Positions 1 to 64,000 of a stretch of 64,000 nucleotides of DNA are shown here, one piece after another; within the stretch, counting starts at the first letter, position 1; every line of letters starts with the position of its first letter. Source of the DNA: Trypanosoma brucei. Lineage: Eukaryota. The translations under genes were made by a program, and so were the position numbers. The DNA is taken from the NCBI GenBank assembly GCA_000002445.1, contig CM000207.1, positions 2,080,001-2,144,000 of the forward strand, read 5' to 3'. A model generated the notes under the pieces. The model had not been told where the DNA came from and did no database searches. It saw only the letters and a list, made by a program, of their open reading frames with translations.

Positions 1-2067
1 CTTTTCTGTTATGGTATCCAAAAACAGTTTTTGAAGCCGACCCAAGTCCACCTCACCGATCGCTGATCGATACACCTCCTGATTAGGATACAACTGATGA
101 ATAATGGTACATATAATATTGCGGAGCTCTGTGGGCTCCTCTGTCAGCAGAGCAGAGTGTGTCGTGTGGTACGCTACACGGCATTTCTGCGCGCTTTTCG
201 TCAGTAGTCCCCACGTGAATGATGAAATGAGTTCACTGACTGCACTGATGTCTGCACTATGCAACAACAGAGAATTTCTGCTAGGCGGCGCAATAACGTA
301 CAGGTCCAATCGGTTGGTGATATTCTTTTTCACCAAATGACAGTGAAGGCGCGAGAAGAGAAGTGTGTGTAACCATTCGTGATATTGTTTTAGTTTTTGT
401 AACACCTTTTCCTTCTCGGCCGATCCATAGAAGTACGAAGGGTGTCCTTCCTTAACCGGTGGAAAGTGGGCCGACATCACGCGTTGTATCCGCTCATACA
501 CGGCTTGACAGAACTCTTCCAAATGCTTAAGGTGGACCTGGCCGTCTGCACCACACCGGTCAAACTCAGCGTTGTAGTCAGGTATCACGAGCTCTGGTGT
601 ATCTGCTCCCTCAACAACGTACTGTTTGAACACCTGGTGCTCCTGCCACTTCTTCTCCTTTACAGCAGCATCGCAACAAATTAACTGTGATGGGCACACT
701 TCTTTTGCAGCCACAGTGCACGTACGGCGCACCTGCCGTTGAAGATAGTCTGGGTGCTCAATAGGGGGTTCCTCCGTCAGTAGCGGCGCCAATGAGGGTG
801 GAATTCCAAGCTTGCGGGTTCCCTTCCGCGTGGCTATTATACGCCAACTGGAGACCTCCATAGCTCGTCTGTGTGCGGCATGTAAAACTGGCTGAAGTGG
901 TGGAGCTTGAGGACTTTCGGAGGGAACCACTTGTGAGCTCATGGACCTGAGTCGGTAGGGTGCGCCCAAACTCTGACGGTTCAACATGTCGTTCGCCGTC
1001 ATGGCGCGATAGTCTCCTTCACGGTCTCCTATAAGTTCAAGAGTCAAGAATCGAGACTTCTCAACGTCACGCAAAACATCCACCTGAATGGCAAAACGTA
1101 GATTCTTCAGGCACACGCCGGCCGGCTCCTCTGGGGGGCTAAATAAGGGATTAAGATGGACCCTGCTTCCAACGAATTCCTCATTCAACAGAGGAAACAC
1201 CCGGTTGAGGAGCAGCTCTGTTTCCGAATGGAATATGAATGGTGGAGCCAGGATGGCCACCTCCAACAACCGCCACCCGGATTCGATGTGGGGAAGGGGA
1301 ACAAACTTGTTACCTGAAGCAACCACCGACTTTGTAAAGGTGGAAAGCCGATCTAGTGCAACCGTTTCCTTCTGCATCCAATCAGCCTTGCGCACCGTCT
1401 CCCGCATTGTTGAAGCAAAAGTACTTGTTGCCGGTTTCTCTTCAACAACAGTGCCAGTGATCCTATTCCCCTCAGCGTCCACCCTGAATGCTTCAATTGC
1501 GCACCGCCCCTCAGCACACTCCTCGCGAGTGGCCACCTCTTTACCTGAGGCATTACCTGCCGTCTCACACAGTCTATTTCGTTCAAGAGCCTTCTCAATC
1601 TTCTTCATAACTCCTTCAGGTACCTGTGTGTTGCTCAGGTCGGCATGTACAATACCAGGGTTATGTTGCAGCAGTGAAAGGACCGCCAATCCGGCAGTGA
1701 GAGAAATAGTGTTACCTGAAAAATCGAGTTTTTCTAGACTCCGATGCTTAATCATTGCCCGACAGAAGAAAGCAACAGAGTCATTGTTGAGACCACTGCA
1801 AGGAACAATGAGCTCCTTCAACTTGTCGTTCTTCACAAGGAGGCTCGTCACAGCCTGAAGCCCAACGGCACCGATATAATTCCGCCTAAGATCCACAACC
1901 TCACTAAAACGTATGGTTTCCACTTGCGACGAAAGCAGTGGGTTCATTTTAGCTTTCAATGAAATGTAATTGGCGACAAGCTCCTCGTACGCGTCCGTGC
2001 TTCTCGTGTCCTCCTTCTGCGGCATGAACTGCGAGGGAAGAAGAACAGGACTCTGCGCGTTAGTCAT
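1..2067 (-). CDS. Leucine-rich-repeat-containing protein, partial (3' end beyond window start)
   Basis: Minus-strand ATG at 2067. First ~60 codons checked by hand: MTNAQSPVLLPSQFMPQKEDTRSTDAYEELVANYISLKAKMNPLLS... Frame checked open for the last ~40 codons at the window edge. L-rich LRR-like segments (LKELIVPCSGLNNDSV, LEKLDFSGNTISL). Plus-strand ORF 1088..1858 is its antisense shadow. Not in the ORF track because no stop falls inside the window. Confidence 0.5.
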   Translation of the reverse strand, partial: MTNAQSPVLLPSQFMPQKEDTRSTDAYEELVANYISLKAKMNPLLSSQVETIRFSEVVDLRRNYIGAVGLQAVTSLLVKNDKLKELIVPCSGLNNDSVAFFCRAMIKHRSLEKLDFSGNTISLTAGLAVLSLLQHNPGIVHADLSNTQVPEGVMKKIEKALERNRLCETAGNASGKEVATREECAEGRCAIEAFRVDAEGNRITGTVVEEKPATSTFASTMRETVRKADWMQKETVALDRLSTFTKSVVASGNKFVPLPHIESGWRLLEVAILAPPFIFHSETELLLNRVFPLLNEEFVGSRVHLNPLFSPPEEPAGVCLKNLRFAIQVDVLRDVEKSRFLTLELIGDREGDYRAMTANDMLNRQSLGAPYRLRSMSSQVVPSESPQAPPLQPVLHAAHRRAMEVSSWRIIATRKGTRKLGIPPSLAPLLTEEPPIEHPDYLQRQVRRTCTVAAKEVCPSQLICCDAAVKEKKWQEHQVFKQYVVEGADTPELVIPDYNAEFDRCGADGQVHLKHLEEFCQAVYERIQRVMSAHFPPVKEGHPSYFYGSAEKEKVLQKLKQYHEWLHTLLFSRLHCHLVKKNITNRLDLYVIAPPSRNSLLLHSADISAVSELISSFTWGLLTKSAQKCRVAYHTTHSALLTEEPTELRNIICTIIHQLYPNQEVYRSAIGEVDLGRLQKLFLDTITEK

Positions 2068-2590
2068 CTTTGCAATTATTTTCTAAACCCCAACAATAAT
2101 AAATTCTCCCACACCCGTCTCAATTGGGTTCCCTCCTTCTACTCGGTCTTCTTTTAACCAGTTCTTGCTTTTCCCCTAGCCTTGGGTATATCAAACCCCT
2201 ATCTGGCCTTCCGATGACGTTAGTCACTTTTGTTCTTTCTTATCTCTGCCCTATCTTCAAGTGAAACAATGAACAACAAATTGAAAATGGTGGAAAACGA
2301 AATGAATGAAGACATATTCTGCCTAATACAAAAATAAAACAACAGGTGTCTAGTAAAAACATAAAAAGAGACGGGTGTATAGAACAACGAGCAAGGAAGC
2401 GCATAACCTTCGGATGCAAGACATAATTGTAATGAAAACACACTGCCAGCGCAAAACCACAATATGCACATGATTCTCGGCCATTCCCTGCCTCTCCACC
2501 ATGCCTTGTCAACGAGCTACCGTTTTCTTTTTGTTTTTACCATCTTCCCACTCTAAGGCATCTTTCCTGCCCTAACCCCTGTGTACTCGA

Positions 2591-3049
2591 TCATGCACCA
2601 CTCATCGCCAACAGCAGTTCCTCGTCCGTCATGACTGGTCCTAGTTTATCCCCGCCAGGCATCCCATCACCATTAGTATTGTCAACATCATTTCCACTGT
2701 CACCATCCTCATCCTCATCATATACGTCGTTTTCTTCAACCTCCTCCTCCTCCTCACCGCTTTCGTCTTCATCGCACAACTCAGTGGCAAACACTCCGTT
2801 CGGGCAGTTTGTTCGGTTGATTAGCCGACCAACCCACGACTTCTCCGGCGCAATGAGACCTATAAAATTCGAGAACTCCGCCGTGGCGACATCCAAAAGC
2901 TCCTCACGACTGACCGGCCCCGTCCCGCATACCTGACAGCCCTCATGAAGAAACTGCTGCTCTGTGATAATTAAGCGGCACCGGCGGCAGGCGAGGTAAC
3001 CATGGTCTCCAACCGGAAGCTGTGGCGGTGGCTCGCTGTCACCACTCAT
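2591..3049 (-). CDS. SPT4: Transcription elongation factor SPT4 (zinc-finger, acidic C-terminal tail)
   Basis: Internal ATG at 3049 (checked: atg agt ggt gac agc = MSGDS). C4 zinc finger CRRCRL-x13-CQVCG, followed by IGLIAPEKSWVGRLINRTNCPNGVFATEL, which resembles human SPT4 [31 protein letters not shown]. The ORF-track call 2591..3406 adds 119 low-complexity residues upstream that are probably untranslated. Confidence 0.7.
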   Translation of the reverse strand: MSGDSEPPPQLPVGDHGYLACRRCRLIITEQQFLHEGCQVCGTGPVSREELLDVATAEFSNFIGLIAPEKSWVGRLINRTNCPNGVFATELCDEDESGEEEEEVEENDVYDEDEDGDSGNDVDNTNGDGMPGGDKLGPVMTDEELLLAMSGA

Positions 3050-3503
3050 TGGAGTCCACACACACGGACACGCACAAGCACACCTTTTAGTGTTAGTGTA
3101 GGTGTTGCCGTTGATGCCTAAATATGTTTTTACCTCTTCTTCCACTCTGCCGCTGATTGTCCCCCCCCCCTTTCCTCTCAAATCCAAAAGACTACTAACA
3201 GTTGCAATCCGAACAAACAGAAATAAATAGTTCAAAGCGAAGAAGCAAAGAAAAAAGGGGAACTGGTGCGGCACGGCGTGCCGTTGACGCAGAGCAGTGC
3301 TAACATCATGTAAATAACCGGGTTTAGACGGTGAAGCAACGGGCAAAGATTCATTTATGGCATCACAACAAATAACGGCCGGAAGAAAAAGAGGAAAAAT
3401 ATCCATGACGTGATGGTATGTCCTCCCGCTCTTTCCAACCCTCGTCTGTACCCCTTATTTACCACGTAGTCCTCGATCTGTCGCCCACCATTTTGCACTA
3501 TTA

Positions 3504-5846
3504 TTAGCCTATGCGAGCCAAAAATGGATCAAATGTGTTAATATCCTTCGTTGCGACTGCAGCAATGTATGGGCAGCCGAGTGCATCTACTGTGAGCACA
3601 AATTGCAGATTGCACAACTCAAGTACCCGTTGAGACGTTAGTGAGGGATCTCGCGCATTGGCTCCGACCTCGCTCCCGCTGAAAGTTATGACAGAAGTGC
3701 TTGTACTTCCGCAATCACCTCTGTCCGGCAAGGCGATACAGGGACAAAACATTAATTCATTTGTAACCACTAGCGCAAGGCTCTCAAACAGCCTTAGAAG
3801 ATCCACCAACGCCATGCGTTCAACCGCCGCTTCGGCGCCAACCCCCTTATGGTTGCTGCTGAGCTCATCACGCACCCTCTTTGGTATGAAGTACTTCATA
3901 GGAATTCGCATCACGGACCCGTCGGGCCTCCTCCTCGTGTCGTGCACCAGTTGAATCAACCCGCCAACGGATGCAACAACATCGCCGCTGCGGTACGTCT
4001 TACCGGCGAATACCCGACGTGTGACGTCACTCAACAAACTCCGTACTGCTCGAAGTGCATTCGCGTCATCGTCCCCACTACCACTACAAATCAGTGAGTC
4101 TGACAACAGGAAGAAGTAATCGGTACAGAACCCCCGCTCGGCAGCGGGGGAACTACCAACTGTACCACAGCGCTTGGCGATATCATATTTCCCGGGCACG
4201 TGCGGATCACTAATGTTTTGGTCCTCTTTTACCCACAATTCTTCCTTCTTTCGCCGGACCCGGGGCTGGCGACCTCTCCGAGGTCGCTTCTTTCCGCGCG
4301 TTTCGTGGGGTTCCTCCTCTGCCCCATCCTCATCATCCTCGTTGCGCTCGTTTTGCGAGGAACTACCACCACAATTATTGTCACTTTGGTGCATTTCGTC
4401 TGACAACGGTTGATCGGCCTCCTGTTCCGCTAGCGTATTCACTGTATACAAAAATATGTCATTATGGGTGTCAAATTTGGAGTGTCTGCCGATCGTCGTA
4501 AGCGGCACCGCCGCATCCCAAACCTGCCACGGTAAGAACGGAACGTTCAGGGGCCAATTTATGGGATGAGATGTAAACAGCGTGGTTGAAGAAGCTTGTG
4601 TGCTTCCACTTCCACTTGAACTCTTGCTTTGACTGCCGCGGATGTTGTCCTCGTTATGTATGTCCTTGGACTGCATGGACAAATGAGAACAGTGAGAGTT
4701 AGCCTCAGGACTGGAACCAACAGTGCCATCTGCAATATTTTGTGCGTCTGTGGAACTGATGGTTTCACGCTGCGAAGCAACGGGTTCGGTCGGTAACGTG
4801 GGGCCCGTCAACACCTCTTGCGGCAGCGGCGCCCTGCAGCAAACCGCAACTAACCGAGTTCGATATACCCGAGGTGAGCGACAGTACGGGCAGAAGTCAA
4901 CTTGGGGTGTGGGAAAGTTGCGGATGCTCCACATTCCACATTGTGGGCACTCCCAAAACAACTCCACGTCAGTATCACTCGTACTCGTACTTGGTTGGCC
5001 ACTGCCGCTCCTGCTCCGCTCGGTAACCCCTCCACTGGTTACTCTATTTTGGTTGCTGCAGCAGGGTTGCAAGCTGTTAGCTGACAATACTCCCACAATC
5101 CTCGAGTTTCCCCCGCGATTGTCAACACTAATATTGCTGTCGTTGTACTTGCCCTCAAGCCTCGTTACACCCCGAAATTGAAATGGCATGGGACTTCTCA
5201 CGCGATATCGTGTCAACAACTCACCTTTGATCCCCGTCCACGGGCTGTGCGTCAAGTTGTGAGCCTTCCCATACGACATAAGAATTTCCTCCCCCTTATT
5301 AATGATTCGTCTGCTGACAAGAGCAGTGTATGTCTCCCCACGTGCGGTGAAGCGGCTCTCCGCACTAATGTTTGCCGTAACGCCCTCCATCCCTCTCGGA
5401 TCGTTCGCAAACCGACCATAATTTCCAGCAAACTCCGCATCCAGTGCGTAATCATCACTGAGTGATCCGTAACCCATGGTATATGTTCTCGAGCTGCATG
5501 AAGTCCCAAAAATCTCCACATAACCGCTGTAGGGCGTGACAACAAAATTCGCTGGAATCGTCCTCTTCGCAAAGAGGCCAATTTGCCCGAATGCCGGATG
5601 ACGTCTGTCTGTAATCACCCGTAACTCTGTGTAATTCCCCGGTAAGTACACCGGCACGGTGAAGCACGGCAGAATATCCGAATCAATGAGTGACTCGGCG
5701 TGAGCAAGAACCCCCATATGGAAAATCATGCGGTCATGTTTGCTGATTGACGGATCGAAGGCCAGAAAATTCCGTGATTGTTCTCCCACGGGGAACTTAA
5801 GTGAGCGACGGGCAGGGGCACATCGTAACGGGGAATGCACATCCAT
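3504..5846 (-). CDS. SET-domain protein (putative lysine methyltransferase) with a C4 zinc-finger-like motif and basic NLS-like stretch
   Basis: 780-aa ORF. SET signature GNYGRFANDP ... GEEILMSYG (cf. consensus GNxARFINHSCxPN ... GEELTxDYG). Downstream WECPQCGMWSIRNFPTPQVDFCPYC (C-x2-C ... C-x2-C, RanBP2-like). KKRPRRGRQPRVRRKKEE basic cluster. Confidence 0.6.
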   Translation of the reverse strand: MDVHSPLRCAPARRSLKFPVGEQSRNFLAFDPSISKHDRMIFHMGVLAHAESLIDSDILPCFTVPVYLPGNYTELRVITDRRHPAFGQIGLFAKRTIPANFVVTPYSGYVEIFGTSCSSRTYTMGYGSLSDDYALDAEFAGNYGRFANDPRGMEGVTANISAESRFTARGETYTALVSRRIINKGEEILMSYGKAHNLTHSPWTGIKGELLTRYRVRSPMPFQFRGVTRLEGKYNDSNISVDNRGGNSRIVGVLSANSLQPCCSNQNRVTSGGVTERSRSGSGQPSTSTSDTDVELFWECPQCGMWSIRNFPTPQVDFCPYCRSPRVYRTRLVAVCCRAPLPQEVLTGPTLPTEPVASQRETISSTDAQNIADGTVGSSPEANSHCSHLSMQSKDIHNEDNIRGSQSKSSSGSGSTQASSTTLFTSHPINWPLNVPFLPWQVWDAAVPLTTIGRHSKFDTHNDIFLYTVNTLAEQEADQPLSDEMHQSDNNCGGSSSQNERNEDDEDGAEEEPHETRGKKRPRRGRQPRVRRKKEELWVKEDQNISDPHVPGKYDIAKRCGTVGSSPAAERGFCTDYFFLLSDSLICSGSGDDDANALRAVRSLLSDVTRRVFAGKTYRSGDVVASVGGLIQLVHDTRRRPDGSVMRIPMKYFIPKRVRDELSSNHKGVGAEAAVERMALVDLLRLFESLALVVTNELMFCPCIALPDRGDCGSTSTSVITFSGSEVGANARDPSLTSQRVLELCNLQFVLTVDALGCPYIAAVATKDINTFDPFLARIG

Positions 5847-6479
5847 TCCACACGAGGAAACACTGCAATCGTAAATGATAGTAAAAGGAAAATGGGACGA
5901 GGTGTTGTGAAGTGGGAAATGCTCTCACTGACGTGAAGACACAGACGCACACGCACGCGCACAAAACGCTTTCGCTGCGGTGTACGACTCTCCCTAACTC
6001 CTCCACGATCGCCGCTGATATATTGGGCTTCGTTGCAAGTACACCGCAACGAAGAGCACACACAGTGAAAAAAAAAAGGAAGGGGAGTGTCAAAAAATAG
6101 AAGGGGGAAGGAAATAAGGTACAGGGGAGAATAAAATCGACCCAAGCAACTAATACACTAACGGGACACGCCATAATAATGAAACATAGGTGTTATCGGC
6201 ACCACCGGCGAATGTTTTCCACTTTTGAAAACTCCACCTCCAAATCCACCGCCACCGGTGCCGTTAGCCGCAGCGCCACAGATTTTTACCAGGTGGTGAG
6301 ACGTGCTAGCCCACGAACCGCATAGTCGAGACGTTACCACACACCACTCAGGTATAAACGTGTACACATTCCAGTTAAACGACCAAAATAAAACAAAAAA
6401 GGGACTTGTGGTTTACACCTGCAGGTCTTCACCCCCTGCCTCCGCCACACACAAACACCTTTTTTACCTAGACAAAGTC

Positions 6480-6977
6480 TTAAAAACAGCAGTCACAATC
6501 AAAGGGGCAATTTGGAGTTGTCCCCGCATTGGGGTTTGATGATGTAATTTTCCGCAGCTCCTCTACGGTAATGATGCGGTCAACACCTTCCCGCCTGAGC
6601 AATGTTTCCGGTACTTCACAATCAGCCAGTGGGCCGCCACCTTTTCCCGTCTTCTTATTTCTACCCTTCTTTTCCTTTGGCTGTGAGGACACGTTAAAGA
6701 AATCTGCATCGCTCAGCTCCAACGTCTTCTCTGGCGCACGATAAAGACCATCGGAGGTAGTGAGCCGTGACTGTCCCTTTACCGTGCCACGCGCCGGTTG
6801 GGCACTAGACTGCAGTTTTTTATCTTTAATTACACCAAAGATATCGGCAATATCCGAACCCTTATCCAAGACGGCTGTAGCGCACTTCCAAGCCATCTTT
6901 GATTCACTACCAGCCGGTGACGAACTGTGTTTTAGAATGCCCCTTCCACCAGGCTCTTGTTTTTTTGCCTTCTTCAT
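6480..6977 (-). CDS. Small basic hypothetical protein (165 aa) ending in Cys cluster CPFDCDCCF
   Basis: Isolated minus-strand ORF in the same orientation as its neighbours. Lys-rich with no low-complexity nucleotide repeats underneath. No recognisable domain. Confidence 0.35.
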   Translation of the reverse strand: MKKAKKQEPGGRGILKHSSSPAGSESKMAWKCATAVLDKGSDIADIFGVIKDKKLQSSAQPARGTVKGQSRLTTSDGLYRAPEKTLELSDADFFNVSSQPKEKKGRNKKTGKGGGPLADCEVPETLLRREGVDRIITVEELRKITSSNPNAGTTPNCPFDCDCCF

Positions 6978-7872
6978 TAGAAGCTACATGTGGGGTGAAA
7001 GAAAGAAGCGACCAATAGCCAAACAACACATATGATAAAAACATAGATAATCAAATACGCAATCATGTATGGTACAAAACAAAAAAGCGAGATGAAGTGC
7101 AGCACGTTGTTATGAATAACGGCAACTGAGGGGAACGTGTTTTTGAGTTCAGCATAATGGAGGGGATACCCAAACCCCCATAAATACACACTCGACGACC
7201 AAACACATCCCACTTCTCGAAAACGACATCAACTGTAAAGAGGACGAAAAAACAACACACAAACCAGTATTACTGGTGAGCAGATTGAACAGATATGTGG
7301 AAGTTTCACCACTCACACAATCTGTTATCACCACACAACAGATGACTATCATTCATTTCCCCACACAAATACTTGGGCCCATAAACCAAGTGTCTGCTAC
7401 ACATTTCCCTCTTCTCTCACCTGAAAGAGGGGAAAATAAACGCGGTCTCTCTGCTTCTCCGGGGGAGCAAACAGACAAAAGAAAAAGTAAGTTTAATACA
7501 ATATGAAAGAAACAAACAAGAGCGCTTAAACGGACAGGAGTAAGCACCTCCTCACTATTACTTCTCTGAAGCGGGAGGAAGCCACCTTCTTGCCATCAAA
7601 GATGATGTACTGATGCTTTTCTGGGTACATATTCAACTAATCCACCCCGCCGTTCCCTACTCTGCTACCCTCAACATTCAGGCGGAACAGCTGAAAGCCA
7701 TATACGGTACAGAATAATAAATTCAAATTCTGCACGTGCTTCTGAGCATAAATGTGCACACGCGGATAGTAGATAACGTATACACGGTTGGAGGATAGCT
7801 GGAAGCAGCGAAAATCAGATGACGTACTGGAAAGAAAAGGGGGGGGAGGAGCAATTCCACTCATCTTTTCTT

Positions 7873-9342
7873 TCAAGGGGCATTTTTTTGGTTAACGAAC
7901 ACCACTGGTTCACCGACGAATGGCACACCAGCCATTGTGCGTTCAATCTCCTCCACTGTTCGCGGGACGACCGTAAGGTTTACGACACCTGTTTCGGTAA
8001 TTACCACATCGCTCTCAATGCGCACACCACCAAAGTTCCACAGCTTCCGGAGCCCTTCCTCATGGAGGTGAGGTTTCATTTCAGGGTTGACGAAGGCATC
8101 GGTAAGAAGCGAACGATTAATATAACAACCGGGTTCCACAGTGAGGCACATTCCCTTCTCCAGCACCCGTGCCGTTCTCAACTTACAGCAGTCGCTCTCG
8201 ACAGGGCGCTTGGGACAATCTTCCAAGTAGCCCCCTACATCGTGCACATCCATGCCGAGCAAATGCCCCAGCCCATGAGGTTGGAAGAGACCCATAATAC
8301 GCTTTTGCATTATGGTGTCTACATCTCCCATGAGTAAACCAGCACGCAGCAAGTGCTTGCACATGACACGCAACGCCAACTTGTGCATATCCACCCAGTT
8401 TGTACCGGGTCTGAGACTCTTCATCACTGAGTCGTGCGCGTCCAGAACGGCATTGTATATCATCACTTGGTCAGAGGTAAACTTACCGTTCACGGGAAAG
8501 GAGCAAGTAATGTCACTTGCATATCCCATGTAGTGGCCTCCCATATCTAGCAGGGCCATAGAGCCATCCTCAATGGGTGCGTCGTTATTTGGGTAATGCA
8601 GCACTGCGCCGTAGTGTCCCGTAGCGCAGATGCACGTATACGCCACCTTCCTGCAACCGCCGTGGTAATAAACATGATGCAAAAAGGTGGATTCGAGTTG
8701 GTGCTGGGACATACCGGGCTTGCACTGTTGCATCACATGAATGTGAGCATCGCTGGAAACACGACACACATACCGCAGAAGGTCGATTTCTAAATCCGTC
8801 TTGTAGCAGCGTTGCCGACTTAATGTATCAAAAAGAAAGTCAGTAGATGTATTCAACTTCGAAGGTTGGGGAAGTTGAGCCGTCAGCACATTGAGGCCAC
8901 TGTCGCTGTTTACCCCCTTCATCACCTCAACCGTAGTCACACCCTTCGCAGCGAATGTTTCATTAATCTCATCCGTGTAGTAAACCTCCTCCACGCCCGT
9001 CGCCTCCTTGACGCTTGCGGGAGTGGGCAACTCACCCATCCAAACCGCGTATGATGCCGGGAGGCGGGGAATGAAAAGAATTCCAGTGCCATCAGTAAGA
9101 ACAGCACCGAAACAATCAGGAATGTCACAACCGAATAGGTAAGCGAAATAACTCTCCTGCCAAAAGAGATGGTTCACATCAGTGGAGTTTACCGGAACCT
9201 CCGAACTCCCTTGAAGGAAAGCGGCGTGTGTGTCATCCATGCATGTCCGCATCGATGCAGCAAGGCGCTGGCGCTGCTCCTTGTACATATCTGGACTGAT
9301 CTCGAATGGATAGGCGGTGTTGCGAATACAATTTGACGACAT
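7873..9342 (-). CDS. Xaa-Pro dipeptidase (prolidase), M24B metallopeptidase
   Basis: 489 aa. HGLGHLLGMDVHDVGGY motif, near-identical to the prolidase metal-binding signature HGLGHFLGIDVHDVGGY. Pita-bread fold residues present (DMGGHYMGYASDITCSFPVNG, VEPGCY, IESDV). Confidence 0.85.
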   Translation of the reverse strand: MSSNCIRNTAYPFEISPDMYKEQRQRLAASMRTCMDDTHAAFLQGSSEVPVNSTDVNHLFWQESYFAYLFGCDIPDCFGAVLTDGTGILFIPRLPASYAVWMGELPTPASVKEATGVEEVYYTDEINETFAAKGVTTVEVMKGVNSDSGLNVLTAQLPQPSKLNTSTDFLFDTLSRQRCYKTDLEIDLLRYVCRVSSDAHIHVMQQCKPGMSQHQLESTFLHHVYYHGGCRKVAYTCICATGHYGAVLHYPNNDAPIEDGSMALLDMGGHYMGYASDITCSFPVNGKFTSDQVMIYNAVLDAHDSVMKSLRPGTNWVDMHKLALRVMCKHLLRAGLLMGDVDTIMQKRIMGLFQPHGLGHLLGMDVHDVGGYLEDCPKRPVESDCCKLRTARVLEKGMCLTVEPGCYINRSLLTDAFVNPEMKPHLHEEGLRKLWNFGGVRIESDVVITETGVVNLTVVPRTVEEIERTMAGVPFVGEPVVFVNQKNAP

Positions 9343-9350
9343 GTCGTGTT

Positions 9351-9377
9351 CTCTCTCTCTCTCTCTTTCTCTCTCTG
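9351..9377. repeat. (CT)n microsatellite
   Basis: ctctctctctctctttctctctctg read directly. Confidence 0.9.
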
Positions 9378-10653
9378 AAAACGTCGCACAAGTCGGTTAC
9401 AAGTGATCTTACCTTACTTTTGTTCCCCCTTTCCTTTCCCTCTCCTTCGTTGTTTGATACCACGGAGTTTGTCAATGCTATCAATTTCAAAGGAGAAGTG
9501 AGAAGCGCAGGGGGAGAGCGAACGGAATAAATGGGACATCTGATGAATGTAGCGCGCCGTAAAAAAGAGCATACAAAATCCAGCCATTGAAATAATTATA
9601 ATCATGAAGGATTGTTATTGTTGAGGTGAGGCGGAAGAAAAGGTTGTCAGAGCCGCTACAAAATGATGATAATAATAATGATGATGATGATGGCATAAAA
9701 CGAAGCAAAAGGAAGATAGCGCGGCTTTAGACTCATTAAACTACACAGCACCACGTATACCTGCACGCTTATATAAATATGCGCACGAAAATTTCCACCC
9801 TCCCCACTGACATCTCGGCGCCTGTTTCAAATCGAATATTCCCCTTTCCGATTCCTTTTATTTCCGTTCTTTTTTCTCAATTGTCATCTATCCCACTCTC
9901 CTCCACTTCACCTTTCTTTTTTTTTCTCTTTACATTCCCTTTCCATTCATTTCACCTTCTTCCTTTCCTTATATCTAGCTACTTTAACTTTTTCGTCATT
10001 ATATATCACGGCGACAACAACAACAATAATAATAATGATGATAATATATACGTTCGTGCCGATGTTTATTTTCCTCCAAGCCCCTTTTGTGGAACGTAGA
10101 AAAATAGTATAGAAAATAATATATATATATATATATTTTTAAAAATATATAAAAGAAATATTTAAAAAAAAACATACAAATATACCAAAGTTGATTTGAA
10201 ACGCTTCCCCACTTTCCCTTCCCCTCTTCCCCCGCCCCACCACGCACATGTCCCCATGTTTCTCTCACTGTGAGCACTAAATATATTTCACTACATTTTG
10301 TTTTTGTCTTTCAACTTCCAACAACCCACTTCCAATATGCGGGCAACCGCCCTTTTCTGTTCTTTTTTTTTTTCCTTTCATCATTTGGTGGAAAAAACAA
10401 CAACAACAGAAAAAAAAAAAATCATCGCCTTCATCAGGCAAACCAAACTCGGTTATTTGTCAGGTCTGCACACGCACAGTTATATGGCACAAGGCGGAAT
10501 AGAAATAAAAAAAGGTAAGAAAATTGTTTACACAAACAACGACAATAACAATTAAAAAAATTAAGAAACGAAAAAAAGAAGGGTGGAAAAAAATATATAT
10601 GCGCCCAAACGCTCGGAATTGAACACATAATTTTTAAGCAAAACAAAAAGAAA

Positions 10654-10686
10654 GGGAGAGGGAGAGGGAGAGGGAGAGGGAGAGAG
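10654..10686. repeat. (GGGAGA)n microsatellite, about 5 units
   Basis: gggagagggagagggagagggagagggagagag read directly. Confidence 0.9.
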
Positions 10687-11240
10687 AAAAGACAACAGCT
10701 GGGGGACGGGGAAGAAAAGAAAAAAAAATCACCAAACGTCATGCCAAAAGGGGCTGCAAGAAAACACGCACACGCAGACACGAAAAGGAAAGGGAAGAAA
10801 AAGAAAAAGAAAAAGAAGAGGTGTAAAAGCGGGAATGTACTCCATCTATTTGACTACAAGACGTATTATATGTGTAAACATATAAACATGCGATTTGTGT
10901 TTGTGACATTTTTTTTTTTCCTGTACGCGCGTATATCATATGAAGCGAGTGGGTGAAGAACAAAAAAAAAAGAATATTCGAGAAGGAAGCACCATAACAA
11001 TAGTAATAATAATATAATGCGAAAACAACACACCAACGGAAACAACATCAATACCGGAGCCTCCACTTATGTACATTCATACATGTACTTTTTGGGGGGG
11101 TTATCTGAACTTCCCAACGCGCTACAGTACAATTAAAAAACAAAAAGAAAAGGGAGTGAGGAAAAGAAGAAGAAGAGGAAAAAAAAGAGAGGATTGTGTA
11201 CAAATGAGCATCTCCATAGGAGTTGGCGCAAGCACTAATG

Positions 11241-13112
11241 CTACTTCTCAGTCAAATGTTTGATCCGATGCCTGTTCATCTGACCCTCCACATCTAGTGC
11301 AGTTACAGAATAACCCTGTGCCTGTGCCCAGCTATGCAATATCTGCTCAATCTGAGATAACATTCTTTTTGACACCGCAGCATCCGAAATTGTGACGAGG
11401 CAGTCATCCCCATTATACATGAAAGTAACGCATTTAACGAGGGTGCCAAATTTGTCACGAAGGGAATCTGTATGAAAGCCACGGTTATCACTTCTGTGAA
11501 GTAAATAAGCTGCTGCCGAGCGTGGTTGGACAAGACAGTCTTCATTGTCATCCAAAAAGTGCACACTAAATATGCAACCATGAACTGGAGTGATGCCGCA
11601 CAGGCGGCGGTAATCTGCATTCACCTGCGCAAGCTCTTGCTGCGCGAAAGCAAAGAGACTGCCTGTCATAAAGGCATCCCAGGCTGCATCATGCTCTTTC
11701 GGTCCACCATCTGTAGAAAAATTATTCGCCGCATCATGATAAATATCTACCGTCTTGTTTTGCTCGCTAAGGATGAGATATGTCTTCATTAGAGGTCCAG
11801 TGAGTCCGATAATGCTTTGCAAAGAAGGTGCACATGTTAACGTCCGAGTATCGTAGAACACTGGGAACACTTCGCGCACAAGTCGCTTAAACTCCACGAT
11901 GTTCTGCGGAGGTTCTTTGTGCATCAAACAGCAAAGGAACGCCAAATCCGATAAACCATTGTGAATGACGAGAGGTTTGCGCCTCTGCCGAGTGGCCGTT
12001 ACGAGAGCGGAGAGCAAACGTGTGCCGAAGTACCGCGGGTTCCGAAAGATGGTTTCATGAGTCGTAGCCTCCGGTGGTAACTTCTTCATGATTCGCTTCG
12101 AGACCCGCAATCCCAAATCCCGCATCAACGCATTAAATTTAGATAGGTGGGATTGGCTGAGGTGAGGTAAGCACACTTCCAAGCTTTCGTGTAGTTCACC
12201 GTTGCGAGCAAAATTCTCAATTTCGTTAAACTCACCGAGCAAGTGATCCCGTATGTCACAATCCGTAACCCCCTGCATCCACTGCCTCAGAGCAACCAAC
12301 TTCGCATCCATCTCCTTTTTTGGATCCGATAGCTCAGCTGCAATGCGATCAGCCCTTCGCGCCCTCGCGTATGGTTCGAATGGAACGACGGACAACCCCT
12401 CGGAGATCCACATGTTTAAATCCATATTATTGCTCCGCAGGAACTCCATCGTTTTCGTCGACAGTACCAACTCGGGATCTTGATCATCCAACCAAGCAGC
12501 GGGAAGCAAGTAAAAGGAGTAGCTGCGTGCCCATAACTGACGCCTGGGGGAGGTCAGTCGTTTTTCCCAGCGAGTAGCAAGATCAATCGCCTTATCCACT
12601 TCATCAAGCGCATCGTATGCACTCAACTCATCGTATATGGTGCCTGCGCTGGTTTGCGAGCACCTCTGCCTGATTTTCTTTCGCAAATCCTCCATTTTGG
12701 AAACATCCTTAGGATCCACCCGCCCCTTGTTTGCCATAGATTGCAAAACCTCAACCAACCCTTGGACATCACTGTCCTGCGGACGGAAGGACTGCAATTC
12801 CTTCAACATCGTTTCCTTGTATGCGCTTGAAGCAGACGGGTCACCGGTGGCACCCCTGGAGTCCCGACCGCTTTGAGGAGACAGGAGTTCAGTACCCCGA
12901 AAAATACTGAAGCCAATCTGAACTACAGAAAAGTGACGAGCGGCCGCTATCTTGTCTTCGAATGCTTCCTCTGGTGGTCGTAGGAAGTTTGTTGTGGCTC
13001 TCCGATCAATGCCCGTGAACTCCATGTCAACGGCAATGTATGAGGCACCCTGAAGAGCAGCCACAAATTCGGGGTAAACTTCTTCAAAATTGTTCCGTGT
13101 AATGAGCTTCAT
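11241..13112 (-). CDS. PARN: Poly(A)-specific ribonuclease, PARN family (CAF1/DEDD nuclease domain)
   Basis: 623 aa. N-terminus MKLITRNNFEEVYPEFVAALQGASYIAVDMEFTGI parallels human PARN [34 protein letters not shown] (DEDD motif I). Later HNGLSDLAFL and DAAWDAFMTG resemble the PARN exonuclease motifs. Confidence 0.8.
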   Translation of the reverse strand: MKLITRNNFEEVYPEFVAALQGASYIAVDMEFTGIDRRATTNFLRPPEEAFEDKIAAARHFSVVQIGFSIFRGTELLSPQSGRDSRGATGDPSASSAYKETMLKELQSFRPQDSDVQGLVEVLQSMANKGRVDPKDVSKMEDLRKKIRQRCSQTSAGTIYDELSAYDALDEVDKAIDLATRWEKRLTSPRRQLWARSYSFYLLPAAWLDDQDPELVLSTKTMEFLRSNNMDLNMWISEGLSVVPFEPYARARRADRIAAELSDPKKEMDAKLVALRQWMQGVTDCDIRDHLLGEFNEIENFARNGELHESLEVCLPHLSQSHLSKFNALMRDLGLRVSKRIMKKLPPEATTHETIFRNPRYFGTRLLSALVTATRQRRKPLVIHNGLSDLAFLCCLMHKEPPQNIVEFKRLVREVFPVFYDTRTLTCAPSLQSIIGLTGPLMKTYLILSEQNKTVDIYHDAANNFSTDGGPKEHDAAWDAFMTGSLFAFAQQELAQVNADYRRLCGITPVHGCIFSVHFLDDNEDCLVQPRSAAAYLLHRSDNRGFHTDSLRDKFGTLVKCVTFMYNGDDCLVTISDAAVSKRMLSQIEQILHSWAQAQGYSVTALDVEGQMNRHRIKHLTEK

Positions 13113-14419
13113 ATTTGCGTTTTCTTTTGGATATTCCTGCTTCCAACACCTCTTGTCACCTCGTTTCCTTTGTCTTTCTTGAACTCAATCGTCACCTAAT
13201 ACTAAATACTCTAAAAGTAATTTTTTTTTCAAAAAAAAAAAGGGAGGTTGGAAAAGACACCAATACGCACTAGAAAGAACAGTAAATTTGAACTCTTTTT
13301 CCGAAGATGAGGAATTTTTTGACAATAAACGCAAAAGAGTCAGAATATGGCTCAGTTTCTACAACACTACAAAAGCAGCATACCTGCAAAACGACAAGTG
13401 TGCCAGAGGTACAGGTAAAACAAGAGGAAATCATAAATTCGTCATTGCCTCACATAATGGTGCGACAAATCACTCGCATTGTGTACCTTACAAATTTTAA
13501 ATACATTATGTGTTGCACATGTGCTCCGGGCGTGAGACGGACAGACAGACATCTGCATAACGTTATACTGTGATTTTAAAATTAAAAAAAAAAGTGGGCA
13601 CAACAAACTTTGAATCACCGATGTGAGAAAGCGGATTGCGGGTGATAGGATGCAGAAAGAACCTCAAAATCCTTCGCATCGCAACAGCGCCAACGCTAAC
13701 TTTCCCATCCTTTGAAATCTTAACATTGCTACTACTATGTTCACTCCAGTGCCGCTGGTCTAATTAACGACTCCTGTGTATAGCTAATTCATTAAAACCG
13801 TTAAAGCGTGGTCCAAGGCGACGTTCTGAACCAACAGTTCCAAAAATAAATAAATAAATAAGAGCGGAGAAGACAGCTGAATCGATAAAAGAAAAGGACG
13901 AATCACAGATGCAAATAAAGAAATTTTTAAAAAAGCATGTGTTTCATACGTTTATATTGTGAAATATTTTAGGTGTGCGGGTGAGGAGCAAACCGCTTGA
14001 AAGATAAATACAGGCATAAAAAGTAGCTGATCATATCTTGATAGCACAAATAAACACAGCTCTCCAATCTTCTCTCTGTGATCTTTCCTTTAAATCCACA
14101 CCCCCTCCTTTTCCTCCTAATCATTTTAATATTAAGTCTCCATCGACTCCACTTACCGACGCATTACTCAAACACGTACATCATCGTTTGTTTACCTGCT
14201 CGCCACTTACTTCTCCTCTACCCGCCCACATCAGAGGTTCCATCCTCCTTCATTCGGTGGTAAAACACTGGGCGTGGTGCTCCTTATTGTTTAAACGTTT
14301 ATTTGCCTTAACAATCCGTACACCCCACCACCCATTCATTCCCATTTCATTCTTTCCCTAGTGTCCTGTACCTCTCTTTGCACTTGCTACTTCCATTGTG
14401 CAACATTCCATTCCTTTGT

Positions 14420-17146
14420 TTACTGGATACCATAGACATGATAGAGACGCACACGAAGCTGTTCGCTGTACTGCAACATTTTCTCCTGCCACAAGGAAGG
14501 GTTGTGTGCCTTTGCCGCATTCAATAACTCTAAGATGGATCCCTTCAGCTCCGCACTGGATGATGCCACGGAGATGGCGAGGTCGAAGAAGAGGTGGAGG
14601 AGCCCCACCACAAACGGAACCTTTTGACGCGTTGCGCCGATGAACCCCTTCAAAGCTGCCTCCGTGTGGGGACCATCCTTCACATTACGCATGTACATAC
14701 AGAATCGCTCGGCGAAGAGCTCTAGTGGGCATCCGGAGATTGATTCAACCTCGGGATTTGTGTACAGCATGTATCCAAGGCAGACGCACATATTCTCCAC
14801 CATATTGCGCATATCTGCAGTGAGGGAACGACCACCAAGGATGTGAGCAATTGCTGCAAACAACTGCGGAAGACCATTTGTCACATCCAACATCTGGACA
14901 CCGTTGACATCCATTTGGTTCTCCAACAAGTTACACAGGCACCATGCCACATTGCTCGCTACGCTGCTAGTGTTGTCACTGAAATCTGCGAGATTATCCA
15001 TGGCAGATTTGACGACATCACCTAATCGCTGCTGCACTAGGACGGGAACGTTCTTGGCCACATCACCGAGCAGTGAGAAGCCACTCCGGCGAACCTCAAT
15101 ATCTTCGTCAAGTGTCATTTGTATCACTGTGGAGATCAGTGCTGGGTTGCACTGTTCAACCAGTGGCTCCAGCGTCCCACCCAAGGCATCAAACAACCCG
15201 GAAAGAAGATCGCCCGAGGTCACTAGAAACTCGTACTCCGGTGGGTCTTCGCCTAACTGCTTAGCTTCGGCACGCTTCTGTACGTGGAGCAGTAACATTT
15301 GGTAGGAACGCTCGAAGACCTCCCTCGCCAAGGCAGGTTGAATGGATGGACCTATCGCCCGACACACACCCGACATGCAGCTGAAAAAGGAAAATATAAG
15401 CGGGCTATCGTTGGAAGTCTCACTCCAAATAGCGCCGAGTGGTCCCATAAGTGCCTCCACGGAGTCCGGACTCGATCGTAGTGGTTCCTCTAACACATCG
15501 CACACCGTCTCAAGTGTCTCCAAAAGCAACACACGGTTCTTCAACTGGTAGCCCCGCAGGCACTGGGTAATGCTTCCAACAATCACGGGTACCTCATTGC
15601 TCAGCTGTCCATCATCACAGAGGTTGATGATCTTCTGGAGGGCGGCAGTGGCCGACTCTTGGACAAGTTTGGATGGGCTCTGCATCCTTTGCAATACGCA
15701 CGTCAAGAAATTTTTCAGTATTTCGGCATCAGACACAAAATACTGACCGATCTGCGTCCCAGTCCATAGCGATATGCTTACAACAAGAAAATGGGCGGAT
15801 GGATCTCGAAGAAGTTGAAGCAAGCGATCGCTGATATCCTTGAGGTACGGCGTCATGAAACTGAAGCAGCCGTCCATGATTGCGCCCAGGGCCAAAATGG
15901 CCGCCTCCAACAGCTGCCAAGGTTTGCTGGGTTGCATCATATCGTCTATAGAGGTTAGCACAGTAAAAACGATCCTCTCGCCGTAGTATTCAGCAATAGT
16001 GTCGAGTGTCAGTGCTGAGACACGTCGTAAATTCCACTCTTCCACTTCGTCACCGTCACCGTCACCGCCATCTTCATCTTCATCGGCAGCCGTGTCATTC
16101 ACACGGGCCTGGTAATGTCGCGGTCTGATTTCGTCAATTTTGTCGGGGACATTCCAATCCTCGGCGTTCGCCTGCAGCATACCAATTTCCATTTCAGAGT
16201 ACACCATCGAGTGAATCAACACGGGTATAAGACTGTCAAGCATGGGTTCAATGAGTGTTGCAAAGCGTGGAAAGCACAGACAGCCACGCCAGAACTCCGT
16301 CGCCTCAATACGGATCTCTTCACCGCGCCCCTCAACTGAAGTCATCATCAGAGACATGAGATTCGCTAAGTTGTGGAACAAATGATCCGGAATGGCCTCA
16401 TGGAAGCAAAGCACCAGAACAAGGCACTTGACACATCTCGTCGCCAGCCGATCGGAAGGCGGGTTCTGCAAATTGTGGAGGCAGCTCTCCAATACCGTGA
16501 GGGCATGAGGTTGCAGACTGGCGTACGAGACATTATTGACTTCCATACCGGCCTGTTCCAACAGAATAGCCATTGCCTCCAACGCGCCAAGTTGCACTTC
16601 CTCTCCTTCGCGACCTGGAGCGACTGGTGCCTGGAGAAAAGGTAAAATAGCTTCAACCACAGCTCCTGTCAGCCGCCGCATGTCAAGCAACTGGACGCAG
16701 TCATCAACAATCTGAGAAAGAGCACGCATCGCCCCGTGCAACGCTGAGATATCGCCCCTCCGCGTGGTAATAATTTCGGTAAGCACTTTCACCACAGGAT
16801 CCACAGGCCAGTGTCCATCCCGCACCGCACAACTAATGATGGTGCACGCGACGGAGCGAATACTAAAATCTGCGTCCACCACAGCTTGGGTCATCACAGA
16901 GTTCTGCAGCCCAGGATTCTGAACACAACACGGATGCGAAAGACTGTTCTTAAGCATGAATCCCACGAGTTGTCGCCCACGAACCGGAACGTTTGCATCC
17001 ACCAAAAGCTCAGCGCAGCTTGTAAAGAAGGCATGAGGATTCGCTTTGAGCTCCAGCAACTGCGCCTCACCACGGTGACGCACACCAGGGTCCGGGTCGG
17101 ACGCTGAAGCAAGGGCGATAAGAATAGCCTGTCCCACGCTGCCCAT
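14420..17146 (-). CDS. Transportin / karyopherin beta-2 (importin-beta family, HEAT repeats)
   Basis: Importin N-terminal domain (LKANPHAFFTSCAELLVDANVPVRGRQLVGFMLKNSL). Acidic loop DEDEDGGDGDGDEVEEWNLRRVSALTLD mirrors the transportin-1 H8 loop (DDDD..SDWNLRKCSAAALD). Start placed at internal ATG 17146 (atg ggc agc gtg = MGSVG), immediately downstream of a coding-strand polypyrimidine tract. The ORF-track start at 17305 adds 53 junk-like residues. Confidence 0.75.
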   Translation of the reverse strand: MGSVGQAILIALASASDPDPGVRHRGEAQLLELKANPHAFFTSCAELLVDANVPVRGRQLVGFMLKNSLSHPCCVQNPGLQNSVMTQAVVDADFSIRSVACTIISCAVRDGHWPVDPVVKVLTEIITTRRGDISALHGAMRALSQIVDDCVQLLDMRRLTGAVVEAILPFLQAPVAPGREGEEVQLGALEAMAILLEQAGMEVNNVSYASLQPHALTVLESCLHNLQNPPSDRLATRCVKCLVLVLCFHEAIPDHLFHNLANLMSLMMTSVEGRGEEIRIEATEFWRGCLCFPRFATLIEPMLDSLIPVLIHSMVYSEMEIGMLQANAEDWNVPDKIDEIRPRHYQARVNDTAADEDEDGGDGDGDEVEEWNLRRVSALTLDTIAEYYGERIVFTVLTSIDDMMQPSKPWQLLEAAILALGAIMDGCFSFMTPYLKDISDRLLQLLRDPSAHFLVVSISLWTGTQIGQYFVSDAEILKNFLTCVLQRMQSPSKLVQESATAALQKIINLCDDGQLSNEVPVIVGSITQCLRGYQLKNRVLLLETLETVCDVLEEPLRSSPDSVEALMGPLGAIWSETSNDSPLIFSFFSCMSGVCRAIGPSIQPALAREVFERSYQMLLLHVQKRAEAKQLGEDPPEYEFLVTSGDLLSGLFDALGGTLEPLVEQCNPALISTVIQMTLDEDIEVRRSGFSLLGDVAKNVPVLVQQRLGDVVKSAMDNLADFSDNTSSVASNVAWCLCNLLENQMDVNGVQMLDVTNGLPQLFAAIAHILGGRSLTADMRNMVENMCVCLGYMLYTNPEVESISGCPLELFAERFCMYMRNVKDGPHTEAALKGFIGATRQKVPFVVGLLHLFFDLAISVASSSAELKGSILELLNAAKAHNPSLWQEKMLQYSEQLRVRLYHVYGIQ

Positions 17147-17160
17147 CACTGCAATAGGAT

Positions 17161-17220
17161 AATCACCAAAATAATAATTATTAGAAAGGTGGGAAGTGAA
17201 GAAAGAAGAAAACCCTTGAG
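17161..17220 (-). promoter_or_regulatory. Polypyrimidine tract / likely trans-splice acceptor region upstream of the transportin start
   Basis: Plus strand aatcaccaaaataataattattagaaaggtgggaagtgaagaaagaagaaaaccc is purine-rich, so pyrimidine-rich on the coding strand, and sits directly 5' of ATG 17146. Trans-splicing is assumed from trypanosomatid biology, not observed. Confidence 0.3.
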
Positions 17221-17684
17221 CAACAACAGAGCGTCTCATCGGTAAAGTAGTGGGAGCCAGCGGGAAAAAAAAATGTATGAAATGATAAAATGTCACCCCA
17301 CACAAAGGTAAACAACAGGAAGAAAATAATAATCAGCAGGATAACCGGACGACTACTAACGCGTGGCTTGATTGACGCTTTGAAACTCGTGCGTCGTGCA
17401 TATCGTCTTAACTTGGACGAATGCGGTCACGTTGCTATCCAAATTAATGTGATTAGTGAGGCGTTGTAACCCCACAACAAGTGAGTTGCTCATTTCAATC
17501 TCTTGCACGTTTTCTCAACTTCACGGGTGTGAAACAGCAGCGTATTCGACAAGGACTATGAAAAGGAAGGACGCCAAACAAAAAAAAAAAAACACTGGTA
17601 GAAACTTCGGCAGTTTACTGCACCCAGCGTGGCAATTATCTCCCCTGTCTTGATATTAATCGAAAATTGATTGGGCGTGCCACC

Positions 17685-18110
17685 TTACCACATCGCGTCA
17701 TTTCCCCTAGAATTACCATGGCTATCTTTCACTTCATCCTTCAAATCCCACTCGGGGTCTACACACACTCTGTAAGCCCCGCTCAATTTCCCCTGAAGAA
17801 ATACATTTTTGCATCGTGTCGCAATGGCGAACAAATGCTCGAATCGCACTGCGGCCAGCTGCCGATCCGATTCCGCTGTCAATGGAACGGACATATTCGG
17901 TTGTAGTCCAAGAATCTGCAATGCTTCCGAAGATGTCATAAGGGCTGCACTACCTGTCCCCACCTGAGCGTTCGTAGCTGAATGGCCCTCCTTCTCCTCC
18001 TCCTCGCGCAACCTCTTAGCCTCCTGCTGATGTGCAACAAGGAAGGCCTTAACTATAAGTAAACCAGAGGTGACGATCAACTTCGCAAGTTGAGGAGGAA
18101 TAAAAAACAT
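17685..18110 (-). CDS. PAM16: Pam16/Tim16 (Magmas)-like mitochondrial J-like protein
   Basis: Degenerate J-like domain LMTSSEALQILGLQPNMSVPLTAESDRQLAAVRFEHLFAIATRCKNVFLQGKLSGAYRVCVDPEWDLKDE, colinear with Magmas [55 protein letters not shown]. No HPD tripeptide, as expected for Pam16. Hydrophobic N-terminus. Start placed at internal ATG 18110 (MFFIPPQLAKLIV); the ORF track extends to 18188. Confidence 0.55.
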   Translation of the reverse strand: MFFIPPQLAKLIVTSGLLIVKAFLVAHQQEAKRLREEEEKEGHSATNAQVGTGSAALMTSSEALQILGLQPNMSVPLTAESDRQLAAVRFEHLFAIATRCKNVFLQGKLSGAYRVCVDPEWDLKDEVKDSHGNSRGNDAMW

Positions 18111-18409
18111 CCGACTACAGGCAAGCGGTGCGGGCCGACTCCCAAACTTTACTTCACACATCACACGAGGGGACATGATCCGCCTCATTGTTGCTAAAGA
18201 CAGCTGCGTGATTGTGGGGGTGTGCGTTGAAACATCGAAGGAAGGGGGGATGTGTTAATTGGTTTGTTGGAGAGAAAATGTATGCAGCAAAGCCCTACAA
18301 AAAGCGTTCCTTCAATGATAACACAAGAACGAATGATACAGATTTTTGTGCGGTGAGGGGGTAAAAAAGAAAGGCAGATGGAGCGATAATGAGTACTTGG
18401 TTTCGTCAC

Positions 18410-19564
18410 CTAAAGAATCTCTGACAAAAAACGATTCCTCCGATGCTTCTGCACATTTTTCCATTCCTCAAACTCAGCCTCACTCATCTGTAGTAAAGGG
18501 CCGGTAACAGACTTCTTCATGCGCACCGGATCATAGTTGGGGCTCGAAAGCGAGCGATGCGTCTCCGAGTAAAGCGCACGGACTCGGTTTACGACATCTT
18601 CACTCATTTTGTATACTGATGGAGATGCATGGCACTTCAGCAGAACCACATCCCGCGTTGCTATATAATGGCGCTCAGCCCGAATGAGGCGGTGTGTTAA
18701 GTACCTGTAATGCTCGTGCAGAAGCGGTAACGTTCGCCGCTGCGGCAGTGGCGCCCCCCGAATGAAGCGCAGAAAGCACTCCTCCCAATAGGCGAGTTCG
18801 TCCATTGCGTCAGTTAACTCCCCAGTGGAATCAAATCCCTCACGGGGCCCAAATGTCTTAGCCTCCCACTCACGCAAACCTGCACCCCCCGTAGCCGCTC
18901 GATCTTCTTCAACTTGACGACGAGTCCAAACAGGATTCTCCTGAGTTATGGCCCGCTGAGGCCATGGATCGTCCATTTCTAGCGGAACCAGGCGCCGTAG
19001 GCCAAAGTCGGGAGGGAACGGCACGTATTTGGCTGCGTTTTCCGATTTACTCGGCGGTTTATGCCCGTACTCCTCCTCGTACATGCGCTCCTGCGTGCGT
19101 TTGTACACAAAGTCAGCGGTTGGTTTGTGCCCCATATCCCGCAACCGCAGCGCATCATGCAGGACATCACCCAATATGGTATCAACTGTGCGCTTACGGC
19201 GGTTGCGGCGGCGGTTAAGAGCCGATGCCGTTGGGTCGATATCATCAGGTAGTGCTCCCTTTCCCCCCTCATTCTTCTCAAGCTGCCGTTGTTGGTCCTT
19301 CATCGCATCCCCAACAGCCCTAAAGGGATCTTCGGCTCCTAATGCATCGTCATTGGAGTACCCGGGCTTGTCGCTCTGTGATGCAAGTAGAGCTAACGGG
19401 GTGATATGAATGAAACGTTCAGACGTGAGCTGCGAGCGGCCAAAGTGACACGAGAGGCAACAAGCGGTAGCTAAGCGGCGCATAAATGCCCAACTACTAG
19501 TTAGTTTGTGTTTTTGTACCGCGGGCCGCCTAAACTCTCGCACACAGCCAGCAGTTCCTTCCAC
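18410..19564 (-). CDS. Hypothetical protein (384 aa), possible mitochondrial presequence
   Basis: Long ORF colinear with neighbours. R-rich N-terminal region (MRRLATACCLSCHFGRSQ). Basic RNRRKRT stretch. No recognised domain. Confidence 0.5.
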   Translation of the reverse strand: MEGTAGCVREFRRPAVQKHKLTSSWAFMRRLATACCLSCHFGRSQLTSERFIHITPLALLASQSDKPGYSNDDALGAEDPFRAVGDAMKDQQRQLEKNEGGKGALPDDIDPTASALNRRRNRRKRTVDTILGDVLHDALRLRDMGHKPTADFVYKRTQERMYEEEYGHKPPSKSENAAKYVPFPPDFGLRRLVPLEMDDPWPQRAITQENPVWTRRQVEEDRAATGGAGLREWEAKTFGPREGFDSTGELTDAMDELAYWEECFLRFIRGAPLPQRRTLPLLHEHYRYLTHRLIRAERHYIATRDVVLLKCHASPSVYKMSEDVVNRVRALYSETHRSLSSPNYDPVRMKKSVTGPLLQMSEAEFEEWKNVQKHRRNRFLSEIL

Positions 19565-20262
19565 AGCAAATAATAATATGAAGGGAGAAACGGCTTAGTG
19601 TGGAGACACTACTTCACAGAGAAGAAAGAAAGGGAAATAACAGGAAGGATTCGACGCGACACAACAATATGTAAATAAATTACTTTTTAAAGGAAGGGCG
19701 AGAGCAACTTCCATAGCCGAAAAGGCCCGATAATTTCCTACCCCCTTGTATCTTTCCATTTTTTTTTCCTTTTTTACTTACAAACCACCAGAAAAAGTGA
19801 AAATAAGTTCCTCTGTATCTACTGTTCATTCTTGTCGACATGAAGGGGTACAAAAGCATTCAACCAACCTAAAATCTGTCTAGACAAGTTTAAAAAGCAA
19901 ATGATATCAAACAGTCATGTTAAAACAATGAAAAGGAACAAGCGTTTCAACGCGTGAACTCCCCTCAGCCTTCAATTAGAGAAAAGAGCTTTTAAAAAAA
20001 ATAACGGAACAACTTTTAAACGACTGCTTTGAAAATATATATAATAATGCAGCAAAAAAATAAAAATAAAGAACGAACACCAAACCATAAATGTATGTAT
20101 ACGCGTACGCACGCCACAAGAAAACAAAATAAATAGTTACGTATATACATACGTGTGTCTGTGTGTGATGTAATAATTACACCTTACTTTCTGTTGAAAA
20201 GGATATGTTGCTATCATTACCGCTCCTGCAGCCGTGCAGAACCGATTCATGCATACGCCCTC

Positions 20263-22965
20263 CTAATTGGGATGCCGTCTACCCAGTTCCTCGTCTGCAA
20301 GTTTCCACCGCTTGAGCACCGCTGTGTCGACAGCCAATAACGCTGAATCAAGAAAAAACAAATGTCCTTCCAGCCCACGAACGAAACGTCTGAAACGCTC
20401 TTCATCAAGCACCTTAGAAGAGAAATCATTCAACTTGCTGCGATGATTCAACACATGAGCAGATCCCGCAGCAGCGTTGGAGAAAGAGGCATGCGCCAAC
20501 AAAAAGGCAATATGTTTTAGCCACAGTTTTCCCCGTCCCTCGGTGGCCGGAGCCTCCGCGCACGCGGCATCTCTCAGATGCTTTCGGAGGGTTTGAAGAG
20601 TACACTCCGCTGCTTTAGGGAGAAAATGTGCAGCCACACCATCCGCCCCATTGAAATCATTCACACCGTTATCCCTAACGACTACTAAAGCATGTCGTAA
20701 CTCCTCCATGATTGCGCCCCAAAAACCATTTGTGGTGACCGACTCCCGCTGAGCCATGCGGCGACGACAAAACGATTCACATCCGACCCTTTCGCTTCCT
20801 TCAAATAGTTTCAGATAGTCATTGAGGACAGCACCTAAAAGTTCCAATAAGGACTCAGGTGTGCATGTGCAACCCGAGGCACCTTCGAACACAATCAGAT
20901 CATCATCCTCGCAAACACATGAATCGGCACCGTCGCCGGTGTTGGAGTTAACAACCGCGCCTAAGATCGGAGAGCACGGTGCAAAGGAGACGATAGATGA
21001 CTTTAGTGTGTCTTTAAGCAGTCCGGATGGCAATGAAACCATAATATTTTCCTCGTTTACTTCTGCGTCTGTCTCGGAGTTCGTTGTAACATCAAACATG
21101 CACTTTACCTCCGCCACGTCGGCTAGTTCCACCACTCTTTCATTAATCTCCTCCACATTCTCCCCAGTGATAAATGGGGTTTCCAGCATCTTTTCCCCAT
21201 CCCTTGAAAGAAAAAAGGGGCCACGATGTGGTGAAGCACTTCCCGTGACCGTGAGGAACTGTTCTCTCAGCACCTCCAACAAAGATCCGATGCCCTCGGG
21301 TATGTGGCTTTCATTAGCTGAACGTGGCGGTGCAGAGGTGTGTTTTCTTCTTTCGGGAAGACCACGGTGTTGTGCCTCCCATTTGTGCAGCAACCATGTC
21401 ACTCTCCTGTTGGTAGCGGTTTTACCAGCGTGAACCGCGCATGTCGCAGCTACAACGGAAGTGGAAGCTGCGACACCGGTTGAAAGTGGAAGTACGGAGG
21501 CCCCGTAACCTTGCAGGAGAGAGAGATTATGAAACATCTCTTCTGTCATTTCGAGTTGACCGAGTAAGCTATCCACTGCTAGATGTTGTTGTGGTACGGT
21601 AGAAACGGCAGTATACACGCTCTCTACGAAGCGCACGTCAATATCCTGCTTTATGCCGTTAATCGTTTTCACTCGATGCTCATAGTAATTGTACGCTTCG
21701 GAAGACAAAGCGCATGGAATCCGTACGACCTCTCCGCAGCTGTACTCGGAACTATTATCCGGGTGCGAGTGTATAGTAGTTGACAGGGAATTTGTCCCAT
21801 CACCGCCTTTTACGCACTGCGGACACAAAACATGCACCCAAGGGACTATGTTCCTTGAAATTCCCTCCAACTCTTTGAATCGTTTACCCGTGACGTCGAT
21901 GTTGAGACGAGGCCGACCTTGAGGAACTTTTTCCGGAGGGATCGTAGTGCCCGCTTCTTGCTTTGTTACATCCAAAAGCAACCTGGCTAGCACATCGCTT
22001 GTGGGCCCTTCCCCTCTCAAAGCGGGCCAGCGAGGGATCAAGTGAAAATCCTCTGGGACGCACCATTCCATAAAGAACAATGAATGTTTTAGAAAGTCGC
22101 TGGATACAAGGTGCACATTGCAGGAACTGGACTTGATGGCAGACTTTCGCCGGCTGCTAATGATCCAGTTGCATCCGTTTGTGTAGTTTTCCGACCTCGT
22201 TTCGATGGAAACGGTACAAAGCTGCTTAAGCTGCCGCAACGGAAGATTCAATTTGTGTCGTGGTGGGAAACCGGACATTCGTACCTCCCACCTTCCCGCA
22301 TTCTCTTCTTCCTTCTCCTTGCCTGTATGGTCCGACACAAGCCTCACAAGAGACGGTAGCATACTCCCCAGTGTAGTTCTCGGTGCCGCTTCAGACGGAT
22401 GCAAAACAACAAGAATAACCTCAGGGATGTTTAAAACAAGTTCAGGTTCCTCGGACGACAGTCCCTTTGTCAATGCTATCCATCGCTTCTGTAGTTCGTC
22501 CAACAAGGTGGTGGGATCCTTATACACGACGCTAAGATCAATGAGATAGTAACCATAATCGGCGGTCTCACACTTAGTGTAGTTGAACATGGGGCGGTAA
22601 AGGCGAGCACAATGGCAAAACCCTCCGCTTTCATCACCTGGAGGAAAAGAACACAGAAGAGTGTGTCGTACCCCCGGCTGGGATATGTCAAACTCTTGTT
22701 GAAAAGCCCTCAGAAGCACCTCTTCGGTGGATGAGAGTTCACTCTGTGGCTGCATGAACCCAAGCAGTCGTGTGGCACGTGCATTTAAAACATCTTCCCT
22801 GATTTTACCCTTGGCAGCAGCCGCTAGCAAGTCATCCCCCGCCCTCAATGTGGTCAAAGCAACCATACCACAAAGCCGTTGAGCATACAATGGCTTCTGC
22901 TGCTTCTCTTCAGTCATGTTCAAAATTTCTGAAGTTCCTCTTACGTCAGTAGCGGGAGACGACAC
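20263..22965 (-). CDS. Hypothetical protein (900 aa), no recognised domain
   Basis: Uninterrupted 2.7 kb minus-strand ORF of ordinary amino-acid composition. Antisense ORF 20822..21433 is a shadow. Confidence 0.6.
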   Translation of the reverse strand: MSSPATDVRGTSEILNMTEEKQQKPLYAQRLCGMVALTTLRAGDDLLAAAAKGKIREDVLNARATRLLGFMQPQSELSSTEEVLLRAFQQEFDISQPGVRHTLLCSFPPGDESGGFCHCARLYRPMFNYTKCETADYGYYLIDLSVVYKDPTTLLDELQKRWIALTKGLSSEEPELVLNIPEVILVVLHPSEAAPRTTLGSMLPSLVRLVSDHTGKEKEEENAGRWEVRMSGFPPRHKLNLPLRQLKQLCTVSIETRSENYTNGCNWIISSRRKSAIKSSSCNVHLVSSDFLKHSLFFMEWCVPEDFHLIPRWPALRGEGPTSDVLARLLLDVTKQEAGTTIPPEKVPQGRPRLNIDVTGKRFKELEGISRNIVPWVHVLCPQCVKGGDGTNSLSTTIHSHPDNSSEYSCGEVVRIPCALSSEAYNYYEHRVKTINGIKQDIDVRFVESVYTAVSTVPQQHLAVDSLLGQLEMTEEMFHNLSLLQGYGASVLPLSTGVAASTSVVAATCAVHAGKTATNRRVTWLLHKWEAQHRGLPERRKHTSAPPRSANESHIPEGIGSLLEVLREQFLTVTGSASPHRGPFFLSRDGEKMLETPFITGENVEEINERVVELADVAEVKCMFDVTTNSETDAEVNEENIMVSLPSGLLKDTLKSSIVSFAPCSPILGAVVNSNTGDGADSCVCEDDDLIVFEGASGCTCTPESLLELLGAVLNDYLKLFEGSERVGCESFCRRRMAQRESVTTNGFWGAIMEELRHALVVVRDNGVNDFNGADGVAAHFLPKAAECTLQTLRKHLRDAACAEAPATEGRGKLWLKHIAFLLAHASFSNAAAGSAHVLNHRSKLNDFSSKVLDEERFRRFVRGLEGHLFFLDSALLAVDTAVLKRWKLADEELGRRHPN

Positions 22966-23516
22966 TCGTATGTGGAAGGGAACACTAATGAAAGTTCACA
23001 GTGGGGTAGGAAGAGAATAAGAATCCGAGGGGGGAAATATGATGAGAAGCACGGCACAAACTTTGCAAATACCAAGCCTCGCGACGCCAGCCCATTCATA
23101 TGTGTATGTACAGATATATTTACTCATGTATTTACCTGGCTTCCTCCTCAATTCAAATTTATTGTTACGTTCATGTGTAAAAAAAAAAAAAGAGACAGTT
23201 ACATGGCTGTGTTTTTTTTTAAAAAAATAGTTTTCAACGAAGTGGCTGAGTCATGTGTAGGAACAACATCATGTAGAATGTAGTGTACACACTAGCAGCT
23301 TCCACACACGTGCGCATATCCATACACTAACCAGTCAGAGACGATAAACAACATTGAAAAAAAATAAAAGTAAAAAGGGAGCTTTTGGCCAACAACAGCC
23401 AACAGGGAAAGAAGAAAGCGTCCGATATTTCGAGAAAACACCAGGTGGTTCCTGTTTACAACTCCACTGATTTGTTCTTCATGCGCCACCACAAGCCTTG
23501 TGTGTAGCTGTTGTGT

Positions 23517-24785
23517 TTAATAGAAGGGTTTGAACCGCGCTAGGCGCCACAACAACCGTTGCTTGAAGGAAGGCTGGAGCGGTCGTCGCATCCAAGTGAC
23601 AACGGCTCCGTTGCCCATCTGCATTTCGCTGTCCGTTTTGTAAATCATCCAGCGCGAAAGATGCGGTAGATACATTTTCGCCCAATTATCCCGTATGTAC
23701 GGCGGAACAATGTCGGCATCTCTAGGACGATACTTGAAGCATCCCCACGTGTCCCATGGATTCCCCTCAATGTAACTGTCAGGGGTTCCAAAGTAAATAC
23801 ACTCTCGGACTGAGCCCGTGCGACGAATAATCGCGGTGATGTCCATATTCATAATCATATCCGAGAACAATACAATTGAGGGTTCATACTTCTCCAAAGC
23901 CACCTGGTCTTTCATTTTGATGATAGGGTGTGGTTTGAACTCCTCTTGCTTGTGCTGTGGAATAACAAGAAGGTATGGGTTCATGTTTGGTTTCTCATGG
24001 ACATGAATAATTGGGACGGGGATTTTCCCAGTTTTGTTCAGCATGGCACCAAATTTCCCCGTGCGAGAACCCAAAAAAAGAATGGGGGCTTTCCTTGCTT
24101 TCGGATCTTCAATTAACCCATGGCGGTACGCGATGTACTCTGCCGTGCTGTCGATTAGTTCTCTGTTAAGCAGCGTCGATTGTGCTGTCACCATCATAAG
24201 GTAAGCCAATGTGCTGAAGGGGGAGTAGTAGTTCCAGAAAAGGCAATACCACTCCTCAAATGTGAGTGCTGTCTCCTTATTAGCGTTGCAATTAGAGAGT
24301 GGAAGTCGCGAAATATCCTCTAAGCGTACAAACATCCCTTGCTTCCAAAATAGCGGCTTTCTCAATCCTACCGCCCGCAGTGCCGAAGTGTATGAGGGAA
24401 GGTACGAAGGATAGAAACAGCGCTCCAACTCCGCATAATCCAAATTATTCGCCTTCATGAAGCTGTTCCCAAGGAACTCCGCATAAAGTACAGCGATGGC
24501 TTGCAAGCTACTGTCCTTTCCTTTCTTATCCGCCACCTGCAGCCGCTCCCGGAGGTTGTCGAACCGTTCCGCCTCAAACCGTGGATGAAGAGAACCGGTG
24601 AGTTGCACAAATTTTGACTCCGCTGCTTTACTGTGGAAACGATTCACAGGCGGTACCTCAAATGTGTAACCATTGAGCGAAGCCACTCTTTGGTAAATGC
24701 TGCGTTCCTCCTCACTAGAGTACTGCACGCCTAACTTCGTGGGAGTGCCAAACTCTCCACCTCCGCTGCCACCATGTTTGGTCAT
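23517..24785 (-). CDS. Hypothetical protein (422 aa)
   Basis: Complete ORF in the transcription-unit orientation, Gly-rich N-terminus (MTKHGGSGGGEFG). No motif I can name. Confidence 0.55.
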   Translation of the reverse strand: MTKHGGSGGGEFGTPTKLGVQYSSEEERSIYQRVASLNGYTFEVPPVNRFHSKAAESKFVQLTGSLHPRFEAERFDNLRERLQVADKKGKDSSLQAIAVLYAEFLGNSFMKANNLDYAELERCFYPSYLPSYTSALRAVGLRKPLFWKQGMFVRLEDISRLPLSNCNANKETALTFEEWYCLFWNYYSPFSTLAYLMMVTAQSTLLNRELIDSTAEYIAYRHGLIEDPKARKAPILFLGSRTGKFGAMLNKTGKIPVPIIHVHEKPNMNPYLLVIPQHKQEEFKPHPIIKMKDQVALEKYEPSIVLFSDMIMNMDITAIIRRTGSVRECIYFGTPDSYIEGNPWDTWGCFKYRPRDADIVPPYIRDNWAKMYLPHLSRWMIYKTDSEMQMGNGAVVTWMRRPLQPSFKQRLLWRLARFKPFY

Positions 24786-27169
24786 GACTGATACAACTAC
24801 TGCTTACACTTACACGATACTGTCTCGCTGCTGCTTCTTACCGTGTGTTTCCTCTCTTCCAGCCTTGCAGAACACACTGCTGAACCTGCCACGGAATATA
24901 TATATGTATGCGAATAACAGAGTCGGTGACACAAACAAATATTGGAAAAACAAATCAAAGGTGGAGAGAGTGAGCGAAGCACGCAAAACACTGAATTGTC
25001 ACCCAGCGAATAATACGCTCCACACAAACAATGTGTATTCTCTCCCTCCTTCTTTTCCTTGTCTTTTTTTCAAAATGCGTAATGGCAATACAACAAATAA
25101 AAAGAAATGAATAAAAAAGAAGCGTAAGAAAGCGAAAGACAGGATAAAAGATGTGACAAAGGGAGAAAACACAACATTGTCAGGTAGCATAAAGAGAAGA
25201 ATTGAGGTGCAACAGAAAGCAACACAAGACCATGTTACAATGGGAGTTGTTTTTTGTTTTTTGCAGCCGATAGCTTCCCAATTAGTGAAGAAGCGAGCAT
25301 TACTAACTTTTAGCAAATAAATAAAGGGATCTATCCATATATAGATAGGCATATCGATAGATAATAACATATTTGCTCATTCAATTAATACGACATGCTT
25401 AGACTCGGCATCAATAATTGTTACAAGGAAGAATTAGGGGAGGAAGGGTAAGTAGGAAATAAGGTAGAGAAGAGGAGAGAGAGAGAGGGGGGGGGAAACG
25501 ACACCACCAACACAACGACACACCGAAACCAGGAAAAAAAGGTATGCTGATAATTTGGTATTTACAACATTAAGTGAAGCATGTGATTGGGATCATTCGA
25601 GTGGCAGTCAACACCATATCACGTGCCTCACCTCTCAGCAGCCCATGAAATAAAAACTCAGATGGAAAAAGTAGAGACAGGGAAAAGCAAGACAGATAAG
25701 GGGCACACAGAGACGCAAATCCATACATAATTTGTACATCTATATTTATTTACTTACCTGTTTACCTCTGACAATGACGACAAGGACGACAACAAGAAAT
25801 AAAGGGAAGGAAAAAAACAAAAAACAAAAAGAAACCAAAGCGACAGGTGTCGAAGCAAAGTAAGAAGCTGAGATGATCTACCGAGGTCCTTTGATTTACC
25901 GGTGCAATGCAACACTCACTGAATATAATGCCACATGCATCGGCTAACACAAATCACCGGTAATTAAATCTCCTTTTTAGAAAACCTCGAAAACTTGCCA
26001 CGACGGTGCGCTAAAAAATAAAAACGAAAAAAAAAAAGTAATGTGATAAACGGAAGAAACACAAAAAGAAAAAAATTGCAGCATAGGGCCCCCCTCATCT
26101 GTCTGCATTTTCCAAATGCAGCAACCAATAAAAAAGAAAGGTGCGTGGAAGCAGCATCGTTGGCAACAAAACAACATAAAAATAAGATCGAACAGAGAAA
26201 CGGAAGGATAAACTATCCCTATTTCCTCCAAACATTTCACAATAAATATGTATAAGTGTATATGAGTTCCAAAACTCCGCAACAACAAACTCATGTGGAC
26301 GTGGCAAAAGAGAAGCAAATACTGGTATATTTGAAACAAAACGAAGGAAAAAGAATGGAGTGAATAACAATGACAGCAATAATCATAACAAAAGTAAAAG
26401 TGACTGGAACAACAGTCATTGCTATTATCAAGAAACTGTGATCCTTCTCACGCTATTTAAGCCATTAATTACCCGTATTTGTTGCGCCTCCTCTCTCACC
26501 TTTTATTCTACCGTTATTACTCAAAAGTGCTTTAACCGCACACTCTCCCATCCATCCAACATTTTCCCCTTGGGTGGTATTATCTCTTCATAATAAGTAT
26601 AATCATATTAATTTACTTAGCTGTTTCAGCTGCTGATATGGTTGTCCCCTGACTTAGCCCAACTCACCTGGCACTCACCATTTCCGCCCTTTTTTTTTCA
26701 CCCATTCATTGATTTAGCTGTCTTAAACTATCTTCACTTCCGTACACTCATACCGTCCCTATCCTTTTTTCCTTTCCTGCTACCGTTTTATAAATTGGAC
26801 AGGCTCGAGGAGTATTGGCGTGGAAAAAAAAAAAGGAGTAGTCGGCACGCACAGAAATATATATATATAGATCTTTTCCCACACTTATTTGAAGAAACCT
26901 ACGGCGACTGTAGTAATGGCAACACCACTGAAAATAACAACAACAAGAAGGGTGAAAATCTCTATCTTTTCATTTTTAGTTACTGGAAAGTTTTCGTTAT
27001 TTCCTTCTATTAGCATGTTCACGTTCATTTTCGCCTTCCTTCCTTATTTGCTTTCCCCTCGCTCCCCTCGTTTTTTGTGGAGGAGGTCCTTTAATAGAGG
27101 ATGAGCGTTCTTTTGTTTCATTCCAATAAAAAGAAAAATGTTCCCCACATTCACCCAACACATTTCTCT

Positions 27170-30100
27170 CTATTTGTAGCTCCTTGGGTGCTGCATCACC
27201 CCAACTGGTTCAGGGATGGGCTCTGGACGATGATAAGGAGCGCAACCGTTGGAAGAGAACACCAGCGCGGACTGCCTCGTGGGGTTAAAACCCGGTGGTG
27301 GCTCACGGGGTTTGCAATGCGGCACTGCAGACCCTTCATTCCCTCCTACTCGAACCTTCGTTGCTGCTTCCTCAATACCTTCAATGATACGTATTACGTT
27401 AGATGTGATCATCGCGGGAATGAGATCGGGCCTGGCTTCCATGTTGCATGGAATGCCAAAGTTGCTTCCATTCGCAATCAGGAGATCTGACATTGTTTCA
27501 ACGTCCGTGATACTGGCCTCGCGCTGCAAGAGCATGTGAAGTATGCACAACCGCGCGCACATTAAGCGTCGCAGCTGAAGCAGCTGCAAAGCCGTTTGGC
27601 AATCACAAGTAATGAAAACACGGCTACCGCACTGCCATACCTCAAACGTCACTGGGGCCGCTTCGTCAACGATCTCCTCGAAGAGAATAGTACTGCTAAA
27701 CACCAGAAGCATTACGTTGTACACCTCTTGAGAGAGTTGGGAGCTAAAAGAACCAACGAGGCGATCGTAAGCTGTGTGGAGAGTATAGGGGACGCACACT
27801 GTGTTGCGCGTCCACGGGCATGCTGTAGGCACCGACATATCGCGAGAGCAGTTGATGTTCACGAACACACCGCTCCCGGCAAACCGCTTCTTCTGCGCAG
27901 TTTCAGCATCATGCAAAACAAAAATGCCACGCTGCATAAATGCTGCGGAACACAAGATGGAGAGCATCTGGGCATGTGTGTCATATTGTCGACGGAGATC
28001 GCCAACATCATCGATGTCCTCAAATGGGATTAAAGCGCCAAGCTGATCCTTTGCCTGCTGTACCAACAGCAGGATATCGACAATACGCATGCGGCTTAGA
28101 TAGCGTTTCTCGCACCATGTATTCTGTCCTTCTTCAGATAGCCCTTCCTGCTGCATTTGCATGTACTCAAGTACGGCACCAACCGATGACACCACATCAT
28201 TACGCAACCTGCCCTTGAACTGAAGCATCGTCTCTTGCACACAATTTTTGACTTTAAGTCGTTCTACTCTGTCCGTCACGTCGTATGGGACGTAAAACGG
28301 CGAGTTGCACGCAATGCATGATGCTGCCACTATGGAAAGTGTAGTAAGACCAGTAAGAAGGCCATGGAACACAACGGCGCCCGCATTCACAGCGAAAGGA
28401 AGGCGACCCACAATCAGACCTCGTAGTGCGACGTGATACCGTAGGTTTGCCGGCGGTTTTGTTGCCAGTTGCCTACTATCTACACCTTCCAGACCACCTT
28501 GTTTTGTCTCCGACCGAGATTCATATGCCTCACTTACAAGTTCACTCCACACCTTCTTGATGCTGAGGTGCTCAGGGTTATCGATACGCTCAATCAAAGA
28601 GGTGTGGTCCTCCTCGGGAACAATATAACCGCCATCACACAAAGTGTTCAAACTCAACTGCACGCTCACGTTACGAGGTTTCTCTGGACACATAGAGAAG
28701 AGAATATAAGGCGCACTGGTTAAATACAGACAGTGAAGCACAATCTCATGTATAACAGCATTGCTTAAACGACAGTCACATGGCGGTAGCTGAGGTACTT
28801 GTTCTTTCAAGACCATCGTGAAGAAGAAACCTTGCTGGACGCGCCCAGCGCGTCCGCGCCGCTGTTTGAGATTTACAGCGCTCTCCCACATAAGCTCAAG
28901 TGGTGGAAATGCAACAGAGTTGGGGTTCGACTCAGTGATGTATGGACGCTTCACTGTGCCGGAATCGATGACAAAAACAACATCTGGAAGTGTAATGGAC
29001 ACTTCAGCAATATCAGTAGCTACATATACCTTCTTTTTCGTCCCCGATTTCCGCTGTATGGCCTCCTGCACGTACGAGAGTTCAATGTCACGATACCATG
29101 GAATGGCATCAAGTTCTTCACCCAAGTTGTCCCGTATCCACAACGTGAGTTGTTCGACGACCGTGCGTCCAGGAACAAACATAAGTATGCTGTCCCCAGG
29201 TTTAGCAGCGGTGGCTAGGAACTCGAGTAACTTTTTCATATAAAAAATTATAGTATGTAACTGAATTGAGCTCATGATTCCACTACTCTCAATATCGGGT
29301 GCAACGCAAGCGACGCCAATTAGTCTGCTGACATCTTCAAGGTAGTAGTCGTGCACGGGGTACATAGCATTGGCCTTGGAATACTCCCCAACCGTTAAAC
29401 CGTCAAAGAAACCCGCCCATTTAGACGCCTCTGCAGTTGCACTGCAGAGTATAAGCTTTATCCGCCCAGGATTGCGCTTCATAACTAACTTCATCAGCAA
29501 CAGTGACACCTCCACCTCCACCGATCGCTCGTGGAACTCATCAAATATGACGTGCGTCATCCCAATACAGTCCGGTGTGGTGTGTAACAGATAGAGAAAG
29601 AGGGTGTAATTTGTCACGTACATAATCGGAGTTTGCCCCACTTCACCCGCATGTTCCCCGCGAACCCAATACCCCACGCGGCTTCCCACTTTCTCGCCGT
29701 AAAAAACGGAAACGCGCTCCGCCAGTTTAATTGCGGGTGTGCGCCGCGGCTGCGTGTTTACAATTTTCGCTCCTGGGTCGTCGTCCAGTATAGCCTTAGG
29801 GATAAGTGTGCTTTTCCCGGTACCCGTGTCTGTTACTACGATCGTCACATCGTGAGCGGCAACTAAGTCGAGGACCTGGCTAACATCAAGGGTTCCGACA
29901 ACACCAGTGGTGCTCGACGCCTGTTTGCGCAAGTGATCTGCAGTTTCATTTTGGTCTTCTTGCAGTGCGTAAAGTCGCTTAAATTTTTCAAGTGCCTCCT
30001 TGTCTGGTGGCAAAGACGACGGAGGCATTACGTTAGAGCCAGAAGGTCGGCCGCCCCGCCTGTTGCCTCCACGACGGTCGATCATTCTCCCCGCCCCGAC

Positions 30101-31291
30101 TGCACCACCGTCAATCATGCGATCCACCATGGCAGCATCCCTATCCATTCCCCTTCTTGGGTCGCGATCCATCATGGCAGCATCCCTATCCTGATCTGTG
30201 TCCCAGTTCCTTCCTTCCATTCGCTGCGACTCGCCCCAAGCCTCTTGCTGATGCTTTGGGCACCGCGACTGTGGCTCATGGTGACCAGCCCCCTCTGCGT
30301 CCCTGTAATTAGGGAGAGGTCGGGGATGAGCTGTGTTGGTTTCCCCCTTAGGCTGAAGATGGAGTAAGTGTTGCAACACGTCAAACTCGCTGTTGTAACC
30401 CCTAGTGATGTGCAACCGTACATCTTTCTCTGGTTGCGGCTGCTGTTGTGTATCATGTTCGCAAGCTATGCTCCGTTGTGCATTCATCAGATGACTAGAC
30501 GAATCAGCGAATTGTCCGTGACCCTCTGAACTATTTCGATGCTCTTCACCTGAGTATCCAGGCGGTGCGCCGCGGGGTGCTCTCCGGTCGTAGCTCGGGA
30601 TAGGAAATAAATGCGAGTGAGGAGGCTGTCGCCCCGCATTCATTCCGTGGGGGTGTCCGTGCGACCTGGGGTAAGGCGGTGATCCAAGAGCATCCTCTGA
30701 GTGTCGCCGTTGCTGATTCCATTCGTCGCTTGGTCGTGTTTCCTTATCCCACCGGTGAACCTCACGCACGGAATCATCGCACCGTTGTTGCTGAGTTATC
30801 CAGCGCTGTTGTGACGATGACCTCCTTATGGCTCCCTCTGAACTTTTAACCATCTGAGGGTAGTCACACGGGCGCGACTTGGTGCTGCGTTGCTCATCAC
30901 ACCAGCCCCTCTTATCACGAGTGTGTTGAGTATCATGGTGCAAGTATGGATCCACGTCGCTCCTGTGGTGCTGAAGCCTCCTGTTGTCTCCCACAGTGGA
31001 GGAGTACGCACCACCGCAGATGTCACTGTCGTCGGTATAATTATCTTTTCGGACGGTGAGGGAGACGTGTTGGTTACCTGACATGCCCCTGCCTTGTCGA
31101 GAGTACGGGTTACTGAGGGGGAAAGAACCTTGTTGCCGATTCCGGTATTCGTCTTTCCGCATTTCAGCGGGGTCGGAAATGCTTGCCTTGTTGGTGATTT
31201 TGGTGTTGCTCCCTTTTAAATGGATAGTAAGGAATGCAGTTACGACGCTAAAGCACAGTAAGCAGCTACACTGCAAACCCTTCCCAAGCAA
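27170..31291 (-). CDS. DEAH-box ATP-dependent RNA helicase with Arg/Gly/Asp-rich repetitive N-terminal region
   Basis: Walker A TDTGTGKST. Motif II VIFDEFHERS (DEFH). Motif III SAT. Motif V TDIAEVSITLPDVVFVIDSG. Motif VI QRRGRAGRV. N-terminal repeats MDRDAAMMDRD / MDRDAAMVDRM and RGG (DRRGGNRRGGRPSG). True start may be at one of several internal Met residues downstream of 31291. Confidence 0.8.
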   Translation of the reverse strand: MLGKGLQCSCLLCFSVVTAFLTIHLKGSNTKITNKASISDPAEMRKDEYRNRQQGSFPLSNPYSRQGRGMSGNQHVSLTVRKDNYTDDSDICGGAYSSTVGDNRRLQHHRSDVDPYLHHDTQHTRDKRGWCDEQRSTKSRPCDYPQMVKSSEGAIRRSSSQQRWITQQQRCDDSVREVHRWDKETRPSDEWNQQRRHSEDALGSPPYPRSHGHPHGMNAGRQPPHSHLFPIPSYDRRAPRGAPPGYSGEEHRNSSEGHGQFADSSSHLMNAQRSIACEHDTQQQPQPEKDVRLHITRGYNSEFDVLQHLLHLQPKGETNTAHPRPLPNYRDAEGAGHHEPQSRCPKHQQEAWGESQRMEGRNWDTDQDRDAAMMDRDPRRGMDRDAAMVDRMIDGGAVGAGRMIDRRGGNRRGGRPSGSNVMPPSSLPPDKEALEKFKRLYALQEDQNETADHLRKQASSTTGVVGTLDVSQVLDLVAAHDVTIVVTDTGTGKSTLIPKAILDDDPGAKIVNTQPRRTPAIKLAERVSVFYGEKVGSRVGYWVRGEHAGEVGQTPIMYVTNYTLFLYLLHTTPDCIGMTHVIFDEFHERSVEVEVSLLLMKLVMKRNPGRIKLILCSATAEASKWAGFFDGLTVGEYSKANAMYPVHDYYLEDVSRLIGVACVAPDIESSGIMSSIQLHTIIFYMKKLLEFLATAAKPGDSILMFVPGRTVVEQLTLWIRDNLGEELDAIPWYRDIELSYVQEAIQRKSGTKKKVYVATDIAEVSITLPDVVFVIDSGTVKRPYITESNPNSVAFPPLELMWESAVNLKQRRGRAGRVQQGFFFTMVLKEQVPQLPPCDCRLSNAVIHEIVLHCLYLTSAPYILFSMCPEKPRNVSVQLSLNTLCDGGYIVPEEDHTSLIERIDNPEHLSIKKVWSELVSEAYESRSETKQGGLEGVDSRQLATKPPANLRYHVALRGLIVGRLPFAVNAGAVVFHGLLTGLTTLSIVAASCIACNSPFYVPYDVTDRVERLKVKNCVQETMLQFKGRLRNDVVSSVGAVLEYMQMQQEGLSEEGQNTWCEKRYLSRMRIVDILLLVQQAKDQLGALIPFEDIDDVGDLRRQYDTHAQMLSILCSAAFMQRGIFVLHDAETAQKKRFAGSGVFVNINCSRDMSVPTACPWTRNTVCVPYTLHTAYDRLVGSFSSQLSQEVYNVMLLVFSSTILFEEIVDEAAPVTFEVWQCGSRVFITCDCQTALQLLQLRRLMCARLCILHMLLQREASITDVETMSDLLIANGSNFGIPCNMEARPDLIPAMITSNVIRIIEGIEEAATKVRVGGNEGSAVPHCKPREPPPGFNPTRQSALVFSSNGCAPYHRPEPIPEPVGVMQHPRSYK

Positions 31292-32448
31292 ACCGGAGGC
31301 ACACTTGTATCAAATGAGCTCTTCTCCCCCACACCTTTGTATTGCACAATTGCTTTCTTCCGTTATTTCCCCCGCGGTTATCACTGCTTGTCTTCCACAC
31401 CTTGGTTCCCCCTCCTTTAAAAAGAAACAAAGCAATCCTGTCCCTTTATCCACTTTGTTTTGATTCCTTCTGCTCTTTTTCTACGTAACCCCTATTTTTT
31501 TTTTTTAACTCCACTTTTTCCTTCTTGTGTGCTCTCCTTATCAAATAAGGAATAAAACTTTGTCTTATTACTACGTATATGTATAAATTACGTTTTCTGT
31601 GCGACGCTTCCGTTTACCCTAAATGAATAAGGTTTTATTTCGTTTTCGGTTACTTTTCATATGTTTGAACGAATCGAAATAACAAAAAGGAAAAGAGGTA
31701 AAAAAGACGACAAAGGGGGGGAAGCAATGAGTGCAATTTAGATTACCAGAAGTAAAGTATGGAAAAGAGAAAAAGAAATGAAGGAGTACAGAGTAAGAAA
31801 CAGACAGTGCTTCCGTATTTGAACTTTCGTCTTTCTCTTTTCATTTTTGCTTACTTTTTGTTTTGTTTTGTTTAGTTGTGCAAGTGTTGGAGTAAGGTGT
31901 GGAAAAGTTGGCGCTACGTCACTGTACCGCAGAATAAACTGGTTGCGGGAATGGACGGACGGACATCCAACAGCAACAACTGAAAATTATTGCGATAGGA
32001 AAAAGTCAAATAAAAAAAACTGAACTGATACGTGAAATGGAAAGAGGGAAGAGGTATAGCATGCCCAAGCACACCTGTAAGGCGTGAGGTAGCAAAGTGC
32101 ACTACATTAAGATCACAATAAAGTAGCGGTGTAGTCAGCGAACGCATCAAGGAAAACGCGGCGCGCACAAAAATAGACAACAACAACAACATAGAAGGTA
32201 AAAAAGAAAAAAAAGAAAAGCGACATCACAAAGATACATGCACGCACGTACTCACCAACGTGTAGTCACTCGTTGTTAGTCAGTAAAAGCGTAAGTGTAA
32301 CACCACCCTCGCTAGCAAATATAGAACAGTGGGAAGTCAACGCAACGTAAACCGAAAATAGAAGAATGAAAACTCAACATTGCCACATGAGCGAGTGGCA
32401 ACGCTCCACCAGCAAAATGCAAGCACCTAAGGTACACCAACACATGCC

Positions 32449-35400
32449 TCATTGCTGCGGATTGGTTTGTTTACCCTTGAAGATCTTGTTCTCTTGTTCG
32501 TACATTTCTGGTGCTATGGCATTGCGAGCGCCCCGCAACACTTCGCCGGTTCCCCGTAGCAACCCGTCCAACATGGCAGAGAAAGCGACAGGTAGGCAAA
32601 TGCTGTTGCCTTGAGGTCCGAGGCAGTGAAGAGCAATATCATACGCTACGCGAAACCCTCGGGTTACTTCTATTAGTCCATTTTGAACCCCCTGCGTGGC
32701 GTTCACCGGTTGCGAACCACGTGCCGCAGGATTCACACCACTAGCCGGCACGAGGTATGAAATGGAGTTACTTGTCACGTGCTGCAGCGAATGCGAGAGA
32801 CCCGCAGCGCTATGCAGTGACTCAGTGGTTACCGTCAAAAGGAAGCTACGTAACGCGCAACATACAGCTGCGAAAAAGCGCTTGTTGCGACGGTGCTCGT
32901 TTAGCGGGGCGAATAAAACCCCAGTGCTCGCCGAGGCAACGTTTGACGCCAGCTGTAGCGGTTGAACGGCGCAGCAAAGCAGAAAGAAGCCCCAAAACTT
33001 TCCAATTTCCCCACCCAAGCGCTGACAGAATAACCCCCACACTTGTTCAGCGGGGCATGAAGTGATCACCATCCGCGGCAGTTGTACTTGTGCGCGCTCC
33101 AGTGAGGGTAGCAAATAGTTACACAGCTCAAAGACATTTCCATGTAGGGCTTCAAAGGCGCTTCTCCCTTCAAATTGCACATAGAGTGTCATGGTGACAG
33201 GAGATAGTTCAATTTTTCTGAAAAATAGTGAGTCTCTACGTGCCTTCTTCCAAATTATATTCTCCTCGGTGACATTTTCGGGCACCTCAATGAATCTTGG
33301 AAGCAAATTCAGGGCTCGCCTGTGGAGAGCCACGGTAATAGGCTGGAGACGAACGTACAGCTCCTCCTCCGGTTTCCCCTCAATTACCGTTCCCGCATAT
33401 CCTGACAAAGTGGAAGGGAGAATTGTGGTCCATTTCATTGAAAATAAATCGCTATCACAGTCCCGAAGCGACTGAGGTAAGGAAGCCATTAGAAGTGTTT
33501 GCACAGTGCTTCCCTCAATGCGGTCAATGATCTCTCCGTCTTTCACTGTAATATGCAATTGCATGAAGTACGCCTTACCAGGGGCAAAACGATCAAATTG
33601 CGCGCGAATACCCCTCAGGTGAGCAATGACGTGCTCATCCTGTCGACGACCACCACCGAGGACGTCATCGCGGTGTTCATCACACCCAAAGTTGCGGTTC
33701 AGCTCATTGGAAGGCCCACGCTCTTCCGATGCAAGCTGATTAGCACACGACTCCGGAGCAGTATCTTCATCTACAGCAAAGCGTTGGAGGGTACGTAAGT
33801 ATTTGTCTGGAACGTCTGCGCGTATAAAGTCTTCGCCGCCGTAGAGATGCACAACGAGATTACAATCTCGCACAAAAATCTCCATTGACGCGGTGGAGAA
33901 GGGCGGCAACCTCCATGGTGCGTCATTTGGGCAATTCAAAGGGTCCCCAGATGTGGAGCTCCAACAACCGATGGGCAAACATCCTTCATAAGTAGCGTGA
34001 ACAGACAAAAAATTCTGAGACTTGCAGTGACTCGTTAGATCTACAGCTTCATCATTACGGGTATTCCAGACTCCCCACGATGATTTCCCAAAGGTTACGT
34101 CTCCAAGCATATCAAAATCAGAAAAAGACTGTGCGCCCTCGTCAACGCAGGGCGCATCGATCTTCTGGTGAAAAACTTCTGGCACCCCGTGACAAGCTGC
34201 GATGACGGAACTATTTAGCAGATGGCGCAAACGTGCACCATAATCACGTGCCACGACATGCACATCCACCTCAGACATCTCCCTAACCGTTTTCACCTGA
34301 GTAATGTGGGCGAAGTACTCCCCACTGCGCTGCACCAACAAGTACGGTGAAGGGAGAAAATCGACATCCAACCCCGTAAAAAAATTTGTAACAGTGGTTT
34401 GGAAGTGATATAGCGAGTCTTGGGCAAAGAACATGGCAACGTGAAGGTCGTGCACCGTGATAAAGAGTGGTTTCTCTGATGTCGCATTCAAGGAAACTGT
34501 TACTGCCGCTGCGCCTTTCGTTTCTGCGTCACCCCCTTTAGCACAACACTTACTCACGTGATCGGTGGACACATTAGACTGGTAAATGTCCAAAACCCTT
34601 ACAAACCCAAGGTTTGCGAGGTGCGCCCCTGTACCCCTCTTTCTGTCGCCGAAAAGTGAACTGTATCCCGTCTCATGGTCAATGACCAATAAACTCTTTG
34701 GAAAGTTGTCGTGAATAAATAATGATGCCGTGTCTCTACCGAGGTACAATTTTATAACGGTTGTTCCTGTCGGAAGACTTGGCACAATGATATCGATTTT
34801 GATGTGGGGAGAAAGGCCAGCGATCACGGAGTACCTTCCGAAAGGTCGATACTCCACTAGTGTGTCAAAAAAACTTACTCTTACTTTTGCACTTGTTGCC
34901 ATCGAAACACCATCATCGCTCTGTGCATCTATTACATCCGCGGAGCAGTCCTGCACTCCCGACACCTTTTGAGCCACAGCAGAGCTCAGCACCTCAGTGC
35001 TTGGGTCTGACAAATAATTAAAGATGACAAGAAACCAGTTATCCCCCTCCCACGCAGGCTGGTGGCCCATGAAAATGCGGTCCAAAAGCACAACTGCATC
35101 ATACGTTTCAGTGTGATCCTCGAAATTTAAAAACCGGCAAAGTGAAACTCCTCCCGCTCGCCGACCATACAATACTTCCGAGGTTCCATGAGCGTCTGCC
35201 GGAGTTTGGAGGCCGCCCACATCATTGTAATATGTGCCGTAACTTTGGAGAAGCGTCACAGTTCCGCCCCATTCAGGTGAAGAAGCATGCTCAGGAAGCC
35301 ACTGAAAGTCTACGCTGTCAGACCATACATCACACAAATTTTCTTGAAGGCAAAAACACAAAGTCTCGGCGTGAACAGTCACCTTCTTAACATCATCTGA

Positions 35401-38400
35401 CGTCTCGTGAAAGGAAAACACTTCAACGTTTGAAAACCTCAGTTGATACTGATGATACAGTAGTCGAGCATCAGTGACCTTCCGCATTTCGTAAGGTATG
35501 CAGCGCCACAAGGGTTCTCCTATGGCCACGCCTGCAGATGAAAGGCGCGGTGCCCATAACACCGTCGATACCTCGCCCACCAACAACCTGATACTAATGC
35601 TTGTGGCTTCGGAAGCACCGTCCGCGCCCACGCTCCACATGTCATCGCATTGTGAGGATAAATTATCTCTGCACGTATCACCCTTCATCCTTCTCTCCCC
35701 TCGGTGCAATTTTTTAAACATAATGCATAGCTTGTCAACAGTCTCCGCCACCTGGTTAAGGAAGAACGCGATCAGAAGAAACTCACATTTGTGGAGGGTA
35801 CCACTTACGTGATGAACGACTGCCCGAACAGTTATTAAACTTCTTTCTTCAGCTTTGACCTCTTCCTGGTGGTATTCCCTTGTGAAGGGTACATTAGGTG
35901 CGGATGCCGTACCAATATTTTTGTACGACGGGTGGTTCGGGTGACGCTGCACAGTAATGCATGGTTCCCCTTCTTCAGTGTCGAACGAACACTGAATCCC
36001 GCTTCTTTCGTTGTCCTTGTGGTCGTTCAGCGATAGTAGCACCTTGCTGAGTGAAATCTTCATGCCACCAGCGCTGTCCACAGAGAGTTTAACATTCTCC
36101 AGGTAACAACTTAGCGTAACTGGAAGATACGGCCCCTCAACATCGCCGAAACCCGCGCACAAGGCACTGGTGAAGAGATGCATTTCCTCTCCTTCTTCTC
36201 GCAGCCGACCCCACAGGCGACGGGTAAGAGGGCCACAGTAGTCAGGATCTGGTGCCTTTGATGTCATGAACAAAACCTCCACCATTGCGTTCTCTAGCTC
36301 CAACTCAAACGATCGAAGAACCAAATACGGCGCCACCACGCTTTTCTTAGGGATTGCGGAAGATGCTGTCTCAGAGGACGGAAGCGCCGGCGGAAACTCC
36401 ACAAGCGGGTCCTCGCACGCACTGCCTTTCGACCGGTCCACGTTGTCGCCTACATTCTCCTGCGTTGGAACAACCGAGTGGATCGACCCTGAGGAAGGGA
36501 ACACAGACGGTAACGCAGCGTCTTGCGATCTTTGATCCGCCACGGTGCTAGGAGAGGGGCCACTCACTATGCACTGGAGTCTCTTCCAATAACTGCCTAA
36601 CCTCTCTAGAGTATTCAGATTCACATTTACGATCAGATCTATCCCCGACAAAATAATAGCAACGCTCTCAAATACAGTTGCCGCTGCATCAATCCCCTCG
36701 TTAGGAAATTCACCGATATACCGAGTTGCCTCCGCAGGGGTTAGGGGGTGGGTTGTACCGATGATAATCCCCACACTGAACCGCCGCTTTGATTTCGATA
36801 CGGTATTCACTCTCGTGGTAAGCACAACTCGGCCATACTTGGTGTTGCCCACACCGTTCCAATCAGTCAGCTCAGTGCGGGCATCCTCACTGGTATCATC
36901 TTCGCACGGGAGCCGTTCATATGCCTCAATGGCAACTATCCCCACCGAGCAACGGCGAGCAAGGTCACTTCCAAACACACCGTGCAATGCATCCTCTGAA
37001 GAAAGAGAGTTGGTGATCGTCGGATATACCAACAACCTAATACCGCTTACGTACACTTCGTAGAACCCTGTACGGAACAGAAAACGGTGTAAAATGACCC
37101 TGTGTTCCCGGGATAGAAGCAACTCATCAACACTATTATCCTCAAAGTGTTCTACAAGGGCTTTCCATGCGCGCTTGACCCCCTCACGATCTTCGCAACG
37201 TAGAAATGTGGATGAAATGAGTTCACATGTAATCTTCAGCGACGTGGCGGATCGCCGTGTCGCGCAGACATCACCTTTGGCCGCTAAACTTGCTGGCTCT
37301 TCAGAAGGTTTTGGCGCACCCGCAATCGCACGAGCGATGTGAACCAGGTGTCCCAGCTGCGTTGGTGAAAGCACGAAGAGGAATACCTTTGTTGTTATTT
37401 GTGCCCTGCTGAATCCCTTCGGCACTCCAACCGCCATGTCAGCCTCACTGAGGTGGAATTCAACACTGTGTATGAACTCCTTTGGATGCCCGCTGCACAA
37501 AAATATATCGCCCGTATCAACAACTTCACCCCTTTCCACATCGGCATCAACCATCGTTTGGCGCCTACCATACGGATAGACAGCGGCGCGAAGACCAGAA
37601 AATCGAACAATTTTCTTCATTGTGCCTCCATTCGGATCCGAACCCGCGTCGTCAATCTCGAACCCTCCTTCAAATGACACCAGTAACTCTACAGTGCCAT
37701 ATGGAGGCTCTCGCCCGACGACTATTTCCTGTCCGCGAGGTGGTACCCGCAGGATGACACTAACATTGCTCATGCGGCCACTCACACTGTAAGCCAACTT
37801 CTTTATGCTGCATACGAGGGCCCTTACACAGTCGTCAAGCGTGTGTTGTGAGGACAATTGCCCAACAGAATGAGACCCCCACTCCTCCACAACGTAATTG
37901 GGGCCTCTCCCGTCTGCACCCCGCGAGAGAATTCCATCATTGTCAAGGGATGAGTACGCATCCTCCACCGTTTCTCGAGACAGCGGGATTTCCTCCGTCA
38001 CACCCTTGCTGTCGGCGCCCCCCTCACCAAAAGTAGGAGGATGATCACAGTAACGGGAGGACGTAGTGCACTCCATTGCACGAGGATTGACGTCGAAAAC
38101 GAGCTGAACACCGTCCACTTCGAACCGCCGCCTCCCGGTTGTGCCCACACTAAACGTAGCCTCCACAGTGTGCACATGCCCAGACGCTAAGCTCAATAAC
38201 CCACGCCGCGTAGAACCTGGCGCAACGGTATCTCCACCGCATTCTACACCCGCAGTACCTAGAACTGTCTCATTGATGTAAGTTTCGTTGAGCTGCAGGT
38301 TCGAGAGCTTAACAACAACTCCCCAACCACCCATTGTAAGGCCTACGCGTTCCAACTGATCTTCATTAATATCCTTCACGATGTTCTTAAGCGTTTGCTT

Positions 38401-38454
38401 CACAGCAGCCAACAACAACTGATCCTTCAACCACCTGAGCACAAATGGGGACAT
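32449..38454 (-). CDS. Large chorein-N-domain protein (VPS13/ATG2-like bridge lipid-transfer family), 2001 aa
   Basis: N-terminus MSPFVLRWLKDQLLLAAVKQTLKNIVKDINEDQLERVGLTMGGWGVVVKLSNLQLNE resembles the chorein-N consensus (..[35 protein letters not shown]). 6 kb uninterrupted ORF. Family assignment rests on N-terminal similarity only. Confidence 0.5.
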   Translation of the reverse strand: MSPFVLRWLKDQLLLAAVKQTLKNIVKDINEDQLERVGLTMGGWGVVVKLSNLQLNETYINETVLGTAGVECGGDTVAPGSTRRGLLSLASGHVHTVEATFSVGTTGRRRFEVDGVQLVFDVNPRAMECTTSSRYCDHPPTFGEGGADSKGVTEEIPLSRETVEDAYSSLDNDGILSRGADGRGPNYVVEEWGSHSVGQLSSQHTLDDCVRALVCSIKKLAYSVSGRMSNVSVILRVPPRGQEIVVGREPPYGTVELLVSFEGGFEIDDAGSDPNGGTMKKIVRFSGLRAAVYPYGRRQTMVDADVERGEVVDTGDIFLCSGHPKEFIHSVEFHLSEADMAVGVPKGFSRAQITTKVFLFVLSPTQLGHLVHIARAIAGAPKPSEEPASLAAKGDVCATRRSATSLKITCELISSTFLRCEDREGVKRAWKALVEHFEDNSVDELLLSREHRVILHRFLFRTGFYEVYVSGIRLLVYPTITNSLSSEDALHGVFGSDLARRCSVGIVAIEAYERLPCEDDTSEDARTELTDWNGVGNTKYGRVVLTTRVNTVSKSKRRFSVGIIIGTTHPLTPAEATRYIGEFPNEGIDAAATVFESVAIILSGIDLIVNVNLNTLERLGSYWKRLQCIVSGPSPSTVADQRSQDAALPSVFPSSGSIHSVVPTQENVGDNVDRSKGSACEDPLVEFPPALPSSETASSAIPKKSVVAPYLVLRSFELELENAMVEVLFMTSKAPDPDYCGPLTRRLWGRLREEGEEMHLFTSALCAGFGDVEGPYLPVTLSCYLENVKLSVDSAGGMKISLSKVLLSLNDHKDNERSGIQCSFDTEEGEPCITVQRHPNHPSYKNIGTASAPNVPFTREYHQEEVKAEERSLITVRAVVHHVSGTLHKCEFLLIAFFLNQVAETVDKLCIMFKKLHRGERRMKGDTCRDNLSSQCDDMWSVGADGASEATSISIRLLVGEVSTVLWAPRLSSAGVAIGEPLWRCIPYEMRKVTDARLLYHQYQLRFSNVEVFSFHETSDDVKKVTVHAETLCFCLQENLCDVWSDSVDFQWLPEHASSPEWGGTVTLLQSYGTYYNDVGGLQTPADAHGTSEVLYGRRAGGVSLCRFLNFEDHTETYDAVVLLDRIFMGHQPAWEGDNWFLVIFNYLSDPSTEVLSSAVAQKVSGVQDCSADVIDAQSDDGVSMATSAKVRVSFFDTLVEYRPFGRYSVIAGLSPHIKIDIIVPSLPTGTTVIKLYLGRDTASLFIHDNFPKSLLVIDHETGYSSLFGDRKRGTGAHLANLGFVRVLDIYQSNVSTDHVSKCCAKGGDAETKGAAAVTVSLNATSEKPLFITVHDLHVAMFFAQDSLYHFQTTVTNFFTGLDVDFLPSPYLLVQRSGEYFAHITQVKTVREMSEVDVHVVARDYGARLRHLLNSSVIAACHGVPEVFHQKIDAPCVDEGAQSFSDFDMLGDVTFGKSSWGVWNTRNDEAVDLTSHCKSQNFLSVHATYEGCLPIGCWSSTSGDPLNCPNDAPWRLPPFSTASMEIFVRDCNLVVHLYGGEDFIRADVPDKYLRTLQRFAVDEDTAPESCANQLASEERGPSNELNRNFGCDEHRDDVLGGGRRQDEHVIAHLRGIRAQFDRFAPGKAYFMQLHITVKDGEIIDRIEGSTVQTLLMASLPQSLRDCDSDLFSMKWTTILPSTLSGYAGTVIEGKPEEELYVRLQPITVALHRRALNLLPRFIEVPENVTEENIIWKKARRDSLFFRKIELSPVTMTLYVQFEGRSAFEALHGNVFELCNYLLPSLERAQVQLPRMVITSCPAEQVWGLFCQRLGGEIGKFWGFFLLCCAVQPLQLASNVASASTGVLFAPLNEHRRNKRFFAAVCCALRSFLLTVTTESLHSAAGLSHSLQHVTSNSISYLVPASGVNPAARGSQPVNATQGVQNGLIEVTRGFRVAYDIALHCLGPQGNSICLPVAFSAMLDGLLRGTGEVLRGARNAIAPEMYEQENKIFKGKQTNPQQ

Positions 38455-38985
38455 CAGTGACGCGAAGCAAATGTACAGAACAAAAGGAAAAGAATCGCCT
38501 CGCTTTCCCCAGACCCACAGATGAAAACTTCAACTATACTACCTTTGTTCTTCAGTCGACCCCCCACCCCTGACCTTTCGAAAAGTAAGGAGAGAAAAGA
38601 GTCTATAACAACACACTTTCATTCTCTGCCCCACGAACTTCCTGACCCAACCGAACTACGTCCCACACAACCTTGCGCGCTCACTAAACGAACAACAGGA
38701 AGCGATGTATTACCCTCCAGCAGGGTGTGTGTTAGTCCCCTTCCCACACTAACTGAGGAGGACAAGCTCCGATATCCAAACAAATGAAGACGGATTCTTT
38801 TTTTATAAATAAATTAAAAAACCTCCCGCGCACACACTTCATCTGCAGGGAAGGGGTATTCACAGCCACATCATCGCCCCACGGACATAAACATCGCTGA
38901 GGCGCTGGTATGCACAGGAAAGTGTTCCCGTTTCCATTCAGAGACGTTCGTGGGGAGGACAGTCGGAAACCCAAATGTCCTTTTG

Positions 38986-40107
38986 TTACTTCAGGTGTGG
39001 TAAGCGCTCAACGGCACTGGGATGAGGAGGCAACTGCGATTGCGCATTAATCGAACGGGTGCTGCACGTAACAACAAAGTGACTCACACGGACTCGTAAA
39101 GCCGACTTGCCAGCAGCAGTGTCCCCTCCCGAGATTAAAAGCGCACGCAAACAACCCTCCAATGCTTCGAGTGGATCCACAATGCAACGACGGCGGACGA
39201 CATTTAACGCATCGTCACCACTACCACCCTCGCATATCAGTGTTTCCTCCATGTCACTACATTGAGGAGCCCTTGAGTTTCCCCTAGATCCTGTGGAGAG
39301 TAACTGGTATTCTGGGAGACATCTGTACGCCGCCGCCACCTGAGCGGGTGTTGCACTGTACTCAGAACAAAACCACCGTCTCCGTACGGAGGGGAAGGGA
39401 AAATACATGTCCGCGTGACCAACGTCTAAGCTACTGCTCACATCCATTACCCGTTGCAAAGCCTCCCGCATGTTATCTGCCTCCCCTCGTTCAATTGCGG
39501 CACGCGCAGAGTCCACAAGATCCTTCAGAAAATCGTCAGCATCGTTTCGTGCCGCCTCTGGTGCCACAACTCGGATCACGGGAGAATACCCCATTACGGC
39601 CACTACACCATGTGGTCGGAGGCACCGATGCGCCAGGGACAAATGCCACGGCGCATCGTGAAGCATTTCTTCCCCAAACACATTCCCCGCAAAAATCACT
39701 GCATCAAGAGATGATGGTGCCACAGTCTCTAAAGGGGAAACAAAATGAGGGAGTCGACCGCCTTTGACCTGCAGGGCCTCACCACTACCTTCAGCTCTGC
39801 AGCATGGACTGCTTGTTGCAACGCCAATGCGTCTCCGCAATGCGGCCACACGGCAACCCGGGAAGTGCTCACCTGAACGACGGGTTATTGCCCCAAGCCG
39901 CTCGTCATCCATGAACGAAGGACATATTACCAAAGAATTTCGATAAAAAGGCACCGAGTCCGTCAAGATTGCCAACCAGCATTCAGCAGGTTCAGGGAAA
40001 AAACCCTTGCACCCACGGTGATAACCGTGCAGTGCGGGGCTGAATGCAGACACAAAACCGCGACATAACTCCCCCACTTTGCTCCCGTAAGGTATAGACC
40101 GCATCAC
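38986..40107 (-). CDS. Putative SAM-dependent methyltransferase-like protein (373 aa)
   Basis: Segment LDAVIFAGNVFGEEMLHDAPWHLSLAHRCLRPHGVVAVMGY resembles the Methyltransf_11 post-I/II region (FDAVIS..L.H...L.E..RVLKPGG.L.I). No clean GxGxG motif I seen, so the call is weak. Confidence 0.4.
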   Translation of the reverse strand: MMRSIPYGSKVGELCRGFVSAFSPALHGYHRGCKGFFPEPAECWLAILTDSVPFYRNSLVICPSFMDDERLGAITRRSGEHFPGCRVAALRRRIGVATSSPCCRAEGSGEALQVKGGRLPHFVSPLETVAPSSLDAVIFAGNVFGEEMLHDAPWHLSLAHRCLRPHGVVAVMGYSPVIRVVAPEAARNDADDFLKDLVDSARAAIERGEADNMREALQRVMDVSSSLDVGHADMYFPFPSVRRRWFCSEYSATPAQVAAAYRCLPEYQLLSTGSRGNSRAPQCSDMEETLICEGGSGDDALNVVRRRCIVDPLEALEGCLRALLISGGDTAAGKSALRVRVSHFVVTCSTRSINAQSQLPPHPSAVERLPHLK

Positions 40108-40409
40108 ATTCTTCCCTCTAGTGTAAAAAAATTAAAAAAACAAATCTCACAAAAAAACATCAGAGCAATAAGATTTCCACCAAAATAAATACAAACAACA
40201 TACATCAAGAAAACACCTAAATAAATTAACAACCTAGCAGAACAAAAGAAGCTCCGTATACTCCTCAATAAACGCATTTGTGCCCCGCGATCAGCAACAA
40301 ATGAAATTACGAAAAAGGGAAAAAGAAAGCAAAAAAGATATAAAGGAACCCATAGCAAGAGGTATTAACAATAACCTACTTCAAGAACTAAATCATCTAT
40401 CACACACCG

Positions 40410-40982
<573 letters not shown>

Positions 40983-41184
40983 TTATTTTTTGACTACCGT
41001 TTTGCAGCACATACACAGAATGTTATCCCACAGAAAATTTAAAGGATTGAAACACTTCCTTAGCACAACAATGCACGACAGAACAAGAGCAACAAAACTG
41101 CACCACAATACAATCACAAGCTCACAATTTTCGCTTGTTCATCATATAATGAAACTAAAATATAACATCACAAATCACGCGCCG

Positions 41185-41757
<573 letters not shown>

Positions 41758-41976
41758 TTACTTTTGGTTACGGTCCTTCCACACACACACACACAGTGTT
41801 TGCTGAGGGGTAATAAGAAAAATGGTGAAATGCTAACAGTCACACGACGCTGTACAAAGAGAGCGTTTTTCCTGCAACAGGTGTCCATTAACTTAGCGGC
41901 ATTTACTTCAATTGGAGGGCACATCACCAGAACAATCACAACAAGGAAAACAAAACCTAAGAGTTTCAGCGGAGTA

Positions 41977-42549
<573 letters not shown>

Positions 42550-42770
42550 TTACTTTTGGTTACGGTCCTTCCACACACACACACACACAGTGTTTGCTGA
42601 GGGGTAATAAGAAAAATGGTGAAATGCTAACAGTCACACGACGCTGTACAAAGAGAGCGTTTTTCCTGCAACAGGTGTCCATTAACTTAGCGGCATTTAC
42701 TTCAATTGGAGGGCACATCACCAGAACAATCACAACAAGGAAAACAAAACCTAAGAGTTTCAGCGGAGTA

Positions 42771-43343
<573 letters not shown>

Positions 43344-44265
43344 TTACTTTTGGTTACGGTCCTTCCACACACACACACACAGTGTTTGCTGAGGGGTAAT
43401 AAGAAAAATGGTGAAATGCTAACAGTCACACGATACTGTACAAAGATAGGAATGTAGAAACAGCGTGTTAAGTTGTAACGTAAGTGGACTGCAATTGACA
43501 AACGAAATATAGTTTGTCGGGAGGGCAGCACTGCCTGTTGCTGGCATTTCCGGATACTTCAAGTTAGGTCAGTAATATTCGGCAGAGGGAACTGTACCAG
43601 GTGTATCCTTTTTGTAAGTCTGTTGTTCCTCATATTAATTTTTGGCTATCCCCCTGGTCCTCTCTCTTCGTGCGTGGCACCGACTGTAAGTACGATCTTA
43701 GTCTGGAGGAAAAGAACGAAACGTGGACTCCTCTCTGACTATATCTCATTTTTAAACTGGTGAGCTATCCCTTAGCTGAAGGGTCAGGGCAGGTCAGCGC
43801 AGAGTTTCTAAACCGAATTCCTGACTGCATTGCGTCTGCTTAATGTGTCAGCGTCATTATCTGTTCTCTTTACGGGGGGGTGGGGGGTCAACGACGTGGA
43901 ATGATGAGGAATATTTATTAGGAGAAAATAATTATTTTAATATAGGGATGCAAGATAAATGTAAAGTTCGATCCAAAAAAAAACACCAAGACGCTGCCTA
44001 AAAGCACTGCGGAAACGGTTCGCCGAACCAGGCATATTCTACGCAAACAAGAGAGGGGAAACACAAAGGAGGGAAGGAAAAGTGATCAACGAGGAATGAT
44101 GAATAGTGCACCAATGAGCTAACAAATGGTGTTATGTGTACTACCCTGCCGTTTATTCGGTGCTAAATGAAGTGTAACATGAGGCCACGTCATCACGGAG
44201 ACTGAAGGCTAACAGCACTGCCACTGCCATGCGCACATGTGCGCTGAATCAGGAAAACGCCGGAG

Positions 44266-45105
44266 TCAGTTGTCACTCTCTCCCATTTGCTGCTGCTCGT
44301 TTTGCGGGAGAAATATGTTGATGATACTCACAATAAATGACGTCACATTTGCACCCCACAACATGGTACCGTTCAAAAATGAAGCAGAGAGTTGAGAGTA
44401 CGTTGTTTCATGTCGGAGGAGGGTTCCTAAAATCTCGGCCGTCCATTGCACCTGGCGGTCATTCATGAGCTTCTTAAGGTCCAACGGCACCCCGCTGTCA
44501 AGTTCCCCAAGCGGGAGGTAATCTTTGAGCCTCAAGGTGTAAAAACCCGGATCCTCCTGCAGAGCCTTAAGCAATTTTTCTGATCCAAGTATATCCACAA
44601 GGTTCACATCATGTGCTAAGGCTTCTGACCATAAGTCGCTCAGTATATTTTGCAATGTGCCCATTTTTATCTCCCTCCTACCATGTTGTGCTACGGCTTG
44701 CTGTCGGTTGCGTTCAATCGCGTGTTGTATCCTATGCATAACCGGCTCGTCAAGCTCATCAGAACGTGACTGCATCCAGAAGAACAAGGGCTGCTTGCCG
44801 TTATCTATATCAAAGAGCAAAACCCTTGACGGTCTGCATTTTTCTACCCAACTAACCTTGACCCTACCGGGAGGTAGTGTAACGCGGCATTGTTCCTCAC
44901 CATCAGAAGAAACCCACGTCAACACAGTGTCCTGTAGCAGTCCTTCGCGTAAGAGGAATAAAAATCCACTCCCCAGTAACGGCCGCACAATTCCATCTTG
45001 TAAGATCATTCTGCCTGCCTGGACCTTTACAACCACCGTACTGCTGTAGGCAGTTGCGCCTGGTTGAGAAGATAACAAGACTGCTTTGGAGTCTGCAGAA
45101 GCCAT
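44266..45105 (-). CDS. RPN13: Proteasomal ubiquitin receptor Rpn13/ADRM1 homologue (Pru domain + C-terminal DEUBAD-like region)
   Basis: VVKVQAGRMILQDG...VLTWVSSDGEEQCRVTLPPGRVKVSWVEKCRPSRVLLFDIDNGKQPLFFWMQSRSDELDEPVMHRIQHAI is colinear with the human ADRM1 Pru domain (LVEFRAGKM...[38 protein letters not shown]). Confidence 0.65.
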   Translation of the reverse strand: MASADSKAVLLSSQPGATAYSSTVVVKVQAGRMILQDGIVRPLLGSGFLFLLREGLLQDTVLTWVSSDGEEQCRVTLPPGRVKVSWVEKCRPSRVLLFDIDNGKQPLFFWMQSRSDELDEPVMHRIQHAIERNRQQAVAQHGRREIKMGTLQNILSDLWSEALAHDVNLVDILGSEKLLKALQEDPGFYTLRLKDYLPLGELDSGVPLDLKKLMNDRQVQWTAEILGTLLRHETTYSQLSASFLNGTMLWGANVTSFIVSIINIFLPQNEQQQMGESDN

Positions 45106-45431
45106 GAGATATTACGTATTTAAGCCCGCTAGATACCTTCGTTACTACGTGCTTTTCTCTGTGCGTTCCCGCCCTTGCGCACCTCCCCACAGTAACCAGT
45201 GCCCTTAATCAGGAAACAATAAAAAGAATTTAGAAAAACAACTGAACGGAAGAGCCAACAGAGAAACGCCTCGCGACGCAAGACCTCATACTCTCTCATC
45301 ACGTACCTTCCAGAGAGTTCCATACAGTCGTGGGGGCCAGAGAAAAGGAGAATGGGAAACAACAAGTCACAAGCAAAAGAAATCGCTGGAGGTTAGAATA
45401 TGTGAATGTTTGGCCATTCCACTCACCACTC

Positions 45432-46313
45432 CTACGGATAAGGTGCCAGGAAGCGAACCTCAGGCACGGACTGTTGCGGTGATTTCTGCCAGCTGCTGTG
45501 GGCATGAAGCCCTTCATTCATATCGTTACGGCGAATAGTATCTCTCCATATTCCGATGCGGAAATATTTAGTATTCTGTGAGAAGCGCCAAGGAGTTCCG
45601 TTTCGTGGATTGTGACCGACAAATTCAGTCAGTTTGGGGCCGCGCTGCAGCTCATCGATAAACATATACCGCATTCGTGTCCAAGGACGCGGTACTAGTG
45701 GCGACTCGGCAAGATCACACTTCATGCCATAACGTCCGAGTGTCGCACGTAGAGACTCGTTGCGACGGACATTTGGATTTTCGGGCAACTTCCCGTAAAG
45801 CAAACCCCCCGGCCGCAGCTCACTGAACAGTGTGCATTGCTCGATTGCGTCCATGCCGAGCCGCAGATCCAACTCACCATCTCTTGTCCTCATGTCCCAA
45901 GTACCCTCCGGCACAAAATACGGGTTCAGCACAACAGGTACACTTTGACCGGTGATGTATAAAACGACGGGGCCAGCTATAATCGCATTTGCTTCATTCC
46001 GCCCAACAGATGGCGACCCTGATGCAAAGCCGCCCTTCTGAGGCCTCGCCTCCTTTTTACCTCCATTGGAGGTTGCGTTGGGTAAAGACACATGCACAGT
46101 CTCCTCCACAAAATAGCCTGTTGGTAGTCTAAGTGAGGGACTACGAAGTAATTCTAACCAACTAAGCGGCAAAACGGTCCGTTTGAATGTTGGATCCACA
46201 ATCGCGTCCTCAACACGAATCGACCGCCTATGGTCACGGGAAAGCACTTTATACTCCACAAACATATCCCCACCACTCATCCTGAATTGCCGTAAAAAGG
46301 TACGGCACAGCAT
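45432..46313 (-). CDS. Hypothetical protein (293 aa), possible mitochondrial targeting N-terminus
   Basis: Complete ORF colinear with the transcription unit. N-terminal MLCRTFLRQFR. No recognised domain. Confidence 0.5.
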   Translation of the reverse strand: MLCRTFLRQFRMSGGDMFVEYKVLSRDHRRSIRVEDAIVDPTFKRTVLPLSWLELLRSPSLRLPTGYFVEETVHVSLPNATSNGGKKEARPQKGGFASGSPSVGRNEANAIIAGPVVLYITGQSVPVVLNPYFVPEGTWDMRTRDGELDLRLGMDAIEQCTLFSELRPGGLLYGKLPENPNVRRNESLRATLGRYGMKCDLAESPLVPRPWTRMRYMFIDELQRGPKLTEFVGHNPRNGTPWRFSQNTKYFRIGIWRDTIRRNDMNEGLHAHSSWQKSPQQSVPEVRFLAPYP

Positions 46314-46832
46314 TCTCCCCGCTCCGCCAAAAAAAAAAAAACACTACCACAAGGGAATACACGCTATATGACCAAACACACACTAAGACGCAACGGCCGC
46401 AGAAAGTAGAAAAATCAAATCAGTAGTCCCCTTCAAAGTTTCCCTACACTTCGAGGTTACTACCGCTATTTACAGTGCAGAACCAGAGGAAAATACGATT
46501 ACAGAGAATGGAGGGAAAGGATAATCAAGTAAGATACATACGCGTCCAAAAAATATGCACAGATGAGTGTCAGCTTAACCACAATCATAAATTCCTTCAA
46601 GTAGGTGCTGAGTACAAGGAAAAATAGATTCTATTCATTTGCAGAGAGTTCAAACATATTCGTCCCTCCCACTACACAAAAAAAACATCCGTTGCTTGGG
46701 GTAGTAGTAAAGGAACTCAAAAAAGATCAAAAAAAATTATATTCAATAGAAATTCATCAAGACCTCAACGAAAAAAAAATATGTGACATCCTCACGGGGT
46801 TAGAAGTCTCCTTAAATACATATGTTCTATCA

Positions 46833-47111
46833 TCATTTTCCGGGGAACTGGGCATTCTTCTGCTGCTCGAGGAGTTCCGCAAACTTGGCCTTGAAGTGCT
46901 CTGAGTGCTCGCGCATCTTCTTGTTGAACTTGTCCGTGTGCTCCTGGATCATTTTTTCGAACTTTTCATAGTGCTCTTTCATCTCAGGGGACAGCGTAGC
47001 CTCATCAGGCTTGTCAGCGAAGAATCGCTTGTTCTGCTCCTCCATCTTCTTGGCGAATTCGGCATCGAGGCGGTCGAGCTTCGCAGCAAATTCTTCGTAT
47101 GTAGTGGCCAT
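46833..47111 (-). CDS. KMP11: Kinetoplastid membrane protein 11 (KMP-11), array copy 1
   Basis: 92-aa MATTYEEFAAKLDRLDAEFAKKMEEQNKRFFADKPDEATLSPEMKEHYEKFEKMIQEHTDKFNKKMREHSEHFKAKFAELLEQQKNAQFPGK, recognised as the KMP-11 family (characteristic length, MATTYEEF start, amphipathic helices). Confidence 0.9.
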   Translation of the reverse strand: MATTYEEFAAKLDRLDAEFAKKMEEQNKRFFADKPDEATLSPEMKEHYEKFEKMIQEHTDKFNKKMREHSEHFKAKFAELLEQQKNAQFPGK

Positions 47112-47425
47112 GTTTCTTGAAAAAGTATCTTAAAGTTTAGTTTACTCTTGAAAGCACAATCTAAACGAAATGAAAAGTAGCGAAACGGAAAGGAAAGAAA
47201 AGAAAAAACGATATAGGTCAAGCAAGTGGCAGTACAAGTGGTGGAAGAGGTAAGTAAAAACTGCGCCACGGCAACACATGATCCGGGACGTTATTTTAGA
47301 GATATCAATAGTTTGACAGAGGTAGCCCCCTTGCAAAGACACCAAAGAGGTGGAATTTAGTAACATAGTGCCCGGAAGGACCTCTAATAAGAGAGAAAAG
47401 AAACAAAAGGAGAGTGTTTTCGAAA

Positions 47426-47704
47426 TCACTTTCCGGGGAACTGGGCATTCTTCTGCTGCTCGAGGAGTTCCGCAAACTTGGCCTTGAAGTGCTCTGAGTG
47501 CTCGCGCATCTTCTTGTTGAACTTGTCCGTGTGCTCCTGGATCATTTTTTCGAACTTTTCATAGTGCTCTTTCATCTCAGGGGACAGCGTAGCCTCATCA
47601 GGCTTGTCAGCGAAGAATCGCTTGTTCTGCTCCTCCATCTTCTTGGCGAATTCGGCATCGAGGCGGTCGAGCTTCGCAGCAAATTCTTCGTATGTGGTGG
47701 CCAT
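47426..47704 (-). CDS. KMP11: KMP-11, array copy 2
   Basis: Protein identical to copy 1. Confidence 0.9.
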   Translation of the reverse strand: MATTYEEFAAKLDRLDAEFAKKMEEQNKRFFADKPDEATLSPEMKEHYEKFEKMIQEHTDKFNKKMREHSEHFKAKFAELLEQQKNAQFPGK

Positions 47705-47998
47705 GTTTCTTGAAAAAGTATCTTAAAGTTTAGTTTACTCTTGAAAGCACGATCTAAACGAAATGAAAAGTGGCGTAACGGAAAGGAAAAAGGAGGAGCA
47801 ACTTATTCAGGGATAAGGGATAGGGAGGCACACCGAAGTGAACGGGACAAGTAAGTTAACAGTGGCAACCAATATTAATTCATATACTCATGCATTGCGC
47901 TAGAAAAGTGGTATTTACATCTTTTAAAAGATTTTTATAGTATTATCCCTAGGGACTCTAACATAGGAAAGAAAATGAGAGGTGTAGTAAATTTGTAA

Positions 47999-48277
47999 TC
48001 ATTTTCCGGGGAACTGGGCATTCTTCTGCTGCTCGAGGAGTTCCGCAAACTTGGCCTTGAAGTGCTCTGAGTGCTCGCGCATCTTCTTGTTGAACTTGTC
48101 CGTGTGCTCCTGGATCATTTTTTCGAACTTTTCATAGTGCTCTTTCATCTCAGGGGACAGCGTAGCCTCATCAGGCTTGTCAGCGAAGAATCGCTTGTTC
48201 TGCTCCTCCATCTTCTTGGCGAATTCGGCATCGAGGCGGTCGAGCTTCGCAGCAAATTCTTCGTATGTGGTGGCCAT
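47999..48277 (-). CDS. KMP11: KMP-11, array copy 3
   Basis: Protein identical to copy 1. Confidence 0.9.
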   Translation of the reverse strand: MATTYEEFAAKLDRLDAEFAKKMEEQNKRFFADKPDEATLSPEMKEHYEKFEKMIQEHTDKFNKKMREHSEHFKAKFAELLEQQKNAQFPGK

Positions 48278-48537
48278 GTTTCTTGAAAAAGTATCTTAAA
48301 GTTTAGTTTACTCTTGAAAGCACGATCTAAACGAAATGAAAAGTGGCGTAATGGAAAGGAAAGAAAAGAAAAACGATAAAGGGGAAAAAGTGTTACAGGT
48401 AGAAGTTGGTTCTAGGATAAACAAATGACTGCACAAATGTAAGGGGGGGAATCAAATGAATTGGCACGTCGCTCCCGCACCAGTGGTGACATGGTGGAAG
48501 AAACCATCACTTAACCTTGTCGCGCTCCCCGTCCTGG

Positions 48538-49557
48538 TCATTGTCTAGGAATAAGGACATTACCAAACGGGTCGACGAATCCTGCCACTTTTGCGTTGGT
48601 GTGTTCCATCATGTTTGCCATGCTGCGCAATACCTCATGCTTCTTCACCAATTGTAGGTTCTCACCATCCACCATCACCTGCGCACGGGGTTTGTGCACG
48701 GATAAATAATAGCTAACGCACTGAGATTGTTCGGTAACCTTCCAACCGTTTTGTTCTTCTTCACCAACCGCGACAGTTACTTGAAGGCCGTGACCCTCTG
48801 AAGCTAGTTCAAGAAGCCGGATTCCAACTGCTCTGGGAACAGTAATGAGCGCTTCATCATCACATACACGACGCAATGACAACATTTCCCCCATCGTCAG
48901 ATGCCGAATCGCAAGAGCAACATCGAAGAAGAGGTCGGCAACCGACCGCAGCACCACCGCAGAGCCAAACCTTGCAACGGAGGGATCCGACCCACCCACC
49001 TCCTCCTCGCCCCTCGGTCCCTCCTTCCGCACAATTTCTCCAATGCCTCCAAGAAAGTTTCCATATAAATGTGTTGGTATGCCAACCAGTCGAACCTCCA
49101 TCTCATGGACGGCGGCTTCAACATTGGGAGGCGGTCGCTTTCGACCTCCTGCTGAGTCAAAGTTGTCATCACGTATGCCGCACCGCAGTTGTTCATACGC
49201 CTTGCGTCCCTCCTTCTCACACTCACGCTGTCCAGAAACGGCAACCGAGCCAACGACGTTGAGCATAACAACAGTGTCTCCCACTAAAAAGTCCACACGC
49301 CGAGCTGCATCAGCGGCGGCTTTTGTTTCGTAGTCAATTAGCGCTGCGCCTGAAGATACAAAGGGGTTTTCCGCAGCTCTTTTCCGCTTTGCTGGCCCCT
49401 TCCTAATACCAGGAGCCGCAGCCCCGTTGTCGCCAGGTCGCGTGATGAGCAACGCATTAACCACCGCGTCACCACTTGAATGGGCACGCACATAGTCGTA
49501 AAACTCCTCTGCAGTGATGTGCAGAGGAATATTGGTGGCGAGCAGGCGGCAGTGCAT
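48538..49557 (-). CDS. Hypothetical protein (339 aa)
   Basis: Complete ORF in the transcription-unit orientation, ordinary composition, no recognisable motif. Antisense ORFs 48845..49333 and 48876..49262 are shadows. Confidence 0.5.
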   Translation of the reverse strand: MHCRLLATNIPLHITAEEFYDYVRAHSSGDAVVNALLITRPGDNGAAAPGIRKGPAKRKRAAENPFVSSGAALIDYETKAAADAARRVDFLVGDTVVMLNVVGSVAVSGQRECEKEGRKAYEQLRCGIRDDNFDSAGGRKRPPPNVEAAVHEMEVRLVGIPTHLYGNFLGGIGEIVRKEGPRGEEEVGGSDPSVARFGSAVVLRSVADLFFDVALAIRHLTMGEMLSLRRVCDDEALITVPRAVGIRLLELASEGHGLQVTVAVGEEEQNGWKVTEQSQCVSYYLSVHKPRAQVMVDGENLQLVKKHEVLRSMANMMEHTNAKVAGFVDPFGNVLIPRQ

Positions 49558-51066
49558 ACTTTACTAAAGAACAGTAGGTTATCACAAACTGACTGCAATG
49601 GGTGATTTCTGAGGAGGGAGGAAAGGAAAAAAAAATGCTAAAAAATGATTCCTCAACGTAACATGAGAAGGTAGAGACAGTACCGCAGCGACAAAAGGAA
49701 CAAAAAAACAATAATGACAGCGATAACGACGATAATAACGATAATAACGATGCCAACGACTGGACCAGCAGACACCCGCGTTAGTAAAAGGAGAAACATA
49801 TCACATGTATCCCAGCCAATGCGATATCATAACACTCTTACAAACGAAAAGGAGTAGTACAGAAGAGATATACAAAAGACTTAAGGATGTAAAAACGGGG
49901 AGAGGGGCGGGTTCAGAACGACGCCACATTAAGTGGTACAAATGGCGAGTTCAAGTGCAATTTATGAGTGAAGAGAAGCACCCACGACCGCGGCAGTTGG
50001 CACAAAAGCAGCCGTTAGATACGGAGGAAAACCGCCACGGCGTCGGTCACCACCTGAATTCTCTCATGCCCTTTTCCTTCCTTGCGTCCCTCAAATCCTC
50101 CCTAAATCAACGCCTCTCGGAATCCTCGATGGTTCATGTGATGAATGCGGTTCAAGCGAGATAACTTACAACAGTGCTTATATCACTGACAATAATCCGA
50201 CTATCCCATAACACCTTTCACGCATAATGTCACACATGTCACTAGGTGGCACGCACTGAAAAGAGCCCGTCAAGAAAAGACGATCCCTAATCCCTCACGT
50301 AATTCCTTTTCGCCCAGTCCCTGAAAGAGAAGAGGCGGAGAAAAAAAAAAGAAAAAAGAAAATAAATGCGCCATAACACTAACTAACTTGCGAGTGAGTG
50401 AGTGAGTGGACAAGAAAGATACAACATAGCCATATCAATCACTTAACAATCCCAACAAAATTATAAACACACACACACACACACCTTCACGTGCACGTGG
50501 GCAAATGCATTACCACCTATCCTTTCCTTCCCATCATAACAGTCATCATCCCCCTCCACCATTCCGTCCACTTCTCAACGCCTTTTTCCCCTTTTTCCCC
50601 ATTTTATTCTTTTTTTTTTGCATTTTTCCTGCTTTTTTTTTTTTTGCGTTCTCGCACCAGTAGGTGAGCACCGACAAAGAGAAGAAAGAGAGTAATATAT
50701 GTATATATGTAATTTCCCGCACACAAAAAACAAAGAAGCAAAAAGAAAATGGATGCAAGACGTTAGAAATCCCTACACCACTAACTTGGATTTTTGCATC
50801 TTTTCCGTTGACTACTGACATTGTCTCCACTCAAAGAATAAGAGGGGTCACATCTCTATTCTCATCTCTCTTCTAAGTACACATCAAAAAAGGTACAAAA
50901 AGAAAAAGCAAAGACAAACACACACACACACACACACAAAGGAAAATAATTTAAAAAAAACAAAAATTAAAAAATCAAACGAAGCCGTAATCACCCTTCT
51001 TTTGATACAAACAATCAGGCGTCAAACAACATTTGTTTCTCTCTTCCCACACGAGCCAGATGTATA

Positions 51067-51090
51067 AATATATATATATATATATATATA
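51067..51090. repeat. (TA)12 microsatellite within the 4.5 kb ORF-free gap
   Basis: atatatatatatatatatatatat read directly. Nearby (GT)n at 51117-51129, (CA)n at 50468-50485 and 50921-50940, (TAG)5 at 51243-51258. Confidence 0.9.
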
Positions 51091-54076
51091 CATCTATACG
51101 TCCGTACGCGTATGTATGTGTGTGTGTGTTTGTGTGTTCGCATGCTTCACCTTCATCTCCCCCACAATTATGTACTTCGATCTCTCATTATAAACAAAAA
51201 AGACAAACAAAAACAAAATAGACCGAACGGACAGACAGACATGTAGTAGTAGTAGTAGGAAAAACGAAAAAAAAAACAAAAGGAAGAAAATAAGAAAAGG
51301 GCCAGACAGAGAGATAACAGCGGTGACAGCAAGACACCCACGAATAAAGCACGCACACATACACACACACACATATTTGATTATTTAAAGAAAAAAAAAC
51401 ATCAAGTGAGCCAATTTTTATTCCCCCTTCTGCTCTCCTCAGAAGCGCAGCACGAAAAAAAAAAAGGAATAAAAGTTGGCTACACATTCATCGGTACTTT
51501 TTTTTTCTTTTTCTCATTATCCCGCTTAGTTCAACTGTCAGGGCTCACGTCACCACTCACTCATATTGAAAGAAAGATAAGGGAAGGTTAGAGTATGAAA
51601 GCAAAAGGAGGAAAGGAAAGGAAAGGAAGGGAAAGAAAAGGAGGCGAGAGATCGAAAAATTAAAAAGAAAACGAAAGGAAAGGTAAAGTGAAGGTGAAGG
51701 TGAAAGGTAAAGAAGTAGTGACGAACAAAAAAAATTCAAAAATCAAGTGAGGGAGTCTATGCATGTGTACGACAAAAAGAAGTTGTGTTGACAAACTACA
51801 CACACAAATGCAGTCATTTACACAAGCATGTGTACGTGCACATTCACCTCTCGAAAGACCCTCCACGCGCCCAGACACCGAACAGCGTGTAACTTGTGAA
51901 TAAATATAGAAAGAAAAAAAGAACCAAAAAAAAAAAAGCTTGCATCTTGTGGAAGCTGACTACCATTTTGTTATAAGCGTTTGCATGGAGGGAGGAGGAA
52001 GGAAAAAGATTTGAGGCTAAGGATTAAATAACATCACACATGTCCAAATAGAAGTGGTGCCGTAACCTCTTTCCACTCAATTCCTTTGGTACGCGAACAC
52101 ATACGTATATATAATATATATATAATATATATAAATATATATATTGCCTTCGCCACCCTGAAACAACAACAAATGAATCACACCGCGCATAAAACCCACC
52201 TTATCCTCCTCCTTCCCTTCCCTTCCCTTCCCTCCCTCCGACTCCTCACCTATTTATTTCTTAATTATTATCATCTCTCCTTCTCCAATATTACACAAAC
52301 GCCGCAAAGTAAAGTAACGCATTTTGGGTCCCTTCATCCTCCTCCTCCTTCTCCTTCTTTTCCAACCTAAACTCATCCCTACCTCCCGTTAATCACTCTT
52401 CGCTTGTTTCCTTTCTTTTTTTTTAAAAAAAAAAAGAGAGAAAAGAAAACAAATGTGTTCGACTCTTTGATTACCTGGATTCTTTCTTCAGATTTTGGCT
52501 GAGGTTGGTGTCTTCATTTTTCCTTTTTCTTTTTTTCTTTTTTTTTTTCGTTGTAAAAAGTAACCTCCACACACGCAGACAACTTTCCCCTTTTCTCGCT
52601 CAACACTAAATGTAATAAATTTCATCCTCCCCCCCCCCTCTTCTTCTTCCATAAGTCGTTGCGTACAAACAAAACAAAACGGAAGGAGGAAAGGAGGGGA
52701 AAAAAAAACAAACAAATCGTGCAGCCCTCACCACCCTCGCAAACTTATTCAGACGAAACGACTACTTGTGGACAAAATTATGAAAAAAATCTCAACCTCA
52801 CAATAACAAAGAAACACACAAAAAAAAAATGTGAGAAAGGGAGAAGATAGAGAAAGGGAGAAAGAGAAGTGACTAAACACTTCAAAACATACGTACAAGC
52901 GCATAAGCATATACACATATCCTCCTCCTTCCTTTCAGCTTCCTTTTACCGCTCTCTCACTTACCTTTCTCCATCAACTCCCCTTTGAGCATTTCCAACG
53001 CGTCCCCTACAACTCAAATTTCAAGTATTGACCCCTCCCTCAAAGAACAGAAGAAAAAAAAAAAAGAAGAACAAAAAAAAAAAATGGAGTCACTCTATCT
53101 GCCTCGCCTCACAATAAATCGGTTCACACCAGACCTCACTTTCATCCCTTATCATTCACTATGCGATAAAGCTTTAAAGTCGCACCTAATACAGAACTGT
53201 CTCCTTTTGCTTCATTGTTGCTTTTCAATTCCCCATACCCGCTCTTTCCTACTCAACCTTCCTTCAACACCCCCATCTCCCCAGTCCGAACCGTCTACAT
53301 TTACCTATCGATTTATTTTTTAAGGGTCCCTCATTCTTTTTTTTTTCTTTCCTCCTCCTCCTCCTCCTCTCCCCTTCTCCATTCACCATTCCATCCCCAT
53401 CACATACACGCATACGCATACGCATACGTTTCTTTTTCTTTTTCCTTTTTGTTTCCCCCCCCCCCAACACACACACACACGCACCAACTTCCCATATTCA
53501 CGTATCCATCTCCTTTTCCTCTTCCTCGTGTGTAAAAGTTATATTTCCCCTCACGTTATGCAATGGTGCGTGTGAGAGGGAAAGCAAGGGGGAAAGGGAG
53601 AAAAAGAAAGAAAAAAAAAAAAGAAAACCACCGCAGAGAGTCACGTGCCGCTGCGCGCGGTTTGGTCCGGTGTGGTTGCCGGAAATTCCTCGCAACCTTC
53701 TGAACCCAGATTTGCTTTCGCCCCTCTTTTTTTTTCTTTTCTTTTATCTTATCTTATTTTTGCGCTGTGCTGTGCGTGCTTTGTTTTGTTTTGTTTTTTT
53801 TCCTTTTCCCCACTTCCACACCCTTCCCTTCACACCCCCCTCCCTTCTCTCTCTCTTTCTCACACACACACAAACACACGCGAACACACGCACACAAACA
53901 CGCGCAACCCCACGCATCATTTTAAGCTTCTGCGTCTTCATTTACTCCCCCCCCCCTAACATTAATTATATATCGCACCCTCACTTTTATACCCGCCCAC
54001 ATTCGCAAGTCACGTGTTCCCCCCCCCCTGATCTCAAGCACCCCCGTCGTCTTTTATCGTTCTTTTCTTCACGATT

Positions 54077-54994
54077 TCATGAAGTGGATTTATTGTCAAG
54101 ACGGACATTCATTGCCCTGTTCGCCATCTCAATTCCATCGAACTCCTCTATGGCAACACGGGTTTCCTCCTCTGTCTTCATTACAACAATACCCATACCA
54201 CGGCTCTTTCCATTACGTCCCATGATAATCTCAGCGCGTTCCACTTCGCCAACCTGCTGGAACGTTTCTCGCAGCGCTACACTGGTGCAGTCAAACGGAA
54301 GATTTGATACAAACAATTTGCGACCGACTTCGTTCATTTGTTTGCTGCGTGGCTTTGGCACTACCTCATTCACATCGTTGAAGACACCCGAATTCCCATC
54401 ATCGGGTAAGGCATATCCACCGCGATTCACGTAACCACCACCACGACCGAAGTTTCCCGCGCTATTATTGTATGATGTCATATTAGCGTTCGCATTCCCG
54501 AATCCCCGCATTCGCTGCTGATGCTGCTGCTGCTGCTGTTGTTGTTGCTGTTGTTGTTGTTGCTGATGTGGCGGATGATGTTGTTGTTGATGATGCTGCG
54601 GTTGTTGCAACTGCCCCTGCCGAACGTACGGAGGCATCATTTCCCGCTGCACCAACTGTGGCCGTGGCCCGTCATCAAAAAGACGGACGATAAGTCGTCT
54701 CCCTTCGAAGTCGGTTTCATCAAACATGCGAATGGCTTGCAGGGCGTCTTCCCTAGTGGCCATCGTCACCAACGCGGAGCCCTTCGGACGGCCCGTCTTG
54801 TCGGCGATAAGATCCGTGTAACGAACCTTTCCAGCACTTCTGAAGTGATCCTTCACATGCTGCCATGGGGTTTGAAAGGGGATGTTGCCCACAAAAAGAA
54901 TGTTGCCGTGGTTCTGGCGACGGTCACCATCTTCAGGATCACGCTGGGGACATGATGCAGATGAATGCTCGTCGAACATATTTCCTCCTTGCAT
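54077..54994 (-). CDS. Two-RRM RNA-binding protein with poly-Gln linker (DRBD-type; possibly the DRBD2/Gbp2-like protein of trypanosomes)
   Basis: RRM1 ILFVGNIPFQTPWQHVKDHFRSAGKVRYTDLIADKTGRPKGSALVTMATREDALQAIRMFDETDFEGRRLIVR. RRM2 KLFVSNLPFDCTSVALRETFQQVGEVERAEIIMGRNGKSRGMGIVVMKTEEETRVAIEEFDGIEMANRAMNVRL. Q-tract QQPQHHQQQHHPPHQQQQQQQQQQQQQQHQQ. Start placed at ATG 54994 (MQGGNMFDEHSS); ATG 54979 is an alternative. The ORF-track start 55081 adds a K-rich low-complexity extension. DRBD2 naming is from memory and unverified. Confidence 0.75.
   Translation of the reverse strand: MQGGNMFDEHSSASCPQRDPEDGDRRQNHGNILFVGNIPFQTPWQHVKDHFRSAGKVRYTDLIADKTGRPKGSALVTMATREDALQAIRMFDETDFEGRRLIVRLFDDGPRPQLVQREMMPPYVRQGQLQQPQHHQQQHHPPHQQQQQQQQQQQQQQHQQRMRGFGNANANMTSYNNSAGNFGRGGGYVNRGGYALPDDGNSGVFNDVNEVVPKPRSKQMNEVGRKLFVSNLPFDCTSVALRETFQQVGEVERAEIIMGRNGKSRGMGIVVMKTEEETRVAIEEFDGIEMANRAMNVRLDNKSTS
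54515..54610 (-). repeat. CAG/CAA (Gln-coding) trinucleotide repeat inside the RRM protein CDS
   Basis: Plus strand ctgctgatgctgctgctgctgctgttgttgttgctgttgttgttgttgctg... read directly. Confidence 0.85.
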
Positions 54995-56038
54995 CAGGTA
55001 CACCCTTTTTGCCTTGATAATTTTTTTTGGGGGGGTATTTGTTTTTATTTCTTCTTGACTTTTTTTTTTTATTATTCCCACTTTTACCTTCCCTTCCCCT
55101 TATTACTTATGTGTTTTACCCCCTTTTTTTTTTTTCGGCGCTCTTATTATTGTTAATACTCGCCTTTTTTTTGTTTTTTCCCCTTTATGGTCCTTTCCCT
55201 TCCCTGTAGATCCTTCTTTTTTTTTTTTCTTACGTTCTTTCCACTCTCCTTTAATCTGTTGTACTCCGCCCGTGTGTATGTGAAATGAATGAGATATTGT
55301 CGAAAACGCACACGTTGCAGCTCCTCCAGGAAATGGAGCGAAAAAGAAAGATATATATATATATATATATATGAGTTAACCTCGAAGGGTCTACACGCAG
55401 AGTGAACGAAAAGAAAATTATAATTCTATTAACAATAGCAACGGCGAGAACCGTTATTACTAACAAGTTCTACGTAGAAACAACGAGTCTTTTTTTAAAA
55501 AAAAAAACAGCCTGAAACATACAGAGTGACTGCGACCCCAAACGCTTCAAGTTATATGAAGTAATAAAGGAAATAAACAAGGGAGCATATTGTGAACCAA
55601 AATGGACGACTTATTCACGCATACAAATATATATTTATATATTTACGTACATTTGTATGAGACAACTTATTATGTTTGACAACCGAGTGTATGGGAAAGA
55701 TCACGCGATTTGTGGTTCCCGCCTGCAGAGCCTTGGAAGATAATAGTACCACGACAGTTTTTCATATTCCTCGTCAAGCGCGCTGAGCTATATAGATCTA
55801 GATATATATGAGTTGCACCCGAATTCAACTAACGGGACACATAAAAACAGCTAGAATCCAAAGGGGGAAAAAAAATTGAAAAAAATTGAAAAAAAAAGAG
55901 GTTTAGAGGAAAGCAAACAGAGACGTGAAGAAAGAAAATCAACTGGGCCATACTAAAGCGGTGAAACCCACGATCTCGAACAGAAAGATGGAAAACAAAG
56001 AGAAGAAACAAAACCCTCCACAGACTCGATGAGCGAAA

Positions 56039-56533
56039 CTAGTTTGGGACCTTTAGTTTACCTTCCTGAACCTTCTCCTGAATCGCTCGCGGGTGTTCGC
56101 CATCAATTGTGCAACCGATGGAAACGGCAGTGCCAAGTACCTCCATCACCACAGATTTCATGCTGGCACCCATAGAGTTCGGCGCCGACTCCTTCGCAAT
56201 CTTCAGAATCTCAGAGAAGGCGATGTTACCGTCATGCTTAATATTCTTCACCTTCTTGCGATCACGCGGTGGCTCCTTCAGCGCACGGATCAGCCTTGAG
56301 GCGACGGATGGCGTGACGATGACGGTAGCCACACGGTTCTTCACGCGCAGCTGACACGTAACCTTGAGACCCTTCCAGTCCTTCGTGGACTTGGCGATAT
56401 CCTCACCGATTTTTTTCGCATTCAGGCCGAGCGGACCGACTTTGGGGGCGAGTGACGCCGTTGCAGGCACTTCACCACCCACAGCACGGACGACGACTGT
56501 GATCTCCTGATTGGGGTCAAACTTGGGGGGCAT
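56039..56533 (-). CDS. RPL12: 60S ribosomal protein L12 (uL11)
   Basis: [115 protein letters not shown]... is near-colinear with human RPL12 ([37 protein letters not shown]...). ATG at 56533 verified (atg ccc ccc aag ttt). The ORF-track start 56698 adds 55 spurious residues. Confidence 0.85.
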   Translation of the reverse strand: [164 protein letters not shown]

Positions 56534-56917
56534 CTTCCAGGTTTTGTTTTCCCTTCCAGAAATAAAAGGATACGTTAAAAGAAGAAGAGAGGATCGAGGG
56601 GAGAGAGAAAGATGCAAATCACAGCGTGTCCTGCGCGAGAGAACAAGAGGGCATAAGTTCGAAGCAGTGAACCACAGCAAACAACGAAAAGTCAACATGC
56701 ATGTGTGAAAGTGTGGAATGAATACAAGAGTAAATCAATTTCCTCGGTGGGTGGTCGCTGCAAAACCTTCGCGCCCAGGTTAGTGACGCCCAAGAGCATT
56801 ATATCTGCGAGCTCGCGCCAAGAGGTGGAAAGGGAAAGCAAAACTTTACGAAGTATCCGCTACCACGTGCCGCCGACGGTACCAGACGCATACCCCATAT
56901 AATTCCCCCCTGTGCTG

Positions 56918-59197
56918 CTATGGACCGTCAGCAAGGTGTTGCTCCCACAAGATACCATCTGCTCCTACTGTGTAGTAACGCAGGTTATGCTCCCAAACGT
57001 CATTCTTAGCATAATATTCCGAATTGTGTCGTTGTTCAGTGGTGCGGTTAACGGTGTAACACGCCCGCGGAGCTGGGCCGTAGGTAAAAGGAATCCGGTC
57101 CGGGAATGGCCAGACACATGGTGGAAGATACTCCCGCCGGCAGACGGATTGTCCAGCTGGTTCAATAAAGGACTCTACGGCATCCTGAACTGACGGTTCC
57201 GTCGGATAACAGGAACTGACGGAGCACAACGAAACCTCAGAGTGGCCTTTCGCCTTCCTCAGTAAGAAGGTGCATCCTTCAGGGTTTCCAGATTTCTCGT
57301 CCATCCCCTCTTGGTGTTGCCTCTCACGTTGATGGTACTGACGGGTCGCAGTTGCGACCAACTTCGAAAGGATGTCACGGAGGCAGCTCCAAGCGCTTTG
57401 GACCTCAGTGTCGTTAGAATATTCGTGAAGAACTTGATTCGCAAGCGTCGCGGACGAAAATTGCTCAATCCCAACAACCGCACTCGAATATGCATTGACT
57501 CGATACACATAGAGAGCCGCGGTTGGGTTACAATGAAGCAAGACCCACATGTATATTACTTCCTTTTTGCTAAAGTTTTCATATAGAAGGGTCCGCTCAT
57601 CGTCGGGCGCTGTGTTGTAACCTTTGCAGTTGTACTCCATCTTCACCAAGCGGAAAACTGGTTTCGGTTCTTTAAGGTCGAACACGCAATTCGTCATACA
57701 TAAAAATGCAAGATCAGCACCAAAGGAGACTTCGGAGTAGCACTTGCTTTCCCCACCATCAGGGCCACTGCACCGGCCTCTGGTCGGCAAACGCAACTCG
57801 GCGTCCACCAAACGCTTCATGGCCATTGCACTAATATTACGCCGCGACTCGCAGCTTGGTGGAAGAGGTTTCTCAATGCTGATATCGAGGCACTGCGCTG
57901 ATGGGGACCATGTGCAACTCACCGGTATGCAGAATTCCCCGCGAAACGACGACAAATGCGCTGTGGCCAATTTGAACAGCGCCGACTTGCAAACCCTGAG
58001 GGTGAAGAAGGTCCCCACAATGTCTTTGCAAGGGAGCGCTGGAGGCCGTGCCTCTGCCACCTCCTGTTGCTGCTGACCCTGAGACGATACGTCCTTTTCC
58101 ACAACTTTAGCACCCGCTACGTTTGAGGTGTGTAGTGCAGGCTCCCGCTCGTTAAGCCATTGCACTCCTAAAGGCAGCGTGGGCGGAACGGCGGCCGACG
58201 GAAGGACGCGAGTGTGACCTTTTGACTGACGCTCTTCAATGGTTTCAGCGACGCGATGCGCACAGAGATGACGGGTACGCTCACACAGAGTCGCCGTTGG
58301 CTTCACCCCGGTTGATGCTGCAATGCTTTTGCGGAGATCACAAATAACCTCGGAGAAATTGACCCCACCGCCCCCACCACCACAGGACGACCCACCAAGG
58401 AGCCCACGCAACAACTGCGACTCCAATCGGTAACGCAGCCACTGCTTGGCATATTGCTCCACGTACTCGTCAATGTAATTGTGGTTCCAACAAGCCCGGT
58501 GAGACTGCTGTGGCATCTCGTCGCTTCTGGTACGTTTGTTATACCCTGTTTCACACTTACAAGCCTCACATGCAATCATTTCTTCTTTTAACTTGTGGCG
58601 GTAAGCTGCCTGCTCCCGCTGAACTAAATCAATGACAGTACTAAGATCCGGATAGTCTTCCGTTGGGTTTGGAATAATGCCTTCCTCCAGGTATCTTTTC
58701 ACCCAAGAGTAATAGTGTCGATGTTGTCCCCGTGTGAGGCATGAAGTGCACATGGAGAGCCGCTTTGACGAATTGGATTTCATGATGGCGAGCGCAGCGT
58801 TGTAGTCGACCCGCCTACGCGTGTCATCTTCCCTAGCATCTTCCTCACCAAACGCTTCCTCCAGATACGATTCATTTACCCCCTTTAACTCTTCACGAAT
58901 CTCCGCACACCGGGGGTGCCGCCGCAGCGCCGTTAAAAGTGCCTCCGCATCTTCAGCGGGTAGCTCTAATGTGGGCGAGGCATTCAACAACATTTCCTTG
59001 CCATGGTAAACCCTTGCATTACCGGTACCGTCGCTGCTCTTACTACACAACCGGATAACTTCAGGAACAATAACATCCTTCTCGCTTGGGAAGCCATCTA
59101 CCGGAGCTCGCATAGGTACAGAGAACTGAGGAGGAAGAAATGCGCCATGCTCCTGCTGCCGTTTCTCCTCCAGAGCAGGCGACGGAAGCGATGTCAT
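56918..59197 (-). CDS. Hypothetical protein (759 aa)
   Basis: Uninterrupted 2.3 kb ORF in the transcription-unit orientation. Cys/His-containing stretch (CTSCLTRGQHRHYY...CEACKCETGY...HRACWNHNY), possibly zinc-binding. No family recognised. Confidence 0.55.
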   Translation of the reverse strand: MTSLPSPALEEKRQQEHGAFLPPQFSVPMRAPVDGFPSEKDVIVPEVIRLCSKSSDGTGNARVYHGKEMLLNASPTLELPAEDAEALLTALRRHPRCAEIREELKGVNESYLEEAFGEEDAREDDTRRRVDYNAALAIMKSNSSKRLSMCTSCLTRGQHRHYYSWVKRYLEEGIIPNPTEDYPDLSTVIDLVQREQAAYRHKLKEEMIACEACKCETGYNKRTRSDEMPQQSHRACWNHNYIDEYVEQYAKQWLRYRLESQLLRGLLGGSSCGGGGGGVNFSEVICDLRKSIAASTGVKPTATLCERTRHLCAHRVAETIEERQSKGHTRVLPSAAVPPTLPLGVQWLNEREPALHTSNVAGAKVVEKDVSSQGQQQQEVAEARPPALPCKDIVGTFFTLRVCKSALFKLATAHLSSFRGEFCIPVSCTWSPSAQCLDISIEKPLPPSCESRRNISAMAMKRLVDAELRLPTRGRCSGPDGGESKCYSEVSFGADLAFLCMTNCVFDLKEPKPVFRLVKMEYNCKGYNTAPDDERTLLYENFSKKEVIYMWVLLHCNPTAALYVYRVNAYSSAVVGIEQFSSATLANQVLHEYSNDTEVQSAWSCLRDILSKLVATATRQYHQRERQHQEGMDEKSGNPEGCTFLLRKAKGHSEVSLCSVSSCYPTEPSVQDAVESFIEPAGQSVCRREYLPPCVWPFPDRIPFTYGPAPRACYTVNRTTEQRHNSEYYAKNDVWEHNLRYYTVGADGILWEQHLADGP

Positions 59198-59560
59198 ACC
59201 CTAGTGTCACATAGTGAGAAGAAAAACAAGAAGTCAAAAGAGCCAGTGTGAGATTTTCTACCATTACTGCCGCCACCATTGTTGCCAGTACTTTAACAGG
59301 TGGTGATATGAGACGGAAAGTTCAACCAGAAATGCGACGTGCTCGAGCTGCTCCAATGAATAACCTAACAGCACGTTCCTCAACGCCAGCGCACGACTAA
59401 CAACCGCAAAAACAATTTGGCGCAAAGACAGGAAAGAAAAATCCCCGGGGCGGCCCCCGTAGTGCACCGCCTCTACCACGTCTTTTTGCAGCTCCCGATC
59501 AAACGCCGGTAGTCAACCCTACTTTCCGCTCCCGTCTCGCCCTTACGACTACACTCACGT

Positions 59561-60841
59561 TCACAAAAGTTTTACTGCAATAAGTCGCCTGGGTAGGTCT
59601 ACCTTTTTGGTGCGTAACTTTGGAACTCGTGGAGTGTCCTTTTGTAATTCTATTTGCATATTCGCCCACGCGCAAAATTCCTCCGCCGCTTTCATGTCCT
59701 TTGCGTATGCAGAGAGGCAACAGTTACTGCTCTTCTCACCATACTCGCCATCGCAAAGGTAATATCCACCTTGCACCAACCGCTCCTCCTCAACAGCCAT
59801 CCGCAGCACCACCTGCGCTCCATCTGTCCATGTTTTACCAATGAGCAGCGAGGGATAGTAAATTAAATAGTCCAGTACGAAAGTAGGGAAGAGATCACGG
59901 TACAAATGCGTTGTAATGATACCGGGGTGACAACAGGCAACGGAGACCCGGGGTAGCGGTTGTGACGGTTGAGCTCCCTCGGTGGTGGGAAGGTAAAGGG
60001 AAGAAACACGCTGTGCAAGGATATTTGTCCACCAAATCATGCACAGTTTGGAAAGCCCATAATAACCCACAAAGTTCCATAGAGTAAAATCCCGTACCCC
60101 GGCATCCTCACTGAGCGGTGCCCTGCTGTGGAGCTCTTTCAACATCTCCAAAGGACCCTGTTGTGGGGCGACGCCCAAAAACGTGTGGCAGCTGGATGCA
60201 ATATTAACAATCCGCGACGACGCCCCAGTCCGCAGCGCTGTCTCATCCAGTAGCGGAAGCAACAACTCTGTGAGAAGCATCGGCCCAACCACGTTAGTCG
60301 CAATCATCTCCTCCATCCCTGTACCATCACAGCGGTGAAGACGCCGGCGCAACACCCCAGCCGCATTCACCAAAAGTGACAGAGATAATTGATCTTTCTG
60401 TCCAGTCACAACCTCGGCAAAATCTCGCACGCTGCTCAGATCCGACAGGTCCAATACACCAACAACGATTGCACAGCCAGCAGGATTCCGCACCATAATT
60501 TTCTTCCGTGCCTCAAGCAGCCGTTCTTCACTGCGCCCCGCCATGACCACACGCCAACCATGTTCAACAAGTTGCTGCGTAACGGCAAAACCAATGCCGG
60601 AAGATGCCCCCGTGACGAGGGCTACACGAGAGTTTTTACCCGTATTAGCAGGCCACCGACAACTGCGGCCCTTCGCCTTTCTGCGGCAAATCAGACAACT
60701 GCTAATCATGAGAAGTGTAGTTGAGACGCCCGACATATTGACCCGCCAAAACCAACCAAAGAGGTGGGTGAACGCCCAAATTAAAAGAAACTGACACATT
60801 GTTATTGCTGCCTGCATCTCAGATGACTCGACATGCAACAT
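59561..60841 (-). CDS. Short-chain dehydrogenase/reductase (RDH/WWOX-like SDR) with hydrophobic N-terminal anchor
   Basis: Cofactor motif VALVTGASSGIGFAVTQQL (TGxxxGxG). C-terminal GAQVVLRMAVEE...GGYYLCDGE resembles retinol-dehydrogenase-type SDR tails. Start uncertain (candidates at 60841, 60817 and 60739). Confidence 0.75.
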   Translation of the reverse strand: MLHVESSEMQAAITMCQFLLIWAFTHLFGWFWRVNMSGVSTTLLMISSCLICRRKAKGRSCRWPANTGKNSRVALVTGASSGIGFAVTQQLVEHGWRVVMAGRSEERLLEARKKIMVRNPAGCAIVVGVLDLSDLSSVRDFAEVVTGQKDQLSLSLLVNAAGVLRRRLHRCDGTGMEEMIATNVVGPMLLTELLLPLLDETALRTGASSRIVNIASSCHTFLGVAPQQGPLEMLKELHSRAPLSEDAGVRDFTLWNFVGYYGLSKLCMIWWTNILAQRVSSLYLPTTEGAQPSQPLPRVSVACCHPGIITTHLYRDLFPTFVLDYLIYYPSLLIGKTWTDGAQVVLRMAVEEERLVQGGYYLCDGEYGEKSSNCCLSAYAKDMKAAEEFCAWANMQIELQKDTPRVPKLRTKKVDLPRRLIAVKLL

Positions 60842-61235
60842 CGCGCCGCCAGATTACACTACTTGGACAATATGTGTATCTTTCCACTATCAGTGACTGA
60901 ACGTGCCGACGGCGGTGGCAAATTCTATCCGCTTAATGTACCAAATGCAAATTTTGTATATATGCGTTCACTCATTTGGATGTGTGGAGGGAGTGAAATG
61001 GCAATATGCTAACAAGTACATTAAGCGAATAAACTTCCCTACCACCGGAACTAGTAGCCGCATCACCAGCACTCATAGATTTGTGTCACCACAGGTTTAT
61101 GCGTGCGCAAAATAAATAAATAACTATTTACTGTGAGATGATGTTAATGTATTAAGAGGGCGAGGAAAGCGCAGCCCCTCGAAACACTACGCGTACCGAC
61201 CGCAGGCGCTGCCAAACACTTACCCACGCTATGCG

Positions 61236-62810
61236 TTACACTGGGCTTCTTAACTCGTCCTGCCACTTCTGCGACCCTGAGAAACTGTGCCCCAACTGGT
61301 CCTCGCGCTTCATCTGCGCGTAATCACCCTCGTCCCAAACCTCATCACCTTCCGCATAAGTCAGCCGAACGGTTGTATCTGTCAAGTGTTCAACGTAATG
61401 ATTCACTAAAAATCCTTCGGAGTACCGCTTCGCCGCCAACCGGAGTTGCTCCAACAAATCCTCCCCACCAACGTCACCTTCATCGTTATAATCCCCTGTA
61501 GCCACGCATCCCTCCTCGTTACCCATTGCGGGTTCCTCCGACGCATCAAGTGAATCGCTAAGTGACTCAGCGGTAAACAAATCTTCAGTGGACTCATTTC
61601 TTCCGCCCTCCGATTGTCTCCCCGCCTCTCTCGTCTTCATATCCGCCTCACTGCCCAGATCCGCCCGGGCGCGGTTATCCATCAGTAGTATTTCGCCGCA
61701 ATGAACAAAAGGGTCGCCCTCAGCTCCCGTTACTGGAAGCTCAATCAGTGGGTCACCTTCCAACACCACCCGAATGGGATTCACCGCGTGGACGTACCGC
61801 GCAAGAGACTTTTGGATACATTTGGGGGCACCGAGTGTCACGCAGTTCTTCACGTCAAAGCCGCGGGCGTGCAAAAGTAACGCGAGGCAGAAAGCAACTG
61901 CCCCACCAACACCGTGACCGACAAGGACGGTGGACCGATACGCGTGCAGTGGGGTCTCCACCATTAACGCATCACACAGCCGCAGGGCCACACTGAGGTA
62001 CTCCGCATGGAACACCGTACCGCGCAGCTCCTCCGCCTCCGCGATTTCCACACGCTCCACGTCACGAGACCAGTCGTATGTCTCACACCGTACGTAAACA
62101 ATTTGCTTATTGAATGTTTCATCAACTTCCACAACCACATTCTCCTTCCCATGCGACATGTGATGAGCTGTGACACCGCTACGAGTTCCCACGATTGCCT
62201 CTGTGACTTGCCATGACGTCAGCCTACCGGGCTCCGCAACAGCGTCCCTGCCGCCGCCGGTTTCTTGCAGTCTGTGAAGAATAAGTAAACGCTCACCGTA
62301 CGGAATGAGCGCATGCTGCATGATGCGATTCTGCCTGTCGGAGGTCGCCTCCTCCTCCACCTCGTCACGATCCAACTTCTTCTCCTCAAACTGGCAGTAG
62401 CGAACATAATTTCGTTCCACCGTCTGCTGGTAGTGGACATTCCCCACTCCGGCAGACAAAACCTGAAGCATAGAAGTAAGGGCCGTATTGCCTGGTGCAC
62501 GCAAAAGTAACTCAGCTAACCCATGCACCTGCTGTAGTTCCTTCGCAATGAACTTCCCGTACTGCGCAGTCAAAACCCGCTGCTTTTGGGACTTCCTTCT
62601 TCCACCACGCGCATCCCCGCTCCCATCGTGGAGCAGATGCCTATACTGCTGTCGGTTCCGCTCCGCCCTCTCAAGGAAGCGACGGCCCACATATTGCCTG
62701 AGTCCTTCAGTTTGGTAGAGTGGGCAGTCACGCGTAACTTGTTCCGCAACTTTGATTAAACGGCGATACGCGACTCGGGTGTCGATGCGGATTGCGGATG
62801 GCACACTCAT
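61236..62810 (-). CDS. Lipase class 3 (fungal-lipase-like alpha/beta hydrolase) homologue with Ser-to-Gly substitution at the nucleophile (GHGVGG), predicted non-catalytic
   Basis: STVLVGHGVGGAVAFCLALLL aligns to the lipase_3 nucleophile elbow GHSLGGALA. Downstream CVTLGAPKCIQKSLARY (cf. VxTFGxPRVGN) and NPIRVVLEGDPLIELP (cf. RVVNxxDIVPRLPP). Start placed at ATG 62810 (MSVPSAIRIDT, verified). The ORF track extends to 63002 through low-complexity sequence. Confidence 0.55.
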   Translation of the reverse strand: MSVPSAIRIDTRVAYRRLIKVAEQVTRDCPLYQTEGLRQYVGRRFLERAERNRQQYRHLLHDGSGDARGGRRKSQKQRVLTAQYGKFIAKELQQVHGLAELLLRAPGNTALTSMLQVLSAGVGNVHYQQTVERNYVRYCQFEEKKLDRDEVEEEATSDRQNRIMQHALIPYGERLLILHRLQETGGGRDAVAEPGRLTSWQVTEAIVGTRSGVTAHHMSHGKENVVVEVDETFNKQIVYVRCETYDWSRDVERVEIAEAEELRGTVFHAEYLSVALRLCDALMVETPLHAYRSTVLVGHGVGGAVAFCLALLLHARGFDVKNCVTLGAPKCIQKSLARYVHAVNPIRVVLEGDPLIELPVTGAEGDPFVHCGEILLMDNRARADLGSEADMKTREAGRQSEGGRNESTEDLFTAESLSDSLDASEEPAMGNEEGCVATGDYNDEGDVGGEDLLEQLRLAAKRYSEGFLVNHYVEHLTDTTVRLTYAEGDEVWDEGDYAQMKREDQLGHSFSGSQKWQDELRSPV

Positions 62811-63547
62811 CGTTGCAGGGTAACGGCAGCCCCTCTTTTGTCTGTTATTTCCTTTCCTCCCTTTTCCCCTTTCTTTATTTTTTGATCCCCCCCCCCTTGA
62901 TTCCCAACTGGAAGGAGAGAAAGGGTTTCGTAACCCACACCTAATGCTGTGTTTGAACGGTCTGTGAGAAAAAGAGGAACGACTTTTGCACGATGAGTGC
63001 AATCACGTCGTGGCACCACTTCCCTTTGCAACAAAGCATAGAAACGAGTTATCCGTTCCAATATTTAAAAAAAACAAAAAGGAAGCGCATATGGGAGCTT
63101 GAAAAATACCTCAGGCGGTAGAGCAGTCCGGAAACCACAAAGCAAAAATAATAATAATAACAATAATATATAATAACAATAACAATAACAGAGTATCAAA
63201 CGCGAAAAGAAAGGATTCCGTAATAGGCATTAAGCCTGCAATTTGAAGTGGTTGCTGCGAAGTAAAAACAATCGATAAAGAAAGGAACTGGTGGGTCGTG
63301 TAGGGGACCGGAAGGGGAGGGAAAAGCAGACAAATGGAAATGTTAAGCACCTTTTTCTTGAGGGTGAGACCTACTTTACATTCCATGGTAAATGATAGGG
63401 GCATACAAGAGAACCTTTTGCCGCCAGAAAAAAAAAAAAAAGTGGCACGGCAGACCCTGATCACCACTTTGCCACGTAAAACAAACCAAATGAAACAATC
63501 AAGGGTACGTTACACGTAAACCCACTTCACTTTACTCCCACAGTTGT

Positions 63548-63564
63548 AACCCTAACCCTAACCC
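63548..63564. repeat. Interstitial telomere-like hexamer block, (CCCTAA) about 2.8 units on the plus strand / (TTAGGG) on the minus strand
   Basis: aaccctaaccctaaccc read directly at 63548-63564, between the lipase-like gene and the downstream SDR gene. Confidence 0.85.
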
Positions 63565-63664
63565 ACACCCTCTAAGGGAATACATTTATATATTTATAAA
63601 TATATGTTCTACCGCATTGATGAAGTGAGAAGTCGCCTCTTCACGACGGGTTCGCCTCCAATCC

Positions 63665-64000
63665 CTACGCGGAAAGGTCTTCCTTTGCGTTTAACGGAAG
63701 GCCAACAATGTCTTTGCCCCATTCCACAATGAGGTCCCCCTCCTTCACATCCCAAGCGTAGCGCAAGAGCCATGGATGTGTTTGGTTCATGCACTCAGCG
63801 AAGTAGGGGCTGACAAAGGCATTCGGATCTCCACCACGTGGTTCAACGGGCCGAAGTTCCTCCGCATCACACATGGCACAGTGCAGCGTTGTTTGGGCTC
63901 CATCTTCAGGGGACTTTAGGAAGAGCAAACACACGAGCTGGTACGCACAGGCCACAAAGCCACTAAAAACGAGGTCTCGCGAGAAGTTTGTGCCCACACA
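63665..64000 (-). CDS. Short-chain dehydrogenase/reductase, C-terminal part only (5' end beyond window end); paralogue of 59561..60841
   Basis: Stop TAG at 63665-63667. Tail GAQTTLHCAMCDAEELRPV...YFAECMNQTHPWLLRYAWDVKEGDLIVEW matches RDH-type SDR C-termini ([33 protein letters not shown]) and the C-terminus of the upstream SDR. The Met at 63997 is internal. Confidence 0.6.
   Translation of the reverse strand, partial: CVGTNFSRDLVFSGFVACAYQLVCLLFLKSPEDGAQTTLHCAMCDAEELRPVEPRGGDPNAFVSPYFAECMNQTHPWLLRYAWDVKEGDLIVEWGKDIVGLPLNAKEDLSA

What the first reader, a model, noticed from the sequence alone, without database searches (positions are those of the whole stretch)
32449..38454. 2001-aa chorein-N protein, a candidate bridge-like lipid transfer protein (VPS13/ATG2-type)
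Only the first ~60 residues give a recognisable (chorein-N-like) signal; the rest is unannotatable by eye. At 2001 aa it is shorter than canonical VPS13 (over 3000 aa) and about ATG2-sized. Family membership in trypanosomatids (ATG2 versus a short VPS13 paralogue versus other BLTP) is not obvious.
Basis: partly seen in the sequence, partly recalled or inferred. Interest (0 to 1): 0.5.

Follow-up and report, generated by a model that had tools for sequence, protein, structure and literature searches.

The report
Divergent trypanosome ATG2 lipid-transfer protein
This 2001-residue Trypanosoma brucei gene is a very diverged copy of ATG2, the rod-shaped protein that feeds lipids into growing autophagosomes; databases already name it ATG2, but parasite reviews as late as 2021-2023 still list ATG2 as missing or not found, and nobody has tested it.

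Summary
The ORF is real: window 32449-38454, minus strand, 2001 aa. It is identical to T. brucei TREU927 XP_827583.1 (UniProt Q38D67), which UniRef already names 'Autophagy-related protein 2'.

The family question resolves to ATG2, not VPS13 or another bridge-like lipid transfer protein:
- A profile of 17 kinetoplastid relatives hits human ATG2A in the PDB at E=1e-32, at both ends and in the same order, and yeast Atg2 at E=2e-11.
- No VPS13 chain is hit, although VPS13 chains are in that PDB copy.
- hhalign against ATG2A gives 99.6% probability. It is confident for residues 1053-1996.
- The N-terminal 125 residues match the ATG2A N-terminus on their own (93.6%), against 36% for VPS13.
- ATG2 motifs are present: EYRP, A-x-DS (the 'CAD' site), HLYGGxDF, an LIR-like F-x-x-L, and C-terminal amphipathic helices.

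Caveats:
- Pfam recognises no N-terminal domain in this sequence, and its ATG2 score (46.7 bits) is just under the cut-off (50).
- Residues 130-1050 have no detectable similarity to ATG2A.
- Both AlphaFold2 models were low confidence (pLDDT about 30). Even so, the only strong structural matches of the N-terminal model were four bridge-like lipid transfer proteins.

Verdict: an ordinary, already-annotated but uncharacterised ATG2 orthologue. Function is inferred, not shown.

The parts
32449..38454 (-). Complete coding sequence of the T. brucei ATG2 orthologue: 2001 aa plus the stop codon at 32449-32451.
   Evidence: ORF listed and translated. The translation is identical to P0001 = XP_827583.1 / Q38D67.
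38080..38454 (-). Residues 1-125: the N-terminal chorein-N-like / RBG1 start, an amphipathic helix followed by long beta-strands. In ATG2 this is the inferred lipid-entry, ER-facing end.
   Evidence: Kinetoplastid profile A6 has ATG2A 11-106 as top PDB hit, E=7e-4. hhalign gives 93.6% against ATG2A and 36% against VPS13. The full profile A5 matches ATG2A 10-127 at 21 bits. The Pfam HMMs do not detect this region.
37555..38454 (-). Residues 1-300: the part of the low-confidence AF2 model with the N-terminal helix and strands. It most plausibly supplies the superposition on the N-terminal lipid-binding fragments of Vps13 and Atg2, but the fold searches do not report which query residues were aligned.
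35305..38067 (-). Residues 130-1050: a lineage-specific, fast-evolving central region. It is presumed to hold the central RBG repeats plus loops, but has no significant similarity outside kinetoplastids.
   Evidence: hhalign of this region alone against ATG2A 128-1001 gives under 3% probability, barely above shuffled controls. Pfam finds nothing in segments 200-600 and 600-1000. An exhaustive HMMER search of 1.84 billion representatives with the residue 1-1200 profile found only 18 proteins; every one that carries a source name is trypanosomatid. The AF2 model shows many long strands but at pLDDT under 40.
32467..35298 (-). Residues 1053-1996: the C-terminal half, confidently homologous to human ATG2A residues 1002-1935.
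   Evidence: hhalign of A5 against 8kbx_B: probability 99.6%, E=2.8e-24, score 215, against 16-23 for reversed or shuffled controls. HMMER profile hit to ATG2A 1411-1933 at 91.5 bits, and to yeast Atg2.
34843..34854 (-). E-Y-R-P (residues 1201-1204), aligned to D-Y-R-P of ATG2A (about residue 1122). This lies in the region corresponding to Pfam ATG2 profile positions about 866-1006 in the T. cruzi-group orthologues.
   Evidence: hhalign alignment with confidence digits 6-9. Orthologues P0002, P0003 and P0005 match Pfam profile positions 864-1006 here.
34414..34431 (-). F-F-A-Q-D-S (residues 1342-1347), aligned to S-C-A-D-S of ATG2A (the 'CAD' motif at 1223-1225). The Cys is not conserved; the A-x-D-S part is conserved across kinetoplastids.
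   Evidence: hhalign alignment, high confidence. The A5 consensus reads 'AxDSxxxF'.
34105..34128 (-). S-F-S-D-F-D-M-L (residues 1443-1450): an LIR-like motif with core F1447-x-x-L1450, a candidate ATG8-binding site in a loop about 85 residues upstream of HLYGG.
   Evidence: An equivalent acidic or Ser-rich F-x-x-[ILV] motif occurs at or close to this place in most relatives that cover the region. In the Leishmaniinae it is SSSFSDLED, the motif published as the ATG2 LIR of L. infantum (PMC10903960). The human ATG2A LIR FCIL (1362-1365) lies within about 9 alignment columns. Binding was not tested.
33826..33849 (-). H-L-Y-G-G-E-D-F (residues 1536-1543), aligned to H-L-Y-G-G-R-D-F of ATG2A (1429-1436).
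   Evidence: HMMER and hhalign alignments. The motif is conserved as L[YFC]GGxDF in most kinetoplastid relatives; the Leishmaniinae have LYEG[NT]DL and P0018 has LHSGVDF.
33184..33648 (-). Residues 1603-1757: the best match to the Pfam ATG2 model, profile positions 1291-1434 of 1697.
   Evidence: PF13329: E=1.4e-12 and 46.7 bits for the whole protein, against a gathering cut-off of 50. A 600-aa C-terminal fragment gives E=5.7e-9.
32461..32976 (-). Residues 1827-1998: the C-terminal helical, amphipathic region equivalent to the ATG_C / C-terminal localisation region and tail of ATG2A (1745-1937). It is the inferred membrane-binding end.
   Evidence: This is the best-aligned block in hhalign (mean confidence 8.6 for 1827-1886 against 1745-1804). 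The AF2 model shows long helices here. Three of the seven strongest amphipathic-helix windows of the protein fall here, including the strongest, 1963-1980, muH 0.65.

Best explanation
The gene encodes the Trypanosoma brucei orthologue of ATG2, a rod-shaped repeating-beta-groove (RBG) bridge-like lipid transfer protein.

Inferred mechanism, by homology to yeast and human ATG2:
- The N-terminal chorein-N-like end takes up glycerophospholipids at the ER.
- Lipids slide along a hydrophobic groove formed by the RBG repeats.
- They are delivered to the growing phagophore at the C-terminal end.
- That end is held on the phagophore by amphipathic helices, by a PROPPIN (ATG18/WIPI) bound to PI3P, by ATG8 through the LIR-like motif at residues 1447-1450, and probably by the scramblase ATG9.

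Shown here:
- Sequence homology to ATG2 at both termini and across the C-terminal half.
- ATG2 signature motifs.
- Absence of the accessory domains of other BLTP families.
- An N-terminal model that matches BLTP folds.

Inferred, not shown:
- A continuous groove through the divergent central region.
- Lipid transfer activity.
- The partners.
- The role in autophagy.
For: - Pfam gives only PF13329 (ATG2) for this protein (E=1.4e-12). It is found in 12 of 17 family members, best E=2.4e-41. Relatives P0010, P0011 and P0012 pass the curated cut-off at 142, 128 and 101 bits, and they are linked to the T. brucei protein at E=2e-88 to 7e-61.
- The family profile A5 against the PDB hits ATG2A at E=1.1e-32, with N- and C-terminal stretches in the same order, and yeast Atg2 at E=1.6e-11. 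Nothing else is below E=2.
- hhalign of A5 against ATG2A gives 99.6% and score 215, against 16-23 for the controls. One alignment in a single order covers 1-1998 against 1-1937.
- The N-terminus alone gives 93.6% against ATG2A and 36% against VPS13.
- The EYRP, AxDS, HLYGGxDF and LIR-like motifs and the C-terminal amphipathic helices are present.
- The Leishmaniinae orthologues carry the published kinetoplastid ATG2 LIR.
- The length, 2001 aa, is close to the 1938 aa of ATG2A.
- ATG9 and ATG18 homologues are reported in trypanosomatids (PMC3901119).
- LECA is inferred to have had one ATG2 (PMC7613979).
Against: - The T. brucei sequence scores 46.7 bits, below Pfam's gathering cut-off of 50.
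- No Pfam N-terminal (VPS13_N or ATG2 N-part) match exists for it or for its relatives' N-terminal fragments.
- Residues 130-1050, nearly half the protein, show no significant similarity to ATG2A.
- Both AF2 models have pLDDT about 30, so a continuous groove is not demonstrated.
- The C-terminal model gave no meaningful fold hits.
- A period-2 amphipathic strand count was not above shuffles.
- No experimental data on this gene were found.
- Reviews state that ATG2 was not found in trypanosomatids or is missing from parasitic protists. That most plausibly reflects BLAST-level searches.
Confidence: 0.85

Rival explanations
1. It descends from ATG2 but has been repurposed. The lineage-specific central region (residues 130-1050) and the overall divergence would reflect a bridge used mainly at other contact sites, for example lipid droplets, glycosome turnover or ER-endosome contacts. 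Bulk autophagosome expansion would then rely on another lipid source.
For: - Divergence is extreme: only 18 hits in 1.84 billion representatives with the N-terminal 1200-aa profile.
- The central region has no detectable similarity to ATG2A.
- The Leishmaniinae orthologues are about 900 aa longer.
- From my own knowledge, not tested here: mammalian ATG2 also acts at lipid droplets.
Against: - The regions that in ATG2A mediate phagophore targeting are the best conserved: the LIR position, the stretch upstream of HLYGG and the C-terminal helices.
- Central RBG domains of ATG2 are known to vary even between yeasts (PMC7613979), so divergence there is expected for a bona fide ATG2.
Confidence: 0.1
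2. It is a short VPS13 paralogue, or a BLTP3/SHIP164-like protein, that only resembles ATG2 through the N- and C-terminal modules these families share (chorein-N, ATG_C).
For: - The chorein-N fold and the ATG_C region are shared by VPS13 and ATG2 (PMC7613979).
- The best structural match of the N-terminal model is the Vps13 fragment 6cbc, ahead of Atg2.
- The ATG2A N-terminus is about as far from the kinetoplastid N-terminus (22.7 bits) as it is from VPS13 (22.9 bits).
Against: - No Pfam VPS13 family (VPS13_N, VAB, PH/C-terminal) or BLTP3A_B match occurs in any of the 17 members.
- VPS13A, VPS13C and Vps13 chains are present in the PDB copy, yet the family profile does not hit them at E<=10.
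- hhalign of the N-terminus gives 36% against VPS13 and 93.6% against ATG2A.
- Homology to ATG2A extends over about 940 residues, including ATG2-specific motifs outside ATG_C.
- Trypanosoma has separate VPS13 and Tweek homologues (PMC7613979).
Confidence: 0.03
3. The ORF is not a functional gene: either a chance ORF or a decaying pseudogene.
For: None beyond the generic NCBI label 'hypothetical protein, conserved' and the 'LOW QUALITY PROTEIN' flag on the T. b. gambiense copy.
Against: - A 6-kb uninterrupted ORF lies in the sense orientation of the polycistron.
- Full-length orthologues at 41-42% identity exist in T. cruzi marinkellei, T. conorhini and T. rangeli, with many invariant columns along the whole length.
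- Orthologues are also present in the Leishmaniinae.
Confidence: 0.01

Closest known systems
Human ATG2A (PDB 8kbx/8kby/8kc3/8y1l; 1938 aa) and yeast Atg2 (PDB 9t0c; 1592 aa)
   Same: - Similar length, and a single alignment from residue 1 to the C-terminus in the same order.
- The N-terminal chorein-N-like segment.
- The EYRP/DYRP, A-x-DS/CADS and HLYGGxDF motifs.
- An LIR-like F-x-x-L in the loop upstream of HLYGG.
- C-terminal amphipathic helices aligned to ATG2A 1745-1937.
   Different: - About 20% identity over the aligned columns.
- Residues 130-1050 are not detectably similar.
- The Cys of the 'CAD' triad is absent.
- The Pfam score is just below the cut-off and no Pfam N-terminal match exists.
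- The spacing between the LIR and HLYGG is about 85 residues, against about 64.
- The WIPI/Atg18-binding residues could not be mapped.
Kinetoplastid 'ATG2' proposed for Leishmania infantum A4IBB7 (PMC10903960, 2024)
   Same: It belongs to the same family. The Leishmaniinae representatives P0021 and P0023 carry the published LIR sequence SSSFSDLEDTVAS, and P0021-P0023 are retrieved by the T. brucei N-terminal profile (E=9e-9 to 6e-7). UniRef names all of them 'Autophagy-related protein 2'.
   Different: The Leishmaniinae proteins are about 2900-2960 aa, with long low-complexity inserts, one of them inside the N-terminal domain. The Trypanosoma proteins are about 1976-2001 aa. Identity to the T. 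brucei protein is about 21%.
VPS13 family (Vps13 N-fragment 6cbc; VPS13A 9yg4; VPS13C 9yqp)
   Different: - No VPS13_N, VAB or PH domains.
- No sequence hit to any VPS13 chain.
- The N-terminal hhalign probability is only 36%.
- The protein is 2001 aa, against more than 3000 for VPS13.
BLTP1/Tweek (LPD-3, 9cap), BLTP2/Hobbit and BLTP3/SHIP164
   Different: - There is no N-terminal transmembrane helix: no hydrophobic 19-residue window before residue 590.
- No BLTP3A_B Pfam match.
- The C-terminus is ATG2-like, whereas SHIP164 lacks a specialised C-terminus (PMC7613979).
- A separate 4203-aa Tweek homologue exists in Trypanosoma.

Membership tests
ATG2 (Pfam PF13329; autophagy-related protein 2) | Match to the curated family HMM at or above the gathering score. 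| tested here: inconclusive
   The T. brucei protein scores 46.7 bits (E=1.4e-12) against a cut-off of 50. The Trypanosoma orthologues score 24.7-46 bits. More distant members of the same family pass, at 142, 128 and 101 bits. The precomputed annotation (PF13329.14) and UniRef do call it ATG2.
ATG2 | Homology to a solved ATG2 along the protein, in one order. | tested here: met
   The family profile hits ATG2A at E=1.1e-32, with the N-terminus matched to the N-terminus and the C-terminus to the C-terminus, and hits yeast Atg2 at E=1.6e-11. hhalign gives 99.6%, E=2.8e-24, confident over 1053-1996 against 1002-1935, with controls scoring 16-23. The central region 130-1050 is not significant on its own.
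ATG2 | N-terminal chorein-N / RBG1 lipid-binding domain. | tested here: met
   - Profile against PDB: ATG2A 11-106 is the top hit, E=7e-4.
- hhalign: 93.6%.
- The N-half of relative P0010 matches Pfam ATG2 positions 31-239, E=4.5e-6.
- Caveats: the Pfam HMMs do not detect it in this sequence, and the model pLDDT is only 45-59 there.
ATG2 | C-terminal ATG_C / localisation region made of amphipathic helices. | tested here: met
   Residues 1827-1998 align to ATG2A 1745-1937 with the highest confidence of the whole alignment. Helices are predicted here. Strong helical hydrophobic moments are found at 1855-1872, 1918-1935 and 1963-1980. Membrane binding itself was not tested.
ATG2 | LIR (ATG8-binding) and PROPPIN (ATG18/WIPI)-binding segment upstream of the HLYGG strand. 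| tested here: inconclusive
   An LIR-like acidic F-x-x-[ILV] motif occurs at or near the equivalent place in most relatives that cover the region and matches the published Leishmania motif. A conserved F-x-S lies downstream of it. The alignment to the human LIR/WIPI-binding region is low confidence. No binding test is possible with these tools.
RBG / bridge-like lipid transfer protein superfamily | A continuous hydrophobic beta-groove formed by consecutive RBG repeats; ATG2 has eight (PMC7613979). | tested here: inconclusive
   - Both AF2 models have mean pLDDT of 32.6 and 29.2.
- Groove continuity and hydrophobic lining cannot be judged from these models.
- The period-2 amphipathicity count was not above shuffles.
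ATG2 | Lipid transfer activity and a requirement for autophagosome formation. | not testable with these tools
   No experimental paper on the T. brucei gene was found.
VPS13 | VPS13_N HMM match, VAB repeats, C-terminal PH domain, and more than about 3000 aa. | tested here: not met
   No VPS13 Pfam family is found in this protein or in any of its 16 relatives at E<=0.1. No VPS13 chain is hit in the PDB at E<=10, although such chains are present. The N-terminal hhalign probability is 36%. The length is 2001 aa.
BLTP1 (Tweek/Csf1) and BLTP2 (Hobbit) | An N-terminal transmembrane anchor followed by the RBG rod. | tested here: not met
   No hydrophobic 19-residue window (mean Kyte-Doolittle above 1.6) occurs before residue 590. 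There are no Pfam hits to these families.
BLTP3 (SHIP164/UHRF1BP1) | BLTP3A_B HMM match and no specialised C-terminus. | tested here: not met
   PF24917 is not hit, although it is weakly hit by the Vps13 control. The C-terminus is ATG2-like.

The most novel reading that the evidence does not exclude
The roughly 900-residue central region (130-1050) has no detectable similarity to any ATG2 outside kinetoplastids, and in the Leishmaniinae the protein as a whole is about 900 aa longer. This region could be a lineage-specific module, either new RBG repeats or a new partner-binding surface, that redirects the bridge to a trypanosomatid-specific donor or acceptor membrane such as glycosomes during life-cycle remodelling. 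On that reading, kinetoplastid ATG2 would be a functional variant rather than a plain orthologue.
Probability: 0.1. Interest if true: 0.55.

Novelty: already known. Interest (0 to 1): 0.27.

Why it matters
Reviews of parasite autophagy have stated that ATG2 was not found in trypanosomatids, or is missing from most parasitic protists, and have speculated about lineage-specific substitutes (PMC3901119 2012; PMC8161075 2021; PMC10104450 2023). This locus shows that T. brucei does encode a full-length, strongly diverged ATG2. That agrees with UniProt's automatic naming and with a 2024 remark on Leishmania (PMC10903960).

The practical value is modest:
- It removes a supposed gap in the core autophagy machinery.
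- It gives a concrete gene to knock down in T. brucei.
- It flags a central region so diverged from the host protein that it might be parasite-specific.

It is not a new kind of system.

Tried and rejected
- Word-indexed homology searches, all three used, reached only Trypanosoma species. This left the MSAs too shallow for good structure prediction.
- PDB searches with the single sequence and with a 4-sequence Trypanosoma profile found nothing. Only the 17-member family profile reached ATG2A.
- Both AlphaFold2 jobs gave low confidence: N-terminal part 1-1200 at pLDDT 32.6, C-terminal part 900-2001 at pLDDT 29.2.
- Foldseek with the C-terminal model returned only helical-bundle noise.
- The afdb50 library was unavailable.
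- Pfam on separate segments (1-200, 200-600, 600-1000, 1000-1400, 1400-1620, 1750-2001) gave no hits.
- hhalign of residues 130-1050 against ATG2A 128-1001 was not significant. The template was a single sequence, which limits sensitivity.
- The count of period-2 amphipathic segments was 26, against 21±4 in shuffles. This is uninformative.
- VPS13 paralogue, BLTP3-like and Hobbit/Tweek-like readings were considered and rejected (see the membership tests).
- Searches for tandem repeats and Rfam families in the window were negative and are irrelevant to the finding.

Full report
**The observation**

The window carries an uninterrupted ATG-to-stop ORF at 32449-38454 on the minus strand, 2001 aa long. 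Almost every large ORF in the window is on the same strand, which is the signature of a trypanosomatid polycistronic unit. The translation is identical over its whole length to T. brucei brucei TREU927 XP_827583.1 / EAN77253.1, UniProt Q38D67. NCBI labels it 'hypothetical protein, conserved'. UniRef names it 'Autophagy-related protein 2'. Full-length orthologues at 41-42% identity exist in T. cruzi marinkellei, T. conorhini and T. rangeli, and invariant columns occur along the whole protein. It is a real, conserved gene.

**What the standard libraries see**

Pfam gives a single family, PF13329 (ATG2). In this copy the model is a full-length one with 1697 positions. The score is E=1.4e-12 and 46.7 bits, just under the curated cut-off of 50. 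The best stretch is residues 1603-1757 against profile positions 1291-1434. The T. cruzi-group orthologues match a second region that falls in the same order, about residues 1120-1296 against profile positions 864-1006.

No N-terminal domain is detected in residues 1-200 or in N-terminal fragments of relatives, even at E<=10. The same library does recognise the human ATG2A N-terminus (PF13329 at 90 bits, PF12624 'VPS13_N' at 38 bits) and the Vps13 N-terminus (135 bits), both used as controls. A single-sequence search of the PDB also finds nothing.

**Reaching further**

The word-indexed protein search found only Trypanosoma species. An exhaustive HMMER search of 1.84 billion cluster representatives, using a profile of residues 1-1200, found just 18 proteins. 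Among them are:
- metagenomic proteins of 1934-2382 aa that carry no taxon label;
- the roughly 2900-2960-aa proteins of Porcisia, Leptomonas and Novymonas.

Every hit that carries a source name is trypanosomatid. The family is therefore very diverged from ATG2 elsewhere.

Three of the more distant members pass the Pfam ATG2 cut-off comfortably, at 142, 128 and 101 bits. Twelve of 17 members hit PF13329, and none hits any VPS13 or other BLTP family. The Porcisia and Novymonas representatives contain SSSFSDLEDTVAS. That is the motif published as the LIR of the proposed L. infantum ATG2, A4IBB7 (PMC10903960).

**Link to solved ATG2 structures**

A profile of the 17-member alignment (A5) hits human ATG2A (8kbx_B) in the PDB at E=1.1e-32, with two stretches in the same order:
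- profile 2-123 against ATG2A 10-127, at 21 bits;
- profile 1456-1929 against ATG2A 1411-1933, at 91.5 bits.

The same profile hits yeast Atg2 (9t0c_A) at E=1.6e-11. The next hit is noise, at E=2.

VPS13 chains are present in that PDB copy: 6cbc, 9yrm, 9yg4 and full-length VPS13C 9yqp. None of them is hit at E<=10.

I checked the ATG2A sequence against the PDB chain: residues 1-1831 residue by residue, with the remainder seen only in part. A local hhalign of A5 against it gave 99.6% probability, E=2.8e-24 and score 215. Reversed or shuffled ATG2A scored 16-23.
- With a greedy setting, one alignment in a single order runs from residues 1-1998 to ATG2A 1-1937.
- With default settings, the confident part is 1053-1996 against 1002-1935.

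Specific ATG2 motifs line up:
- EYRP (1201-1204) with DYRP;
- FFAQDS (1342-1347) with the 'CAD' site SCADS, where the Cys is not conserved;
- HLYGGEDF (1536-1543) with HLYGGRDF.

The C-terminal block 1827-1886 aligns to ATG2A 1745-1804 with the highest confidence in the protein. It lies in a predicted helical region with strong amphipathic moments.

**The N-terminus**

A 12-sequence kinetoplastid N-terminal alignment (A6) shows this conserved pattern: an amphipathic helix, then LGxFF, DQL, LELNE..IN, RLVSG.V.SI.G, and DG..L. Its results are:
- Its top PDB hit is ATG2A 11-106 at E=7e-4; the next hit, at 0.14, is noise.
- hhalign gives 93.6% (E=2e-7, 93 columns) against ATG2A.
- hhalign gives 36% against a VPS13 N-terminal alignment.
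- The positive control, VPS13 against ATG2A, scores 96.4%.
- The N-half of relative P0010 matches Pfam ATG2 profile positions 31-239 at E=4.5e-6.

It is closest to ATG2, and it is too diverged for the curated HMMs.

**Structure**

Both AlphaFold2 runs had only 5-6 Trypanosoma sequences in the alignment and gave poor confidence. The mean pLDDT was 32.6 for residues 1-1200 and 29.2 for residues 900-2001. The 'continuous hydrophobic groove' cannot be confirmed from them.

The N-terminal model is nonetheless informative about the fold.
- Foldseek against 350,542 PDB chains gave only four hits at E<=0.001, all chains of 6cbc (the Vps13 N-fragment, E=1e-8) or 6a9e (the Atg2 N-domain, E=4e-4). The next two hits, both 6a9j chains, fall at E=1.1e-3 and 2.3e-3.

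The C-terminal model gave only noise.

**What remains dark**

Residues 130-1050 show no significant similarity to ATG2A 128-1001, with hhalign below 3%, and no Pfam hit. This fits published work showing that the central RBG domains of ATG2, especially RBG4, vary even between yeasts (PMC7613979). It still means that nearly half of the protein is assigned by position only.

**Family decision**

- ATG2 is supported by the sequence evidence above.
- VPS13 is rejected. There are no VAB, PH or VPS13_N matches, no VPS13 PDB hits, and the protein is only 2001 aa.
- Hobbit and Tweek are rejected. There is no N-terminal transmembrane segment, and a separate 4203-aa Tweek homologue exists in Trypanosoma.
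- BLTP3 is rejected. There is no PF24917 match, and the C-terminus is of the ATG2 type.

**Mechanism (inferred from ATG2 biology, not shown here)**

The N-terminal chorein-N-like cavity would extract phospholipids at the ER. Lipids would then move along the RBG groove to the phagophore. The C-terminal end would be anchored there by four things:
- its amphipathic helices;
- an ATG18/WIPI-type PROPPIN on PI3P;
- ATG8, through the conserved LIR-like motif at 1447-1450;
- ATG9.

Homologues of ATG9 and ATG18 are reported in trypanosomatids (PMC3901119).

**Novelty**

The exact sequence is already named ATG2 in UniRef. A 2024 paper notes that ATG2 'seems to be present in kinetoplastids'. Earlier and even recent reviews list ATG2 as not found or missing. 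No experimental study of the T. brucei gene was found. The finding is therefore an ordinary, correctly suspected, already-annotated ATG2 orthologue. Its mild interest lies in its extreme divergence and in correcting the literature's claim of absence.

Noticed in passing
window 1-64000: Nineteen of the 22 ORFs of at least 200 aa lie on the minus strand, consistent with one long trypanosomatid polycistronic transcription unit. The window has no tandem repeats scoring at least 80 and no Rfam family at gathering score.
   Followed up: partly
window 27170-31291 (-): The downstream neighbour is a 1373-aa ORF with DEAD and Helicase_C domains, a large DEAD/DEAH-type helicase.
   Followed up: partly
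window 44266-45105 (-) and 14420-17305 (-): There is a 279-aa protein with an Rpn13/ADRM1 Pru domain (a proteasome ubiquitin receptor) and a 961-aa HEAT-repeat protein with a weak UTP20_N match. Several other neighbours (373, 422, 900, 293, 339 and 384 aa) have no Pfam hit.
   Followed up: partly
window 50000-55100: This stretch has low G+C (0.39-0.42) and a strong negative GC skew (-0.43 at 52-54 kb). It also holds overlapping ORFs on opposite strands, 53670-54434 (+) and 54077-55081 (-). The composition is unusual compared with the rest of the window.
   Followed up: no
window 40108-44265: More than 4 kb without any ORF of at least 200 aa, between the 373-aa ORF and the Rpn13 gene. This could be a long UTR or intergenic region, or it could hold small genes.
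   Followed up: no
P0021-P0023 (Porcisia, Leptomonas and Novymonas orthologues): The Leishmaniinae ATG2 orthologues are about 2900-2960 aa, roughly 900 aa longer than the Trypanosoma ones. They have long low-complexity inserts, including one inside the N-terminal chorein-N-like domain between the first helix and the RLxxG strand.
   Followed up: partly
P0025 (T. b. gambiense DAL972 orthologue): The gambiense copy is annotated as 2023 aa and flagged 'LOW QUALITY PROTEIN', against 2001 aa here. In this window the ATG at 38454 is the first start codon after the upstream in-frame stop, and the alignment to ATG2A begins at residue 1, which supports the 2001-aa model.
   Followed up: partly
PF13329 'ATG2_CAD' is now a full-length 1697-position ATG2 model. 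A missing 'Chorein_N' hit therefore has a different meaning than it did in older Pfam releases.
   Followed up: yes

What the first reader, a model, noticed from the sequence alone, without database searches (positions are those of the whole stretch)
49558..54076. 4.5 kb ORF-free, microsatellite-laden gap inside the transcription unit
This is the longest non-coding stretch in the window. It contains (CA)n, (GT)n, (TA)12, (TAG)5, homopolymer runs, and long plus-strand pyrimidine-rich blocks (52200-52400, 53200-53500, 53700-53950). It has no ORF with normal composition on either strand. A spacer this long could be an extremely long regulated 3' UTR of the two-RRM protein gene, which would be interesting because such RNA-binding proteins are often autoregulated. 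It could also hold a site of non-coding transcription, or be an assembly-fragile region.
Basis: seen in the sequence. Interest (0 to 1): 0.5.

Follow-up and report, generated by a model that had tools for sequence, protein, structure and literature searches.

The report
Long 3' UTR of trypanosome DRBD2

Summary
Window 49558-54076 is the longest spacer between coding sequences in a one-strand (minus) trypanosome transcription unit. It is rich in microsatellites and has no coding signal on the transcribed strand. Published cloning primers identify the upstream gene as T. brucei DRBD2 (Tb927.9.13990, CDS 54077-54994). The downstream gene is NufB2 (Tb927.9.13970). Trenaman et al. 2024 annotate a 3,656-nt DRBD2 3' UTR, curated with nanopore RNA reads. 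That places the poly(A) site near window 50421. A 40-nt polypyrimidine tract plus AG lies 59-100 nt further on, as trypanosome processing rules predict. Two fragments of this UTR were positive regulators in their reporter screen. The last ~860 nt are a short spacer, then either a long uAUG-laden NufB2 leader or an orphan processed RNA. No conserved ORF or known RNA family was found. Orthologous spacers are also long (1.1-6.1 kb). A short-read T. equiperdum assembly breaks at the (TA)n tract. Verdict: already known, low interest. The one untested lead is autoregulation through enriched (UG)n tracts.

The parts
54077..54994 (-). DRBD2 (Tb927.9.13990) coding sequence: 305 aa, two RRM domains and a polyQ linker.
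   Evidence: Published cloning primers drbd2-f and drbd2-rv (PMC12876127 supplement) match 54974-54994(-) and 54080-54099(+) exactly. Pfam finds RRM_1 twice.
50421..54076 (-). DRBD2 3' UTR of about 3,656 nt. The poly(A) site falls near 50421, give or take about 25 nt, because the window may not be exactly colinear with Tb927_09_v5.1.
   Evidence: UTR coordinates 2183293-2186948(-) come from Trenaman et al. 2024, Supplementary Data 1. That annotation was manually curated with nanopore direct RNA-seq, spliced-leader reads and poly(A) reads.
51653..54063 (-). Reporter-assay fragment lying fully inside the UTR (Tb927_09 2184525-2186935). It was positively selected: log2FC 5.35, FDR 0.052. It includes the purine-rich proximal kilobase.
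   Evidence: The mRNA-sense purine fraction is 0.57-0.75 over 54076-53077.
50259..51223 (-). Reporter-assay fragment covering the distal 802 nt of the UTR plus the native downstream splice signal (2183131-2184095). It was positively selected: log2FC 3.99, FDR 0.052.
50321..50362 (-). Polypyrimidine tract (50362-50323, broken by one G at 50336) followed directly by AG (50322/50321). This is the inferred trans-splicing signal that sets the DRBD2 poly(A) site 59-100 nt upstream.
   Evidence: The roughly 100-nt poly(A)-to-polypyrimidine rule is from Clayton 2019.
49611..50320 (-). Stretch between the distal and proximal splice signals. It is either a long NufB2 5' leader isoform or an orphan processed non-coding RNA. 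This is inferred, not shown. Together with the 51-nt proximal leader it makes a 763-nt leader carrying 10 upstream AUGs.
   Evidence: The scheme is Clayton 2019, Fig. 3d/e.
49805..50164 (+). Antisense 119-aa ORF, annotated 'hypothetical protein, unlikely' (EAN77265.1). It is probably not a gene.
   Evidence: It has no Pfam match, has no match in the T. cruzi, T. theileri or T. vivax spacers, and runs against the direction of the transcription unit.
49609..49635 (-). Proximal polypyrimidine tract (25 nt) plus AG (49610/49609). It is the predicted main splice acceptor for NufB2 and would give a 51-nt 5' UTR without upstream AUGs.
48538..49557 (-). NufB2 (Tb927.9.13970) coding sequence, 339 aa.
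   Evidence: The TriTrypDB 3' UTR sequence of Tb927.9.13970 matches 48508-48538(-). The name comes from PMC8748868. The protein is an exact match to EAN77264.1.
51063..51137 (.). Adjacent (TA)n and (TG)n microsatellites. They are the break point of the short-read T. equiperdum OVI assembly.
   Evidence: Contig L005 ends at window 51063 and contig L006 starts at 51072.

Best explanation
The window is a Trypanosoma brucei-group chromosome 9 polycistronic unit transcribed right to left, on the minus strand. About 81% of the gap (54076 down to about 50421) is the 3' UTR of the DRBD2 mRNA. As in all trypanosomatids, the poly(A) site is not set by its own signal. It is set by the next functional trans-splicing signal, here the polypyrimidine tract 50362-50323 plus AG 50322/50321. 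In mRNA sense the UTR is a mosaic of A/G-rich polypurine tracts, U-rich polypyrimidine tracts, (UG)n and (UA)n repeats, and G10-11 runs. Published reporter data show that pieces of this UTR raise expression. In that study the dosage of A-rich polypurine tracts tracks translation efficiency. Inferred steps: the 17 internal polypyrimidine tracts are normally not used as splice signals, perhaps because proteins such as DRBD18 mask them. The remaining ~860 nt hold about 60 nt of spacer, the distal splice signal, and a ~0.7 kb stretch that is either a poorly translatable long NufB2 leader or an orphan spliced and polyadenylated RNA. The productive NufB2 mRNA is probably spliced at 49610/49609.
For: Gene identities rest on published primers and UTR sequence. 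The 3,656-nt UTR annotation and the two positive reporter fragments come from Trenaman et al. 2024. The polypyrimidine tract plus AG lies 59-100 nt downstream of the mapped poly(A) site, which matches the T. brucei rule. The transcribed strand shows no coding signal. No peptide or nucleotide block is conserved with T. cruzi, T. theileri or T. vivax. Rfam gives no hit at gathering threshold and only sub-threshold noise at permissive E-values, and there are no tRNAs. In the 3' UTR, proxy A-rich polypurine 9-mers occur at 7.1/kb against 2.2/kb in the other spacers; over the whole gap, tracts of at least 12 nt number 24 purine and 19 pyrimidine against 2.8 and 1.7 in shuffles. The DRBD2-downstream spacer is the longest, or tied for longest, in its neighbourhood in T. 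cruzi (3.0-3.4 kb), T. theileri (2.1 kb), Leishmania (6.1 kb) and Angomonas (1.1 kb). Clayton 2019 states that mRNAs for RNA-binding proteins often have 3' UTRs of several kb and that these UTRs are riddled with low-complexity sequence.
Against: I saw no RNA reads myself; the UTR end comes from a published manual annotation. The window is not perfectly colinear with Tb927_09_v5.1. Two other UTR rows in the same table do not map onto CDS ends with the same offset: one is off by 24 nt, the other by about 540 nt. The poly(A) position in window coordinates is therefore approximate. The reporter hits have FDR 0.052, under the authors' 0.1 cut-off but from small counts. Shorter alternative poly(A) isoforms using internal polypyrimidine tracts are not excluded. 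The fully internal reporter fragment worked without the native downstream splice site, which shows that internal tracts can act as processing signals.
Confidence: 0.9

Rival explanations
1. Part of the gap yields independent non-coding RNAs that are trans-spliced and polyadenylated. The strongest candidate is a ~0.6 kb RNA running from the distal acceptor (50321) to a poly(A) site about 100 nt upstream of the proximal polypyrimidine tract (around 49740). Minor RNAs from internal polypyrimidine tracts of the UTR are also possible. This can coexist with the main explanation.
For: Two strong polypyrimidine-plus-AG signals lie 712 nt apart upstream of NufB2. A leader starting at the distal site would carry 10 upstream AUGs. 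Clayton 2019 describes exactly this outcome when two signals are both used. DRBD18 depletion produces such UTR-derived RNAs for more than 200 genes.
Against: I obtained no transcript evidence. The region has no conserved sequence or structure. Such by-products are often unstable. The lncRNA catalogues could not be queried because their supplements are not held.
Confidence: 0.3
2. The gap hides a missed or frameshifted protein-coding gene. The annotated 119-aa antisense ORF would be one candidate.
For: GenBank carries the 119-aa ORF as a gene model in T. b. brucei, T. b. gambiense and T. equiperdum. A 295-codon stop-free frame exists on the plus strand.
Against: The genome project itself labels the ORF 'unlikely'. 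It is antisense to the transcription unit. It has no Pfam hit and no tblastn match in orthologous spacers. The 295-codon frame has no Met, is low-complexity, and arises because a 74-77% pyrimidine strand cannot spell stop codons. Stop-free frames on the transcribed strand are at chance length. No gene is called in the gap in T. cruzi or T. theileri.
Confidence: 0.03
3. The length is an assembly artefact, for example an expansion or a mis-join at microsatellites.
For: A short-read assembly breaks at the (TA)n tract. Contigs from other samples stop at homopolymers.
Against: Two independent T. equiperdum contigs cover 54076-51063 and 51072-49558 at 98-99.5% identity and abut within 8 nt, so they reproduce the 4.5 kb. 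The published 3,656-nt UTR was curated against long RNA reads. Orthologous spacers are long in four other genera or species.
Confidence: 0.03
4. The gap contains an internal RNA polymerase II start region or a chromatin boundary inside the unit, marked by runs of G on the sense strand.
For: Four of the window's six sense-strand G runs of 9 nt or more (all are 10-11 nt) lie in the proximal 1.5 kb of the gap. From my own knowledge, G runs and GT-rich DNA have been linked to trypanosome start regions.
Against: Genes on both sides run in the same direction with no strand switch and no tRNA. The G runs lie inside an mRNA mapped as continuous. I consulted no histone-variant or nascent-RNA data.
Confidence: 0.03

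Closest known systems
T. brucei RBP10 3' UTR (7.3-8.5 kb)
   Same: It is a multi-kilobase 3' UTR of an RRM-protein mRNA with many polypurine and polypyrimidine tracts. Several separate fragments have regulatory activity in reporters. Its internal polypyrimidine tracts are normally ignored by the splicing machinery.
   Different: RBP10 is bloodstream-form specific and its UTR has been dissected experimentally. DRBD2 is not reported as stage-specific in anything I read, and its UTR has only genome-scale reporter data. It is about half the length and lacks the UAUUUUUU motif (0 in 3.66 kb).
Class of long 3' UTRs on mRNAs for RNA-binding proteins and protein kinases in T. brucei (for example ZC3H20/21/22, over 4 kb)
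   Same: Length is several kb against a median of about 400 nt. Low-complexity content is high, and the gene encodes an RNA-binding protein.
   Different: None of substance; this is one more member. Whether its length serves regulation or merely lowers mRNA abundance is open for the whole class.
Positive-regulatory 3' UTRs rich in A-rich polypurine tracts (Trenaman et al. 2024)
   Same: Both DRBD2 UTR fragments are positive hits in that screen. Proxy A-rich polypurine 9-mers are 3.2 times denser than in neighbouring spacers, and U-rich tracts co-occur.
   Different: I used a simple proxy (9 purines with at least 6 A), not the authors' motif matrix. I did not retrieve DRBD2's own translation efficiency.
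Autoregulated RNA-binding-protein mRNAs in animals, such as ELAV/Hu, TDP-43 and CELF-type GU-rich-element binders (from my own knowledge)
   Same: An RNA-binding protein whose own long 3' UTR contains candidate binding motifs. DRBD2 bound a GU-rich element in pull-downs, and its UTR has five (UG)n tracts.
   Different: There is no evidence that DRBD2 binds its own mRNA. The published element appears to be of the GUUUG type, which is not enriched here (3.3/kb against 2.3/kb in the other spacers).

Membership tests
Trypanosomatid long regulatory 3' UTR of an RNA-binding-protein mRNA | Lies directly downstream of the CDS, on the same strand, inside a polycistronic unit. | tested here: met
   All ORFs are on the minus strand. 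The DRBD2 stop codon is at 54077-54079 and the gap follows it.
Trypanosomatid long regulatory 3' UTR of an RNA-binding-protein mRNA | The mature mRNA 3' end maps several kb downstream of the stop codon. | tested here: met
   The published curated annotation gives 3,656 nt. I read this from the paper's table and did not verify it against reads.
Trypanosomatid long regulatory 3' UTR of an RNA-binding-protein mRNA | A polypyrimidine tract plus AG acceptor about 100 nt downstream of the poly(A) site. | tested here: met
   A 40-nt tract at 50362-50323 with AG at 50322/50321 lies 59-100 nt past position 50421.
Trypanosomatid long regulatory 3' UTR of an RNA-binding-protein mRNA | The sequence alters reporter expression. 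| tested here: met
   Two fragments were enriched under positive selection, with log2FC 3.99 and 5.35 and FDR 0.052. These are published data, not my experiment.
Trypanosomatid long regulatory 3' UTR of an RNA-binding-protein mRNA | A high density of low-complexity polypurine and polypyrimidine tracts. | tested here: met
   There are 24 purine and 19 pyrimidine tracts of at least 12 nt, against 2.8 and 1.7 in shuffles.
Known structured non-coding RNA gene (snoRNA cluster, tRNA or other Rfam family) | A match to a curated covariance model or tRNA model. | tested here: not met
   There are 0 hits at gathering score in the whole window. At permissive E-values only miRNA-model matches to repeats appear, at 20-28 bits against gathering scores of 55-230. 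ARAGORN finds nothing.
Protein-coding gene | An ORF on the transcribed strand longer than chance, or a peptide conserved in the syntenic region. | tested here: not met
   The longest frame is 99 codons against a shuffle mean of 104. tblastn gives only short low-complexity matches. The longest frames have no significant Pfam hit.
Conserved cis-element or lncRNA by phylogenetic footprint | Alignable sequence blocks in orthologous spacers of other Trypanosoma species. | tested here: not met
   blastn and nhmmer against T. cruzi, T. theileri and T. vivax return only low-complexity matches. T. congolense, the most useful distance, was not available.
Autoregulatory RNA-binding-protein 3' UTR | The protein binds its own mRNA and changes its level or translation. 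| not testable with these tools
   I have motif counts only: five (UG) tracts of at least 5 units, and enrichment across species with p = 0.0017, found post hoc.
Retroelement remnant (ingi/RIME/SIDER-like) | Similarity to element consensus sequences, or dispersed copies elsewhere. | tested here: inconclusive
   No segment of the gap recurs elsewhere in the window, and the longest frames show no reverse-transcriptase-like domain. I had no element reference sequences to compare.

The most novel reading that the evidence does not exclude
DRBD2, recently reported as a candidate GU-rich-element-binding protein, regulates its own mRNA through the (UG)n tracts in its 3' UTR. Such tracts recur in the non-alignable DRBD2-downstream spacers of T. 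cruzi, T. theileri and Leishmania at about four times the density of neighbouring spacers. That would make this a conserved autoregulatory loop maintained by microsatellites rather than by conserved sequence.
Probability: 0.1. Interest if true: 0.45.

Novelty: already known. Interest (0 to 1): 0.15.

Why it matters
It matters little beyond correct annotation. The region shows how a sequence-only scan of a trypanosome genome will flag long, repeat-laden 'empty' spacers that are in fact 3' UTRs of regulatory genes. These should be read in mRNA sense, where plus-strand pyrimidine blocks become the polypurine tracts tied to translation. The only lead that might repay work is possible DRBD2 self-regulation through GU repeats. 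It is cheap to test with existing RNAi lines and reporters.

Tried and rejected
1. Rfam at gathering score on the whole window and at permissive E-value on the gap gave nothing credible. Trypanosomes are not known to have miRNAs, and every match sits on a repeat.
2. ARAGORN found nothing.
3. Nucleotide (blastn, nhmmer) and peptide (tblastn) comparison with syntenic spacers returned only low-complexity matches.
4. Logan contigs carrying DRBD2 or NufB2 were checked for spliced-leader sequence, to map splice sites directly. None had it; they look genomic and stop at homopolymers.
5. I looked for per-gene UTR or lncRNA tables in several papers. No supplements are held for the ZC3H28 paper, the two DRBD18 papers or the Guegan lncRNA paper. 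The gene is absent from the Bishola Tshitenge tables. It is also absent from the stored part of the ARE/GRE tables.
6. A single coordinate offset between the window and Tb927_09_v5.1 works for DRBD2 but not for two other rows of the same table. I therefore treat mapped positions as approximate.
7. GUUUG-type GU-rich elements are not enriched, so the autoregulation idea rests only on (UG)n tracts.
8. The gap shares no dispersed repeat with the rest of the window.
9. The many purine/pyrimidine inverted pairs (279 in all; for example 51607-51642 with 52204-52239, 81% complementary) are what low-complexity tracts produce. I did not treat them as evidence of a defined structure.
Full report
**What the window is.** Every ORF of 150 aa or more lies on the minus strand. 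Coding parts have about 50% G+C and spacers about 40%. The proteins are trypanosomatid. Five window proteins were looked up by exact sequence. Four are in the collection and match T. brucei brucei TREU927 entries, one of them a protein whose T. b. gambiense and T. equiperdum versions differ. The exact DRBD2 sequence was not found by that look-up. The window is therefore part of a T. brucei-group chromosome 9 polycistronic unit transcribed right to left, and every feature in the gap has to be read in minus-strand (mRNA) sense.

**Check of the observation.** The interval 49558-54076 (4,519 bp) is the longest spacer between coding sequences; the next longest is 2,384 bp.
- There are 41 simple-repeat tracts covering 11% of the gap. 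Dinucleotide-preserving shuffles give 3.0 +/- 1.5 tracts, and the other spacers average 3.9% coverage.
- The three plus-strand blocks are 74-77% pyrimidine.
- On the transcribed strand the longest stop-free frame is 99 codons, which is chance level.
- On the plus strand, a 295-codon frame without Met reflects the lack of purines needed for stop codons.
- A 119-aa ATG ORF (49805-50164) is in GenBank as 'hypothetical protein, unlikely'. It has no Pfam match and no counterpart in other species.

**Identities of the flanking genes.**
- The right-hand gene has two RRM domains. Published cloning primers for T. brucei DRBD2 (Tb927.9.13990) match its first and last codons exactly. The CDS is therefore 54077-54994, encoding 305 aa.
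- The left-hand gene is Tb927.9.13970. Its TriTrypDB 3' UTR sequence matches 48508-48538. It has been named NufB2, a NUFIP-body protein.

**What the gap is.** Trenaman et al. 2024 re-annotated T. brucei 3' UTRs by hand, using nanopore direct RNA reads together with spliced-leader and poly(A) reads.
- Their Supplementary Data 1 gives the DRBD2 3' UTR as Tb927_09_v5.1:2183293-2186948 on the minus strand, which is 3,656 nt.
- Anchored at the stop codon, this puts the poly(A) site near window 50421.
- The sequence agrees independently. In mRNA sense, a 40-nt polypyrimidine tract (50362-50323) followed directly by AG (50322/50321) lies 59-100 nt downstream. In T. brucei, poly(A) sites are placed about 100 nt upstream of the active trans-splicing signal.
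- The same table lists two fragments of this UTR as enriched under positive selection in a genome-scale reporter assay. One lies fully inside the UTR (about window 51653-54063, log2FC 5.35). The other spans the distal end plus the native splice signal (about 50259-51223, log2FC 3.99). Both have FDR 0.052 against the authors' cut-off of 0.1.

**Composition in mRNA sense.** The proximal kilobase is 57-75% purine and the region 52076-50827 is U-rich.
- The whole gap holds 24 polypurine and 19 polypyrimidine tracts of at least 12 nt, against 2.8 and 1.7 in shuffles. Of these, 23 and 17 lie inside the annotated 3' UTR.
- In the 3' UTR, a proxy for the A-rich polypurine motif occurs at 7.1/kb, against 2.2/kb in the other spacers.
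- In the cited study, the dosage of such tracts correlates with translation efficiency. Long UTRs rich in both tract types are over-represented among mRNA-binding-protein genes.
- Clayton 2019 states that mRNAs for RNA-binding proteins often have 3' UTRs several kb long, against a median of about 400 nt. The same review says trypanosomatid UTRs are riddled with low-complexity sequence.
- The gap is thus a typical member of a described class.

**The remaining ~860 nt.** Beyond the poly(A) site come about 60 nt of spacer, the distal splice signal, and 763 nt up to the NufB2 ATG. A second polypyrimidine tract (49635-49611) with AG (49610/49609) sits 51 nt before the ATG. A leader starting at the distal site would contain 10 upstream AUGs. 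I infer that productive NufB2 mRNA uses the proximal site. The intervening ~0.7 kb would then be either a poorly translated long-leader isoform or an orphan spliced and polyadenylated RNA, as in Clayton's scheme. This is not shown by any data I could reach.

**Other things looked for.**
- Rfam gives no hit at gathering score, only sub-threshold matches of miRNA models to repeats, and there are no tRNAs.
- There is no alignable block or conserved peptide against the syntenic spacers of T. cruzi, T. theileri or T. vivax.
- No repeat is shared with the rest of the window.
- Spacer length, however, is conserved in kind. The DRBD2-downstream spacer is the longest, or tied for longest, in its neighbourhood in T. 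cruzi (3.0-3.4 kb), T. theileri (2.1 kb), Leishmania (Viannia) (6.1 kb, with no NufB2 match) and Angomonas (1.1 kb).

**Assembly.** In the short-read T. equiperdum OVI assembly, the DRBD2 contig ends at window 51063 and the NufB2 contig begins at 51072, inside the (TA)n tract. Both contigs are 98-99.5% identical to the window. The region is fragile for short-read assembly, but its length is real.

**A lead, not a finding.** A 2026 paper reports that DRBD2 binds a GU-rich element in pull-downs and that its knockdown lowers the target mRNA.
- The DRBD2 UTR has five (UG) tracts of at least 5 units, against none expected in shuffles.
- Across five species, such tracts number 14 in 17.2 kb of DRBD2-downstream spacer and 7 in 34.8 kb of neighbouring spacers. 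The one-sided binomial p is 0.0017, or 0.018 against spacers of at least 1 kb.
- This test is post hoc, uses small numbers, and is confounded by spacer length.
- The published element appears to be of the GUUUG type, which is not enriched here.

**Caveat on coordinates.** With the offset that fits DRBD2, two other UTR rows of the same table miss CDS ends by 24 nt and by about 540 nt. The window is therefore not exactly colinear with Tb927_09_v5.1, and positions mapped from that table are approximate.

**Verdict.** The feature is already annotated and functionally profiled, and it belongs to a well-described class. Interest is low.

Noticed in passing
window 52629-52638, 53455-53465, 53947-53956, 54019-54028: Four of the window's six C runs of 9 nt or more (all are 10-11 nt) on the plus strand cluster in the proximal 1.5 kb of the DRBD2 3' UTR. 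In the mRNA these are G10-11 runs. Their role is unknown; they could be G-quadruplex-forming or protein-binding tracts.
   Followed up: partly
window 54514-54607 (inside the DRBD2 CDS): The polyQ-coding (GCT/TGT)n tract varies in length. A 97%-identical protein from Logan samples ERR7929156 and ERR7929163 is 297 aa rather than 305 aa, lacking 8 glutamines.
   Followed up: partly
window 40410-43322: Tandem array of four near-identical ARF-type small GTPase genes (183-188 aa) with a repeat unit of about 793 bp.
   Followed up: no
window 46833-48277: Three tandem 92-aa genes of unidentified function. Arrays of two to four 91-92-aa genes are called at the same syntenic position in T. cruzi, Leishmania and Angomonas.
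   Followed up: no
window 45432-46313: The 293-aa protein clusters at 90% identity or more with 'ms61', a chain in solved T. brucei structures (6HIV chain DN). Some UniRef records for the same cluster call it 'Trans-sialidase', which looks like a mis-annotation.
   Followed up: partly
window 56534-56917 and 43323-44265, compared with L001, L002: T. cruzi and T. theileri have a Metallophos gene between the NARG2_C-like gene and the ribosomal L11-family (Pfam Ribosomal_L11) protein gene, and a protein kinase gene after the Rpn13 gene (in T. theileri it lies between Rpn13 and ARF). Neither is present at these positions in the window, so synteny differs locally.
   Followed up: no
window 56039-56698: The mechanical 219-aa ORF for the ribosomal L11-family protein is extended at the N-terminus. 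Orthologues are 164 aa, so the real start is probably the internal Met near 56533.
   Followed up: no
L010 10829-16947 (Leishmania (Viannia)): tblastn finds no NufB2 homologue downstream of DRBD2. The spacer to the next called gene is 6.1 kb. NufB2 may be lost, too diverged, or uncalled there.
   Followed up: partly
window 53190-54074 (+): A 295-codon stop-free frame without a Met, antisense to the DRBD2 3' UTR. It is produced by 74-77% pyrimidine content and shows how strand-biased low-complexity DNA creates long false ORFs, such as the 254-aa GTG ORF at 53670-54434.
   Followed up: yes

What the first reader, a model, noticed from the sequence alone, without database searches (positions are those of the whole stretch)
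59561..64000. SDR / lipase-3-like pseudo-enzyme / SDR gene cluster
Two paralogous RDH-type short-chain dehydrogenases flank a lipase_3-family protein. Both SDRs share the C-terminal GAQxxLxxA...YY/YF signature, and the complete one also has TGASSGIG. The flanked protein has its GHSLGG nucleophile elbow mutated to GHGVGG. Loss of the catalytic Ser predicts a non-hydrolytic alpha/beta-hydrolase (pseudo-lipase), perhaps lipid-binding or regulatory. Its sandwiching between duplicated lipid/retinoid-type oxidoreductases hints at a functionally related lipid-handling module that arose by local duplication.
Basis: partly seen in the sequence, partly recalled or inferred. Interest (0 to 1): 0.6.

Follow-up and report, generated by a model that had tools for sequence, protein, structure and literature searches.

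The report
Known mitoribosome assembly factor between dehydrogenases
The "dead lipase" is mt-LAF18, a Trypanosoma brucei protein already seen by cryo-EM helping to build the mitochondrial ribosome, and the two dehydrogenase genes beside it are ancient duplicates with no shown functional link to it.

Summary
On the minus strand lie an SDR gene (59561-60841), a Lipase_3-homologous gene (61236-62810) with GHGVGG at the nucleophile elbow, and the C-terminal end of a second SDR (63665-64000).

The middle protein is Tb927.9.14050, known as mt-LAF18, and matches PDB 6YXX, 6YXY and 7AOI.

The lipase-like domain is a pseudo-enzyme:
- Ser is replaced by Gly or Ala in all 26 aligned orthologues.
- The oxyanion motif RG[ST] is replaced by RCE or CCT.
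- The catalytic His is probably replaced by Phe or Tyr.
- Only the Asp is kept.

This dead domain is the best-conserved part of the protein, yet no structure resolves it. Diplonemid homologues keep the Ser.

The two SDRs are real but ancient paralogues. They are about 30% identical and share a specific N-terminal two-helix membrane anchor. Gene order differs in Leishmania, and the SDRs are absent from the available flanks in three deeper relatives. Nothing supports a lipid-handling module.

Verdict: an already known protein with some new annotation detail. Low interest.

The parts
59561..60841 (-). SDR1: a complete 426-aa classical short-chain dehydrogenase/reductase with an N-terminal two-helix membrane anchor
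   Evidence: ORF. Pfam adh_short 80.8 bits. Orthologues: T. cruzi 54% and L. major 41% identity. 99% identical to a T. b. gambiense 'short-chain dehydrogenase, putative'.
60590..60613 (-). SDR1 cofactor-binding motif TGASSGIG (residues 77-84)
   Evidence: Motif positions and coordinates.
60047..60061 (-). SDR1 catalytic Y261-G-L-S-K265 (YxxxK)
   Evidence: Together with N183 and the IASSCH serine region this indicates a catalytically competent SDR.
61236..62810 (-). mt-LAF18 (Tb927.9.14050) coding sequence, 524 aa plus stop
   Evidence: 1173.8 bits, residues 1-524 against 1-524 of PDB 6YXX_ES 'Lipase (Class 3) | mt-LAF18', 4 differences. 100% identical to the TREU927 protein P0002. Identity and role from PMC7957421.
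62319..62810 (-). N-terminal LYR-type helical region (residues 1-164), which binds acyl-4'-phosphopantetheine of mt-ACP2 and contacts mt-EngA
   Evidence: Cryo-EM description in PMC7957421. Predicted helices 5-28, 34-63, 70-102, 109-120 and 125-147. Foldseek top hits are 6yxx_ES and 7aoi_XR. 7AOI_XR matches residues 3-163.
62763..62768 (-). Y15-R16 of the (A/L)YR motif; R44-F45 lie downstream
   Evidence: Y15, R16 and R44 are invariant, and F45 is F in 24 and Y in 2 of 26 orthologues.
61668..62228 (-). Lipase_3-like alpha/beta-hydrolase core (residues 195-381), catalytically dead and not resolved in any structure
   Evidence: Pfam Lipase_3 34.9 bits. hhalign against canonical small Lipase_3 proteins: probability 99.7%, E 9e-26. 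Foldseek hits fungal lipases at E 1e-7 to 1e-6. Most conserved region of the protein.
61902..61919 (-). Degenerate nucleophile elbow G298-H-G300-V-G-G303; G300 (codon GGT, 61911-61913) replaces the catalytic Ser
   Evidence: for the alignment to GHSLGG; 15 Gly and 11 Ala among 26 orthologues.
61752..61754 (-). D353, the retained acid of the former triad (GDP motif)
   Evidence: Invariant in 26 of 26. Aligned to the D of 'NDDPVPKLP' in 5XK2 and to the invariant D of the canonical relatives.
61467..61667 (-). Acidic, poorly conserved, predicted-disordered insertion (residues 382-448) that splits the lipase-like domain
   Evidence: pLDDT about 30. 13-20% identity to the trypanosomatid orthologues compared and no column at 90% or more.
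61239..61466 (-). C-terminal segment (residues 449-524) holding F467 (codon 61410-61412) at the presumed His position, Y472, and the conserved LTYAEGDEVWDEGDY motif
   Evidence: The motif register against canonical 'H-x4-Y ... V-x-Y-x-E' was read from the sequences.
63665..64000 (-). SDR2: the last 111 codons plus stop of a second, paralogous SDR; the rest lies beyond the window
   Evidence: for the translation. 64% identity to the T. cruzi 442-aa adh_short protein and 53% to L. major SDRa. Syntenic position in T. cruzi.

Best explanation
The region is a stretch of a Trypanosoma brucei chromosome 9 polycistronic unit carrying three independent genes.

The middle gene encodes mt-LAF18, a trans-acting assembly factor of the mitoribosomal large subunit.

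Shown by published cryo-EM:
- Its N-terminal three-helix LYR-type bundle grips the acylated 4'-phosphopantetheine arm of mt-ACP2.
- The ACP2:LAF18 module binds the L1 stalk and holds it in an inward, non-functional position.
- Two further helices brace the GTPase mt-EngA and connect to mt-LAF14 at the central protuberance.
- The module leaves before the subunit matures.

Shown here:
- The C-terminal two-thirds is a Lipase_3-derived alpha/beta-hydrolase domain that has lost the oxyanion RG[ST] motif and the Ser nucleophile.
- It has probably also lost the His base. It keeps only the Asp.
- It is nevertheless the most conserved part of the protein.
- It is absent from the solved models.

Inferred: the domain is a non-catalytic, flexibly tethered binding or scaffold module, not an enzyme.

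The two flanking genes encode membrane-anchored, apparently catalytically competent RDH/DHRS/WWOX-type SDRs. They descend from an ancient duplication, probably tandem, in a kinetoplastid ancestor. Their closeness to LAF18 is retained synteny, not a functional cluster.
For: Identity:
- 6YXX_ES and 7AOI_XR match at 1173.8 and 338.4 bits.
- The TREU927 protein is 100% identical.

Role:
- PMC7957421 names Tb927.9.14050 as mt-LAF18 and describes the mt-ACP2 binding, the L1-stalk lock and the EngA contact.
- PMC13631411 reports LAF18 dissociating with mt-ACP during maturation in both T. brucei and L. tarentolae.

Pseudo-enzyme status:
- Pfam Lipase_3 hit.
- hhalign against canonical Lipase_3 proteins at 99.7%, pairing GHgVGG with GHSLGG and RCE with RGT.
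- G or A at position 300 and an invariant D353.
- No His at the H-x4-Y position in about 56 family members.

Unresolved domain: only 152 and 137 residues are modelled in 6YXX and 7AOI.

Conservation: the lipase core is 82% (Tb-Tc) and 60% (Tb-Lm) identical, against 57% and 38% for the N-terminus.

SDRs:
- Orthology and paralogy scores.
- The shared N-terminal anchor gives an hhalign score of 28.0 (E 5.8e-5). 150 column shuffles reached at most 17.4, and reversed controls gave 7.7-8.9.
- Catalytic motifs are intact.

Synteny:
- T. cruzi: SDR2-LAF18-SDR1.
- L. major: LAF18-SDR2-ADA-SDR1.
- Another trypanosomatid: SDR2-x-x-LAF18-Ank-SDR1.
- No SDR in the flanks of three deeper homologues.
Against: - The role of the lipase-like domain is inferred, not shown. 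No structure, mutant or binding datum for it was found.
- The His-to-Phe assignment rests on a weak local alignment (E 0.013, probability 3.4%) plus motif register. I could not inspect model coordinates.
- Persistence of both SDRs within a few kb of LAF18 across trypanosomatids is compatible with, though not evidence for, some shared regulation.
- I could not read Jaskolowski et al. 2020, which may say more about the protein.
Confidence: 0.85

Rival explanations
1. One reading: SDR, pseudo-lipase and SDR form a functionally linked lipid or retinoid-handling module created by local duplication. The dead lipase would act as a lipid-binding or regulatory partner of the two oxidoreductases.
For: - The three genes stay within about 10 kb of each other in T. 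brucei, T. cruzi, L. major and another trypanosomatid.
- The SDRs are true paralogues.
- LAF18 does contact an acyl chain, on mt-ACP2.
Against: - LAF18 has an experimentally established place in mitoribosome assembly.
- Neither SDR matches any chain of a solved structure beyond generic SDR similarity.
- Gene order is rearranged and other genes are interleaved: adenosine deaminase, an ankyrin protein and two unannotated genes.
- The available flanks of three deeper LAF18 homologues contain no SDR.
- Trypanosomatid gene order is broadly syntenic without functional clustering (established knowledge).
Confidence: 0.05
2. The conserved dead lipase domain is a ligand sensor or membrane tether. It would bind an acyl chain, a lipid or the inner membrane, and so couple mitochondrial fatty-acid synthesis, ACP acylation state or membrane proximity to large-subunit maturation.
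For: - The domain is more conserved than the resolved LYR part.
- It is fused to an acyl-ACP-binding module in both kinetoplastids and diplonemids.
- It keeps the alpha/beta-hydrolase core and the Asp.
- It is flexible or unresolved in the cryo-EM models.
Against: - There is no direct evidence.
- In the structure the acyl-4'-PP sits in the LYR bundle, not in the lipase domain.
- Conservation could equally reflect a protein-protein interface.
Confidence: 0.15
3. The domain is still a hydrolase that uses a non-canonical nucleophile or base.
For: D353, H299, H370 and several other polar residues are conserved.
Against: - Gly or Ala at the nucleophile position cannot act as a nucleophile.
- The oxyanion motif is lost.
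- No conserved His lies at the base position.
- H299 and H370 are also conserved in canonical lipases, where they are not catalytic (invariants H107 and H180).
Confidence: 0.03

Closest known systems
mt-LAF18 (Tb927.9.14050; PDB 6YXX/6YXY chain ES, 7AOI chain XR)
   Same: It is this protein: 520 of 524 residues are identical to the PDB sequence, and it is 100% identical to the TREU927 entry.
   Different: Nothing in the sequence. The published description covers only the N-terminal 164 residues or so. The lipase-like domain's triad status, conservation and diplonemid homologues are not discussed in the papers I could read.
LYR-motif protein and mt-ACP modules (MALSU1:L0R8F8:mt-ACP on pre-mtLSU; NDUFB9 or NDUFA6 with ACP in complex I)
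   Same: A three-helix bundle with conserved Y-R and a downstream R-F holds the acylated 4'-phosphopantetheine of ACP (PMC7957421).
   Different: - The first motif residue is Ala, Val, Thr or Ser rather than Leu.
- There is no Pfam Complex1_LYR hit at E up to 1.
- It is fused to a large dead lipase domain.
- It acts at the L1 stalk and central protuberance rather than at uL14m.
Class-3 (fungal-type) lipases, Pfam PF01764 (e.g. Thermomyces, Rhizomucor and Penicillium lipases; feruloyl esterase A)
   Same: Homologous alpha/beta-hydrolase core, elbow geometry motif G-H-x-x-G-G-A, and a retained Asp in a D-P/V-(L/V)-x-x-P motif.
   Different: - Ser replaced by Gly or Ala.
- RG[ST] replaced by RCE or CCT.
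- His replaced by Phe or Tyr (probable).
- A 67-residue acidic insertion.
- An N-terminal LYR fusion.
EDS1 / PAD4 / SAG101 plant immune regulators (lipase-like pseudo-enzymes)
   Same: A Lipase_3-like domain used as a non-catalytic interaction module. They appear among the Foldseek hits (4nfu_B, 9jbn_B, 7xdd_A).
   Different: Unrelated partner domain (EP domain rather than LYR), unrelated biology, and only distant structural similarity (TM about 0.2).
RDH11-14 / DHRS12 / DHRS13 / WWOX-type classical SDRs
   Same: Both SDRs have their best non-orthologous matches to proteins named this way, and share the GAQxxL C-terminal signature.
   Different: They have a kinetoplastid-specific N-terminal two-helix anchor with 'SSE/KSE..A' and '[CS]R..A[RK]G' motifs. 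They also have a longer Ser-to-Tyr spacing. The substrate is unknown.

Membership tests
mt-LAF18 (identity with the solved protein) | Near-identical full-length sequence to PDB 6YXX_ES and 7AOI_XR | tested here: met
   1173.8 bits, residues 1-524 against 1-524, 4 substitutions. 7AOI_XR covers residues 3-163.
Lipase_3 (Pfam PF01764), homology | HMM match above the gathering threshold and a class-3 lipase fold | tested here: met
   34.9 bits against a cutoff of 22 (partial, profile positions 56-137 of 140); hhalign 99.7%, E 9e-26. Foldseek hits 5ch8, 1tia, 4tgl and 6a0w at E 1e-7 to 4e-6, using a model whose core has pLDDT 80-95.
Lipase_3, active enzyme | Nucleophile Ser in G-x-S-x-G | tested here: not met
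   G300. 15 Gly and 11 Ala among 26 orthologues. Aligned to the Ser of GHSLGG.
Lipase_3, active enzyme | Catalytic Asp | tested here: met
   D353 is invariant. It aligns with the invariant D of canonical relatives and with 5XK2.
Lipase_3, active enzyme | Catalytic His (H-x4-Y near the C-terminus in the closest canonical relatives) | tested here: inconclusive
   The alignment puts F467 (F in 21, Y in 4) opposite the His. The local hhalign is weak (E 0.013). The motif register is consistent across about 56 homologues.
Lipase_3, active enzyme | Oxyanion-hole motif R-G-[ST] after strand beta4 | tested here: not met
   One search aligns canonical 'IRGT' with 'VRCE'. Leishmania has 'CCT'. The Gly is invariant in the canonical set (G52).
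LYR-motif (LYRM) proteins | L-Y-R/K tripeptide with a downstream conserved Phe | tested here: met
   A14-Y15-R16 with Y and R invariant. R44 is invariant and F45 is F in 24 and Y in 2. The first residue is A, V, T or S rather than L.
LYR-motif (LYRM) proteins | Match to Pfam Complex1_LYR models | tested here: not met
   No such family was listed at E up to 1.
LYR-motif (LYRM) proteins | Three-helix bundle binding the acyl-4'-phosphopantetheine of mt-ACP | not testable with these tools
   Shown experimentally in PMC7957421. Here only the predicted helices 5-28, 34-63 and 70-102 and the Foldseek match to the solved chains are available.
Classical SDR (adh_short), SDR1 | Pfam match, TGxxxGxG, NNAG-type motif and N-S-Y-K catalytic residues | tested here: met
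   (80.8 bits). TGASSGIG, NAAG, TNVVGP, IASSCH and YGLSK.
Classical SDR (adh_short), SDR2 fragment | Belongs to a full-length SDR | tested here: met
   No Pfam hit on the 111-aa fragment alone. It is 64% identical to the C-terminus of the syntenic T. cruzi 442-aa protein, which hits adh_short and has intact motifs.
Functional gene cluster (SDR / LAF18 / SDR) | Conserved adjacency and order across lineages | tested here: not met
   The order differs in L. major, and other genes are interleaved in L. major and in another trypanosomatid. No SDR lies in the available flanks of three deeper homologues.
Functional gene cluster (SDR / LAF18 / SDR) | Shared localisation, interaction or phenotype | not tested
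   No literature was found for the neighbouring gene IDs. There was no access to TrypTag or TriTrypDB.

The most novel reading that the evidence does not exclude
The strongly conserved but catalytically dead and structurally unresolved lipase-like domain of mt-LAF18 may be a ligand-binding or membrane-binding sensor. It is fused to an acyl-ACP-binding LYR module in both kinetoplastids and diplonemids. It could link mitochondrial acyl-ACP or lipid status, or inner-membrane proximity, to release of the L1-stalk lock during large-subunit maturation. On this reading it descends from an ancestral ACP-tethered hydrolase whose Ser survives in diplonemids.
Probability: 0.15. Interest if true: 0.5.

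Novelty: already known. Interest (0 to 1): 0.2.

Why it matters
The main point is negative. A plausible-looking "lipid module" dissolves once the middle gene is recognised as a published mitoribosome assembly factor, in a genome where gene neighbourhood carries little functional information.

Two small residues of interest remain.

First, the part of mt-LAF18 that nobody has seen or explained is its best-conserved part. Conservation of a dead lipase domain argues for a real but unknown role in mitoribosome biogenesis, and in a parasite-specific pathway.

Second, the LYR plus lipase fusion predates the kinetoplastid-diplonemid split. The loss of catalytic residues was stepwise: the His is already absent in diplonemids, and the Ser was lost later in kinetoplastids. 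This is a tidy example of an enzyme being recruited as ribosome-assembly scaffolding.

Tried and rejected
- Exact look-up of the window's LAF18 protein in the assembly index, to read beyond base 64000, found nothing. I used the syntenic T. cruzi locus instead.
- The SDR2 fragment alone gave no Pfam hit and no PDB hit. It gave only one database homologue.
- Direct BLASTP of the SDR2 fragment against SDR1 was not significant (E 0.22). Paralogy needed the full-length orthologues and the N-terminal profile comparison.
- Comparing BLAST scores in the catalytic domain does not place SDR1 and SDR2 closer to each other than to plant, oomycete or bacterial SDRs. A recent duplication is therefore rejected.
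- hhalign restricted to the C-terminal segments gave the expected register but a weak score.
- Literature searches for the neighbouring gene IDs found nothing.
- Jaskolowski et al. 2020 is not held.
- PMC13631411 has no supplementary text held.
- The diplonemid mitoribosome paper does not mention a LAF18 homologue or a lipase.
- I considered whether either SDR could be the mitochondrial FAS-II ketoacyl-ACP reductase. I rejected this on family grounds: they are RDH/DHRS-type with a membrane anchor, not FabG-type. That step is inference and general knowledge.

Full report
**What is in the sequence.**
Positions 59561-64000 carry three minus-strand ORFs.

- ORF 59561-60841 encodes a 426-aa protein. 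It matches Pfam adh_short at 80.8 bits, and also matches adh_short_C2 and KR.
- ORF 61236-63002 starts at a TTG. From its first ATG (62810) it gives a 524-aa protein that matches Pfam Lipase_3 at 34.9 bits, against a gathering score of 22. The match covers only the second half of the profile.
- The last 111 codons of a third gene (63665-64000) run off the window. They have no Pfam hit of their own.

- TGASSGIG at SDR1 residues 77-84.
- GHGVGG at residues 298-303 of the middle protein.
- GAQxxL in both SDRs.

**Identity of the middle gene.**
A search of all PDB sequences returns chain ES of 6YXX and 6YXY, described as "Lipase (Class 3) | mt-LAF18". The match is 1173.8 bits over residues 1-524, with four substitutions. 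Chain XR of 7AOI matches residues 3-163. The TREU927 protein in the public collection is 100% identical, so the window is Trypanosoma brucei.

Tobiasson et al. (EMBO J 2021, PMC7957421) identified Tb927.9.14050 as the LYR-motif partner of a second mitochondrial acyl-carrier protein (mt-ACP2) on a native pre-large-subunit particle. They report that:
- Three helices hold the acylated 4'-phosphopantetheine arm.
- Two more helices form a bundle with an extension of the GTPase mt-EngA and connect to mt-LAF14 at the central protuberance.
- Release of the module is proposed to accompany L1 and central-protuberance maturation.

A 2026 complexome study reports LAF18 leaving with mt-ACP during maturation in both T. 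brucei and Leishmania tarentolae (PMC13631411).

In the alignment of 26 orthologues, Y15, R16 and R44 are invariant and F45 is nearly so. The first position of the "LYR" motif is A, V, T or S. Pfam's LYR models do not detect it.

**The lipase-like domain is a pseudo-enzyme.**
Profile alignment to PDB lipases places G300 opposite the Ser of GHSLGG in Thermomyces and Aspergillus lipases. It places D353 opposite the Asp of "NDDPVPKLP".

An exhaustive profile search of 1.84 billion representative proteins found 49 relatives at E up to 1e-10, plus many small canonical Lipase_3 proteins. A profile of 24 of those canonical proteins has these invariant features: the Gly of an RGT motif, GHS..G, a D, H.G, and a C-terminal H-x4-Y. 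That profile aligns with LAF18 residues 214-386 at 99.7% probability and E 9e-26. The alignment gives:
- RGT paired with RCE (CCT in Leishmania).
- GHSLGG paired with GHGVGG.
- D..P paired with GDPL.

Position 300 is Gly in 15 and Ala in 11 of 26 orthologues, and D353 is invariant.

The catalytic His lies beyond a 67-residue acidic, disordered insertion (pLDDT about 30), so it falls outside that alignment. I aligned the C-terminal segments separately and read the motif register in the sequences. The canonical pattern is H-x-[MIL]-x-x-Y ... [VI]-x-Y-x-E. The LAF18 pattern is F-L-V-N-H-Y ... L-T-Y-A-E. This puts F467 (F in 21, Y in 4) opposite the His. The alignment statistics are weak (E 0.013), so I rate this step as probable rather than shown. 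H471, which sits beside the conserved Tyr, is not conserved: it is D, R, E or A in 8 of 25 sequences.

Of the four catalytic features of a class-3 lipase, only the Asp survives.

**The Gly is ancestral to trypanosomatids, not an error.**
The independently sequenced PDB strain has it, and so do all orthologues. Among about 30 more distant homologues, the kinetoplastid-like ones have G, A, R or K. There is a single exception with Ser, P0161.

Homologues from the diplonemids Diplonema ambulator, Namystynia karyoxenos, Lacrimia lanifica and Hemistasia carry an LYR-type N-terminus fused to the lipase domain. Six of seven have G-[HFY]-S-x-G-G. They too lack a His at the base position.

The fusion therefore predates the kinetoplastid-diplonemid split. 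Since even the Ser-bearing diplonemid proteins lack the His, loss of the base seems to have come before loss of the nucleophile.

**What is not known.**
Foldseek of an AlphaFold model (mean pLDDT 72.9, core 80-95) shows that only 152 residues (6YXX) and 137 residues (7AOI) of LAF18 are modelled. All of them are N-terminal. The rest of the model matches fungal lipases and feruloyl esterase at E 1e-7 to 1e-6, and more weakly the plant lipase-like pseudo-enzymes EDS1, PAD4 and SAG101. No other PDB entry contains the protein.

Yet the lipase-like core is the best-conserved region:

| Measure | Lipase-like core (195-381) | N-terminus (1-164) |
|---|---|---|
| Identity, T. brucei vs T. cruzi | 82% | 57% |
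| Identity, T. brucei vs L. major | 60% | 38% |
| Columns at least 90% conserved | 35% | 17% |

The papers I could read do not discuss this domain: "lipase" occurs zero times. My best inference is a flexibly tethered, non-catalytic binding module. Whether it binds protein, RNA, lipid or membrane is open.

**The two SDRs.**
The window's fragment is 64% identical to the C-terminus of a 442-aa T. cruzi adh_short protein, encoded immediately upstream of the T. cruzi LAF18 gene. It is 53% identical to an L. major protein. SDR1 is 54% identical to its T. cruzi orthologue and 41% identical to its L. major orthologue.

SDR1 and SDR2 families are 27-31% identical over about 320 residues, with E values from 1e-13 to 1e-25. 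In the catalytic domain each scores as well or better against SDRs of plants, oomycetes and bacteria, some named DHRS12, DHRS13, RDH12 or WWOX by their sources. That domain alone does not show a specific relationship, and a recent duplication is excluded.

Both families do carry a 70-100-residue N-terminal extension with two hydrophobic helices and shared polar motifs ("SSE/KSE..A" and "[CS]R..A[RK]G"). Profile-profile alignment of the extensions alone scores 28.0 (E 5.8e-5). 150 column shuffles gave a mean of 9.3 and a maximum of 17.4. Reversed-sequence controls gave 7.7 and 8.9.

The outgroup SDRs are about 300 residues long and lack this extension. I conclude that SDR1 and SDR2 are genuine paralogues from a duplication older than the Trypanosoma-Leishmania split.

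SDR1 has all the motifs of an active classical SDR, and the T. cruzi SDR2 orthologue does too. Their substrate is unknown.

**Is it a module?**
Gene order in different lineages:

| Lineage | Order |
|---|---|
| T. cruzi (as in the window) | SDR2-LAF18-SDR1, then a NARG2_C-like gene |
| L. major | LAF18-SDR2-adenosine deaminase-SDR1 |
| Another trypanosomatid (Logan assembly) | SDR2-two genes-LAF18-ankyrin protein-SDR1 |
| Three deeper, environmental LAF18 homologues | no SDR in the 2-8 kb of flank available |

The sandwich is therefore a Trypanosoma arrangement within a loosely conserved neighbourhood. Trypanosomatid genomes are highly syntenic and transcribed polycistronically without operon-like clustering (established knowledge). 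Such closeness is expected for old tandem duplicates and their neighbours.

Neither SDR matches any mitoribosome or other kinetoplastid chain in the PDB. No literature on the neighbouring gene IDs was found. I give the module hypothesis about 5%.

**Verdict.**
The finding is real and correctly described at the motif level. The additions made here are:
- The stepwise decay of the catalytic apparatus.
- The diplonemid homologues that retain the Ser.
- The stronger conservation of the unresolved dead domain.
- The shared N-terminal anchor of the two SDRs.

Interest is low (0.2). The one open question is what the conserved pseudo-lipase domain does.

Noticed in passing
window 63547..63564 (- strand): An interstitial telomere-type repeat, GGGTTAGGGTTAGGGTTA (three TTAGGG units), lies in the intergenic region or 3' UTR between the SDR2 stop codon and the LAF18 start. 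It occurs once in the window, with 0 expected in 100 shuffles.
   Followed up: partly
window 56918..59197 (- strand): A 759-aa ORF directly downstream of SDR1 has a sub-threshold Pfam NARG2_C match (26.2 bits against a cutoff of 30.8). The syntenic T. cruzi gene is 745 aa, and in one assembly it is split into two gene calls, one with a weak NARG2_C hit. It may be a divergent ICE2/NARG2-like protein.
   Followed up: no
window 56039..56698 (- strand), and L001 16589..17737: A 60S ribosomal protein L12 (uL11) gene; the real start is probably the internal MPPKFD... (Ribosomal_L11_N and L11 domains). In T. cruzi a Metallophos phosphoesterase gene lies between the NARG2_C-like gene and RPL12. In the window only about 220 bp separate them, so that gene is missing at this position in T. 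brucei. A Metallophos gene also lies about 0.8 kb downstream of a deep LAF18 homologue (L008).
   Followed up: no
window about 50000..54000: A low-GC stretch (0.37-0.41) with strong negative GC skew (down to -0.47) and no ORF of 120 aa or more between about 49557 and 53670. It is probably a long UTR or intergenic region upstream of the RRM-protein gene at 54077..55081 (RRM_1 116 bits).
   Followed up: no
P0161 (Logan contig, 6475 bp): One close kinetoplastid-type LAF18 homologue (576 bits) has GHSVGG, that is, a Ser at the elbow, while still having Phe at the presumed His position. It is either a reversion at a site that tolerates G, A or S, or a lineage that never lost the Ser. The organism is unknown.
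   Followed up: partly
window 61239..61310 (LAF18 C-terminus) and alignment A1: The motif L-T-Y-A-E-G-D-E-V-W-D-E-G-D-Y (residues about 483-497) is almost invariant across trypanosomatids, yet the model predicts it with low confidence. Its first part corresponds to the '[VI]-x-Y-x-E' strand of canonical relatives. The acidic W-D-E-G tail has no counterpart there.
   Followed up: no
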